Of a stretch of DNA of 64,000 nucleotides, positions 1 to 64,000 are shown in pieces; the first letter of the stretch is position 1, and every line of letters starts with the position of its first letter. Under the pieces are notes generated by a model, which saw only the letters and a list, made by a program, of their open reading frames with translations, did not search any database and was not told the origin of the DNA. The position numbers and the translations under genes were made by a program. The DNA is from Takakia lepidozioides (taxonomy: Eukaryota > Plantae > Bryophyta), in NCBI GenBank assembly GCA_030704615.1, contig CM060731.1:36394001-36458000 (forward strand). The letters run 5' to 3'.

Positions 1-692
1 TGGGGTGGGTTCCTCCCAGGAGAACAGTAATGCCAAGGGCAGATGTGCCCAACCCGGGGTCCGTGCATTTCTCCCTCAAGACTAGTAGGAGGAGGAAGTG
101 TGTTCAGTGCGGTATGCGTCAAAGGTATTTTTGTCACGCGTGTAGAGATGTCTATATGTGCCTTGGACGATGCTTTGTCAAGAGCCATAGCCTTCTCTGA
201 TTATAGATGCTTCTATGTTCAGTAATTGATATGGTTGATTTCTTACTGCAGAGACGTGAAGATCTTTGATGCCAAAGAGGGGGTATCCTCCTTACGGCAC
301 TTTTTCTATGTAGTGGTGTTCTGTCTTTTTCTAAACACAGTGGTGTGTTTGGGGGTTGGTTTGTTGTTGATAGCCATGAAACGTTTGTACTGAGGATCCA
401 GCCGTAGAGAGTCGCTTGACAGTCCAAGGAGAGGTATGATTTTGTGGTTGTGCAGTATTGGGGTTCACTGAGTCCTGATCTGAATGGTTTGTTTGCTACT
501 CCAGCTTTTTGCCTTAGTGTTCACGTAGCTCCGAGGTCTTTGCTGCAACAATTTTGTGTTTCAATTAGGACTGAGTCCATTTTCATTGTGTCTAGTATAA
601 TTATGTGGTAGTCCCCTAGTCAAGCGGGGGTGCGCACAAGGGTGGAGACTCCTTCCCTCCCTACTGGGGAGGAGTCTCCCCCCTTGTGTTCA

Positions 693-1203
693 TGTGTAAG
701 TTGCCAATTGGGGCAAGTTAGTGGGTTCAACTCCCACTCACACAATTCGGCGTGTAAAGGTGGGTTCATCTCTGGTTTTTCTGAGTTTGATTTGATGCTA
801 GTGCTGGCCACATGTTGGTCTTTCTTTGTGTGAGCTGCCAGTTGGGGCAGGCCACTGGGTTCAATTCCCACTCACACACTAGAATTATCTGTGTTCAGGT
901 TTGTATGTCGCCTCATTGTGTTGGAATTTTGCTGGCCTTCAAACTTGTGTAGCTGCCTCATTGTCTCTAAACTTTCGGAGTGTGCAGATTGTGTGGAACT
1001 TGGCCAAAAGCCTTCAGCATGGGCTGCCAGTTGGGGCAGCTCCATGGGTTCAAATCCCACCCATGCTTGGCCACTAAGGGTGGGAGATGAAGGTGAGGCT
1101 GTTTTGCATCTCTATATTTTGGGAGTTTGGGCTTGTGTGGAATTTGGCTTCAGCATGGGCTGCCAGCTGGGGCAGCTCTGTGGGTTCAAATCCCACCCAT
1201 GCT
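693..1203 (+). repeat. Array of four 52-nt tRNA-like elements (acceptor stem + D-like arm + T-arm, no anticodon arm) separated by 82-137 nt spacers
   Basis: Units at 693-744, 827-878, 1016-1067 and 1152-1203. Each has a terminal 7-8 bp stem (tgtgtgag/ctcacaca or agcatggg/cccatgct), a YTGCC-ARYTGG-GGCAR hairpin, and a TGGG-TTCAANT-CCCA T-arm containing the B-box-like GGTTCAANTCC. Confidence 0.85.
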
Positions 1204-1389
1204 CTCCCACTATGGATGGGAGATGAAGTAGTGGGCTGCTGTGCTTGATTCTGGCCTTTGTCTTCATGTTGCTAGACTCCATTTTGTGTGCCTTAGGCTT
1301 GTGTGGAACTTGGGCAAAAGAATGAGAGCAGGTGGAAGCTGATGTGCACATGCCAGCTGTCTTTGTGCTTCAGCAAAATTGCTGCTGCC

Positions 1390-1793
1390 TATGGCATTTT
1401 GACCCCCCTTACTTTGACCAGTTGTAAATCAGAAAATATGAATCCATTTTTTGCATTCTATGGCTCATCAGAATGCCAATGTGCTAGACAACACCTGTAA
1501 GCAGGATGAGGTCCTGCAGATTTCATCCCGTCATTGAAATTGCAAATTCCTCCAATTTCCCTTATTGTTTTGGGAGGGGCCCAAAAAATGGGCCCACACT
1601 CAACGGTGGCGTTTCTCGGATTTTCGCCTGATTGGCCTGGAAATTTACAGGTGTCTGGAAGGGGTAGGTATGAGCAGAATGTCCGGTCAATTTTCCCAAA
1701 AACGTTTTTTTCGCTGAGATATTCTCATTTTTCTGAGCTGGGGTCCACTTTTTTCAAAAAGTCAACATTGGGCACTGGGCGCTTAAGGGTTAA
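1390..1793. mobile_element. Probable right end of a TTAA-flanked (piggyBac-like) DNA transposon; left boundary not defined
   Basis: Ends ...GCGCTTAAGGG|TTAA (TTAA at 1790-1793) after a phased A/T-tract subterminal-like region. Its reverse complement resembles TTAACCCCTAAACTCTCGCGTGGCCC at 16502. No transposase seen. Confidence 0.35.
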
Positions 1794-1800
1794 GGGAGTA

Positions 1801-1890
1801 ATGTTGTTCCTTTCTTCCTTTCGTTCATTTTCGAAGTTACATGTGCATTCCGTGCTGCGGACGTTATGAAGTACCATTTCATTTCATTTC
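1801..1890 (+). mobile_element. Diverged 3' tail of the (CATTT)n LINE family
   Basis: GCGGACGTTATGAAGTACCATTTCATTTCATTTC matches the LINE 3' end GCGGACGTTATAAATCACCATTTCATTTC at 33128-33168. Confidence 0.6.
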
Positions 1891-4800
1891 TCCCTCGCTT
1901 TCGTGGGAGGCATCTGTAATTTTGGAAAAGAGAGTCGAAGATGGACGTGGCCCTTGCGCAAGGACGAGACAAATGGTTCAAGATTCCGTAAGTTTCAGTG
2001 CTCCTTTCTTTCTTTCTATCTCCCTTTACCCCTCTCTCCCACTTTGTTGAATTACAAGGACATCGATGCTCGTCAAGGAATCTCTTTCCCTCCCTTCCGT
2101 TGGAAATTCTGAGATAGAAAATGAAGCGGTGGTGCGATAAGCTACTTGCGCCTCATGTGGACGTCTTAAAGGTCCCTTCTTTCTTCCAATCTCTCACTGA
2201 AGTCTAGGCAGTCAATAGCCCATTCCAGTGCTCTGAGAAAATAAGAAACTGCTTCCGACAATGACTGCAGGCGCCGGTTCTGGGCCACTTGAACAACCAG
2301 AGTCAGCCAGCACAACTTGCGTCTCATGTCAAAGATTGGGAAACTGACGGCCCACCTCCGATCCAGTTTCACTCGAATTGGGGTGACAGCGAGACCTGTG
2401 TCTATGGAGGGCCATCGTCTTGCTTGCTACGCATGCAGCTCGCCATCTTTCTCTTCTGCATCTGCCCCTGCCTCCTCCCCACTCTTCCACATATCTGAGA
2501 ACTGTCGTCTTTCTCATTTGGTTCGTGCACGGGCTTTGCTGCTATGGCTGCCAAGTCAAGGCCCAGCGTACCCTCTGCGCTGTACAAGTGCTGGGTATGA
2601 TGGCGATGCCGGACGCAAACCTGCAAGGCTGGCACAGAAGCAGAAGACGCTTGAGGAGCTGGCTGAGTACGTCAATGTTGATGAACCTGTTCCCCAAGTC
2701 ACTTTAGGTGTGAGCTTACCACCACTTCTGGATATTGCAATTTTGTTTGAAGATGTTCAATTTACCTGGACCTTTGAAGCTGAAAATCTTGCAAAGTGGA
2801 ATCCAACATTGTAGTGGTACATTTGCACTTACTGTACGAGCAGTTTTACAAAAACTTGCTACAATGGGAGGGTGGGTGCAGAGCAAGTGAACGCGAGTTT
2901 CGCAAGGAGTGGGGGTCCCGGAGGTCAGAATGTTAATAAAGGTGATCTCTCTCACACTGTCACTCATGTGTCCCTTGAGCCCTTTGTTTCTTGAAATAGT
3001 TTCTTCTTATTTTACTTCAAAGGCTGCTACATTTCGCTGGAGGGGTTTTCCTATATGCCATAGTAGATGAGTGTTCTTTTGTTTATTTCCCAACATTGTG
3101 TAATTTTACTGCTACTCCTCCTTGGCCACCTTGTCATTTTATTGAGAGTCTTCTGTTGTCTTTTGGAAATCAGAGCATTGAATGTTTAATATTCAAAGGC
3201 TTTGATAGAGCCCATCCCTCAAAGGGTCCACAGACCCACAGGGGAAGAGGGTTAAACTCTCATTTACGCTGGCTTTGGTTGGCCTCATCTCTCTCTCTTC
3301 AAAGTCTCAATCTAGGGGGTGGGTTGGAGCAGTGAACACAAAGGTGGACATGCGTTTCAAAGTTATGGAGGCAAGCTGGCTGCCAGAGAGAATTAGGTTG
3401 AAGCTGCTGCAAACGGTCTGTGCGTGCCAGCTTGAAGCTGTCCAATGTGCGCCTTAGTCTTTCTGCAGTCACATCTAGCTGCAAGCATAATATCAGATTG
3501 CAAATCATACACTCGATAGTCTTAAGAGATCAGCAGATCTAAGAGGTTCAGCCTGCATTTGAAAAATTAAGTTCACACCTGTACCCATGATTACACGAGA
3601 CAGGTTATCGACAATGTAGAGTTTGCTTTGTAGGCATGGAGATGGGAGAGGATAAGATCTTAGTCTCTGCTTGTTGAGGGGTATCTTCCGTCCATATCTC
3701 TGCATGTGTTTTGTGCAGGAAAAGAACCGAATCAACAGTGAGGGAGAGCTAGTGGTATCATCAACCAGGACTAGGACCCAGAAGTATGTCATCTTTGCTC
3801 TTTTAGCTGGTGCAGTTGTGTCAACACTTGTAGCTGCAGAATATCACAGAACCTTCTGCAGACATGTTGTGAGTACATTCTGTCAAGCCAGCGTAGGCCA
3901 TCTCCAGAATAATCAATTCACCTCTATATCCTTCTAGCTAAGGGTTTACTTGTATAGCATACCACTTAAAGCCCCAAACTTTCCCACAGGTACTCCAAAG
4001 ATTCTCATGTCGCTTGCCTGGCAGAAGTGGATAGTGTTAGTTTGTGAAATACTGCACTTCACTTCCCTCTTTGCTTTCAAACCAGTAGTGAGATGGTGCT
4101 TATGAAATTGTTGTGCATTTCTGTGGAACAGGGGAAACATAGAAGATGCGTTGTGCAAAATACAAGTAAGCATGCAGCTCTCTGTGTTCCTCAAACCCTC
4201 CATTTGTCATGGCCATGTGTAAGTGCTAGGGGTCATGGTGTTTCCACCATGGTACATGGTGTATGTCAACAATTCTCCTGTTTGAATTGTAATCTGAAGC
4301 TCAATGCAGCGACCAATAAAATTTGACCCCTGTTTTGCTTTCTCTCAAAGGAAAGAGACAAAATAGAGATGATGCGCAATTATTTGGATACAGGAACTGA
4401 TCACAGCTGCAGCTTACATACCTCCCCCACCCTCAGACGAGAAAATCAAACGCATCAACAAACTGTGAGCTCCATCATTCCAACCTCTACCATCTCACAT
4501 TTGTTTCCAACATTCATAAGTTCAAGAAGGTTCTCCAGTTTTAACGAAGGATGCGATATAACTCAATATGCCATCACGTTCTTTAGTAACCTTATCAGTT
4601 TCTCAACACCAAACAATTGTGATAAAAGATAGCCTAGTAGACTCGTCTTCTGGTGTATGCTTAAGTCCTGTTGCAGATTGTGACCTGCTGGGACAAGACT
4701 TGTCTCCACATGTTCCATGGAAGTTCCCTTCTCTCCGGCATAATTTGACCAGATTAGATTGGTTATTTGGTGCAGTTAACTTCTACATTTTCCTGTTTTA

Positions 4801-5652
4801 CTGGCCATGAAGATACTGGACAAACAATCAATTTGTCTGTTAATCGGGCCAATGTACATGGTGTCGAGTGCCGACTTAGGGTGGTGTTGGGTGAGGCCAG
4901 GGCTAAGATTGAAAATGAGAGACGGTTGCAAGACAAGAAACGGGCGGGATCTAAGAAGTCCGAACGCCGTAACAAAGGCAGCTGGGATTGAGTCCCTCTG
5001 AGTTCTATTTGGTGCAGCAAACTAGCCCACTTCTGCTAGGAAGCTCAGTGCTTGTTCTGGGCAATGTCATGGAAATAGCCAAATAGTGGCAGGATCAATA
5101 TGTAACACATCAATCATTGCATTGTTGCTTTTCAAGTGTTGGAGCCCTGACTATGGATGTTGATAATAGAAATGGGTCACTCTTGGTGTGTTGAATAGAG
5201 GTGACCAGACCATGTTCATTTTTGTGTTTGTACTGCCTGCCTCTAGAGTAGACGCATTCAAAATATGTAATATATCTTTGCTCCCTGTCTGTCTGTCTGT
5301 CTTGGAGGGCACTATCAATTTTGGCTACTTACGACAGCACCGGTTTAGTTTTTGGTATGTGATCTGTTATGTTGGTCTTCCTTCTCTCCTGGGTTATGAT
5401 CTTCATTCTCTCCTGGGGTAAGTTGAGATAGGTCATTCAAGTGAAGGGTTGAGACTTTGTTGCTCTTCTCCTGTATGCCTTTCTAGCAGCTACAGCCTGC
5501 ATAATGGGCCCCTCCTCTTCCCCCTAGCTGGTGTGTCACCATAGAGTTCAATTAAACAGTACCACACAATTCCTGGATGGGCAAGATGGGAAACATGCAT
5601 CTTGAGGATTGTCATCCAACTCATTGTCATCCAGCATTTTGAGTTGAATGTT

Positions 5653-6059
5653 AGAGGTGTCAGAAAAAAACCAGGTCGCTGCCGCATTGAGGTTGGCAGC
5701 AGTGTGCACACCCTCGTGCTAGATGACAAATTGCATCCACAAATTGAGGAATTTCATGCTGAGCTGACAAGATTGTCTCAGTTGATGAAAGAGGCACTGT
5801 ACATTCCCTACCCAGGCTTCTTATTGTATGCTGTGGAGGAGGAGCAAAAGGAATTGTCAGTTTGCCACCACAGTGAGATGCTGGCCATTGCTTTTGGGCT
5901 GATTAGCACGGCCCCGTTATGAAGAACCTTCGGGTGTGTGGTGACTGCCACATGGCCACCAAGTTCATCTCAAAGATTGTTGGGCAAGCAATCATTGGAT
6001 GGGATGTAAAGCGTTTTCACCAATTTCAAGTTGGGGTTTGTTCTTGCGGGAAGTACTGG
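5653..6059 (+). pseudogene. Isolated E+/DYW deaminase domain fragment of a PLS-class PPR RNA-editing factor
   Basis: RGVRKKPGRCRIEV (PG box) ... [17 protein letters not shown], then a frameshift/deletion near 5915, then [22 protein letters not shown]...[16 protein letters not shown]. No upstream PPR array and no stop after the terminal W. Confidence 0.9.
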
Positions 6060-8084
6060 AGAAAGTGAGACTGGCTTTGCTTCATATCTCAAAACTATGC
6101 AGCTGCTTGGTTCATTCACCATTCCTGGGAATGTTACGGCCATGTCGAGTGCATTTCCTCTGAGGTATATCGACGTTCCCAAGAGTCGATTGTGGGTTCT
6201 ACCCACCAGGAGGTTGAAACTCGGTGCAAAGTTGAGGTATGCTTCTGCATAACCAATGGTTTCCAGGATTCACTGTTCATGTACAGGGTCGTCCAGATCA
6301 TTTAAGAAAACTAAATGTGGGTGGCAGTGCTGCAAGTTCACCTCACTAGAAGTAAAAAAAAGCTCAGCCTCTATGGAATCAAACTTATTGTTTCTAGTAT
6401 GTATACCAGCCAGTCAAACAATCATGAATATTGACCAAACCAAAATCATTGTAAGGGTGTTGCTACAATGAAGTGCTATGGCAGGTCCAAGCGAATGGAT
6501 GTACTCAAAATCCCACAATACGGGCAACATCCCTCTAATGGCCAGGCCTGTAGACCCCGAGCGTCTTGTTCATGTGAATCAATGCAAATTATCTGGCATT
6601 CCAATGTGAATGCCGAATTTGATACCAGGACAAGGCTGCTCAAAATAGCTTTTGTCGACCGACTCCTTCCTGAAGTTCCACAAAGCCCACCCAAAAATCC
6701 CATAGTGGATTTCCTCTGTGTCCTGTCCTACCTGTAATTTCCAAAGAAATTGTAAATAGCTGTTTGCCTGCAAGTTGCATATTGCGCTTGCCTCTGTGGA
6801 ACCAGGTAGCTAAACTGCGGCTATTCAAACCGTCAGTGAGTGGTAGCGTCACTGTCACCGATATATGGGCAAGTGTGCATTCATTTTTGGCCAAGGCATG
6901 GAGAATTGACAATAGGAGGGGTCGAGAAGCAATCTGAGACGGAACAGGTCTTTAAAGAACTGGTGCTGAACTTCAGAAATGACACTCCCATTGTGGAAGC
7001 TAAAAATTAGCACGACTTGGAAGTACCTTTAAGCTATGTGGAACGGTTGTACATTAAAACGTCTGCACTGTAAGGTCGTTCATATTACAGAAGCTCCATT
7101 ACTTTGTGCATAGATCAGTTTTGTAGTGTGATCAGAAGCCAAAGGCCTACAGCTTTTCTCACCCTTGATTTCAAAATCTACACCCCTGTGCCAATTTTCA
7201 TGCATAACTAGAAAAATGCTAAGATCTACACAACTTGACTGCCCCCTAAGTACATCCTTTACCTGAATTTTTTGGGGGGCAACAGGGACAGAGGCCCTGG
7301 AAATCCATAAAAAAAGGAGGGAAAACACAGGGCGTGTGCAGGATTTCTTAGATTTGCCACTCCTGTTGTTTTGGAAAACATTGTGTTTGTTGTCTAGAAA
7401 ACCAAATGGTCGACCAATATGAATGATGGGAAGGCTCAGCAGGAGAATATAAGAGAGATGACGTGAACGCTTCGAATCGACTGTAGATAACGTGTAGAGT
7501 GGCGACCTCGCAATGGCAGAAGTGATTGCATCACGCTTTCATGCTCACCTCATCACCTCGCTTCAGGCTGGTGAACGTTAGGCAACAAGTTAAGGGGCTT
7601 TGAAGAGCAAACAGGGGTAGGCGCATCAGATTCTTACAGCAAGTGCACAATGAATACGTGGGTAAAGTACTTGCCATCGAGTACCTAGATGGCGTTGCTG
7701 ATGAAAGAATATCTTGCGCTTTGCGAAAGCCCTCGAGTGTCAGCACATCTGCAAGAGCTGCAGGCAAGTGTGTGGCGAGGACAATGAGGTGGGCAGTAGA
7801 TAGCGTTCGAGTCCTCTTGCCATCCACAGAGCGAGCAACGCAGCACACTGACATGGGGAGGAAACAGAGAACCAAAGAGCGATAATAAGCTCAAAAGCTG
7901 CAGCCTTCTCACGTACTTATCAAGTCATTACACCTACCTGCTCTTGCTCTCCTTCAGTATTTCTAGGAAGCTATGCCCATTTCAATGGTCGTCGAGCAAG
8001 TACCCGCCACGAGTTCCCGTCGGAGGTCTTTGATTCACTGCCTCGGCACCAGATTTGGAAGTAGCGAGACAAATTGAGGCGGAA

Positions 8085-8276
8085 GAGAGTTGCACATGTT
8101 CTAGATCTCAAATGTCCTTCAGACGATTGGCCTGTCAATTGTCTGATTCTATGGACTCCTGCTGCAAGATTTCTAGGAGAGCGGACAATGGTGGTTCTTG
8201 TGACTCCACAACAATTATCAATGTCAACTTCGGAGAAATCTTGTGACTCGTGGCCATAAAAGCAGACAATTGAGCG
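8085..8276. repeat. Dispersed repeat homologous to 54549-54745 (possible shared exon on the minus strand)
   Basis: Shared blocks such as GCAAGATTTCT.GGAGAG, TTCTTGTGACTCCACAACAATT and CTTCGGAGAAATCTTG. Minus-strand peptides DFSEVDIDNCCGVTRTT / DFSEEADIENCCGVTRIT. Confidence 0.75.
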
Positions 8277-9871
8277 TCGGAGGAGGAGAAGAGGGAAGAT
8301 CAAGTGGAGCAGCTAGGACCAATGGAGTGACTGCTGGATCGAGGGTCGGGGAGCTGGGCCTGCAACAGTGAGTCATTTTGCACCTAAAAATATTGAGAAT
8401 GAAGCAGTGGCTTCTATCTAAATTGGCTGGACGACACTCGGAGGACAGAGTATTCTTACCTTTAGAACCCATGACGTGGCTCCGTGACTATGAGTTGGCT
8501 TCTCCTGGGGATTCCGCCATTAGGTTGACAGATGCGACAAAAGATCGGCCACCCAAACCAATAAGCCCGGTTCCTGCATTTGTAGACAATAAGATGCCTC
8601 CTCTGGAGAAGGACAGTTCGGATGACGGGATGCTACCTGTGAAACCTGAACCCACACCGTCCAACGGCTACCCTTTTGGGCCCACCCCATCCACCCTTTT
8701 GTGTCGCCCTAATAGGGTGTCATTTTCTTCTTATCTCATTCTCTGGGACGTCGAAAAGATAATAAATGCAGCCAATTTAGGTTAGTTGACTGTTACAACT
8801 ACAAAAATTCATGATTGAAAACTAATGAAGACAATTTGAATCAGTGACAAGCAAGAGCTGCGGGTGATGTGTTTCTGATTGCACTTCCAGTTGCAATATC
8901 ATGTATGTATTTCAAACAAGACTGTTATCAATGGGTGGCCACTTCCCATTGGAAAGTTGCCCTACAGAATGACCAGGTTTGTCAAGCAAAGGACTCGGCG
9001 CATAGAATCATCAAAGTCCATGACTGTTTCTCGCCCTTCAGGCTTCACATTATAACTTGTCACTTTGCTGTTCAGGTTTGTGTTCTCTGTCACATGAGCA
9101 ATCTGATTAATTGCTTGATACAGCCTGTGTCTACAATGAGGTGCCACAGCCAATAGCTGTCCAATGGTAATCTCGTTTGTTTGTTTGTTTTTTTTTTTTT
9201 TTTTTTTTAAAGCATTGAGATGTGCCAAACCGCATGCCCGGCGCAGGTGCTTGGTCCCGTTTGGAAAGGAGGGGTGCATCGCTTGGTCTGAGGATTTTGG
9301 GACCTGCGGTAAGGGAGATACTGAATTCCAAGTACTTTTGGTAGCTAGAAATTCACAAAAAATAGCAATAATGGCAAAGTGGGCATTCATGTGACATAGT
9401 AGGATTAGATATGGTATTGCATTTGGACTTAGATGACAGTGGACACTTGGGCCTCTACATGGGAGATGCACAGTGATAGCTCACACAAAAAGACAAAAAA
9501 CAGGCAAACACTTCAAACTCATGAGAACTAAGTTCATGACTAACTTGACAGCTTAGCATCCTCTGCTCAGACTCGCCCCACTTCTCTCTACAGGCATACT
9601 GACTCCTAATCTTCGTCACGGTGGCAGAGCGGTCATAGGGATACCTACCATATCAGAAACTGCAACAATTAGTTATATCTACACTACATTCCAAAGGAGA
9701 AACTGGAAGCTGGAACTTAGGTGCACATATAAACAACTCAAACCTACACTTGCAAATGGGCACCATAGAGGGCTCTCGTGTCAGAAATCTTTGCGTGCCC
9801 TCTAGGCTGCCTTCATGCTGATATCGAGCCAATGATGAGATATAGTGAAGACCTAAAACTCAATGACCAAC

Positions 9872-11913
9872 TCATTCTTTGGTGAGGATATTGTGTCCTT
9901 TAAATTCTCTGTAGATCTTGTATAACCACAAAATGACGCAGCCTCCAGCAATGGAGAAAATGCTCAATCCACCGGAAGACATGACATTGGAGGGCTTTAG
10001 CCCAATGAAGTGTCCCAACTGTGTCCAAAGGATGGCGACGATCACACCTAGACTACCTCCAACCGTGACTTGAGGAAGAGTGTGCTGCCCCTCTGATACT
10101 CTCAAACAAGTCTGGGCGCCAAACCACACAAACAACTAAGCTTTCCACTTGGAACCAACATAAAATCACTGAAACTAAATTTCAAGCCTCTACAACTTTG
10201 CTTCTCACCAAAACCCTTGCACTTCCAAGAATAGGGAATAGATCACTTACCAAGTATACCGCAAAAAGAACACTCAAAGTCATGATAGAAATGGTTCTGA
10301 CATTTAGGCTGTAAACTCCAAACCCTTGCAAAAAGAAAACATACAAGTTATTTTAAGGTTAATATCCGTAATATCTACCCTTTACAGCTGACATGCCAAA
10401 CTATCTCATTATGTGGAAACATCTTGGTATAACAAGGAAGATGTCACATGTAGGAGAAAGAAAGAAATGAACTTTATAACGTCCATGGGGAGCTGAGAGA
10501 GTGTATGGGAGAAAAGCAAAATAGTATACAAGAAAGAAAATGGGGCCCACAATGGGCAGCCTGAAAGCGTTCACGAGATTCTGAGATAGAGAGAATAGTA
10601 AGCTTCAGTCCCCCAAAAACTCAATAGCCTGGAGGGCAGCCTTTAGATTTCTTTCATAATACTTTATTTAATATTTTTACTTGCTTTACCAGATGGAAAG
10701 TTTACAATTCAATGTTCAAAGCAATCTGAAACAATAGCAGAAACAGAACACAAAGCTTGCCCTATGGCTCTAGTCCAGAGACCAACCTCCTAGTAATCCG
10801 TAGGTAGTGAAATAGAAAAGGGACTGTGCATGTGAAGACGGCATCCCCGCATCATCCAAATCCACCATAGCAGAAGTTGGTCGTGGCTGCTTGATCACGT
10901 CCTTGAGTAATTTGGACAACCAGTAGTTGAGCATAGATCCAACAATCCCCCATTTTCCCATGTTGTCCTTTGGTCTGAGAATAGTTATGGCCAACACAAA
11001 GAGAGCCATGATATTTACTGCCTGCATCCACCTTGCCCAATATCATTCATTGCTATTAGTGTGCTCCATTTGTGGGTTCATTGCTAATTCATGGCTAAGT
11101 TTGACATCAGACTAGCAAAATGATCTTTTCTCCAAGTTCTGCTTAAAAACCCACCCAATTGACACCATATGTGAAACACATGTGGTTGTGACAGCCAAAG
11201 ACACACAAGCCTTACCCAAAGTTTTCCAAAACTTTGAGGGAAATTTTCGCACCCCCCTACCCAAAGGCAGACTTCCAACTTCACTATATTGAAAATTGGC
11301 AATATGTTGGGAAATGGACTGACTCATCATTCTAAGTGAGCAATCAGGTTTGTGGGACTCAACAAATGTTACCAAACCTTTTTGTTTTGATGGCTTACTC
11401 ATCTATGAAAGCAGATAAAGACCATGGAAATACACCACATTTGACGCATACCCATGCATTGAGTGTCTCATTCAGCATTGTTATAGTGGAAGCATGTTGT
11501 TGCAGTCGAGCATCCTGCAGTCTGCCCTTAATTTCATGGGACCAATCTTGTGTTGCCTTCTCCAGTTTGGATGACATCATAAGCTCCTCTTGGGCACATG
11601 AATGACTGGATTGTGTCTGAGGGCATCCACAGACGTTGTTATTGCGGCTGTGATTGAGACTTGCATTGTCTGTGATAGGCAGGGATAAAGATCTTCGCGC
11701 TTGGTGGGATAAAACCAACATTGGAAAATCGGTCTCAAAAATCTTTGAGCTTTTTGACTGCCGGATTGGGAGTGGCACAATTGGTACTTTGAATCCAATA
11801 ATGGTTTTGGGAAGAGTATATTGAGGTATGGAAAACTGGACTATAGGGCTGAAGAGGTAAGCATATTTGGGTAAACCGAAACTTCCACAAGCTTTCTCCA
11901 TGAGAGGCTGCAT
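9872..11913 (-). CDS. LPPE: Lipid phosphate phosphatase epsilon-like (PAP2 superfamily), probably plastid-targeted; 4 coding exons
   Basis: Exons 11913-11452, 11021-10787, 10324-10251 and 10111-9872 have GT-AG junctions that keep the frame. PAP2 motifs KDVIKQPRP, GMPSSHAQS and LRVSEGQHTLPQV. Ser-rich N-terminal extension. The start codon is uncertain: a possible upstream exon ends at ~12897 with a GTAAGC donor. Confidence 0.88.
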
Positions 11914-13513
11914 CTAGAGAATGTTTAAGCAAGCCACAGGCTGCCTTCACTTCCCCTCGCCTGGTGTAAGAGCCGGCACATAGGATAGTATATAGGGCTC
12001 CAGCCAGAATTAGCTGGCCCTATTGGAGACACAATCTGTCCTGCCAAGACCACACATGCAAAAAAAATGGAAGTTTAGTGAAATGCAAACTCTTCATTAC
12101 GCAAGATGGAACTACAGAAACAGAAATGTTTTTCTCAATCATTTGAAGGTTTAGAAGAGGAAAGGCACAATTCCCTGTAGACACAAACTTTATTATTAGA
12201 AAATGTCTTCACCGAACCCTCACCAAAGCCATGAAATGGCCGTAAAGACAAGACGCCAAAAGGGCAACAGGCGTAATGGTCAAACATGAAGGTAGAAGAC
12301 CTCAAACATTAGAAGCCAGAAGTTCTTTATGTCTAGTGATTGAGACAAGAACATTCGATCTTCTTCCATGGTGCTCTTTACTGCAAAATCCCAGGCCCCC
12401 ACTTTTCCTATTAGAGAAAATTGATCCCAGACAGAGCTCTTCCTTACAAGGATCTCCAACTTAGTAAAAGAATAAACACTGATTTTTCTGTGTGGTGGCC
12501 GGTTACCAAAGACCCCTCTTTGTATAAGATGCTGTTAATCAAAAGCCACTTTGACATGAACAATTCCGGTGCTGCAGGATGCTGGAGATAATACAATCCA
12601 GCTCGCCACTGAAAATGCCGTTTATTTGACTCCACTAGATATCCCTCTACCGACAGAATTGCATGAATTGATTGACGCCCCACTATCACTTTAGTAGCAA
12701 AAATTGCTAGGACATTTGGCAGCTGCAAACAAAGCCATTCAAATGACTTTCTAAGAAAACTCTTTGCGCTTACATGACGCACATTATTCAGTTTGAGTGG
12801 ACAAATCCTGGATATTTCATAGGGGTTGAAGAAAATTAGGATAATGACATTTCATTGAGGTAATAACCTCTTGTATGGGCTGTCAGAATGGCTTACATAT
12901 CTGCCATGCAAAACCTTTGGTTTTGGAACGCGCGTGGCTGAAGACTGTCGCAAAATTGTTAGGTGTAGAGAGCAATTCGAAGAAGCCCTGGCGAGCGATC
13001 GTCACTGCCCTCATTGTCACCCCATGAGGCAGCCCTCCGCCGAAAGCTTGCAAACATGTCATCTTCTTTCCGCGCCTATCTTGTTGCCAACCTTGTGCAC
13101 TGCAGCTGCCCAAACCCTCCTCATAGGTAGCTCAATTCCCTCTACGCTTTGTCATCAATTTGTTACCAAGTTCCTGCAGCAACAGACCTAGTTGGAGAAG
13201 GAGTCTCCATCACAACCTAATGTCTCAATTCTTGGATCCATCGTGATACCTTCCTACCTTCCTCCATCTCCCTGCTCGGGGAAAAACAGATCGGAGATTA
13301 AAGAACATGCCCCACATACCCCTCACGTCCTTTAACCTTTCTATTTTGCATCGGGTTGATGTGGCTAGCTCCACGTCATCTCATCTTCCGCCTATGCCTG
13401 ACATTTTGCCTATCTCCTTGCCTGATCTCCTCCGGGCTGTTGGCTAGGAGGGTCGCTCTGCTTGAATAGCTTACTATAGCTTCTGTTTTATTCGCTGGTT
13501 GAGTAGCTTACTA

Positions 13514-13712
13514 CCGTAGTACCTTGGCAAGTTCAACACTCTTCTATCGAATATTTATTTTATTTTGAGAATTCCATTTCAAAATATGGAATATTTTCAA
13601 AGATACTCTATTATCATTCACGAAATCATTTAATTTCATAAAACTAACTTCTAGAATTTTCAACAGTCTTTAAAATATTAAAATTTGTGTCGAACTTGAC
13701 AAGGTACTGCGG
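13514..13712. mobile_element. Tc1/mariner-type (Stowaway-like) MITE with TA target duplication
   Basis: ~26-bp TIRs CCGTAGTACCTTGGCAAGTTCAACAC / GTGTCGAACTTGACAAGGTACTGCGG, with TA on both sides. It interrupts one unit of a local AGCTTACTATAGCTT tandem repeat, which reconstructs the empty site. Confidence 0.8.
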
Positions 13713-14000
13713 TATAGCTTTTGTTTTCTTCTCTAGCTGAGTAGCTTATTATAGCTTTTCGTTTTCTTCTCTTGTTTCTTGTTCCTCTCCCCCCTTTTTT
13801 GGGAACTTCTCATCCTATGTATGTTCACCCATTGTACATGTTGTAAATAAAGTCTTACAGGGTTTCATCGTTTCCTTCACTTCACGCTAGTTTTCACATT
13901 CTTGTATCACGTAACATTGAGAATATGGAACCTCAACCAGAGGCCGGTAGGGACTCACTAGGAGCCATAATGCGACCTAGGGGGCGCGTTTCCTGGCGTA

Positions 14001-14502
14001 AAGGAATTTTGGGGGCAGATTATATGAGGCCTGTGATTGGCTGCAGGCCATAATGTATTGGGTAAAGTCCTATAACTCGGGCTTTACGCGAATCAAAATT
14101 CCCACGCCCCAAGCCATAATGTATTAGGTAAAGTCCGGCAACGAGGGCTTTACACGATTCAAGATTCCATAGCCCTGAGGGCATGGGAATTTTGATTCGC
14201 GTAAAGCCTGAGTTATAGGACTTAACTCACATAAAAACTGCATTGTAATCCGTGTGGAAAGAAAAATACCTGCCTATCTGCCCGTATGAGACGGGACACG
14301 CCCATAGGCTCCCCGCGCATAACATGACAGGTGGGATTTTATGCTATTTAAAGCCCACCAAAACTACACTAGCTAGGTTTTTAGGAGCCGCTAAAAGTCA
14401 TATAGCCGATTAGGAATGCAGAATGCGCCAGCAACGTGGAGCGACGATCTTATGCGTCCTAGTTTGCCTCAAAAAAGGCATAATCTGCCCCCAAAATCCC
14501 TT
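14001..14502. mobile_element. MITE (possibly PIF/Harbinger-type) with 23-bp TIRs and an internal inverted repeat
   Basis: AAGGAATTTTGGGGGCAGATTAT (14001-14023) versus ATAATCTGCCCCCAAAATCCCTT (14480-14502). Internal IR at 14068-14104 / 14184-14221. TSD imperfect. Confidence 0.65.
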
Positions 14503-14834
14503 AGGCTTGATGTAAGGTATGTCCTCTTGTCTAGATGAAAACTTCCGGTCTAAGAAGGTAATAATTTTAACAAAAGAAAATCATAGGTGGTTCTTGACGC
14601 ATGAATAATTACCCAATTTTATTGAAACAAATGTATGGAATATAACAAGACCTGCCATGGTGTAATTACGAATATGTTGTTAATGTATAAATAGGCTCTA
14701 AAAAACTGTCAGATATGCATCACCCACTTTTATTGAAACAAACGACTCCGCCACAAGAGGCTTTGTCCTTGCTCTTTCCTTCGGTGATTTTGGGGTTGTT
14801 GTTTGATACCTTTTCCACGGCTTCATGAATCATG

Positions 14835-15201
14835 CCCATCAACCCTCCATAGACTAGGTAATGGCTAAGTGTAGTTTTGCCCCAAGACAAGATGTCTCCA
14901 CAATACCTCTATCCCTTGCGGGTCCATCAACCCTCCATAGACTAGGCTTAATGGCCAAGTGTAGTTCTGCCCTTAGGCAAGATGTCTCCACAATACCTCT
15001 ATCCCTTGCGGGTCCCATCAACCCTCCATAGACTAGGCTTAATGGCCAAGTGTAGTTCTGCCCCTAGGCAAGATGTCTCCACAATACCTCTATCCCTTGC
15101 GGGTCCCATCAACCCTCAATAGACTAGGCTTAATGGATAAGCCTAGTACTCCGTTCTACGCTTGGGCAAGATGTCTCCACAATGCCTCTATCCCTTGCGG
15201 G
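14835..15201. repeat. ~90-bp tandem repeat, ~4 copies
   Basis: Unit CCATCAACCCTCCATAGACTAGG...CAAGATGTCTCCACAATACCTCTATCCCTTGCGGGT starting at ~14835, 14924, 15014 and 15105. Confidence 0.9.
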
Positions 15202-18200
15202 ACAGAGCCAACAAATATAAAATTTTATTGTACATAAAACATTCAACATGAAATCATTGTGACGTTTTATGTCTATTCCATCAAAAACACTCACACCGGA
15301 GGTGTGAAGCAGTTTTTTTCGTAAAATTGTCGCCACATGTAAATTCTACGTAGCGCCTGAGAATAATTGAGGTGCCAGGGTTAGAAAAGTGGATATATAA
15401 CAGGTGGCACATTCTAACAGGTCCATGTAGGCAAAGTCAGGCTACTGATATTTAACAACTGGCGTTTTCTGGCGATTTTTTTTTATTTCTACCCCTATTA
15501 TTCATTTGTACAAGTGGCTGACCCATTTTCCAGGTCGAAATCTAGCGATTTTTTAAAACACTTCCTTGACCAATCTTAGCATTAAGGTAGAAACTAGAAA
15601 CAATTAAATGTGTGCGTGACCTTGAACGGACGAATGGACCCCTATATTTGTTATTTGATATTATTGTCCTATCATTCTTCGACACCACATTGAACATTGT
15701 GCAAAGCTGGTAATATGTACTGAGAACATGCACGTGGCGCGATTGAAAGGACAGAAGAATCACATAAAATGTTAAGAAAAAGAAAAACACAATTTTGAAA
15801 GAGATGGGTGAACTAATTTGTTTTTTCCTTAGGTAATGAACAGAATAAAAAATTGTTGATGGCATCATTGGAGACATGAATCCAAAAGCCTCAAGATTTC
15901 TCGAAATTGAAAATTAATGACATATTCTACAAACGGAATATGTAACTGGTTATTCTACATACATATTCCTAATTTGGAACATGGTCAAGATTGATCTATG
16001 TTGTAGGTCAACAGAGTATTAGTTCATTTTTACGACTCAATTAGAATTGCTTTATGCAAGTGAATGGACTTTCATTATCTTTAACATAGTTCCATGACAG
16101 TTCATTCGTCCTATCAACCTCACAAAGGAATTTACCTTCCGTTTGGAATATGGATAACAACAATATCCAATTGCCCGAACCTCCCAAATATGGATAACAA
16201 CACTATAAGGGCACTAACCGACAATGTGGTCGCCCAAACCTCCCCAAGGGCTCAAAGTGGTGAGGCACTTTCACATTGACTAACTGATTCACCCATGACT
16301 CCGTTTTTTGAAATGACTATGATGGATGTCATCCAATATACACAACATACAACTACATAGTTTTGAACCAAGTACCAAATTGTACGACAACCTTGTGCTC
16401 TAACCAGGCCATTTGTTGGATGCATGTTGGAAGACCATTGCATGAAGTTCTAGCCTTGCAATTCAGGGCTCAAAGATCACATTCTAACTTAGTGGATGTT
16501 GTTAACCCCTAAACTCTCGCGTGGCCCGAAACGAGCCTCCAACCATCTTCCAGTAGCTGTAATTTGGCGAGATCTGATTCAATTTTTTTAAAAAAAATGC
16601 ATGAGAAGGCGCCCGTTGTCTAGAACCGGTGTGCGAAGACGACTGGGCAGATTTTAGGTTTAGGGTGAGATCGAGATCCTTCGATCAAAGCAGCAGGCGT
16701 CGGCGGCTCGGTGTTCCCACGGTTTCAGTTTTGCTTCCCCAGTTTCCCCTTCTCTCTCATCGTGCCTAGCGCGCGTTTGCAAGTGGCCGTTCTATGTTGC
16801 GTAGGTTGCCCTTGCTGATCGTGTGCGTGACTTGAAGGTGCCCGCGAGCTACTTTGTCCGTCTGATCTGTTTTAGGTGTTGTCTCATTTGCATTGCATTC
16901 TAGGATTTTCAGGAATGTAGTATGCCAAAAATCCAACAGTATCTACCTAAAAAACTATTGAAGTGGGGAATTAAATTGTGGTCTTTGGCTAATGCCAAGT
17001 CTAAGTATGTTCATAAATGGAAGTGTACCTGGGCAAGAACATGAAGTAGATTTGACCCACGACATGAGGTATGCAGTAGTGACTTGGCTTCTTTTTGGCT
17101 TTGAATGTCGTGGGCATATTGTGACAATGGAAGTGTGTCTCATATGGTACAAGGCATAGGTACTTTTGTATGCTGTGTGGAGATCTGCCTTTGTGCTTGG
17201 GGGCTTGCTTTGTGAGGCATCATAGTGGCTCCGGACTCTTGGAGGCTGCTTGCTGCTGGTGAGAGGTGGTTGTTGGTAGGAAGGAAGGGGAACTTCTAAT
17301 CACTATCGTCATGTGATTGTAATCCTATGTCTATGCTTGAATACTGTCATTGCGTAGGTATTAGTGGCTATATGCTCTTTCTGGCTATGAAGAGGTTATA
17401 TAATTAGAATTTGATAGCGTGTCGCTTGGATAGAAAGTCAATTGGTACGCTTGTGTAGGTATTAGCTTTCCATCAAACCAAGCCCCACCGGTCACCGGTA
17501 AACGGTGGGGCTAGCGTGGCCGCTCCATGGCCAACGTTCGGCAACCACATTCATGGACGTGCATCCTGTCAATGCACAACCGGGCCATGTGTGACCTGGG
17601 TATGAGTCCCAATCCCTCTCAGCGTGAAACGGAGACCCTCACATCCCATCCCTCCACTTTCCACAACCTCAAGTTTTTATTTTTGTTTTTGTCTCAGTTG
17701 TGTATATATATATAATCCGAATCCAACACCAAAATCGTATATACTTTTTATTTTAACTTCACATAACTTTAAAGCAACAAGCTCTAACAAGCTTGATATA
17801 TTTTGCAATATTTTCATCCAACACTTAAAACCATGTATTCCATCCAAAAACAACCACGACAACATCTGTCCCTTGAAAGGCTCGTCCCTGACAAGTGTGG
17901 AAAAACCATTGCGTAATCTTTGCATGCGGGCAGGACCAAGAGAGAGAAGACTCCGGTAACTAAAGAGCCACTTCGCCTTGGCCCTATACCGGACCAACAA
18001 ATCCGAGCATCATAAACTCATGCCACCCCAGTATGTAAGGGTGCTAAGGGGCACAAAAAAGCCGTCCCTTCATAAGGGCCCCAACAAGTTTCAGGGGGCC
18101 CCTATCTGACACACCTGTCTTTTCCTACAGCGGCCCCGCAGCCTTACAGAATACCATTGATTTCCATCCAAAGTAACTTAAGTTAGATTTTAGGAGAGGG

Positions 18201-19395
18201 AATGATTTTTGACATTTCTATCCAAAACCTATATTAATTGTCAATTATTATGTCATGGGCCCACAGCAAGCAAGTGGTGCCAAGGATTTCTAGAGGGGTG
18301 AATGGGTGGGTGTCCATGGAACCACCCCCTCTCATTTTGAAGGGGTGATTCCTTCCTTGGGGGGACGCTTGGGAGTGCCCATGGAACCCGGCCCTAAGAC
18401 GAAAGAGACTAGATGCTTGTCACTCTGCAAGCATCCCCTACTCTATTTGGCATGATCCCAGCTGGGTAGGGTGTCTGGACCAGGAGGCACAAGTGGGGTG
18501 AAGGCCTTGCTTTTCATGAATCAAAGTCGCAAGAGCTGCGTGGCATGCTGCCTTTGCGTTGATCCACTCCTCCACTCCACGATTCATGTGTGCTTGTGTA
18601 ACTTTTACACTGCCGACTGCTGCTACTTGATAAAGTCCACGAGGTCCGCATCTGAGCTTGACTGAAGCATGCTGCGCAATAATCAATCGGCTTCCTGAGA
18701 GTCTACTCAATCGAAGCATTGATCACTTTGTTGTTTCTGTCTTTCTCGTGTCGTCACGCGTGACTGTAGATAAGTAGGGGAAAGCGACCGACCCATATGT
18801 GATACTCTCGCATTTCACGACAGGTTCCGTCTCGAGAGAGGTAGGAAAAAAACGGCACGGCATGTAATACGGAGTTTTCTTGCAGTAGAATTTACGGATG
18901 GGATCCCAGCTGACGTCGAATAGTTCTCTTCTGCGTCAATTGTAACCTACATTGTTGCATGCATGACGTGTAATTCAGTGGACCTCAACATATCAATGGA
19001 AGTTTAGTATAGCAGCTTCTAATGTAATGGGTGCTGCTGGCAGCTTCGTGTCTGGATTGGAGTCATTGGGAGGTGGTTGATGGCGTGAGGAGTCTTCGCA
19101 AGTTGTGGGCTGGCGGTGTTTTTTCCCGACTCGGAGAAGGGTGTGTAATGGTATTGAGTTTTTCGAAGGGTGGGTTGTGAGTGTGAAGGCGGGCAGCGGG
19201 GCGGGGACTTATCGTTGGGGTGATGTCGAGGTCTCGCAAAGGCTCTATTGCCAGTTGTACTGTAGTTGAGCTGTGGAAGCCATGACGTTTTGAGAGTTTT
19301 GGATTGGCGGGATCAAAAACAGGAATCGACATTGCAGGAAAATTCTTGGATCGGGATACATTGACGATTCGTTATTCTCTATTGTTGTTGTTCAA

Positions 19396-22300
19396 ATGTG
19401 GACCATGGTGAAGTCAGATCCTTTACCATCCGGTGGCTACCCAAAGTGGACGGATTCGTCGAAGAAGGCCACCGCACGTTCCTCTTATGCTGCATCCTTC
19501 TGCGATTACTTCGAAAAATGCATTGTGTGGGCTTTTGCCGACACCAGCGAGCCAAATCCTTACTTGTCTGGGAATTATGCTCCTGTACAGGAAACGGAAC
19601 CTTCAGAAGACTTCCCGTGTCTGGATCTTTTCCTGTGAGTTTGCGTCCAAGTCATGAAATGTGAAGAGGGTGGAGCTAGTAGCATCCATCACTGCTATTG
19701 TACACAGTGTTTTCAGCTACAGTGTTCGTTACACTGTGCTTGCTACTGGCCATCGATAGGGTAGGGTAAAGAAACGGGATTCGCTGGGTTGCACTATCAT
19801 TCGTAGGCTTTCCAAGTGCGAAACTGAGAATTGTTTGATGTGGTCGGTCTTCCTCCTAGCAACGTTAAGTGGCCCGTTGCGGTATCCCTTTTCTTATCGC
19901 TAGTGACGTAAGCGCAGGTGCAAAGGATTTCCCAGAAGATATAAAAGTACATGCACAAGTGCATTTGATATTTGGTGTGGATTAAAAATGGAACTGTGCG
20001 TGCTTATGGCAGGATTGTTTGAATGGCGAGTTTGTGCGTGTTGGTGCCAATCCCAAGTTCAGTCCAGTGGCGGGATATCATTGGTATCCCCTCAATGTCC
20101 TTCAAATGGTCCCCTTTCGTTGTCATAAGCAGTCCTTGATGTCAAAGAAAATACTACTCTTCAAGCTGATCTCCAAGTAATGTTAATGGTTCACCCACTG
20201 CAACCTGCTGCAGCTTTTCACCTTCTAATACAGTTTGGTCTAATATTATTGATAAGGATGTTTCATCTTGGCATCAAGAGGAATGTATCTTTGATAAGTT
20301 GTGGTTGTGTTTCCTTTCTGGGTGCAGGTTTGATGGAGATGGGTATGCTTCTTCTGACCTTTGTGTTATTCTGCAATTGGGACAGGGGAAAGTGAAGATG
20401 GGTGTGGCTGTTTAGTTTTCAACTGGCAATAGCCATGACCCACCTCCGTAGCCCCGCAACTTTTTTTCTGCCACTTCTGTAAACCCCATGGTTAAGTTCA
20501 GATAGAAGTGTATTGAGATACCGGTATTAGCATTGTAGCAAGCATTTTGTGAGGAGCTCTCAGGAAGCTCCTCTTATCTCACTTTGGTACTCAAATCCTC
20601 ATCTATGAGCGTGGCCAGCTTAATTGGAGAAGAGAGTCATAAGCTGGCAAACTGTGCTTAGAAACCGGAGTGGTTCAAAGTTTCCACACTCAATAACTCA
20701 ATTGTTAGACCATGTGGTACAATTATGTCATCCTATATGGTTGCAGGATGATACATGGCTTACAAATCAGAAATGGGAAAGTCACTTACGTCTCACGCTT
20801 CGTCAAAACTTCCCGGCTGCAACAAAAGGAGTATTATGGTCATGAAGGTCCTCTCTTCGTCTCTCCCTATCTTTGAGTAATTATTGTTCTACACATCTTT
20901 GTTAGCTGGTTTTGCAAGCTGAGGCGATAGAAGTTAATATTGCTTTGGCAATCTATGTTATCTAAGAGTCAGTAACTGCACAAAAAAGGTCACTATTCAC
21001 AACATGTAAGAAGCTTGGCACCACAGAAATAAGATTCATGAAAATGGATAATATCGAGCAGCTGACACTCTGTTGCAAAATGTCACAGTTTGGGGATGTG
21101 AGAGGAATCGGGGGGATATTGTTTTTGTGCCTTCAAAAACTTCGGGTGAAGTTGGGGGTCATTGACCCTTCAAATGGAGAGGGAACAGGTGTTTCCCAAC
21201 TGTCTTTAGCATAAGAGTGGCTAGACCACATCAACATGACAATGGTTCCTGGACTTTCCATATCTTTAGGAGATCTATATGATGGATATATACTCCCTGC
21301 CAACTTGGCTATGGCTTATAGTTTTCATGCAGGGAGTGGCATTGAGGGTATACTAAAAGCACAGGTTGGTTCCAGCACTGGCGCCCTCCACCTATATACA
21401 GAGCATATGTGGCTTTGAGTGCGCTGCCAGTCACACAGTAGGAAACAAGAGAGAGACTAAAACGCGATGTGTATCTATCTCTATTATCTATACCACGTCC
21501 TTGACAGCTTTGGCCTGGCATGCCATATCACCCATTGCAATTAGCCTGAACCTAATTATTCTTGTTGATTGGGTTGTCCTGTTGTGTTGTGCTAGTTATG
21601 GATGTCTGTATGTGTGGCATGGTTGCACTTACAGATGTGCTGTAGGGTCAATGTTGCAGGAAATACGGCGTTGGTGTTCCACAACAAGAAGCTTCTTGCT
21701 TTGCATGAGGGGGACAAACCTTGTAAGTTCAGTTGCAGTATAGCACCCTTGGGTGAATCATTGTACACTCCCAATCTGGTTTGACTTTAGTTTTCTTCGA
21801 AATCAAGTTGTTGCTTTTCATTTTGGGGCAAATGTGTTATTATTGTCAGACACACTGGGTTGATTGTATCATGCGTACAATTGTGTCGTGGGTAGCTGTC
21901 TTTGTCAGGATATGTACTAAGCCTCTTGGAGCAAATGCATCGGAGTCACTGCTCCTGTGCATCCCATCAGAGTCCTGTAACAAGGCACACTGGCAGGCAT
22001 TGTCATGTAACTAGGACAGTACGGGCGTGGAGTTGATTTTTCCTTACAGATTGTATCTAGAAAATTGTATAGAATCTATCATGAACCCCCCTACCTTGCA
22101 ATTTCTTTGTCCACCGCTGGAAAAGTCTCCCTCCCTGTGTCCATGTTTTGGTCTGTTGTCTCTGATCAGACTCTGCACCTTGCGGATGTAATTATGCTAT
22201 ATCTATAGAAAAGAAGAATTGTGGAGGCTGCTTGTGATTGGGAGCATCCATTCTTTTAAGGCCAGGGGACCTTGCTAAACAGGCTTCTTTTCACGATCAA

Positions 22301-22551
22301 CTACCTTTTGTGACTTATCACTGTATGATTGATCCTCATGGTTTTGTTTTGCATGTGATTTAATGTACCTTCTACTTGTGGGCGAAGTGTTCCGAGCAAT
22401 TCCGGTCATGCAATATTTTGAAGTCTTTTGTTCTACACAGATGCAATCAGGTTATTGGAAGATGGAGATCTCGAGACAGTTGGGCGTATGGATTATGAAA
22501 GCAGAGTTGACCATCCTTTTACTGCTCACCCTAAAATTGATGCTTTCACAG
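19396..22551 (+). pseudogene. CCD1: Carotenoid cleavage dioxygenase 1, 5' half only (7 exons), frameshifted
   Basis: Exons 19396-19634 (YLSGNYAPV), 20013-20083 ([19 protein letters not shown]), 20328-20342 (FDGDG micro-exon), 20747-20847 ([16 protein letters not shown]), 21089-21188, 21660-21722 (NTALVFHNKKLLALHEGDKP) and 22441-22551 ([16 protein letters not shown]). There is a 1-nt deletion near 19612 and a frameshifting deletion near 20840. Exons with MMHDFAITE onwards were not found. Confidence 0.9.
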
Positions 22552-24527
22552 GTTTGACACCCCCTATTTGCAATCTTAACATACTTGATGATGCTCATTG
22601 TGGAGATGTCTGTAAGGCTTAAATTTTCTTGTAGATTTAGGAAGGAGCAGACTTTCACCTGGAGGGGAAAATGCAAGAGCAAGTCTAGATGGATATCCAC
22701 CGAGATTTGTTTCCAGTCGCGGGCAGTGGTGAGTAGGAGATCCTGCACCTATTGCAATAGTCACTACTTCTTGTAGACTTGTACCTTCCATTACCAGTGT
22801 TTTCATGCTGACATTCATGTGAAATCAATACAAATGTCATACTAGGAGTTTTAAACTGCAGTTTGTGAATATCAATTTAACAAAACTTGATGGAAGCAAC
22901 AAATGCGTGTGCATTCTTCTCCCAATGAATGTTGCATTGTTTACTCATGATGCAATCTAGGAGCTCAAAATCACGAGGATAATCCTGCAGACCATATTGG
23001 CATCTGATTCTTCATCTTCTCCAAATACTTGGAGCAAATTTTGCTGAGGAAAACTAGTGGCTGTCGTCTTTACTGAAGAAAAATGCTCTTCATTTTCCTT
23101 TGGTGGTGTTTGGCATAATTTCTGCCTAGTCTCCAATGATGCCTAAACCCTCCAATTTGCTATGTCAATTCTGGGTTATTCGCCTCAACAAGTCTACTAG
23201 GTTTTAGGTTCATTCGCCCAATACCCATTCAAAATCTCATATTATCGCCAGCCATTTCCACTATGCATTTTGTACAAGCGCCAGACATGCTCCTCTAAGG
23301 TTCTAATGGATGCCACTTGTGCTACAATGTAAATACCTTAAAAGAAACGCTGCCTTAAACCACCTCATGAGAGTATTGACTCAAGTGCTTTGCCAATATT
23401 GGTTAATCGTCCAGTCCATCAGTTACTAAGACTATCACTCTCGTTCGCACAAAGCATGTCAGAACTTGGTGCTTTGTATTTTTTCAACTCTTTGTTGATT
23501 TCTGCATCAGTTGCTCAGAATTGTAACCTGCAGAATTTTCTGACTGATCATTATGATATCAAAGTGCTGGTAGAATGTTGTACATAGACTGTGATGGAGC
23601 CCACCCCCTGGAGAGGGCAGTACCCTAGCTCGCTAGGAGAAGTGGTACTTGTTTACACTGGTTTAAGGAGGAGTCTTCTCTCTACATTGACTGTGATGCA
23701 TCTGGCAAAGTGTTTAGACATCCTTAGCTTTGTTATTAGGTTAAACCTAGTGTACTTCCACAAAGTCAATACAGTTTGTGTGCCTTTCAGGCCATGCATC
23801 TCATTAGGTTGATGCTACAGAGTAATTGGGAGCTGACTGCTGCTGCATCTCTTCCTCCCTCTCCCTCTAGTTCTATGTGAGGTTCATGGCTACAAGGCTC
23901 TTGTATTGTTTAAATACCCACACTGGAAATCATCGATGTCTTTGAGATCAGCTGAAATTAAAAAGAAAAGAAGAGCAGTGACGAACTAGCATAAACTATA
24001 GTACTGGATCCGCAGTTAGGAGGGCTGAATTAATATAGTAATACAAGAGGAAGACGAGAGAACTCTTTAGTTATTTAGAAATTTTAAAATGTTTCACCAT
24101 TTTCCAATATGAAGAAATGTATGCAGAAACGAGCTAAACTAAGAAACGAGCTAAACTAATACCTCCAGTGGATGATGAAGAAGATGGTTATGAGGATGGC
24201 AGTGATGTGCCTGAAGATGATGAGGCTTGGAGAGATGAGAATGAACTACACAGGGAAGTGGCAGACCCCATAAGGGAAATGCAGAAAAATACTGATATTC
24301 CTATGGCAGATACTTCTGACTCTGATAGAGAAGATGGAGAGGGTGAAGAGGAAGTGAAGAAAGAAGCTGCACAAGTGCAGAGCAATGAAGGGATTTTGGC
24401 TGAAGTAATATGCCAGACCAAAATGTAGGTGGTTGTAAGGCCCCAGCTGCACCTGGCTGCTAAGAGGCCTGCTCAGATAGTAACGGCCACACCTACCCAC
24501 TACAGGCCCAGCTAGCTAGCTGGGCTA

Positions 24528-24619
24528 TTAAATTGTGCACAGGGATTTAGTTAACACCTCACCCCTGCTGTTAAATTGTGCACAGGGATTCAGTTAACAC
24601 CTCACCCCTGCTGTTAAAT
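24528..24619. repeat. 43-bp tandem duplication upstream of the transposase
   Basis: TTAAATTGTGCACAGGGATT.AGTTAACACCTCACCCCTGCTG at 24528 and 24571. Confidence 0.9.
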
Positions 24620-25030
24620 CTTGGTCACCTGTTAAGGATGGGAATATAGACAAGGAAGAATGGCGCAGTTTGGTGCAGCAGCACCCTATTCTTCTTAAGA
24701 ACATGACTCTCCCCTACCTCAAGTGAGTACTATATTCTCTCTTTTCTGTTCTGCCTGCATTTTTCAAGGTTTTGACCATCAATGTTTGAATGCAGGATGT
24801 GACTCAACATGTTGCTGTGAATCTTGGCTTGCAAGGTTGTTTGCACTCACACAAGGTTCCTGATGTTGGTTAGAATACCTGAGGTTGTTCACATATGATG
24901 GACTGTGTTTCAAGTGTATTTCTGCTGGTGTAACAGGGACATCACAACGACTTTCCCCAGTTTTATTTTCCATTCATAGGTGGAGGAGACCTGAAGGTTT
25001 AAAAGAGGGGCACTTGTAACTGAACCTCGT

Positions 25031-28000
25031 ATGACTGTTGATTCTAGAGGGTCAGAATACTTGGTTGTAATGGATGATCTAGGAAGACTGCGCTGTAGTT
25101 GTTCTTACAGATGTCAACACTTCGCTCCCGGATTTGCTTGGTTGCCAAAGAGGACATGGTACAACCATGAGAGAAAATCTCAAGCAGGAGAATTGCATCA
25201 CGATGTGAGGAGGCTGTTAAGGCAATATCCTTCTCCTCCGGTATTGTCTACGGACGTCACAGAGGGGCCATCCACGTCTGGTGGAGCTACATTTGTGTCG
25301 CAGGCTTTGAATGAACGACTTCTGCTACCATGTTTTTGTCATTTGTGCAATGGCCAACGGAAATGGACCCAGGGAACGGTGAAGAAGCATTATAGTTACG
25401 AAAAAATGCGGAATCAATTGATGGCCATCCCTACACTAAGAGAAGATGACAGAGAAGAAGGTGTCGATATCTCTCTTCTGGCGAGGGACATGGTGAATAC
25501 TGATACAACCCAGGTGGTCCCAAGTTCTTCTGCCCCTGAATTGGTGCAAGTAAGCTTCGAAGGCCGAGCTCAGAGCTCACAGGAGGCTCTCATGGCGCGG
25601 ATTATTGAATTACAGATGCTTCTTGATAAGTGCCAGACGCCAATCCATGCACAAGGAGAAATCCTGAAGAATTTGTTTGGATCACTGACTGAGCAACCCC
25701 GTGTGATGGACTCAGGGTTCATGGATTACAAAGACTTATCCTTAGGACGATTGTTGTCTCTTCAGGGTTCAGACTGGGATGGAGACATCAATGGATTTCG
25801 AGCCCCCACGTCATGGAAGCAACTTACAAGCATCTACAAGGGTCTTGGCATGGTGGAGGCACAAAAATGGCGACTTTGCACAGGTGACAAGAACGGAGGG
25901 CATGCTCCTGCATTGATGAAGCCTCATGTTGAGGATGATCTTGATATGCAGCTTGACTGTTTATGTGTTCCGAAGACCAGGGTCAAGCATAGAAGAGACT
26001 GCTCTGAGTGTGGTCAGAAGTGCCCCGTGTGCGAGAAAATGAGAAAAGATGTCTTGTCCTTTGAGTATTTGCCTATAAGAGGTATACTAGCTAGTATGTG
26101 TTTAAGCCGCACATTTTGCCACCATTTTTTGGCTTTATGGAGGAACAGGGAAGTATGGAGAGGGCTTCCAAATGATTTCATTCCTGCTACCTGAAGAAGT
26201 TCTAGGATGGCGGGAAGCTACGTGAATATCAAGCATTTTGGGATCCTGAGGCAGATTGGGAAGCTCCCATCATTTGCCCGAATTATATGTGCAAACGTAG
26301 TTTTAGAGCATTTCCCCAGACTTTGAGATGCAAAGAGCTACAACATGGTTGGATTCAGGAGCTTGGGGTGTACTCTTTTCCTTGTCCAGAATGCGCTACT
26401 CGTGTGAAGGCACCACGGCGTTTGCAAAAGATCGGTAACACTTCACATTTTTTTTGCCAACCACATAATTCATTTCTTCCAAGAAGCTCTCTCCCTTTGG
26501 AGCATGCTAGTCTCCAAGTTAACGTCCTGCAGTGATGCCTCCATATTTCAAACATTTGTTTGTTTTTAGTCAAAATTGATGGGTTGGGTTTGACTGTGTT
26601 TGATCATTATGGGTTTTGTTGTTGTAGGGAGATCCCCGGAATTTTGCTCTCTTAGGCCATTAGGATGGCTTCCAGAGTGCAAGGACAAGGCAACGGGACT
26701 GTTGGACACTTGAGGTTGTTGTGCTAAACACAGGGAAGATCTCCCCTTTGGGCCCATTCCCAATCCTCTTCATACCTGCTAGCTCTGATAAGATCATCAA
26801 GCAATCTGACACAAGCATCTTATCTACCTTTTTAGAGAGGGCCCTTGCCACTAGCCCTTTGGGTGGAAGGGCCTGCAATCTATGGAGAAAGATTGTAAGC
26901 CTGAAGAGGGCCTCAGATTGCAATGGTACACATGCGAACTCTGCACCTAGGATCTGAGATGGAGTTGTGCTCCTGGCGCCAAGCATTGCTTGGAGAAAAG
27001 ATGACTGTAATGGTTCCAAATTCTTTTCCCACCAGGAGACAGGGACACCAGGTGCCCAGAACTCACAACCATAGATGGTAGCAGGGCTGACGACGGTGTC
27101 AAACAGCCACTTTTTGGTCGGGAGATGTCGCAGATGTATTTGCTTGCATTTGGCCTGAAGGCGGACAGAGGCCGCCTTACCTTTAGTCAACCTGTCCAAG
27201 GCAATGGCTGCAAAGTGAAACTTGGGGGAGTGGATAACCAGACCTAGGTACCGGTATGATTTCACAATCTCAATTTCATGCTGGTTGAAGATGAATCTAC
27301 AATCAGCCTGGCCATTGAAGACCATGATCTTGGTCTTGCTAAGATTGACCTGCATCCCATAGTCTTTGCAGAACTGTTCCAAAATTTTGAGATGGCGTTG
27401 CAGAAAGACCGGGGATTGTGCCAAAAGGGCAACATCATCAGCATAGAGGACATCTGATTGGGTTGGTCCCCCATCCAATGGGACCCCAACCCCATGGTTT
27501 TTTGATATGTAATTCTCCAAGGCGTCAATGTAGATCCCGAACAGGGTAGGTGAAAGGGGGCAGCCCTATTTGACTCCAATGTTGTTGTGGATCTCGGCTG
27601 AGATATCACCAGCGACGTTGACCATGCCAGTGACAATCTCATACATAGAAGAGATGGCACAAAGGATGTCTGGAGGGACTTCCACTCTATGGAGCCGTTG
27701 GAAGAGAAGGTCCCGAGGAACTGAATCAAAGGCTTTGTGAAAGTCCACGAAGCAAACATAGACCATTCTTTTGTCATAGCGTGCACTTTCCACCATAACT
27801 TGAAGAGTGAAGATGTGGTCAATAGTGGATCGGTTTCGACGGAAACCAGCCTGTCCCTTCATTCAAGAACTAGAAGAAATGTTTATCCATGGCTTCCCTA
27901 TATCATATGCGTACCCGACGGATCTTGTGAGTGAACATCTTTTGGAAGGGCTTGTTGGTGAGACCATTACATTACATGCCATCTTGATGATGTTCAGTGG

Positions 28001-29177
28001 GGATCACCCTGCCTAGTGCAAGGTGGGGGGTCTAAAAGATGGAGGGTACTCAGGTTGTAGGCGTCATGAGCTGAACTTGGAATTGCAAAGAAGAGGTTCA
28101 AGTTCTAGAGCAACTTTGGAGTACCAAAATACACGTGAAGAAGCACGCCACCCCCTTCCAGTGCAAAGTTGCGAGAGCATCTTTGATGCAATAACTGTAT
28201 GGCAGCAATTACCTCCTGGAAAAGAGAGAGTGGTGGAAGAGAGGAGAGGTGGCATATCAGGCCACTCCATCATGTGGCGCTTGTACCATCTGTACGGATT
28301 CGACATTTCTTTGGATCTTGTGTATGATGTAATGCACACCCTGGCTCTAAATGTACTGAAGAAGTATGTTGTTTTGCTGGTTGAGACCATGGAGATGTTA
28401 GGTCGGACAAAAGAGCATGAGGAAGCGCTTGCAATTGCAACACAACACAGACCCAAAGGCTTGGGAGGGCGGTGGCCCAGGATGCTGAAATCCTTGGGTT
28501 ATTATAAGGCAGAAGAGTATCAATTATTTGTGATGTGGTGTTTGCCCTACATAATGGATCATCTTGATTTGAGAAATGATTCAGTCTTGGGTGGTGTAGG
28601 GGTAATACTGATAGAAGTGTGTCGGTTGTTCTACTCTCATTCCCGAAAACATGGATGGACACATGATGGGATGGATACAGCGCGCACACTGTTGGCATCT
28701 TGGCGAGTAAGAGTTGAGGAGAGTTTGGGGTCTAATTCTTCACCCCTTGAACATGTAGCCGGTGAGTTTGAAGCTCGATGTTGACATACACTAATTTCCA
28801 TTTGTGATTTATAGTAGTTTTGACTTCTCAACATTTTGAAAGTTCTGTGGTAATGCAGGAATGAAAGTGCTCAGATTTCTGAAAGCTGTGACTTCTGAAA
28901 TTTGAAAGTTTTGTGGTGATGCAGGTAATGGGGAACTTCTGGATGATGTCCTCAGGCATGGGTGCCATGATGTGTATTGGTGCTACTCTTTTGAGAGGCA
29001 GGTCTCTGATTGTATGACAATTCCTACCAACCAGAAATTGAATGAGATTTCCTATCTCCAGTTCTTCAAACGCCAATGCTTTACCATGACATTCTCATAT
29101 GTTCAGATGGATAATGATGGCATGTTGCCCCATGGACGTGCTTTGAAAAAAATTCACAAGTTTCTTCGCCACCCAAG
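25031..29177 (+). mobile_element. CACTA/EnSpm (CMC)-type transposase, intron-containing, inactivated and 3'-truncated
   Basis: Cys-rich N-terminus (CFCHLC, CSECGQKCPVC), FEYLPIR, intron ~26434-26628, GDPRNFALLGH*DG, FLEPFIQELEEMF, GDHPA*CKVGG..GYSGC, YDVMH, KAEEYQLF, WCYSFER. In-frame stops, a LINE fragment inserted at 26837-27858, and fusion to Copia RT at ~29178. Confidence 0.8.
26837..27858 (-). mobile_element. Internal RT segment of the LINE family, inverted inside the CACTA transposase
   Basis: QAGFRRNRSTIDHIFTL, FVDFHKAFDSV and LYADD motifs. Collinear with 37886-38907 of the full-length copy. No tail and no TSD. Confidence 0.95.
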
Positions 29178-29846
29178 GGTTGTACTAAGCCAGACATTGC
29201 ACATTCAGTGGGAGTGGTCTCACAATTTCTTTCAAATCCCGGACAAACCCATTGGAAAGCAGTGAAGAGGATATTTCGATATCTAAGAGGAACATTAACC
29301 TCTGGTCTACTCTACAAGAGAGTGGAAGATCCAAGTTTGTTGGGGTTTGCTGATGCTGACTGGGCAGGAGACGTTGAGAGTCGAAAATCAACTTCAGGCC
29401 ATTGTTTTCTCCTAGCAGGTGGAGCTGTATCTTGGTCTAGCAAACGACAAGTTGCAACAGTGTTGTCATCAACAGAAGCTGAGTACATGTCCATGATACA
29501 AGCAGCAAATGATGCTATTTGGTTACGGAAGTTGCTTGGAGATTTGGATCATCTTCAATCACTACCTACGACTCTCTATTGTGACAATCAAAGTGCGATT
29601 GCACTAAGTCAGAATCCGAAGTATCATTCAAGGACGAAGCACATTGAAGTGCAACATCACTACATACGGGAAGTTGTATGCAAGGGAGAGATCAAAATGA
29701 TCTATTGTGCTACAGGAGATATGGTTGCGGATGTTTTGACGAAGAGTCTACCACAAACAAAACACATGAAGTGTTCAGCCTTACTTGGTGTCTCTTCTCC
29801 AAAAACAAACGAAGTAGCTAAATGATATGGTTTAATTGAGTGGGAG
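29178..29846 (+). mobile_element. Ty1/Copia 3' pol fragment (end of RT + RNase H) and polypurine tract
   Basis: CTKPDIAHSVGVVSQF, HWKAVKRIFRYLRGT, GFADADWAGD..RKSTSG, SSTEAEY, YCDNQSAI, RTKHIEVQHHYIRE, DMVADVLTK. PPT GAGTGGGAG at 29838-29846. Confidence 0.95.
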
Positions 29847-30153
29847 TGTTGGAAGTAATTAAACATATCTAGAAGACTAAGAGTCTTGAAGGCCAAAGGT
29901 TTAGAAGTCTAAGAGACTATCTTGTTTAACTCACATTTGGAAGGTGAATGGCTAGAAGGTGGATGGTCACCATAGTGGAAGTGGAAGTGACCAAGTAGGA
30001 CTTTCTAGAGACCTTCTTGTACAAGCTCGGGGGTGAAGCCACTAGTCTAAGTGTAAGAGTATGATGGTGGCTTCTATGGTTGGGATGAGAGCTTTAGTTT
30101 TAGCTTTAATCTAAGACTTTAGTTCTTGTTCATGTTCTTGCTCAATTCTAACA
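29847..30153 (+). mobile_element. Complete 307-bp 3' LTR of the Copia element
   Basis: Begins TGTTGGAA directly after the PPT and ends TTCTAACA (terminal inverted repeat, one mismatch). LINE ORF1 sequence resumes immediately after it. Confidence 0.8.
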
Positions 30154-30154
30154 G

Positions 30155-33100
30155 GAAACACACAGAACTACGACGTCTACAATGGCTCGGGAGCTCCAAG
30201 CTCACAAGGCAGAGGCCTCCTCCTGGGCTAATATATTTAAGGGGAGCACATCCAACAACAGTCCTCACTCTCTGGAGGAGACAGTCTTGGCTACCTTGCG
30301 AGAGGAACAACAACGGGCTTTCAAAGCCCTTAATATCAGGGTCACTGGGAAGCTAGGGGGCCTTGCTGAGGGGGACCCTCTTGACGCTGCCACCAGCCTT
30401 ATTCAGCAAAACCTTGCTCTCCCACGGGGCGCGAGTGGCATTGAAAGGGCTTGGCGTGCAGGATCTTCAGAGCACAAAGTTCTCTTCATTAGATTCAAGG
30501 ACAAGGGTGCTTGGGATAGAGTCCTCAGGCAGAGGCCTCAATTGAGAGGTCAGGGTATATACCTCAACGATGACTTGACCTTTGCAATACAACGCCATGC
30601 GGGCGCAACTCTTGCAGGTTAAGCAAGCTCGAGCTCAAGGGCACTATGCCGTGTACCGAGATGGGAGGGTAATTGTCCGGGAGCACGAACGTCGCCCCTT
30701 TAGCTCTAAATAGGGGTTGGGGCACCATGAGACCAACGCACGCTCACATCTACACATTGGTTCATGGAACTGTAATGGCTCGTTGTGGAGCCACCCTCAA
30801 GGGCTTCTAGATATTATTTCCAAGTGTGATGTTCGTTTTCTTTTGGAAACTCATGCGTATGAAGGAAAGGACCCCCCTTTTATTCTCGGGTATAGCTTTC
30901 AGTCAGTGATTCGTCCACGTACAGGTCTCAAAAAATCTGGAGATGTGGCTTGTTACTTTGCTGACTGGCTTCTCCCACTTATCTCCTTCCCATACAAAGA
31001 CCCACTGGCAAGGTACATTTGGTATCACATCAAAGGCTACAACATCCTGCTGGCAGGATGTTATTTTGCTCCGGCCGCATCTCCGCACAGCGGCCTACAT
31101 ATTCGAACAAATTCACCATATGTTCCATTGGAAGACGATATGGCCCGTCTCCGTACCCCACAAACGGACATTTTCTTGGTTGGAGATTTCAACGCCCGTA
31201 CAGGATCACTACAGGCCCCCACCTTCGACCACACAGATCCTCTACACATCCAACGCTCGCATATGGAATTGGAGAGGCAAAGTGCAGATTCCTCTTGCGA
31301 AATCACAAGTTACGGTCACCATCTACTCAAGTTTTGTGAAACTCAGGGGCTGTCCATTTACAATGGAACAACCAACTTCAAATCCTCCAGCCAGTTCACT
31401 TGCCACACGTACAAGGGCCAAAGCGTGGTTGACTATCTCTTGGGGAGCCCCAACAAGCCTGATAGAATAAGCTCATTTTACATCACGAGGTACCCGGATT
31501 CTGATCACTCTTGCCTTTCCTTTGCATTTCCTTCCATCTCCCTCCCCATGAGGATCCCCTCTGCGTCTCTTCCCTTACACCCACGTATCCACTTTAATAC
31601 CCCTTTCTCTCACTTACACGACGCCGAGTATGAAACATACCTAGCGTCAACCCTCCCTTCCATTCTACATCTATCATCTCCTAATGACAAGGCTACACAT
31701 CTTACTCAAGCCCTTTGGGACTCAGCCCTGCGATCCTTTCCCGTCACCCTTCCATCTACCTCCTCACCTTTCTCCACTCGTCGTTACGCACCATTTTATG
31801 ATGAGGAATGCAAGACTGCTAGACGTCGTATCAAATTTTTACTACTTGATACCAATTCTTCTCCAGAGTCCACTAATCTTGCTCTTAAGCACTATAAGTC
31901 CCTCATTAGATCCAAAAAGCAAGCCTACACTATCAAGTTGCAATCTTCTTTCCTTGCTAAAATCAGATTTTCTCCTCGATATTTTTGGTCCCTCCTTAAA
32001 CCTCATATAGATCCCCCCCCAATCACTGACATTCATGTCTGGCATGAGTATGCACAGTCTTTGTACCATTCCCCAACCCAAACTCCTTCTCCTATAACCT
32101 CTAAACCCCTTCACTTCTCTCTCTTTACTACAACCAATGTCAGTAAGGCAATCAAGAAGCTGCAAAATGGGAGAGCGGTGGACATTTCAGGACTTCAGAG
32201 TGAATTCATCAAGCATGCTGCACCTACTTTAGCCCCTTTTATAGCTAACCTCTTCAATGAGGTGGAGCAACGGGGCTTTCCAACAGAGTGGACAAAGAGC
32301 ATCATCCACCCACTTTTTAAGAGCGGTGACAGGCTCGCACCGACAAACTATCGTACTATCATGGTGTCCTCATTACTTGCTAAACTGTTTGGGGCAGTAG
32401 TGGCCATGGAACTGGATGATTGGGCTGAGTACTCTGGCATTCGTGCTGACATCTATGAGGCTCAAAGCTGCAGGTTTCAGGAACTCCTGGTATGCTCGAG
32501 TGGACAGTTTATTTCAACGTAACGGACTTTCTACTGCTTTCCTATTACCAATGAACCCAGATGAGGTGGACATCACATCCAGACATGACCGCAACAGACT
32601 CATTCGAAGAGAGCTTATGGAATTACATGTCAAGAGAACTTGGATGCTACCCAATCTCACGACAAAGCTCCACTTCTATCGAGAGACATTCTTGGTGCTC
32701 CGCGATGATAGAATCTTGAGACCAAATTACCTTTCAGCACCCTTATCTCTTTCCCTCTTGAGGGCATTGGGGCGGTTCAGGGTGGTTTCCCACAACCTAC
32801 GGATAGAGACTGGTAGATGGGAAAACCTGCAACAGGAGGACCGCCTATGTCCAGCTTGCATAGGGCGCAGCAAGGAAATTGAAACTGAAGAACACTTCTT
32901 CTTCTACTGCCCACTATACTACGAGATCTGTGGGAGATTCCACTGTTTATTCAGTGGAACCCAAACTCTCACTGATGTCTTTCACTATGAGGATAAAAAA
33001 TGCGTGGCAGCCTACCTACACGAGGCCTTCACCCTTAGACAATCGCTAGAACATTAATTGTGGTTTCTGGATTTGTTCCTCTCTCATGTTTTCTTCCATT

Positions 33101-33168
33101 TTGTCCCATAAGCTCTACGAGCTTTCCGCGGACGTTATAAATCACCATTTCATTTCATTTCATTTCAT
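30155..33168 (+). mobile_element. LINE (RTE/RTEX-like) copy: ORF1 C-terminus, intact endonuclease region, internal deletion of most of RT, C-terminal CCHC region and (CATTT)n tail
   Basis: EN motifs SWNCNG, LETH, GDFNAR, SVVDY and SDH. Deletion junction at ~32449 (..GGCATTCGTGCTG-A-CATCTATGAGG). SHNLRIETGRW..RLCPAC..EEHFFFYCPLY. Tail CATTTCATTTCATTTCAT. Confidence 0.95.
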
Positions 33169-33252
33169 CTTTTGCCAACAATTCTTGCGAATCCAAATCC
33201 TCGGTCAGGTCTATCATGCAGATCTGGCATTCTTTGGGGCCATCCGTAGTCA

Positions 33253-34311
33253 TTAGCTTGTGCGACACCCGATTGCAGTTGTGGGGTTACCCAGGATTTT
33301 CCCAAGTTGCAATTGCAGGATAGCGATGGTTCTCCTCCTGCACATTTGACCCAGCATTGCCATGCTTCCTCGGCATCCTCCGAGCTTCATGGACTCATCC
33401 TTCTTCAGTAAAGACCACTTCCTTTTTAGGATTTTTCTAGGAGTTTCCCAAGTTGCAATGTTCGGTCCATTGCTCTGGCCATGTACCAATGATGTCGCCC
33501 CATGGGCATAGTCAAAGCCCATTTGCAAGCTGCCCTGGAGTAAGTCCCGTGCTTCTGTATCTTTTGCGGACAGTTCATGGAAACTTAGATCCTCGGTCAG
33601 GTTTGTCACGATTGGGCATCCCCTCGATGACGTTGCGATTGAGGATGCAATCTCCATCTGCAACACCGGCTGCAGCCTGTTGTGGGGTTCTGTAGGAGCA
33701 ATTCCGGCTCGCATGCTCTTGCCTTCGGATATTTGTTCTCATTTTCCCGGGCAGGCCGCATTTGCGGATCCAATCTCCTCAGTCAATAGCTCCTGCAACA
33801 TGGGCTGCCTATTGTGGGGATACCTAGGAATTTCCCAAGTCACTGCAATATCTCTGCCTCCTTCGGATTGTTCATGCCTTCGATGCCGGATTATTTCTGC
33901 CTCCAATGCTCTGTCCCATTTTTCATGGTAGGCTGCAATTGAGGATCCAATCTCCTCAGTCATCAGATCCTACAACATCGGCTGCCTGCTGTTGTGGGGA
34001 TCCCTAGGAGTTTCCCAAATCACTGCAATGTTATTCCTGTCTCCAATGCTCTGTCCTTCGGATTGTTGGATCCAATTTTCCCAAGAACTTGTCATTGGGC
34101 ATCGTCCGATCTCCTTTTCTGTGTCCCAGTCGTGTGGGCCAGGAAGAACGAACACCTTTATCTTTGGAGGTACCTGTACAGCCCGCAATTTCAATCTCAA
34201 CAGTGGCCAGCTTACACCAAAATTACAGTACACTAAGGACATTCTCCAGCCACATAAATAAGCCAGCGCAACATCAACGGTAATTAGAGAAGGACAAGAG
34301 GAGGACGTCAT
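33253..34311 (-). pseudogene. Degenerate coding region with internally repeated peptide (IAVxWETPRxPHNxxQPML), unknown family
   Basis: Consecutive minus-strand ORFs 33970-34311, 33739-33963 and 33253-33714 share IAVIWETPRDPHNSRQPML / IAVTWEIPRYPHNRQPML / IATWETPRK and TEEIGS repeats, broken by stops. Confidence 0.4.
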
Positions 34312-37154
34312 TAATCACCATGTCGACATAGTTGGATCGGTAGCCTGGGCCCGCAACATCTACTAGAAAGCATTGAAAAGGAAATTTAGAAAACTGTGGC
34401 TTCCTAGCTACCTATTGAATAATTTAAGGACAGCAGTTTGCTATTATCTGCTACCATAATTTAATCTAACGCAGTTGCAAACTACTAGCTTTGCATCATG
34501 TCCATATCCAAGTTACTATTCTTTTATCCAGAACTCAGTTCATCGAGACGTCATTGGAGCACAAATATTATGGTTTTCCCAACATAAGTGGGTTTCCATT
34601 CCTGTTCATACCTTCTCCTCATTGAACCGCGAGGAAAAAGCACCGGAACTTGACAGGGACAGCTGCATGCTCAACAGTATATCAGCAATTAGTTATGTTG
34701 GGAACTGCAAGAAGGATCATTTGAAACACAATATAGTGATGATCTAACTGTGCAATAGATATATTCCCTTGAGATGGTTTTGTGTAATCTATGATCGACG
34801 AAAGGAATAGACAGACCTCAAGCTGGTCAACAGCCCGATAATTAGATTGCGAACCCATCTCCTCTAGTTGCTGCTCCATTAGGAATGGCTTCTTTGGACT
34901 TGTATTTGTGTTATCAAATTACTCGATGTCTGGATAGCTGCTGCCTCAACATTTGAATTACCAGTTGGTCGATCCAGATCTGCCTTGCTGCACAAACAAC
35001 AATATTTCTGCTCAGGCTGTTAGAGGTCTTCAGAAAACCCTAGTCATAATTTCGTCATGATAATCTGATCTGGCTTCCCAAGGAATCATCTTTCATGCCT
35101 TAGATGGAAATGGTTGTGAACTTACCTTGCAAGGTCTGAAGACTCCCCAGAAATCCTCTTGCTCTACTAAGGTTATATGACCCTAAATGAGAGTTTTCCA
35201 CATGACTCCACCAACCAAGTTTTGGCCGGCAACCATGAATATAACCTTACTTTTAAACACTACCCTCCCACTTGCAGTCAGTAGCAGTAACATTCAAGAC
35301 CTCATTTTCAAACGTTACCCTCCCCAACAGCTACAGTCAATAACTTTAAACTGGCTCTAGTCGTTGAAGGAGCTATTTACGGGTGATCGAGCCTTGTGGC
35401 TTCTGTGCTCTATGTTATCTACTGTCCAAAAACCTCCCTGCAGGTTCCCCAGAACTGTAGAAGGCAGATGTCTGCTCAGGAACTCTCCAGCCATAGAATA
35501 CTGAGCCCTTGCCCTCTTCTTCCGTAGAGTTCCATGTGCTTGAGCTCTTGACAACTCGAGAAGGATATATATTGAGTGCGGGACTCTGTCATGTTAATGT
35601 GTACGTATGTTGATCTATGTAAGCAATAATCTGTGGTTGCTCCTGTGCACTAGCAGTGCATTACTGTTTGCTAGTTTCATACCCTGGTAGTTGTGAAACA
35701 CAACCAGCTCCAGAAGGGTGTACCACCAGAGGTATGCACAAAGGGGTAGGTATATTTAGTCAACTGCGCGCATCTCCATGGCATCTCCAGGTCCCTGTGT
35801 TGTTAACAGCAAGTAAGTTTGTAGGGTGGAGGCTGCTCATATGTTTACATTGTTCATCACCGAGTTGACTCTAGACTTCCGTCGATGCTATCTCAGTCTT
35901 CCTCTTGGTTGTCAGGCTATTGTTCTTAAGTGTTTTGTCTTGAAATGGTAAGATATCTCCCACTGCCTGCAGAGACATAGTGATGAAGGCCCTCCCGTGG
36001 GATGGAGTAGTAGTAATAAAAGGCAACTTAGACTGAAATCCAAGAGCTGGCATGGCTAGTTGGTGCATCAATGGCTGCAGACCAAAAGGAGGCCCTTGTT
36101 TCTCAAGCTCTGCTCTTGATCCTCCTACTCTAATATTTAGATGGTACCGTGAGACTTCAAACAGTGCAGGAAGGCAGCTAGCTAGGTGGTGGTCATCTGA
36201 AGGGGTCGCACGCACATGCAGGTGGTCATATGATAGACATGGTAGTCGTATGCTAGTGGTGTGGTCCTGTCGTAGTCGAGGACGCCAGAGAGGGTCCTTC
36301 CGTGGAATGGAAAGCCGATCTTAGGGACAAGGGAAAGTGTAATTAAAGGAAGAGCCTGAGTGTTCAATGGCTGCAGTGATGAGCAAGGTCATACTGATTG
36401 GACTCCAAACCCAGTACTACTTCCTGCACGGTCTGTTTGAAGCAAGAAAACTTATAGCTCACTGACCAAGGGCTCCCCCGGTGGTCTATAAGACTGATCC
36501 CTTGCTATATATCCGGCCAGTAGCCGAAGGCCAAAGAAATTCCTTCAGAGAGCAAGGGGCTCCCCGATATTATGCCTGTGCAACTCCCTTGCTCCCCACT
36601 CTGCGGAGGACTCAAAAACTGTCAGTTTGCCTGCTACGTCCCACAAAATATAAGATCGGTGAGGTCACAGCTCCCAAGGAGTTTAAGGTGCTAAGGGCTA
36701 CATCAGTAGCTAGAAACATTCTTTGACATCTGAATATAGGAAATGTACCTTCAGTTGAAAAATGTGGTGGATGCAGCGCAATGGTCGGGAATCTTGAGGG
36801 AGGGCCGTAATGCTGGCCTGGTCGACACAGCTCGCTGTGCCCCCTCGCTGCCGGTCACTCTTGCTTACAGCTCGCTCACTGCGCCTATGGACAGCACTAA
36901 TTCTTGCTGCCCTGCAGCAATCACTTCGAATCAATTATCCTCCAATCTGAAAATCTGTTCCTGCCCAAGAAAGCAATACACAGCTATTAATCCTCGCTCA
37001 ACGTCTCAACAGAGGAAGCTGGTAACCATGTGTCCAGTCTCTGGCCAGTCTGAATGAAGAAGGGCCGTGGCACAATGAAGACCCTGTACTCCGGAAGGGG
37101 CTGGAAGGACTAGCAACCCGCTGAAAACTGAAGGAAGCAAGAGCAAGGAAGAAA

Positions 37155-40100
37155 TGAAATGAATGAAATGAATGAAATGAAATGGTGCTTTATAACGTCC
37201 GCGGAAAGCTCGTAGAGCTTATGGGACAAAATGGAAGAAAACATGAGAGAGGAACAAATCCAGAAACCACAATTAATGTTCTAGCGATTGTCTAAGGGTG
37301 AAGGCCTCGTGTAGGTAGGCTGCCACGCATTTTTGATCCTCATAGTGAAAGACATCAGTGAGAGTTTGGGTTCCACTGAATAAACAGTGAAATCTCCCAC
37401 GGATCTCGTAGTATAGAGGGCAGTAGAAGAAGAAGTGTTCTTCAGTTTCAATTTCCTTGCTGCGCCCTATTCAAGCTGGACATAGGCGGTCCTCCCGTTG
37501 CAGGTTTTCCCATCTGCCAGTCTCTATCCGTAGGTTGTGGTAACCCACCCTGAACCGCCCCAATGCACTCAAGAGGGAAGGAGATAAGGGTGCTGAAAGG
37601 TAATTTGGTCTCAAGATTCTATCATCGCGGAGCACCAAGAATGTCTCTCGATAGAAGTGGAGCTTTGTCGTGAGATTGGGTAGCATCCAAGTTCTCTTGA
37701 CATGTAATTCCATAAGCTCTCTCCGAATGAGTATGTTGCGGTCATGTCTGGATGTGATGTCCACCTCATCTGGGTTCATTGGTAATAGGAAAGCAGTAGA
37801 AAGTCCGTTACGTTGAAATAAACTGTCCACTCGAGCATACCAGGAGTTCCTGAAACCTGCAGCTTTGAGCCTCATAGATGTTGTGAGGGCCCTTGCCACT
37901 AGCCCTTTGGGTGGAAGGGCCTGCAATATATGGAGAAAGATTGTAAGCCTGAAGAGGGCCTCGGATTGCAATGGTACACATGCGAACTCTGTACCTAGGA
38001 TCTGAGATGGAGTTGTGCTCCTGGCGCCAAGCATTGCTTGGAGAAAAGATGACTGTAATGGTTCCAAATTCTTTTCCCACCAGGAGACAGGGACACCAGG
38101 TGCCCAGAACTCACAACCATAGATGGTAGCAGGGCTGACGACGGTGTCAAATAGCCACTTTTTTGGTCGGGGGATGCCGCAAATGTATTTGCTTGCATTT
38201 GGCCTGAAGGCGGATGGAGGCCGCCTTACCTTTAGTCAACCTGTCCAAGGCAGTGGCTGCAAAGTGAAACTTGGGGGAGTGGATAACCAGACCTAGGTAC
38301 CGGTATGATTTCACAATCTCAATTTCATGCTGGTTGAAGATGAATCTACGATCAGCCTGGCCATTGAAGACCATGATCTTGGTCTTGCTAAGATTGACCT
38401 GCATCCCATAGTCTTTGCAGAACTGTTCCAAAATTTTGAGATGGCGTTGCAGAAAGGCCGGGGATTGTGCCAAAAGGGCAACATCATCAGCATAGAGGAC
38501 ATCTGATTGGGTTGGTCCCCCATCCAATGGGACCCCAACCCCATGGTTTTTTGATATGTAATTCTCCAAGGCGTCAATGTAGATCCCGAACAGGGTAGGT
38601 GAAAGGGGGCAACCCTGTTTGACTCCAATGTTGCTGTGGATCTCGGCTGAGAATTCACCAGCGACGTTGACCATGCCAGTGACAATCTCATACATAGAAG
38701 AGATGGCACAAAGGATGTCTAGAGGGACTTCCACTCTATGGAGCCGTTGGAAGAGAAGGTCCCGAGGAACTGAATCAAAGGCTTTGTGAAAGTCCACGAA
38801 GCAAACATAGACCATTCTTTTGTCATAGCGTGCACTTTCCACCATAACTTGAAGAGTGAAGATGTGGTCAATAGTGGATCGGTTTCGATGGAAACCAGCC
38901 TGTCCCTCAACACGAATGCCAGAGTACTCAGCCCAATCATCCAGTTCCATGGCCACTACTGCCCCAAACAGTTTAGCAAGTAATGAGGACACCATGATAG
39001 TACGATAGTTTGTCGGTGCGAGCCTGTCACCGCTCTTAAAAAGTGGGTGGATGATGCTCTTTGTCCACTATGTTGGAAAGCCCCATTGCACCACCTCATT
39101 GAAGAGGTTAGCCATAAAAGGGGCTAAAGTAGGTGCAGCATGCTTGATGAAGTCACTCTGAAGTCCTGAAATGTCCACCGCTCTGCCATTTTGCAGCTTC
39201 TTGATTGCCTTACTGATATTGGCTGTAGTAAAGAGAGAGAAGTGAAGGGGTTTAGAGGTTATAGGAGAAGGAGTTTGGGTTGGGGAATGGTACAAAGACT
39301 GTGCATACTCATGCTAGACATGAATGTCAGTGATTGGGGGGGGATCTCTATGAGGTTTAAGGAGGGACCAAAAAGATCGAGGAGAAAATCTGATTTTAGC
39401 AAGGAAAGAAGATTGCAACTTGATAGTGTAGGCTTGCTTTTTGGATCTAATGAAGGACTTATAGTGCTTAAGAGCAAGATTAGTGGACTCTGGAGAAGAA
39501 TTGGTATCAAGTAGTAAAAATTTGATGCGACGTCTAGCAGTCTTGCATTCCTCATCATAAAATGGTGCGTAACGACGAGTGGAGAAGGGTGAGGAGGTAG
39601 ATGGAAGGGTGACGGGAAAGGATCGCAGGGCTGAGTCCCAAAGGGCTTGAGTAAGATGTGTAGCCTTGTCGTTAGGAGATGATAGATGTAGAATGGAAGG
39701 GAGGGTTGACGCTAGGTATGTTTCATACTCGGCGTCGTGTAAGTGAGAGAAAGGGGTATTAAAGTGGATACGTGGGTGTAAGGGAAGAGACGCAGAGGGG
39801 ATCCTCACGGGGAGGGAGATGGAAGGAAATGCAAAGGAAAGGCAAGAGTGATCAGAATCCGGGTACCTCGTGATGTAAAATGAGCTTATTCTATCAGGCT
39901 TGTTGGGGCTCCCCAAGAGATAGTCAACCACGCTTTGGCCTTTGTACGTGTGGCAAGTGAACTGGCTGGAGGATTTGAAGTTGGTTGTTCCATTGTAAAT
40001 GGACAGCCCCTGAGTTTCACAAAACTTGAGTAGATGGTGACCGTAACTTGTGATTTCGCAAGAGGAATCTGCACTTTGCCTCTCCAATTCCGTATGCGAG

Positions 40101-41926
40101 CGTTGGATGTGTAGAGGATCTGTGTGGTCGAAGGTGGGGGCTTGTAGTGATCTTGTACGGGCGTTGAAATCTCCAACCAAGAAAATGCCTGTTTGTGGGG
40201 TATGGAGACGAGCCATATCGTCTTCCAATGGAACATATGGTGAATCTGTTTGAGTATGTAGGCCGCTGTGCGGAGATGCGGCCGGAGCAAAATAACATCC
40301 CGCCAGTAGGATGTTGTAGCCTTTGATGTGACACCAAATGTACCTTGCCAGTGGGTCTTTGTATGGGAAGGAGATAAGTGGGAGAAACTAGTCAGCAAAG
40401 TAACAAGCCACACCTCCAAATTTTTTGAGACCTGTACGTGGACGAATCACTGACTGAAAGCTACACCCGAGAATAAAAGGGGGGTCCTTTCCTTCATACG
40501 CATGAGTTTCTAAAAGAAAAAGAACATCGCACTTGGAAAGAATATCTAGAAGCCCTTGAGGGTGGCTCCACAACGAGCCATTACAATTCCATGAGCCAAT
40601 GTGTAGATGTGAGCGTGCGTTGGTCTCATGGTGCCCCAACCCCTATTTAGAGCTAGAGGGGCGACGTTCGTGCTCCCGGACAATTACCCTCCCATCTCGG
40701 TACACGGCATAGTGCCCTTGAGCTCGAGCTTGCTTAACCTGCAAGAGTTGCGCCCGCATGGCGTTGTATTGCAAAGGGGTCAAGTCATCGTTGAGGTACA
40801 TACCCTGACCTCTCAATTGAGGCCTCTGCCTGAGGACTCTATCCCGAGCACCCTTGTCCTTGAATCTAATGAAGAGGACTTTGTGCTCTGAAGATCCTGC
40901 ACGCCAAGCCCTTTCAATGCCACTCGCGCCCCGTGGGAGAGCAAGGTTTTGCTGAATAAGGCTGGTGGCAGCGTCAAGAGGGTCCCCCTCAGCAAGGCCC
41001 CCTAGCTTCCCAGTGACCCTGATGTTAAGGGCTTTGAAAGCCCGTTGTTGTTCCTCTCGCAAGGTAGCCGAGACTCTCCTCCAGAGAGTGAGGACTGTTG
41101 TTGGATGTGCTCCCCTTAACTATATTAGCCCAGGAGGAGGCCTCTGCCTTGTGAGCTTGGAGCTCCCGAGCCATTGTAGACGTCGCAGTTCTGTGTGTTT
41201 CTAGCTCTTTGCTAAGGGATTCCACCTGCAGGTGGATGCTTGCTGTGAGGGGATCTGGGAGGCTCTTCTCTGTGAAGGTCTTCACTTCGCCTTCAAGTTT
41301 TGAAAGACGCGTATGTGTGGATTTGTCATTGAGATGTTTCGCCAGACCTTGAAGTTTGCTAGTGCACTCCTGAAGAGAGGCCCGCAAAACGCTATCGTGA
41401 ACTCGCATATTGTTCTCCAAGTCTGTGTATCTGTCTGTCATGCGCTTCTGCCAATCTTTGTCCAAGGAAATCATGCGTTTCTGCCAATCTTTGTCCAAGG
41501 AATCCATGCGTTTTTCCCAATTTTTGTTAAGGGAAGCCATCCGCGTCTCCCAGTCTTTGTCTAGGGAAGCCAACCGCTCCTCCGAGTCATTGTCACGGGC
41601 ATCGAGCACTTGCTGCAGAGTCTCCTCCGAGATGCATTTCGTTTGTAAGATGGAGATTTGGTCCCGAAGCGTTTGAACATCAGCACTCCTTGTGGAGTCA
41701 AAGGAGAGGCTTGATGAGAGACAGGGGCAGGAAGAAGAAATAGAGGGGAATCAGGTCGACGTGAGGGAGACAGGTAGTCTACCTCGTCGGTAGCCGTCCT
41801 TTGGCGTTTGGACGTCATGGTGTGGTGGAGATGGCGCTAGCGTGCCAACGCCCGTGAGCGCAGCGCCGACGTGCTGCCGCGCCGACGTGCTGCCGCGCGC
41901 GCACAAGAGAGAAACGAGAGAGAGAG
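37155..41926 (-). mobile_element. Full-length (~4.8 kb) LINE (RTE/RTEX-like), decayed: ORF1 (coiled-coil + RRM-like) and ORF2 (EN-RT-CCHC)
   Basis: ORF1 ATG at 41818. ORF2 EN and RT motifs (GDFNAR, NYRTIMV, GVKQGCPLSP, YADD) broken by stops and frameshifts. (GAAAT/GAAT)n tail at 37155-37185. Putative 9-bp TSD AGGAAGAAA at 37146-37154 and 41927-41935. Confidence 0.95.
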
Positions 41927-42130
41927 AGGAAGAAAGAAAGAAAAAAAGAAAGGTTTCTCCTGAAGCCACCAAATAATGACAAGGACACAAAGAGACATAC
42001 AAATGTTAACACCTTGTTCTTGCCTCTACCTTAAAACATGCAGATCGTTGTGAGGAAGAAAGAAAGAAGAAGGACGAGAGCCTGGAGGGATCCAAAGGCT
42101 GGACTCTCCTTTATACTCTTCACGTAACCA

Positions 42131-42250
42131 TCTGGCCAGTCTCAATGAAAGGCCATCGGCGCACAATGAAGCCCCTGTACTCCGGGAGGGGCTGGAAGGA
42201 CTAGCACCCCGCTGAAAACTGAAGGAAGCAAGAGAAAGGAAGAAAGAAGA
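42131..42250. repeat. ~120-bp block duplicated at 37040-37154, on either side of the LINE
   Basis: CTGGCCAGTCT.AATGAA...CCTGTACTCCGG.AGGGGCTGGAAGGACTAGCA.CCCGCTGAAAACTGAAGGAAGCAAGAG.AAGGAAGAAA at both positions. Confidence 0.85.
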
Positions 42251-43434
42251 GACTGGAGGTATCCAGAGGCTGGCTCCTCCTTTATACTCTTCACGACGAC
42301 GTCACGCAAGATCAGGAGAAGCTCTGGAAATACAACGTGGCAATCATTCATTAGCTCAGTTTTCTGAGCTGAAATGTACCTGAGCTTTTGGATCCCTGAT
42401 GGGGTAGCACGGCCGTTACATTATATATTATTTTATGACATGTTTTCAAATTTAGAAAAAACCTTCGATGCCTCCAGTTGGCATCCAATGATCTAGATAG
42501 GCATTTTACAGTGAGAGTTGATATTTTTAGGGTTTGGTTATGTCTGTTGATCTTTTCTTTCAAGTTTTTGGCCTTGCTATTTGGTTGTTGGGTGTTGGGG
42601 TTGAGGTCTTTTTCACAATTAAATTGGGCCCCACTTCGGGGAAACGAGCCACTAATTCAGATCTGAAAAGTTACAAGGACGTCATGATGGAAACAGCTTG
42701 CCGGAGGTCTGCTCTTGCTCTGACAGAACAGTTCTTTCTCTCTCTGATCTAGGTCAAACCAGGGTCCATGGGCTCCTCTAGAACTTTCCATTCTGAATGT
42801 GCTTGGTGCTCTGTGCCTGGAAGCATTGGCAAAGAGAAGAAAATATGGTTGTTAAACATGCCAGTGGGTTGGTAGTTGATTGAGAGCTGTTGAGTTTTGG
42901 AGGATAGTTTATCTATAATATGTCAAACTAAGTAGGGACTGCTCAGACCTTGCTTTTATATCGTTGCAATCAGTTGTAGTTGGTTTTGCAGTAGGAGGCC
43001 AGAAAACCCATGAAAACCCTTTCGTATCTCTTATTGCCCAGCTCTTAACTTGTACATGTGGTTAAGGTTAACAATATATAGGAAGGAACTTGGAACAATG
43101 CAGCTCCCACTAGATTTTCTCGTTGAGAGGACTGTGGCCCAGATGGAGATGGAGATCTAAGATGCAGAGAAAATCTGAAAAGCATCGTGCCAATCCATCC
43201 ACATTCTGCGGACAGCCAAGGAAGGAAGAACCCAGCGGAGCATCGCCACTTGCTCTGAAAAGTAAATGCGTGCAGATCTACGATCAGGCGTGGTTAATGG
43301 TTGATGTGATGCTCTCAGCTAGGCACGCGTAAGAACGTCCCTGGAAGCGCACTCTGCGGATGCCAAGCATGTCTAGCCACGTATGTACTTCTTTAATTAT
43401 TTATATTTTTCCTCCTCCTTCGGCCTCTCATTGT

Positions 43435-43965
43435 GGGAGCTGATAAGACTTGCTCCTTGACTGCACCTCCATGTGAACATCTCCAGCGCAGTAATCGGAG
43501 GGCCAAGCATATAGGCACGTATATACTTGGGCGGCTGATTAGACTTGCTCCTTGAGACCTCCATCTTATCTCCAGCGCAATAATTGGAGGCCAAGCATGT
43601 AGGCACGTATATGTGGCGGATTAGAACATCTCCAGCGCAGTAATTGGAGGCCAAGAATGTGTGCGCATATATATTTGTGGCTGATAAGACTTGCTCCTTG
43701 AGACTTCCATTTGAACATCTCCAGCTCAGTATATTTTGTGTAGGCCTCACGCGTGTTTTTTGACTGGGTAGACCTGCTCCTTGAGACCTCCAGCTAAAGG
43801 TCCCAAGGCCATTATAACCGCATTGCAGGTGCTCAGCATATGTTGGAATGATTCGATTTGCAGCTTGCCAGGCTCACTACTGTAACGTTCATGTCAGATG
43901 CTAAACACGCAGTAGGTAAGTATACATATTGACGTGGCTGATTAGACTTGCTCCCTGAGACTTGC
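43435..43965. repeat. Degenerate tandem repeat (~60-120 bp units)
   Basis: Recurring GCTGAT.AGACTTGCTCCTTGAGAC and CATCTCCAGCGCAGTAATTGGAGGCCAAG motifs. Confidence 0.75.
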
Positions 43966-45342
43966 CTCACTGGCAAATAAGAAGCTGCGTACCACTTTGG
44001 GTATGTCATGAAGTAGTACATATGCTATGAAGCTATACAGTGTATTTCTATTCAGGACTTGAGTATGCCTGAAACAATGACAAGCACACATACACGGAGT
44101 CGCTGTGTTAAGCACTTCAAGCTAGTTGTGACTAAGTTGATTGTAACTAGGAATAACAAACTGAAAGTCTACTTAATGGAATGTATTATATATAGTTCAA
44201 GGTGTTCATTTGTGACCAAAATGGAAAAATCAATTACGTTACAGAATCCCTATATCTACTGCTGAAGGTATTGTGAAGGAATCTAAGCATTTTTCATCGT
44301 GTAGACTTTTTGGTACCTGGATCTATTATGAATGTGTATATGATTATTTATAGAGTATTTATATATAGTAGATATATGCCATTGACTTGTATTTTCTGGT
44401 TTGGTCTGGGGTGTGTTTGAAAGGGACTCTATCGTTTGTCCGTGAAGAAAGGACTCTAATCATTTTGCATTGAGTTGCATCTTCCAGTTTAGTTTGGAAA
44501 GGACTTCATTCCTATCCAGCCTTTGTTTTGCGGCAAGATCTTCAGGACTTTGAAAGATCAGCTAGTCTCTATTAATTAAAGCTCAATAAATATACAGTAA
44601 ATATACCTGTTTGTAATGATGGACGTCCTTAATCTCAGACCATGTGATGGCTGGGAAGCACTCTACACAGTGCATGGACACTGAAACATGGCCCACAATA
44701 TGTCATTGAAGAAATCTTAAAATGTATATTTTTCATCGCTGTACATAAATTTGCCCCACTATATTGAGCCAATATGTTTGGAAAGAAATCAATTCATAAG
44801 TTTGAAGGAAATGTATGAGCACATATCTCCTTAGCATTTGTCAGCCCATGTAAATGCAAGATAGTGATTTGAACAAATTTTGTTCAAGGTAGTTTTGTTT
44901 GATGTTTAGTGACCTGTGCAAGGGGAAGAGGCGGTAACTGCCCCGGTTGGCGTCATCCTCTCTCTTTGACGGTTCGTGGGGATTATCTTCAATAAATAAT
45001 ACATGCGCAGTCTACCTACTGGCTCGGTATTCTACTGTACGGCCATATGGAAGTATTTGTGACGTCTGTGGATACTCCCGCTCTCCTGTACTGACAGCTA
45101 GTCTTGCAGAGTGCACTCCTCATTTTACTTGTGTGAGGTGGAAGACGTCTCCTGGAAGTACTTGTGCATCTTCATCACTTCTGTCAGTATTTTGCTTTGA
45201 AGTTTCTTCACTTGTGTGACCTTCACAGTGATCTTTGGCGAGAGAGAGAGACCTTAACCTCTTTACTACAACTGTGTGTTTCGTGTTTGAGAAGACAATA
45301 GATTGTACAGACTTTCTTGACTGGTTTGTGCACAGAGAGAGA

Positions 45343-45381
45343 AATGGTGCTTTATAACGTCCGCGGAAAGCTCATAGAGCT
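45343..45381 (-). mobile_element. Ultra-short (39 bp) 5'-truncated LINE insertion with TSD
   Basis: AATGGTGCTTTATAACGTCCGCGGAAAGCTCATAGAGCT matches the LINE 3' end. Flanked by CACAGAGAGAGA at 45331-45342 and 45382-45393. Confidence 0.85.
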
Positions 45382-45732
45382 CACAGAGAGAGAGAGCTGG
45401 GTGAAAGTACATAACTTGTCTGTCTTTACTGCTGCATGTATCTCTCTTAAGTAAGCATAATTAACTTTGTTGACTAGAATGTTATACACACAGAGAGTAC
45501 TAGCTTACTTCTGATTAATCAGGACTAGCAAATAACTTTACTGACTGGAAGACAGTACTTCTAATCTGCAGGACTGCAACTCCCGCCCAAATGATCATCT
45601 CAAGGTCCACCAAATAGGCATCGTTCCAGCAGCGCCCATCTGCAGAGAGATCTAGAGGACAAGATCATGATATGCAGGTGTCCCTCAGGTGATACTGTCA
45701 TGTTTATCGCTGCAGGTGTTGCTTCAACCAGG

Positions 45733-46205
45733 TCACAGCTTGCAGGAGACAAGCTGGGTAAGATCCATGGATCCTGTGGAGGAACTGGATGAACTCAGAC
45801 TCAAAACCCTCATTTCACTCACAGGAAGTGTGAGCAGCGCGTCCACACCGCCCTTCAGGGGCCGCGCCGCCAGCAAAATGGATCCAAGCTGAGAAGCGCC
45901 GTCGGCCGGCCCCACCGGAAGTCGATCTTCCGGTAAAGGGAAAGCGATGTGGCTGATGATGAGGACGGTACCTTCTGTTGGTGGCGGCCAGCATATTCTT
46001 ATTCTTACGGGGCGACGAACGCTTCCGTCCACTCCAGCAGCTCGTTGGTAATTGTCGTCCCTGAACGTTTGACGGCGGCGTCGCCGGCCTTCAGTCGGAA
46101 GTAGACGGTGTGCCGGAGGCGGCCGAGCCTGCAGCACCATCTGCAGGTGCACGTCCTCCTTGTAGCGCTTGTACGCTCGGCCCTCTTGCTCTCACTCTCT
46201 GCCAT
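45733..46205 (-). pseudogene. GC-rich frameshifted coding remnant, weakly C2-domain-like
   Basis: VYFRLKAGDAAVKRSGTTITNELLEWTEAF and LGSILLAARPLKGG resemble C2 beta-strands. Split across frames with stops. Confidence 0.3.
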
Positions 46206-47199
46206 GCACAGACATCTGCAGTGAGCTACGGAACCTGCAACTCATCCAAGTATACGCAACGAAGATCTAGCTGGTAATATGACAAGTACCTCACTGCCAA
46301 CTGGTCAGCCGCTTGTGGGCTTAAATGAGAGTACTTATAAGTAACAACGTTTTTATCTCTCTTCACACCTGCTCTTGGTGAGTCGTCAGAAGATCGCAGT
46401 TCTAATTGGTTAAAATCCATGACCATCTGAATCCCATATTGATGCATGCTCAATTGGTGACTCAGTTGGTGACTCAATTCACAAAATCCACATTACAACC
46501 TGAGAAATCTGCAACTTGTTCAATGGATGTAGAGCTCTTGCGAAGCTCCCGCTGGTCACGACAGGGAAAGTAACACAATATTGACCTAGGTACAGTATCA
46601 GAAAGGCAGATCAACAGGCTTTGTTCGGTGAGTTGTAGTAGATCTATGAACACACATTTGAATTATCATGCTGGAGTTGTAATCTGTCTACTAGGGAGGA
46701 ACTGTTGTCTGTAGCTTTGAAAAGCACAAACTCACCATTTCCATGTCGCACTCTGCCTGCCATTGGAAAACAGGGCAGGTGCCAGCACTTCGCACAATTA
46801 CCTCTGGAGAAGAGTTGCAACAGAGGCTTGGTCTTTTGGTGCCTTTTCGTCCGCGCTAAACAGAAGGATGGTCAGCATATGAATGGGAGGCACCAGGAAG
46901 TCCAGTTTTGTGAGATTCGGCTGTCTCATTGTTGCTGTGACTGGACCCACACTTGCAACAACTTTCACTTTAATACCGTCCTTCATATCTGCAAACAGTT
47001 TGACATCCATTCCAACCCTGCAAACAACTCAGTCTCCTGTATCTGCAACTGCATCTAAGGATTCCCCTTGGATCTTGAGGTTTGACAATCACCGCTGCTT
47101 CAGAATTGGGTACATCCCCCACTACCACACCACATGCCTCAAGCTTTGTAACCTCGTTCATTTTCCTGAAACAATTGAGGAGCAGAGTTGGAAATGACA

Positions 47200-48720
47200 T
47201 GAACGCACAAGTTCCATGCAGATAGAACACATATACAGGTGATACTGTTCGGCTTCAAACCATCCATTTGATTCAGAACCTCCCTACAACAACCATGTTG
47301 GGCATGTCCTGCACTCATCGCACTCCATGATACCACATTTGGTTCAGCCATGCCATCAAATATTCTTTTGGCCTCCTCAATGGTCCCGCCGCCACTTCGC
47401 ACACATAACAACAAGGATATTGGTCAGAATGATATCTGATAGTATCTCAGCTTTCATGATGTCAGTATGGACCTCTTTGCCTTTTTCCAGGGCTCTCTGG
47501 CTGGCGCACACTTTGCAAATGCAACCGAATGTGACCTGGTAGGGCTTCCTATGTCTTGCTCATAAATCTCAATAGCCTCCATCCCACACCCATGCTGGGC
47601 ATATCCTGCAATCATCGCATTCCATGACACCATAACTCGTTCAGCCATATTGTTGAACACTCCCTTTGCATCCTTGATGCTCCCACATTTGGCATGCATG
47701 TCCACGAGGGTACGGCTCAGAATGATATTTGGTACAATTCCGGCTCTCAGGATCATATAATGTATCTGCTTGCGCTGTTCCAGGGCTGCCAGGCTTGTAC
47801 AGGCATTGCAAACAGACACGAAAGTGACCTGGTTGGGCTTCACTCCTTCCCCTATCATTTGCTCATAGGCCTCCAAAGCCTCCATCCCACACCATGCTGG
47901 GCATATCCAACAACCTTGCATTCCATGACACCACATCTCGTGTCGCCATACCGTCGACACCCCGTTGCGGCATTCATGCTCCCACATTTGGCATACATGT
48001 CCACAGGACGATATTTGGTACAATTCCAGCTTTCATGATGTAAATATGGATCTCCTTGCCCTTTTCCAGGGCTGCCAGGCTGGCACGCACATTGCAATGC
48101 AAACAAATGTGACCTGGTTGAGCTTCATTCCCTTTTGCATCGTCTGGCGCTCATGGTAGTCGCTAAAGCCTTCATCCCACACCCATGCTGGGCATATCCT
48201 GCAACAATTGCATTCCATGACACCACTCCCTTTGCGTCCTCATGCCCCCGCATTTGGCATACATGTCCATCAGGCTAGCGTCCACTATTCCAGCTTTTGT
48301 GATGTCAGCATGCACATCTTTGCACACGCCTTGAGAACACAAAGAAATGCAATGTGGTTGTGTATCACTCCATCCCACATCAGTTGCTCATAGGTCTTCC
48401 AGGCGTCTCTACATATCCCTGCTTGGCATATCCTTCCATCAGTTGTCAAACATTAGGTGTGCATCGACAATGCTCCCACACTTAGCATGCATGTGGATGA
48501 GAGTGTTCTGTACAAAAATGGCTGGCATGAATCCATTTTGGATGATGTGGGCATGCACCTGCTGTCCCTCTGCTAGGGCTTTGATCTTGGTGCACTCCTG
48601 CAAGGTTTTGGAGTCTGCAAAGGGCCTCCGTGGTTCAAAATTTGCAATGCCTCATTTCACTGTCCTGCCCTGCATAGTGTCCTCACATACCCACATCTTT
48701 CAAAAGAGTTTGTCATGGTG
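47200..48720 (-). pseudogene. PLS-class PPR pseudogene
   Basis: Repeated LVDM(Y/H)AKCGS..A..VF..M...VSWNAMIAGYAQHG..EA motifs and GVKPNQVTFVSV across several frames with frameshifts. May extend, more degenerate, to ~46800. Confidence 0.9.
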
Positions 48721-49474
48721 AGGATACCTGGATTACATGACTGTGCAGCCACAACTTTTGATTGCCCATTTACCCATAGGGGTTCCTTGTACCTATCAAT
48801 CCATATCCCCTCACTGGTACTCATGTGCTTGGAATCTGGTCCTTGAGGATGGACCTTTCTGTCCGCTGGTTACACTGCCCCGCAATCAGCTGAAACTGTT
48901 TGAAGCAAATCTCAACATTAATGGCACTCGCATTGCAAATCCCAAACATACCGGTAAGAAATTGATATCAATACAGGTATGTATACTGGTCTGAAGTACC
49001 AGACCTAGTCTGGTATCACCTCAGGCCACTACCTAGCATTTGGCCTGGTATTTGCTTCCTAATACTATGGAGGATACCCTACTTAGTCTGGTAGGTGGTT
49101 GAAAATCTGGTACCTGATACCAGTACCAGATCCATTTGGAACTTGAGGAATACTTCAAGGAATAAAATCAATGAGAAGCATGCTTGTACACATTTATACG
49201 AGAAGTGGGTCTTTCAATATTTAACATATCATGGGTTTTTTTTATGCTAGACCAGTATTGATAATATCCTGGTATTGTTTTCCAAAAAACTCTTGCTATT
49301 GATACCCATAAAACACCACACAAATCAGGTATTATTGATACCACCATGGTATCAAAATCTCAGATTTTTGCCAATACCAGTACCTCCCTGGTATCACTAT
49401 TGGCCAGAGACCTATATACCAATACAAGCTGGTGTGTTCAAAATACGATACCAGTCCAACACTGGTCTTAACCC

Positions 49475-49665
49475 CCCCAACTAACCTAACCTAACCCCAA
49501 TCTGACCTAACCCTCAACCCTAACCTGGCCTGACCCAACCCTAGCCTAACCTAACCCTCACCCTAACCTGACCTTAACCTAACCCTCAACCCCCGACCTG
49601 ACCTAACCCTAACCTAACCTAACTGAAACCCTAACCCGACCTTAACCTAATCCTCAACTAACCCC
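49475..49665 (+). repeat. Degenerate telomere-like (CCTAA/CCCTAA/CCTGA) array, copy 1
   Basis: ctaacctaacctaaccccaatctgacctaaccctcaaccctaacc... Confidence 0.85.
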
Positions 49666-49986
49666 ATAATCCATTTTCAAGTAGGGTTAATGAAACAATT
49701 GAAATCCCTAATTTCAATTTCGTGCTTGCGCTCCTAAACAGCGACCTCGGTGACGAGCTTTGCTTTCAGCTTTCAAGTTCCAGTACCTTTCAGTTCCTAT
49801 TAATGCACAAGAGAAAAGAAGAGGTGGGAGAGGAGGTGGAAGGAGAGAAGGAAACAACAACCACAAATACAAGGTGAGTTCATGATCTTTCTCTTTTTTA
49901 CATGTGTTAACTACCTACTTGTAGATACTTTCTACCTCTCTCTCTCACACATACACATTCTCTCTCCCTCTCTCTCCTCTCACACA

Positions 49987-50319
49987 CTCATTCATTTTAA
50001 TTCAACTTTAGATGGAATCTCTCTTTCTCTCTTTCTCTTTCTCTCACACATTTTTAGAGTAGGTCATTAATCTTAAGAAAGCAAGGGCTGGAATTCTTCT
50101 TCAAAGTCAAGTGGAGCCTTCTATCCGTATCTCCATTGCATTGGAACTTCTGTCCTAATCTCATTCATTTTAATTCAATTTTAGATTGAATCTCTCTTTC
50201 TCTCACACATTTTTAGAGTGGGTCATTAATCCTAGGAAAGCAAGGGCTGGAATTCTTCTTCAAAGTCAAGTGGAGCCTTCTATCCGTATCTCCATTGCAT
50301 TGGAACTTCTGTCTTAATC
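49987..50319. repeat. ~160-170 bp tandem duplication
   Basis: CTCATTCATTTTAATTCAA...GGAATTCTTCTTCAAAGTCAAGTGGAGCCTTCTATCCGTATCTCCATTGCATTGGAACTTCTGTC twice (49987 and 50160). Confidence 0.9.
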
Positions 50320-50987
50320 ACGGCATAAAGCTCCTTTGAGTGGATACAGATGGACAAACCATCTAGAGGATGACAGAGATGTACTGAGGGTAACAACTCA
50401 AGGCTTTAACATATGTAGTTGTGATATTTCACATTCTGTCATCTATAAGAGAGTGAAATGATGGCTACGATTCTTCCTTGTAAAATGTATTGTGGGGTCC
50501 TGACCCTCCCTTGGTTTTGATAAATATGAATACATAATGATCATATGTAAAATATAGTTTATGGGTTTGTGGCTAATCTAATTTCCATGTTATGTCTTCT
50601 TTTCAAAAGAAGACGTGCACTACGAACAAGACGTAGCCTCTGGATTTTACAAATGTTTATTATGCCAGAAAAAACCAAAAGTGGGGTATAGTAGGAAAGC
50701 AGGGCTCAGTAGGCATATGATATATGATGCGAGAGGATCATGGGTTGGTAATGGCAACTAGCAAATTTGAAAGGTCGCAGACCTAGTTGTCATTCCTGAC
50801 GTGACGTGGCGCTGACATGTCACGTGACGTCTGGATGTGCGTCCCGTCACGTCCAATCCGGACGTTTATCCATGTTTTCTTTATATTTAACTTTTACGAT
50901 CTACTTCTACCCTTTCTAATAACATGGCAGCCACAGTGTAAACCACACGTGGACAGCGTTTAATGTTTTTAAAATTATTTTAATAAT

Positions 50988-51554
50988 GCGCAACCGCCAA
51001 TATTGACGGTCGCAACAATTTTTTCTTAAATAAAAAATAAAGCAACTGCCGAATTGGTGATCGCTGTTTTTTTTAATTTTAAGAAAAAGCTGCGCACGTC
51101 CACTAAGTGGCCGCCGTTTTTTTTTTTTTTTAAAGAAATAAAGCGACCGCCAAATTGGCAGTAGTTGACTGTTTTTATTTTGAAGAAAGAGAAATGACCG
51201 CAAATTGGCGGTCGATCTCTTTTTTCTTACTTTAAAACATTAAGTGACCGCCAATATGGCGGTCGCTCCATATTAAGAAAACCATTCCAAAATGCCAAAA
51301 AAACAAAAAAACAAAAAAACAGTATGCGACCACAAAATTGGCGGTCGCAGCTTTTATTTATTTACTGATCGTTTTTTTTTAAGGGAGAAGGGAAAAAAAA
51401 CGACCGCCAAACTAGTAGTCGTAGGTATTCTTTAATTTAAAAACAATTAAGCGATGGCCAAAGTGGCGGTCACAGGTTTTTTAATTTAAAAAAATATTTT
51501 TTAAATTAAATTTTTATTTTTTCTAAATTAAAAAACTTAAGCGACCATGGGCGG
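50988..51554. repeat. Array of ~9 palindromic GCGACCGCCAA(A/T)TGGCGGTCGC motifs separated by A/T tracts; probable DNA-transposon subterminal region
   Basis: Copies near 50989, 51042, 51142, 51195, 51244, 51326, 51401, 51451 and 51541. Confidence 0.8.
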
Positions 51555-52463
51555 AAGGCTGGTCAACGGCAATTGACCAGATTTAGCTCACCATTCATAG
51601 TTATTTCCATGACTACAGTGTACATGGATGAGGTTACATAGTCATGATGACTACTTGGGATTTTGTAATGTGGTGTGTATAATACAATTAAAACACCACA
51701 TGCTCACATGAATGACTAATGGGTGTATTGGTTAGGAGGTAGTGAACTAAACTCTTATAGTAAAGAGGTTGCAAGTTCAAATTCATCTAAGTATAATCAA
51801 ATAGATAAGATGGCCCTAGGGTTAGTAGGCGAGCTAGGGATAGTACGTGGTATCCTAAATGGGCTCCCACGTGGTTTTTTCATTATTATAAAATACATTA
51901 TGCCACGTGGCACAATGAGGTGCGACGCGGCGTCTGACATATGTTTTTTTTTTTCTAGTTTTTTTAATTTAATTTAGTTTTTTTAATCAATTGCGCCTCG
52001 CCACGTGGCGCGGCAGCGGCGACTGCAGCATGATATATATGACTGCAGTGAGAGATATCACTTGGTTCATCTGAATGTAGTCATCCGGACCGTACCATCC
52101 TGTACTCATTGTATTCACTTGGTTTGCACGACTTACAGTCATAGAAGTCATATGTACCGTTTATGATTGCAGAATAGTCATATATACAGTCATAAATATC
52201 GCGATCTGTTGTAGTGATGACATGATGAAGGTGGCTGGCAAAACACGGATACTCTTGCGATTCTCACACCCAAGTGTAGCATCGCCCATGGAACAGCTCT
52301 GGCAGAAATTCTTCTCAGATCCTTTACAAGGCTGGGACAAATTGTCTCATAAGGTGAGGCTATCTTCATTTAGGATTAGGCCCTCCTATCATGGGCCCGC
52401 ACGCTTGGGACCTTCTTGACTTGCCCGGCCCAGCCCTCCTGCCCAGCCCCAGGCCTATCTAAC

Positions 52464-52660
52464 TCCCCAACTAACCTAACCTAACCCCAATCTGACCTGA
52501 TCCTCAACCCTAACCTGACCTGACCCAACCTGAACCAACCCTAGCCTAACCTGACCTAACCCAATCCTAGCCTAACCTAACCCTCACCCTAACCTGACCT
52601 TAACCTAACCCTCAACCCCGACCTGACCCAGCCCTAACCTAACCTAACCCTCAACCCAAT
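52464..52660 (+). repeat. Degenerate telomere-like array, copy 2
   Basis: Same higher-order pattern as 49475-49665, followed by similar downstream sequence (AACCACAAATA.AAGGT). Confidence 0.85.
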
Positions 52661-53535
52661 CCATAGTCCACTTTTTAACCAGGGCTAGTTATCGTCTCTC
52701 TCTCGACCACTGGCTTTGCTACCAAGCTTCAGCAACTTTCTCCTTCATGCATCATCATCATCAGCTTCTATTAGTTCACATGATGAAATGAGAAAGAAAG
52801 GAGGGGTGGAAGATGAGGTGCAAAGAAGAACCACAAATATAAGGTTTTTCTTTTGTGTTGATAATTACTGGTAGATAGTGTGTCCACAACTACTCGTAGA
52901 TAAGTAATTTTCATTCAATTCTAGGTTGGATCTCTTTGTTTCTCTTTCTCACTCTCGTTTTCACTCTCACTCTTATTCTTTTTCATAGTGCAAACTAGAT
53001 ATTCATGTCCATTCAAGTTTAAAATAATTTAAATTTTCTTCTGTATCTTTTTCTATGGTTTTTCCTACTCCCTCCCTCCCTCTCTCTCCATCCCTTTTTT
53101 TCTCTCTCTCACTCTTTCATACAATAGCATTTTGAGGATTTTATAGATTTGTACCTAATCTATAGTTTCCATAATATGTCTTTTTCTCAATTTCTAGAAT
53201 AAACACAACAATAGAAGGCACAGACTACAAGCATGCACTACAAACCTGTGAGCTCCAGTAGGCTCTAAAATAACTTTCATTGCATTGAGGATGTAGTTGC
53301 GGAAGCTTACATGGCATAACGCTTTGAAGTACAAAATCCTATTTCTAAAGTGTTTAGGTTTGGGGATTTCCACAAATACGGTGGGGAGGTGGAAAGAAGG
53401 TTAACTGTATTATTGTGGATATTCCATGGGACCGCATGGAGGATTTTATTGAGGAGAGAAACAACACCCATATGCCCCTACAAATTTTGCACTTTACAAG
53501 AGTCGAAAAATGAGAGACTTTCAATGAGCTATCTG

Positions 53536-54438
53536 CAGAACTGCAGAAGGGTTTACTGGAGGGACTTCAACATTCAAGGGTGTCCAGAGGTACACAAATG
53601 TTAGTCTTCAAAAATTTCACTATATTGGCCCATGAACCTGAACGAACTAGTCACACAACTTAGTAAACAAAATTCGCCTCGAAAGGTGCTCTTTAACTTT
53701 TATAATCCTTCTCTTCTAAGAAATCAGTCAATGTGTCCAGGAAAAAAGTTGAGTCCATATAGATGACCGGCTCATGCCATTCTGACGACTTCAATCCTCA
53801 TTTGTGTTACACTTGTTTGATGAAGATAGAAGCAAGTGAAATGGGAAGCAAGATAGTCTCACAAGGGAAAGAATGGCAAAGGCAAGAATGACATCTACCT
53901 CGGTGTACATGATGGTAGGAGCTACATGCCTATTCACAAACTGTGTGACATCCCTTTCCTCAAACTAGCCGAATGTTCTTTCTTTATGACTGCAATCTCA
54001 TGTCAAACTACGGGCAAACTACTTTTATGATCTTGATGTACTCATAGTTCAGAAAAGGTCAATCTAGACACCTGGTGTGAAGTTTAGTAGAAACTGTTAC
54101 AAATGGGTTGGTGGAGCCTGTGATTTGCTGCAGACCTAGGATGAAGCTGCACGAGCATATGACACTAAAGCTCTGTGGTCGCAAGCTGGTGATGACAAAC
54201 TTCCGTCCACGACACGATCCTATACGGAGGAGGAGGTGGAGAACTTCTTTTTCCCCGTCAACAACGATTGACATAAGGGCACCTCATCTAACTAGTGAGA
54301 TCGTGAGAGGTTTGTCTGTGTGAGGTCCTCTACCTGAGCATGACCCTTCTATGTCTATATGAGTTGCTCGTCGGAGCTCGCGTCCCAGGAAAGAGTAGAA
54401 GGGCTTTTCCCTCGTCACGTCCAGATGTCGCCAAGCCC
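53536..54438 (+). pseudogene. Inverted partial duplicate (last three exons, introns and 3' UTR) of the AP2 gene at 57085-60055
   Basis: TAEGFTGGTSTFKGVQR, KWEAR*SHKGKNGKGKNDIYLGVH and AARAYD-/-LCGRKLVMTNF. TAG at 53854-53856 and small frameshifting deletions. Collinear with the reverse complement of 56917-57842. Confidence 0.9.
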
Positions 54439-54548
54439 TCTCTTCAGGAGCCTCACTATAGACAAGAGCTGCACCAGCTATAATTTTCGAGGTAGGCTTT
54501 CAAGGAGTTGAACACCTCCTTCTGATGAGCTCTGCTAATAGATTACTA

Positions 54549-54745
54549 GAGAGCTGCACCAGCCTTATGCTGTAGATCTCGAATGTCCAAACGATCGGGC
54601 GTCGATTGTCTGATTCTTTTGACACGAGCCGCAAGATTTCTCGGAGAGGTGACATTCGTGATTCTTGTGACTCCACAACAATTTTCAATATCAGCTTCTT
54701 CGGAGAAATCTTGCAACTCGTGACAAAAAAAGCACACAATTGAGC
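54549..54745. repeat. Dispersed repeat homologous to 8085-8276
   Basis: Shared blocks as listed for 8085-8276. Confidence 0.75.
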
Positions 54746-57084
54746 TCACAACAATCACCAATTTGACGCATCCCCTAGGGCGAAAACTAATCCACAAGTA
54801 TGGAGACAAAGCAAAGTGAGAATAAATAGAGAAGAGGAGTTCTAGTTAACAGAGAAGTACCTATGTGGGGCGGTGGAGGCCCTCCTTCTTAGAAGGCTCC
54901 ACCACCCTGGGCCCGCAGTGCCAGCTGGGTATATATTTATAGAGAGGGCGGGTGAGGACTGCGCTCTGCAGTGATGCTAACAACAGAAATAGAAAGAGAC
55001 AGATATGGGCATTTGGTGCCCAACACGTGCGCAATTTGCTGGCAATCAAACGGTCTTGTCACCGGCCGGTGGCAGCGGTAACTGCCCCCACAATACAGCC
55101 GACTCATCACCGAGACTTGATTTGTGTACATCGCGTCTGCTTGCATGGTGCGGGAGGAATCGGGGAAGGATTTGAGAGTTGTGGGTGGTCCGAAGCTTGG
55201 AGATTAGTTGAGTTGATTTGATCCGGAACTGTCCCTCTAAGTGCGGTAGACCAGCTTGTAGCCATGGATGCCGACTTGAACAACTGCAGCGCGAGGAGGA
55301 GAGTATCCAAGCAGGTGATATATTCATCGGCCGAGAACCTAAAGAACAATGAAGACGAGGCAGATATGCGTCTCTGGCATAGTTGAGGGGGGGGGGGGCG
55401 TGATCTTGCACGCCCGCTGATTCTGAAATTGGGGGCGCTCAGGATAGGTACCAGGCGGCCAAGGGCCTAGCTGCCAACACAACGGACCAGTCTGCGGAGA
55501 AGGCTTCCGAGTCCAAGGATGCAAATTCGGTAAGGATGTTTGTACTTCACAGGCAGATTCAGCTTTCAAACATTTTCATTCGGCAGAAATTCTCCATTGT
55601 GGATGCTAGTAGCGGTGTTTCGAGTAATCACGTCGTGAGAATGACAACTTGGGGATCTAGTAGAACCATCACTGCGTACATTGTCCCAATTGATCCGAAG
55701 CTTTCATGATTATCTCTGCTACATCTTGGTAGATCGATGAGTCCTTCCGCAGGTTTGTTTCCATTGATGATCTGTCTTAATGATGGACTTGCTTATATAT
55801 ATTCGTGATGTATGCAGGATAACTTATCGCAGTACGCAGACGCGCAATATAGCAAACACTTGGATCAATACTTTTAGAAGTAAACAGTGGTACAAGTGCC
55901 TTTTAGTTCGAGATACATATGTACATCTCACACTATACCTGTCAGAACATTTGGACAATAATTTTGGAACTGACTTGGACTTAATATGTGTATCCGTGTG
56001 TAGGTGGGAGTGAAGACTTTGCAGCACTCAAAGGGGCTCTAACAATGAAGTTAATCCGATCAGTTGTGTTTAGTTTCCGAGAGCTGAATTTGTAATTGCA
56101 TGCAGAACCTGGACTGCATAAGAATCGGCTCATGTGCATAGATCTCGCGTGTGAATATTTGCACGAGAAGAATGTGTTGATTTCTTCAAGCTACCTCCAA
56201 AAGGCTGGTGTAGCTCTAGTGTATCATGAGGCTCCTGAAGAGATGTTTACTTTCTTGAAAGCTATAACCTCCTCAGGCATTCCTGAGGCAGTTTTCTCTT
56301 TCTCATGTTGTAGCAAGTCATGAGAGCCTCAATGCATGTCGGTTTGAGTTAGGAAGAACTGTGAATGCAAGCTTATTAACTATAGAAGGTAAATAATCAC
56401 CTCGGCATGGGTCTGAGGGTAGATGGCCTGGCAGGTTCCTTTAGATATGAAGTTTTGAGGTGACCAAGAGATGTTGTGGCACAGATTTGAGTGCAACAAG
56501 AGTGTGCCCAGTTTGGGCAATGAACAACGTTTGATTCTTTTATTGATTAGCACAATGTCTTGAAATGATATGTCTGGTCGAATTTGGAACTTTAAGTGGT
56601 ATATAGTTGTCGAATCATGGTAATACACTCCAGAAGTCTCTAAATCATGAGGACTCCTCAAACCATTTCTGTGCAGTGACCTGTGCAAAGAAAAATTAGT
56701 CGCAGTCTTCAGAAGGAGACGCCAGATGCCATGAGACAAGCCTCCAAGAACGATTTTGGTCAAGCAAACCCACATCAGCAATCTTCTCAGAAATCCTCTA
56801 GATATAGTATCCCTTACAGCAGAAGCCATCTGAACCATTCAACTTAGACTGTGCTATGCATTAGACTTCCACGTTTGCACTGACATAGCTATCACTAAAT
56901 CTAGCTTCCAGGTGAAGGCTTGGAGATATCTGGACGTGACGAGGGAAGGGCCACGCTTCTACTTCCTGCCAGGGCGCTCTGAAGAGCAACTCATATAGAC
57001 ATAGAAGGGTCATGCTCAGGTAGAGAACCTCACATGATTTACAATCGTTTCACGATCACAGTAGTTAGATCAGGTGCCATTATG

Positions 57085-60055
57085 TCAATCGTTGTTGACG
57101 GGGAGAAAGAAGTTCTCCACCTCCTCCTCAGTATAGGATCCTGGACGGAAGTTTGTCACCACCAGCTTACGACCACGGAGCTTTAGTGCCGCAAGGTCAT
57201 ATGCTCGTGCAGCTGCCTCCTCGGTCTCTGCAGCAGATCACAGGCTCCACCAATCCATTTGTAACAATCTCAAAGTTAACAACCTCACAGACTAAGCAGA
57301 GTTTAAAAAAACTTTGTGCTACAGTTATCAATCCTAATGAGATTTTCTAGATTTGACCTTATTCTGAACCATGAGTACATCAAGATTATATGAGTAGTTT
57401 TTCCGTAGTTTGGCATGAGATTGCAGTCATGAAGACAGAAGATTCGGCCAGTTTGAGGACGCCTACCATGTACACCGAGGTAGATGTCATTCTTGCCCTT
57501 GCCATTCTTTCCCTTGTGAGACAATCTTGCTTCCCACTTCACTTTCTCAGGCTTGTATCTTCATCAAACAATTGTAACACGATGAAGTCGTCAGAATGGC
57601 ATGAGCCGGTCATGTATATGGACTCAGCTTTTTTCCTCAACACAGTGGCTGATCTCTTGGAAGAGAAGGATTATAAAACATAAAGAGCGCCTTCTTGAGG
57701 CGAATTTTGTATAGTGTATTCTGTATATTGTGTGACTGGTCCGTTCAAGGTTCATGTGTGAAATTTTGAAAGACTAACATTTGTGTACCTGTAAACACCT
57801 TTGAAAGTTGAAGTCCCTCGAGTAAACCCTTCTGCAGTTCTGATCATACAATGCCCCCATAGGATTATAACCATATCCCGACAATTGCAAACATTGTAAC
57901 CCACGCACATGAATTAGACATACCAACAGGGATGGACAGGTCTTGTAAGAATGTCGCGAAAGTTAAAGTCCTTGTTAGATTGGATTAAGGACAGTTTTGC
58001 TACGTAGGCAAGTAGAGTTTGGTCTTGAAATCAATCAGTTGCTAGGGGTCCGGTTGAATTAGAGATTCCCAGGTTACTACCTCTTCAATAACCACAGATA
58101 GTCATCTTTGCTCATGTCTTTCATTTTGGCCCAGTGGTTGTGGTAGCTTTCCACCTAAAGAAACCAACGAGAGATGATTATGTACGTAAATATATTTCGT
58201 GTGAGACGGATTGGCACATGCCCCACTGAGACAAGAGTATATTGTATATATGCTTTTAAAGACCGTCAAAGTTGCTCTTGGAACTCTGTTTGGAAGACCA
58301 GGGTTGATACTAAGATTCATGAATAACATATTCAAGTCACTTGACTCATAACAACTGTGGCATTTCACCTTGAGTTGGCCGCATCAACTTACTGGAAAAT
58401 TGAGGTCATATTTCTTCCACCTAGCTGATAAGTGGAGACCTAGCTTTATAGCTGCCAAATCGTGTACTTTGGCAGCATCTTCCTCTTTTGAGTAAAACCC
58501 TGCGACAGCAACACACTTGGACCATCTCAAAGTGGAAAATGAAACAAGACAGCAAGTATAAGCTGAATTCACTTTGGACCTTTTGGCCTTCTATTTAAAA
58601 GTATCATGGGTGTCTGCTCCCATTCTCAAAAAACAAAAAACAAAAGCTGAATTGCCGGGTATTATGAATGTTACAATCTTTGTGGAAACCCATTTTGTTA
58701 ACCTGAGTCCTGAGTTTGGTGGCCAATAACAAAGATGATCTGATAACAAGCCACCTGGTGGGTACCTAGCTAATCCCATGAGAGTGCCTTCAGCATTAAA
58801 TATTGGCTCCAGAAACAAATACAAAGGAGTGGAACTTTGTCATTTGAGGTCTTGAGTTCGTACCAAGGTATACTGCAAAGACCTCATGCTCAGTACAGGA
58901 GATATCGACGTGGTTCCATGCCATCAAAGTGGTCACAAACATCAAGAATAGTCAAGGATTACTCTGTCAAATTGGGAATTTCTATGGTCTCTCACAATTA
59001 CTTCTCAAAGTTTTCACTTTATCCCAGAGCAAACTTTCCTACCACATTTTGCTCCTTCACTGGAGTTTTTGCACTGTGGGAGAAGAAGTGAGTTACTTCT
59101 CAAAGTTTTCAGTTTATCTCGGAGCAAATTTTCCTACCACATTTTGCTCCTTCACTAGAGTTTTTACAATGTGGGTCACTGACACGCTTAGACTTGCGAT
59201 GAAGAATATCACGTACTACTACGAGATCATGGAATTCACCAATCTTTCTTAGAAGCTTGCTAGTGTTGGTGCCTTACTAATGTACTAAACCTAAAACCCT
59301 TCAATACCCCACCAGATGCTGTGCACACCTTGCTTGCCCTTCTTCTCTCGCGTTGAAACCTTGCCATTTGTATCCCAAATGTGAGCTTCCCAACGCCCAA
59401 TACCACCAGACCTGTGGAAGCATTGCAATCCGAAGATGAGATTTATGTTGACCATACCTGCCCAGCCCGACTAAGTGAGTATGCAAAGATTGACAACATT
59501 CCACGTACCGAAATCTATGCTACAAACTGAAGCCAAAAGAGTGTGAGAGAGTAGTTTGTAACAACTTGTTCCATGTGACTCCTCTAAATATGGATTTCTT
59601 CTTGGACGGGCCTGCCTCTTTCTCACGAGCGCCTTCAACTGACTGTTGAGATGATTGAGACTTTCGTGCCGTTTGACTGTTACATTCAGTCGATTCTTGA
59701 TCACTGCATTGTCCCAACTCAGCCGATTCTGGGTATGAAGCAGACTTGTTTTGTGCTGTCTGACGATTGCAGCCTTTAGCCAATTCGTGCACAGATGATT
59801 GAGATTTAGTCTGTGCTCTCTGACGATTGTCTTTAGCCAATTCGTCAACAGATGTTTGAGATTTAGTCTGTGCTGTCTGACGATTGTCTGTGTTTGCCAA
59901 TTCCTTAACAGATGCTTGAGAATTAGTCTGTGCTGTCGGACGATTGTCTTTAGCCAATTCGTCAACAGATGCTTGAGAGTTAGTTTCTGCTGTCTGACAA
60001 TTGTCTTGCGCCGATTCTCGATCAGTTTGTCCTGCCTGAATTTTCTGATTGCCGC
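57085..60055 (-). CDS. Divergent double-AP2-domain transcription factor of the ANT/WRINKLED lineage; 5' exons uncertain (possibly 60249-60201 and ~60634-60595)
   Basis: Exons 60055-59566 (..KKKSIFRGVTWNK), 59411-59329 (83 nt, SGGIGRWEAHIWD..KKGKQ), 58872-58864 (9-nt VYL), 58499-58393 (GFYSKEEDAAKVHDLAAIKLG..LNFP), 58154-58081 (74 nt, VESYHNHWAKMKDMSKDDYLWLLKR), 57839-57789 (51 nt, TAEGFTRGTSTFKGVYR), 57558-57467 (KWEARL..DIYLGVH) and 57227-57085 (ETEEAAARAYDLAALKLRG..TNF, stop). All in frame with GT-AG junctions. Confidence 0.85.
58998..59175. repeat. ~95-bp tandem duplication in an AP2 intron
   Basis: TTACTTCTCAAAGTTTTCA...CCTACCACATTTTGCTCCTTCACT.GAGTTTTT at 58998 and 59093. Confidence 0.9.
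59755..60005 (-). repeat. ~57-63 bp coding tandem repeat (19-21 aa, QTAQTKSQTSVDELAKDNR-like) x4
   Basis: TGACGATTG..TTTAGCCAATTCGTCAACAGATG..TGAGA.TTAGTCTGTGCTG recurring about every 60 nt. Confidence 0.9.
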
Positions 60056-61869
60056 CTGCAATTGCACAATAGTTCGTGATCTATTAGTAGTGGCCTCAAA
60101 CATTGTCGACACACAACTCTACACAATACTAAGGGGACAGCCAGCATCAGCAAGAAGTGACTCAGCAGAAGGAAGTTGTCACACTTGACAGGTGCTTTAC
60201 TTTCCGTAGTGCTGGTTGCATCCACTTTTGAAAGTGTCGCGTATTCTCTCTGCAGTTCAAGAAACACTTTACTTCAGCAGATGCACAAATGAACCTAGAG
60301 TGACCAGTGATTCAGTTAACCAATTTTGCAACCGAGCTTCTGAATCCGGAAAGTGGACCCCAAAGAGAAACCATACGCATACGTACATAAATTTCAATGT
60401 GTACCTGTGTATAATCCTAGACCATAAGAATGTAACTTCATCTGGAAGAAGGTCATATACGTTGTCTCCAGAGTTAAGTTAGTCTTGTTATGAGACTGGA
60501 ATCGTAGCAGACAATCTGAGCCTGTGTACCTAGTCTCTGTTGTTGAGCATTATCTTAGCTTTCGCCTAGGCACACCTTACTGTCCTCACTGAACCTTTTC
60601 TGCCGTTTCCGAACATATTTCTTCCCTTGCATATCTAAAACCAATCATGTCCAGTGTGGATTGTGTGATCTGCCAACAAATCACTTGCTCCATTTCAGAG
60701 GACTTCACCCTTAAAGATTCGGGCCATTCAAGAACCAGCCACCATAATGGAGAAATCCCAAACCCCGCCCTCCAGCCCGATAAATAGACAGATTTCGAGG
60801 CTTGTACAGATTTAAGAGCGAAGGCGGCTCTTAAGGAAAGGTACCTGGAACCTGGCCCTGGCAGCCTCAATCCAAATTCTTTTGCTTTGAGCAGGAGTTC
60901 GGATCCGCATGTTTAACTCTATCTCTCGAGCCAAGGTACCCTGCCAGCTAGACTTTAAGGTGTGAGGATTATCTTGATCACATCGTGCCTCCAGGGATTT
61001 CTGTCCAGCAATTGGGCACTGGAGTTTGGCCTACAGCAAAGAATTTTCCCACTTCCCTCAAAAACCACCTCGCACCTGACCTAGCACGACGTCAATAGGA
61101 ACTCCACTCTAGATTTGAAGGTGCTCGCAACTCGCGACATTGTCCTTCTAGCGTGCACATGGACACCCACTGTTCAGTTCAACCCAAATCCTTTGCAACA
61201 GAGCCTGTAGCGTGATCTCCACCACTATCTCATGATGCAACATGAAGATACTATAATTTCCCCAGACTGGCATCCACAGTGATGCACCCATTCTAATCCA
61301 TCAACATTTGACCCCTCACAAATTGTTCTAATCTCTTCATTTCAACGACAAGCCCGCTGCAACCGGAGCTGCTCTCTCCCACGTCAGCATAGCCAACTAT
61401 ATCACACTACGATCACAGTGCGATCAATCTCCCTGGCTGCAAACCTAGTCGTCAGACCCTCTCCAAAATCACAAGCCAGAAAGCAAACCTCGTTTTGCTC
61501 ACTCACCAGATCCATATCAATTCATCCAAAATCCAGGCTCTTGGGTCCAGAAAGTCGAAGAGACTCCTCCCCACTCATGGCCCTCACCATATATCCCTGG
61601 GACCGGCGTCTTGTAGATGTCACAGAAGTCGAAGAGACTCATGTCCCATTAGACCCATGGTGTTCCCCCTCCAGGGACGGGTTGTGACCATAATTGTTTG
61701 GTGAATCCAAAGAGATAATCACTCGTCCTGTAACTGACCCCAACACCCCGGTGATCATCGGAGGTCCATGCAACTCTATAGCATGAGTGCTACAGTAGCA
61801 ACTGGGGTTCATCATTGCCACTACGAGCGAATGAGTGAACTACAAGGTTGCTACAGTAGCACTTTGAAG

Positions 61870-62535
61870 CAAGTTCATGCCCGCACTGTCCTGTTCAATG
61901 TTTGAAAAAAATCCTCGACCTGATGGGCTCTCGTGGGGGCTGCCATGATTCTGGAGGATTTGCTCAGCATGAGCTTATTCAGGAGGCCTTTGAAGTCTTT
62001 CAAGCGACCCAAGCAAGGTCAGGCTGATTACCATCCTCTCAAGGCATTGTGGGAGATCTAGACTTCTAATGGATTTCATGAGTTGCAGGATACACAAGCA
62101 GGGCACACGGAGAAGAGGCATTCCAATTCTTTTCGCAAACACAACGGAGAGAGAAAATATCACATTCTAAATGCACTTTGGGAAGCGGGTGCAATGCCAG
62201 ATCCAGGAAAGCCACAGGTTGAGTCTGAAACGTCTGTGGTGCTCTTGTTGAGGTGTATGTCTAGTGCTGGTCAAGTGCGGCAAAGATGTGGACGCTTGGG
62301 TAGTGTTTAACAAATTGACAGAATGAAATGTGGTCTCTCACATTGGACTCCCATGATTGTAGGATGTTTATTTTGTGTGATGTTGAATCAGCAGAAGGAA
62401 GCGCCTTTATGGACCGTCCCCTCCAATCACTTGATTGAGTGTATATGGTATACCACAGCTCTAAAATTGCTGGACAAGAATGTCAGCTGCTTCCATCACT
62501 TCAAGGATGGGGTTAGTCCTTGTGAGGAATTCTAG
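61870..62535 (+). pseudogene. Heavily decayed PPR-DYW remnant
   Basis: PPR-like GFAQH..EAFEVFQ and KCGKDVDAWVVFNKL. Terminal FHHFKDGVSPCEEF* corresponds to the DYW end FHHFKDGxCSCxDYW. Confidence 0.65.
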
Positions 62536-63129
62536 TGACAGAACTGAAACTTCTCAGGAACTTCAGCCAATTCTTCTCCCTCCAAGGTTTCCTGCTATGC
62601 ACTCCACTTGTTACGGATCAGAGCTTTGATAACGTCACCCATATCATGTATTCCAGATAATGTTGACATCACGACCTACCTATGGTTGAAGGCTTGATGC
62701 AATGGGCTGGAGTGGATTTTTGCCCGTTGATCAAAGACTGCAATCTTGGTCTGGCTAAGATGAGCTAGAGGTGTAAATGGTCATTCACAGTGGGATGTGT
62801 CCTCGCCACGAGGAGATGACCTCAGAAAGCAGACACCTTGGAAATTTGGGACACATGAGACGACACTGGGGGTTGTATCAACCAAAGAAACAACAAAAGA
62901 GCAAGAGGAGGAAGGTGCTTTTGGTGTTCCAAAGCTGTCAAATAGGCTTTACATGCAGCTGTGTAGAAAGAACTTACCAGGTCTATCTGTGACTAAACAA
63001 ATCTACGGGTTTCAAGTGCTCACTGGGCAACAGGAAAAGGAAGCAAAACATAAATAGCTGAATTATGCTGAGACAAATTTGCAAATTCTTGTCTTCACTG
63101 GAAAGACTCGTGCCAAAGACTGGGGAAGT

Positions 63130-63405
63130 ATTCAAAGGGATTCAAACTAATGTCGTGGCAAACTCAGTGTTAAAAAATACTAAATTGAAAGCCACCTTAC
63201 TACTTAAATTAAGGTCACTCACCTTATTCTCAAGGTAATTACTATCAAAATTTAGTGGCTGGTCAATTCAAAGGGATTGAGACTAATGTCGTGGCAAACT
63301 CTGTGGTAAAAGATACCAAATTGAAAGCCATGTTACAACTCGAATTAAGGTCACTCACCTTATTCTCAAAGTAATTCTCACCCTCAAAAATTAGTGGCTA
63401 GCCAA
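63130..63405. repeat. ~136-bp tandem duplication
   Basis: ATTCAAAGGG.ATT.A.ACTAATGTCGTGGCAAACTC...ATTAAGGTCACTCACCTTATTCTCAA.GTAATT...TTAGTGGCT twice. Confidence 0.9.
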
Positions 63406-64000
63406 TGGACCTCTGAGCAAACCTGTGGTCACAGACCACATTGGTGATTCACATGCTGATTGTTACTGGCCATCTGTATGCCCCCATCCCTCATAGATTG
63501 AAAGAAGACACCTTTGAGCCTGAAGTGAAAAAGGCAAGCAGACACTAAGAAGTACTCTACCAAGCTAACCCATCGGAGGTTTGCCAGATCCCAACATTTG
63601 TCCAACAATTCCTGTCACCTGCGTGACAACAACATATGAGCACCAAAGCCAGTGTAAATAAAAGATACTTCTGCTTGCAGGTACTGCCCACAGTCAACGG
63701 TGGGTCCTATCATACATAGCAATAACCTACATTCTGGTAGCACAAAGGATAATGGGGTCTTCACTCTGGCAAGCACAGACTTCAAACGTGCTTGGGTTCA
63801 CCTAACATGTTCTTTGCGTAGACAACAGTGTGACTGAGTTAAGTTTCCCACATTGAAGATAAAACCTGATGTACATCCCGTATTGTAAGTCATCCCTCAT
63901 TTCGGAATCAGTCACCAAATCAAGTCCTATCTGAGCAACCTATTTCAACATGAGCTGTATTACGTTCATGAAACACTCCCAAGAATCTAACCTGTTGTTT

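What the first reader, a model, noticed from the sequence alone, without database searches (positions are those of the whole stretch)
693..1203. Array of four covarying, anticodon-less 52-nt tRNA mimics separated by spacers: candidate RNase P/Z-processed small-RNA cassette
Seen: four units of identical length (52 nt). Each folds into a 7-8 bp acceptor-like stem, a hairpin whose loop AGTTGG/AGCTGG/AATTGG matches the tRNA D-loop, and a T-arm with a TTCAA(A/T/C)T loop. There is no anticodon arm. The stems covary between copies: acceptor tgtgtgag/ctcacaca versus agcatggg/cccatgct, and D-stem ttgcc/ggcaa versus ctgcc/ggcag. This argues for selection on RNA structure rather than a drifting satellite. 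Spacers are 82, 137 and 84 nt and mostly different, though units 3 and 4 share flanks (TTGTGTGGAA.TTGG leader). T-runs follow the units (776-780, 927-930, 1102-1105, 1282-1285). Known: RNase P/PRORP and RNase Z recognise the acceptor/T-arm/elbow and cut tRNA-like elements such as plant mitochondrial t-elements and mascRNA. Inference: the array could be a natural polycistronic tRNA-mimic/spacer cassette releasing small or guide RNAs, or a set of Pol III mini-genes. It may be carried by the TTAA-ended element that terminates at 1793.
Basis: partly seen in the sequence, partly recalled or inferred. Interest (0 to 1): 0.88.

Follow-up and report, generated by a model that had tools for sequence, protein, structure and literature searches.

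The report
tRNA-like RNA modules inside a piggyBac transposon
Behind the transposase gene of a piggyBac-type jumping gene in a plant genome sit four 52-base copies of a tRNA lacking its anticodon arm, kept in shape by matching mutations; they most likely recruit the cell's tRNA-cutting enzymes to trim the transposon's RNA, which has not been described for a DNA transposon.

Summary
Observation: confirmed. Four 52-nt units (693-744, 827-878, 1016-1067, 1152-1203, + strand) share one fold:
- an 8-bp acceptor stem;
- a 5-bp hairpin with a D-loop-type A-R-Y-T-G-G loop;
- a T-arm with a TTCAANT loop;
- no anticodon arm.

Five base pairs carry compensatory double changes. The loops are invariant, the 5-nt junction varies freely, and the flanks cannot be aligned except between units 3 and 4.

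Context:
- The units lie in sense orientation about 490 nt after the stop codon of a piggyBac-type transposase tail.
- A very stable 23-bp hairpin ends 4 nt before unit 1.
- Contigs from two runs of the same species label, at least one containing spliced RNA, match the units and a 3' subterminal block but not the spacers.

Best reading (about 0.45): RNA-level RNase P / RNase Z recognition modules in the transposon's 3' untranslated RNA, working like mascRNA.

Not supported:
- T-runs as Pol III terminators; their spacing is at chance level.
- Spacers as guide-RNA cargo; they are unstructured and not conserved.
- Processing itself is untested.

Twenty loci of related piggyBacs lack the units. 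No paper was found describing this.

The scan has flagged the same kind of array on other DNA of this genome: at least eight unchecked first-reader notes, none followed up.

The parts
3..200 (+). C-terminal Cys-rich tail of a piggyBac-type transposase ORF (stop codon at 198-200); the rest of the gene lies upstream of the window
   Evidence: Translation. The phmmer hits P0001, P0003 and P0005-P0007 align to their own C-termini. P0001 and P0010 carry Pfam PF13843 DDE_Tnp_1_7. BLASTP of the tail against P0010 gives 46% identity.
634..690 (+). Long hairpin (arms 635-657 and 666-688, 8-nt loop) ending 4 nt before unit 1
   Evidence: 23-nt arms, 91% complementary.: -46.8 kcal/mol, z = -5.75, and none of 200 shuffles fold as well.
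693..744 (+). tRNA-like unit 1 (acceptor type TGTGT.AG / CTCACACA; one A-C mismatch)
   Evidence: (74.3 bits)
827..878 (+). tRNA-like unit 2 (same acceptor type as unit 1)
   Evidence: (78.3 bits)
1016..1067 (+). tRNA-like unit 3 (acceptor type AGCATGGG / CCCATGCT)
   Evidence: (79.5 bits)
1152..1203 (+). tRNA-like unit 4 (same acceptor type as unit 3; 5-bp T stem)
   Evidence: (78.8 bits)
745..826 (+). Spacer 1: no excess structure and not alignable to the other spacers
   Evidence: z = -0.5
879..1015 (+). Spacer 2; its last 30 nt form the leader shared with the unit 4 period
   Evidence: family D3; z = +1.5
985..1294 (+). Recent tandem duplication of about 140 nt (leader + unit + trailer) that produced units 3 and 4; a third leader at 1299-1320 has no unit
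   Evidence: (D2: 81 nt at 90%; D3)
1432..1776 (+). 3' subterminal block shared with other copies of the family
   Evidence: contigs of X1 and X2 cover 1432-1657 and 1700-1776 and then diverge
1787..1793 (+). Putative element end: GGG followed by the TTAA target site
   Evidence: Read directly from the sequence. Not verified: the 5' end is outside the window, and other copies stop matching at 1776.

Best explanation
The four units are RNA-level tRNA look-alikes carried in the 3' untranslated part of a piggyBac-type DNA transposon, on the same strand as the transposase. Each keeps a 12-bp acceptor/T-stem stack, a T-loop, and a D-type hairpin whose two G residues can dock on the T-loop to form the tRNA elbow. 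Each lacks the anticodon arm.

Most likely they are transcribed as part of the transposase (Pol II) transcript and act as recognition signals for the host tRNA-processing enzymes, as in MALAT1/mascRNA or plant mitochondrial t-elements. RNase P would cut at 692/693, 826/827, 1015/1016 and 1151/1152. RNase Z would cut one base after each unit.

The first cut would leave a transposase mRNA ending 4 nt after a very stable hairpin, a poly(A)-independent protected end. It would also release 52-nt tRNA-like RNAs.

Shown here: the fold, covariation, loop conservation, sense orientation, position behind the transposase, the adjoining hairpin, and the presence of unit-bearing copies in contigs of same-species runs.
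Inferred: transcription of this copy, cleavage by RNase P/Z, and the benefit to the element.
For: - Fold and covariation.
- Loops: the hairpin loop reads A-R-Y-T-G-G (D-loop positions 14-19) and the T-loop reads T-T-C-A-A-N-T, both invariant at the consensus positions. The 5-nt junction varies at every column.
- Conserved islands: unit-to-unit alignment z-scores are 10-26, against 3 or less for flanks except between u3 and u4.
- Other copies: at 80% likeness or more, contigs of two runs with the same species label match only 679-747, 829-878, 989-1094 and 1155-1202 within 202-1407, at 85-96% identity. The coding tail matches at about 80-82%. For the unit-3-like contig, all 5 reported differences inside the unit fall in loop or junction columns and none in stems.
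- Transcription: one 712-nt X1 contig carries both the transposase tail (up to 201) and a unit-1-like copy. X1 contains spliced RNA: a contig joins 1987 to 2271 across a GT..AG intron of the neighbouring gene. The unit-bearing contigs are therefore probably transcripts.
- No AATAAA-type signal lies on the + strand in 1-1800.
- The hairpin directly upstream has z = -5.75.
- PMC4797305: Arabidopsis nuclear PRORP3 cleaves an anticodon-deleted pre-tRNA like wild type (kreact 1.48 vs 1.72 per min; KM 1.7 vs 1.5 nM). Deleting the D domain raises KM to 86 nM. The cut site is set by the acceptor and T domains.
- PMC11693755: two conserved D-loop G residues plus the T-loop form the elbow by which RNase P and RNase Z recognise mascRNA.
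Against: - There is no direct evidence for cleavage, discrete ends or CCA addition. Contigs cannot show ends or strand.
- The tool only guesses that X1 and X2 are RNA. DNA carry-over cannot be excluded for the transposon-derived contigs.
- Covariation rests on two lineages within one locus.
- The minus strand folds almost as well because the stems contain no G-U pairs. Unit 1's A-C mismatch would be a G-U pair on the minus strand.
- Why four units would be needed is unexplained.
- Removing the poly(A) tail could just as well reduce expression as stabilise the mRNA.
- Twenty loci of related piggyBacs (tail identity about 30-46%) have no such units, so the cassette is not essential to piggyBac biology.
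Confidence: 0.45

Rival explanations
1. Inert relic. The units descend from tRNA or tRNA-like sequence that was captured and tandemly amplified inside an ancestral piggyBac. The stem complementarity and tRNA-type loops are inherited from two different source sequences or from past selection, and the units do nothing for the element today.
For: - Units 3 and 4 are plainly a recent tandem duplication with a partial third period.
- There are only two independent lineages.
- Related piggyBacs lack the units.
- This locus itself is not covered at 99% or more by the RNA-type runs.
Against: - The flanks have diverged beyond alignment while the units stay 67-94% identical.
- In other copies the units are conserved at least as well as the coding tail, while the spacers are not seen at all at 80%.
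- Changes avoid stems and consensus loop positions.
- Two independent losses of exactly the anticodon arm would be an odd coincidence.
Confidence: 0.25
2. DNA-level Pol III / TFIIIC elements. Each unit would be a mini Pol III gene with an internal A-box-like and B-box promoter, or a TFIIIC-binding site acting as a chromatin boundary that shields the transposon from silencing.
For: - GGTTCAANTCC in all four units matches the B-box consensus GGTTCRANNCC, and TGCCAGTTGG resembles an A box.
- T4-5 runs lie 31-78 nt downstream.
- Other tRNA-carrying mobile elements (Helenus type, PMC10886601) rely on such boxes.
Against: - The T-runs are at chance density.
- The A-like and B boxes are only 12 nt apart, far closer than in tRNA genes. 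That such spacing impairs a type-2 promoter comes from my own knowledge and was not tested.
- Compensatory stem changes are not needed for protein binding to DNA and point to an RNA structure.
- The A-like box is 2 nt shorter than the consensus.
Confidence: 0.15
3. Small-RNA or guide cassette. The tRNA mimics are punctuation marks, and the spacers or the hairpin are the functional products released by RNase P/Z. Known parallels are tRNA-snoRNA and tRNA-pre-miRNA transcripts.
For: - The layout alternates unit and spacer.
- A 23-bp hairpin abuts unit 1, so an RNase P cut would define its 3' end.
Against: - The spacers have no excess structure (z = -0.5 to +1.5).
- They do not match anything else in the 64-kb window.
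- No Rfam family matches at gathering score.
- They are not conserved in other copies at 80% or more.
- No target was found for the hairpin arms; this was not searched genome-wide.
Confidence: 0.07
4. Miniature LTR retrotransposon of the Helenus type nested in the piggyBac. The repeated leader + unit segments would be tiny LTRs carrying a tRNA look-alike. The short purine-rich trailer would be the internal primer-binding site and polypurine tract.
For: - This genome is reported to hold Helenus-type elements (scan notes; unchecked by me).
- The u3/u4 repeat is 81-108 nt long with about 30-55 nt between copies.
- TGG follows unit 3, and a purine-rich run lies at 1078-1098.
Against: - Only the 52-nt core is shared by all four units, so there would have to be three unrelated LTRs.
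- The TGG is not kept after unit 4.
- There are no TG..CA termini for u3/u4 and no target-site duplications.
- Helenus LTRs carry full tRNA-like sequences, and ARAGORN finds none here.
Confidence: 0.05

Closest known systems
mascRNA / menRNA modules at the 3' ends of vertebrate MALAT1 and NEAT1 (Rfam RF01684)
   Same: Both are small tRNA-like folds embedded in sense orientation downstream of a stabilising RNA structure in a Pol II transcript. In both the elbow is built from two D-loop G residues and the T-loop. mascRNA is recognised by RNase P and RNase Z and is not aminoacylated (PMC11693755, PMC8457004).
   Different: The Rfam score is 21.7 bits against a gathering score of 42.5. mascRNA keeps an anticodon-stem equivalent, whereas these units have none. 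Here there are four units rather than one. A plain hairpin stands in place of the U-rich/A-rich triple helix. The host is a plant transposon, not a vertebrate lncRNA. Processing is not shown.
Engineered anticodon-deleted pre-tRNA substrates of plant protein-only RNase P (PMC4797305)
   Same: The architecture is the same: acceptor stem, D domain and T domain joined by a short linker. PRORP3 processes that variant with wild-type kinetics at the canonical site.
   Different: Those are laboratory constructs derived from a bacterial tRNA-Gly. The units here are natural and multi-copy, with a 5-bp hairpin stem and a 6-nt loop instead of a 4-bp D stem and a longer loop.
Plant mitochondrial t-elements (PMC1920247)
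   Same: They are tRNA-like structures that act only as RNase P/Z cleavage signals to define mRNA ends.
   Different: t-elements lie in mitochondrial transcripts. This array lies in nuclear-type DNA next to a spliced gene and inside a DNA transposon.
tRNA-carrying mobile elements: tRNA-derived SINEs and Helenus miniature LTR retrotransposons (PMC10886601)
   Same: They are mobile elements that carry tRNA-derived sequence with box A/B-like motifs.
   Different: Those are retroelements in which a full-length tRNA-like head serves as the Pol III promoter. Here the carrier is a cut-and-paste DNA transposon, the units lack the anticodon arm, they sit in an internal array behind the transposase, and only the 52-nt core is conserved.
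RNA stability and processing modules carried by transposons, such as ENE triple helices in plant transposon RNAs (PMC12501189) and ribozymes in retroelements (own knowledge)
   Same: The logic is the same: the element brings its own RNA module to shape or protect the end of its transcript.
   Different: The structure differs, and the mechanism relies on host RNase P/Z rather than on capturing the poly(A) tail or on self-cleavage.

Membership tests
Canonical tRNA gene | Cloverleaf with an anticodon arm, detectable by tRNA finders | tested here: not met
   ARAGORN finds no gene in the window. No Rfam family reaches its gathering score. Only 5 nt lie between the hairpin and the T stem.
Canonical tRNA gene | Acceptor plus T stems stacking to 12 bp; T-loop T54-T55-C56-R57-A58; G18-G19 in the D loop | tested here: met
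   The stems are 8+4 or 7+5 bp. The T-loop TTCAANT and the hairpin loop A-R-Y-T-G-G are invariant at these positions.
mascRNA-menRNA (RF01684) | Score at or above Rfam's gathering threshold | tested here: not met
   21.7 bits against 42.5, E = 0.12, for unit 4 only.
mascRNA-menRNA (RF01684) | Cleaved from its host transcript by RNase P and RNase Z, then CCA-tailed | not testable with these tools
   Only assembled contigs were available, and they cannot show RNA ends.
tRNA-derived SINE | tRNA-related head plus body plus 3' tail, dispersed as whole units with target-site duplications | tested here: not met
   Only 52 nt are shared, and the flanks are unalignable. All four units sit in one array on one strand. 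There is no A-rich or simple-repeat tail.
Helenus-type miniature LTR retrotransposon | Two LTRs with TG..CA ends, each carrying a tRNA-like sequence, flanking a primer-binding site and a polypurine tract | tested here: not met
   Repeats extend beyond the core only for u3/u4. TGG follows unit 3 only. There are no TG..CA ends for u3/u4.
piggyBac superfamily transposon (the carrier) | DDE_Tnp_1_7 transposase with a C-terminal Cys-rich domain | tested here: inconclusive
   Only the last 65 residues are in the window. They align to the C-termini of proteins carrying PF13843. The tail alone gets no Pfam hit.
piggyBac superfamily transposon (the carrier) | TTAA target duplication and CCC...GGG termini | tested here: inconclusive
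   GGG|TTAA lies at 1787-1793. The 5' end is outside the window. Other copies lose similarity at 1776.
Plant mitochondrial t-element | Located in a mitochondrial transcript | tested here: not met
   The array lies next to a gene with a spliceosomal GT..AG intron confirmed by a spliced contig, and next to transposase and LINE sequences.

The most novel reading that the evidence does not exclude
A family of plant piggyBac DNA transposons has built the host tRNA-processing pathway into its own gene expression. An array of anticodon-less tRNA mimics makes RNase P and RNase Z cut the transposase transcript. This yields a poly(A)-independent, hairpin-capped mRNA and a set of exportable 52-nt tRNA-like RNAs. 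It would be the first mascRNA-type system in plants and the first in any DNA transposon. It would also be a natural, compact punctuation cassette of the kind now engineered for multiplexed guide RNAs.
Probability: 0.35. Interest if true: 0.8.

Novelty: new variant of a known kind. Interest (0 to 1): 0.62.

Why it matters
If the units are processed, this is a DNA transposon that controls the 3' end of its own mRNA by borrowing tRNA maturation enzymes. It would be a plant counterpart of the MALAT1/mascRNA mechanism that arose independently.

That would bear on three questions:
- how transposons escape or tune host RNA surveillance;
- what plant nuclear RNase P cuts besides tRNAs;
- how small a tRNA mimic can be and still be recognised.

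Practically, a 52-nt natural anticodon-less module that plant enzymes recognise would be a shorter alternative to full tRNAs in polycistronic tRNA-gRNA designs. piggyBac is also a widely used gene-transfer vector.

If the units prove to be relics, the finding is only a curiosity of transposon sequence evolution.

Tried and rejected
Attempts to fetch more copies for a proper covariation test all failed:
- The strict unit pattern gave 0 hits in metagenome, prokaryote-genome and viral contigs.
- A relaxed pattern returned only prokaryotic class II tRNAs (Leu, Ser; variable arm + T arm). These score 35 bits or less with the unit model, against 74-80 for the units.
- Searching the 65-aa transposase tail and a spurious ORF running through units 3-4 found nothing in the word-indexed protein search.
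- Eight ORFs of the region are not in the protein collection.
- The HMMER search of the tail and a follow-up search with P0001 reached only relatives with about 30-46% tail identity, all from metagenome or Logan contigs. None of their 20 loci holds a unit.

Other negative results:
- No further copy of anything in 1-1800 exists elsewhere in the window.
- No degenerate extra unit was detected in 1-1800.
- The look-up of sequencing runs listed no holder of the stretch, only two small runs added by species label.
- No paper links piggyBac or a transposase mRNA with tRNA-like elements.

Readings rejected or left open:
- Satellite: rejected, because the period varies and only the core is conserved.
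- Transposase-binding DNA palindromes: rejected, because two different acceptor sequences occur in one element while the unpaired loops keep the tRNA consensus.
- tRNA-mediated mRNA mobility signal: not excluded and not testable here.
- The hairpin as a class II variable arm rather than a D arm: less likely. It abuts the 5' acceptor strand, lies 4-5 nt from the T stem, and has a D-loop-type sequence. This is not resolved.

Full report
**What is there.** Window 693-1203 holds four 52-nt units on the + strand: 693-744, 827-878, 1016-1067 and 1152-1203. The spacers between them are 82, 137 and 84 nt.

Each unit folds on its own into the same three-way junction. The energies are -18.0, -22.0, -24.2 and -27.1 kcal/mol, with z-scores of -2.35, -1.66, -2.24 and -2.65. 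The junction has three parts:
- an 8-bp closing stem;
- directly after it, a 5-bp hairpin with a 6-nt loop;
- after a 5-nt linker, a 4-5-bp stem with a 7-nt loop.

RNAalifold predicts the same consensus structure without being told it. The closing stem and the last stem together make 12 bp (8+4 or 7+5), the length of the acceptor/T-stem stack of a tRNA.

The 7-nt loop reads T-T-C-A-A-N-T, which matches T54, T55, C56, R57 and A58. The 6-nt loop reads A-R-Y-T-G-G, which matches D-loop positions 14-19 including G18 and G19. Nothing stands where the anticodon arm should be.

ARAGORN calls no tRNA in the window. No Rfam family reaches its gathering score. Below threshold, unit 4 scores 21.7 bits against mascRNA-menRNA (gathering score 42.5). 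With the sequence upstream of it, it scores 26.3 bits against tRNA-Sec (gathering score 47).

**More than chance.** On the common structure 98.5% of cells pair. Five pairs have changed on both sides while staying complementary: four in the acceptor stem between u1/u2 and u3/u4, and one in the hairpin stem of u1.
- The covariation score is 0.373 against 0.169 +/- 0.052 in column shuffles, reached by 1 of 500.
- When the 3' partners are slid by 1-3 columns the score falls to 0.04-0.08.
- The consensus positions of both loops never vary.
- All five linker columns vary.
- The only uncompensated stem change is an A-C in unit 1.

This is the pattern expected of an RNA whose shape and loop sequences are under selection. 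The caveat is that the four units amount to only two independent lineages. Units 3 and 4 come from a recent tandem duplication of about 140 nt, with a partial third period at 1295-1320 that has the leader but no unit.

The units are conserved islands. Unit-to-unit alignments have z-scores of 10-26, whereas the 60 nt before and 80 nt after them do not align (z of 2.7 or less) except between u3 and u4. A covariance model built from the units finds only these four in 64 kb.

- The T-runs after the units are real. However, runs of four or more T occur about every 90 nt in this T-rich stretch. The observed distances (31, 48, 34, 78 nt) are ordinary against a median of 60 nt from random positions.
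- The spacers show no excess structure (z = -0.5, +1.5, +0.1 and -0.1).
- The spacers match nothing else in the window.

**Surroundings.** Window 3-200 is the end of an ORF whose last 65 residues form a Cys-rich tail. An exhaustive HMMER search finds nine relatives. Several align through their own C-termini and lie on contigs where the same or adjoining ORFs carry Pfam DDE_Tnp_1_7, the piggyBac transposase domain. The tail is 46% identical to P0010 and 41% to P0001.

The units are therefore in sense orientation, starting 493 nt after the transposase stop codon.

Arms 635-657 and 666-688 form a 23-bp hairpin (-46.8 kcal/mol, z = -5.75) that ends 4 nt before unit 1. No AATAAA-type signal occurs on the + strand in 1-1800.

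The sequence GGG followed by TTAA at 1787-1793 fits a piggyBac 3' terminus. I could not verify it, because the 5' end is outside the window and contigs from other copies stop matching at 1776.

**Other copies and transcription.** No public run was listed as holding the stretch. Two small runs with the same species label were offered. I laid their contigs on 1-2000 at 80% likeness or more.

Between the transposase stop and position 1407, contigs match only four places, each with its observed identity:

| Place matched | Differences / identity |
|---|---|
| 679-747 | 8 differences in 69 nt |
| 829-878 | 2-4 differences in 45 nt |
| 989-1094 | 9 differences in 106 nt |
| 1155-1202 | about 85-90% identity |

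- These places are the units and their immediate edges. The spacers are not covered.
- The coding tail (18-113) matches at only about 80-82%.
- For the unit-3-like contig, the five differences reported inside the unit lie in hairpin-loop columns 16 and 19 and linker columns 27-29, with none in stems. Only positions at least about 30 nt from the ends of an aligned piece are reported, so this check is possible for that one contig alone.
- One 712-nt X1 contig carries both the end of the transposase ORF (up to 201) and a unit-1-like copy.

The tool only guesses that these runs are RNA. One X1 contig, however, continues after position 1988 with 30 letters that occur once in the window, at 2272-2301. 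It therefore skips 1988-2270, which begins GTAAGT and ends CAG. That is a spliced mRNA of the neighbouring gene.

X1 thus contains RNA, and the unit-bearing contigs are probably transcripts of other family members. DNA carry-over cannot be excluded. Contigs say nothing about strand or ends.

The scan's own index lists at least eight first-reader notes, none followed up, describing arrays of two to five such units, often with a long hairpin, behind piggyBac transposases elsewhere in this genome. I treat these as leads only. They agree with what the contigs show.

**Distribution.**
- The strict unit pattern is absent from the metagenome, prokaryote-genome and viral collections.
- A relaxed pattern hit only prokaryotic class II tRNAs. 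In these a variable arm precedes the same kind of T arm, and they score 35 bits or less with the unit model.
- Twenty loci carrying related piggyBac transposases hold no unit.

As far as these data reach, the cassette is specific to this lineage.

**How it most likely works.** Plant nuclear RNase P is a protein-only enzyme. For Arabidopsis PRORP3, PMC4797305 reports:
- Removing the anticodon domain of a pre-tRNA leaves kinetics unchanged (kreact 1.48 vs 1.72 per min; KM 1.7 vs 1.5 nM).
- Removing the D domain raises KM to 86 nM.
- The acceptor and T domains alone fix the cut site.
- The authors conclude that only the anticodon domain is entirely dispensable.

The units keep exactly these parts and nothing else. 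My best reading (about 0.45) is that they are cleavage signals in the transposon's 3' untranslated RNA:
- RNase P would cut before each unit.
- RNase Z would cut after each discriminator base.
- The first cut would leave the transposase mRNA ending 4 nt after the strong hairpin.

This works like MALAT1/mascRNA and like plant mitochondrial t-elements (PMC1920247). It is not a member of either family (see the membership tests). What the element gains is inference. Candidates are a protected end without poly(A), dosage control, insulation from read-through, or the small RNAs themselves.

**Rivals.**

| Reading | Confidence | Main point |
|---|---|---|
| Inert tRNA-derived relic | 0.25 | Fits the tandem duplication and the absence from relatives; fits poorly with the island-like conservation |
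| Pol III gene or TFIIIC-binding DNA element | 0.15 | The B box is perfect, but the boxes are 12 nt apart, the T-runs are at chance, and stem covariation is not needed for DNA binding |
| Spacers or hairpin as cargo | 0.07 | No support for the spacers |
| Nested Helenus-type miniature LTR element | 0.05 | Repeats extend beyond the core only for u3/u4; no TG..CA ends; TGG follows unit 3 only |

**Novelty.** Full-text searches found no paper linking piggyBac or a transposase mRNA with tRNA-like modules. Known tRNA-carrying mobile elements are retroelements with full-length tRNA-like promoters (PMC10886601). Known transposon-borne RNA end modules are of other kinds, such as ENE triple helices (PMC12501189).

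I rate this a new variant of a known kind: a tRNA-like processing element in a new carrier and with a new minimal architecture.

**Limits.** I had only one locus as sequence. The transposase body and the 5' end are outside the window. No raw RNA reads were available. The plant identity of the genome comes from the scan's notes, not from my own tests. That the genome is eukaryotic, with spliceosomal introns, is shown.

Noticed in passing
window 1864-2301: A host gene starts about 70-150 nt beyond the putative transposon end. Its exon runs to 1987 with an ATG at 1941. A canonical GT..AG intron spans 1988-2270, and the next exon starts at 2271. A spliced X1 contig confirms the join (its loose end matches 2272-2301). 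The transposon therefore sits in this gene's promoter region.
   Followed up: partly
window 1810-1943: Contig depth is very high (about 3,500 in X1 and 1,100 in X2), with many loose ends at 1857-1860 and 1890-1896. This coincides with a (CATTT)3 microsatellite at 1875-1890, so it is probably just low-complexity matching at the 80% threshold.
   Followed up: partly
window 1071-1083 and 1204-1222: Small hairpins start right after units 3 and 4. The trailer motif GGGTGGGA at 1078-1085 is the exact complement of the T-stem/acceptor 3' strand TCCCACCC of unit 3 at 1055-1062. It could compete with the tRNA-like fold, or it may be a decayed unit fragment. A similar GGTGGGTTCATCTC lies at 759-772, after unit 1.
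   Followed up: no
window 1657-1700: Contigs of other copies in both runs skip 42 nt here. This is an indel polymorphism in the 3' subterminal block of the family.
   Followed up: no
window 25031-40228: LINE fragments on both strands: ORFs with reverse-transcriptase (RVT_1) and endonuclease (Exo_endo_phos) domains at 26663-27520(-), 30717-32519(+), 38150-38995(-) and 39317-40228(-). Another finding of the scan on this window concerns this region.
   Followed up: no
L132 1642-2288 and 3343-5504: On one metagenome contig, a related piggyBac transposase lies about 1 kb from two fragments matching eukaryotic large-subunit rRNA (Rfam, 61 and 75 bits).
   Followed up: no
L109 4420-4511 and other loci: Prokaryotic class II tRNAs (Leu, Ser) share the motif TGGGG, then 7-9 nt, then TGGGTTCAANTCCCAC, because of their variable arm plus T arm. 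Any pattern search for these units must include the 5' half of the hairpin to avoid them.
   Followed up: yes
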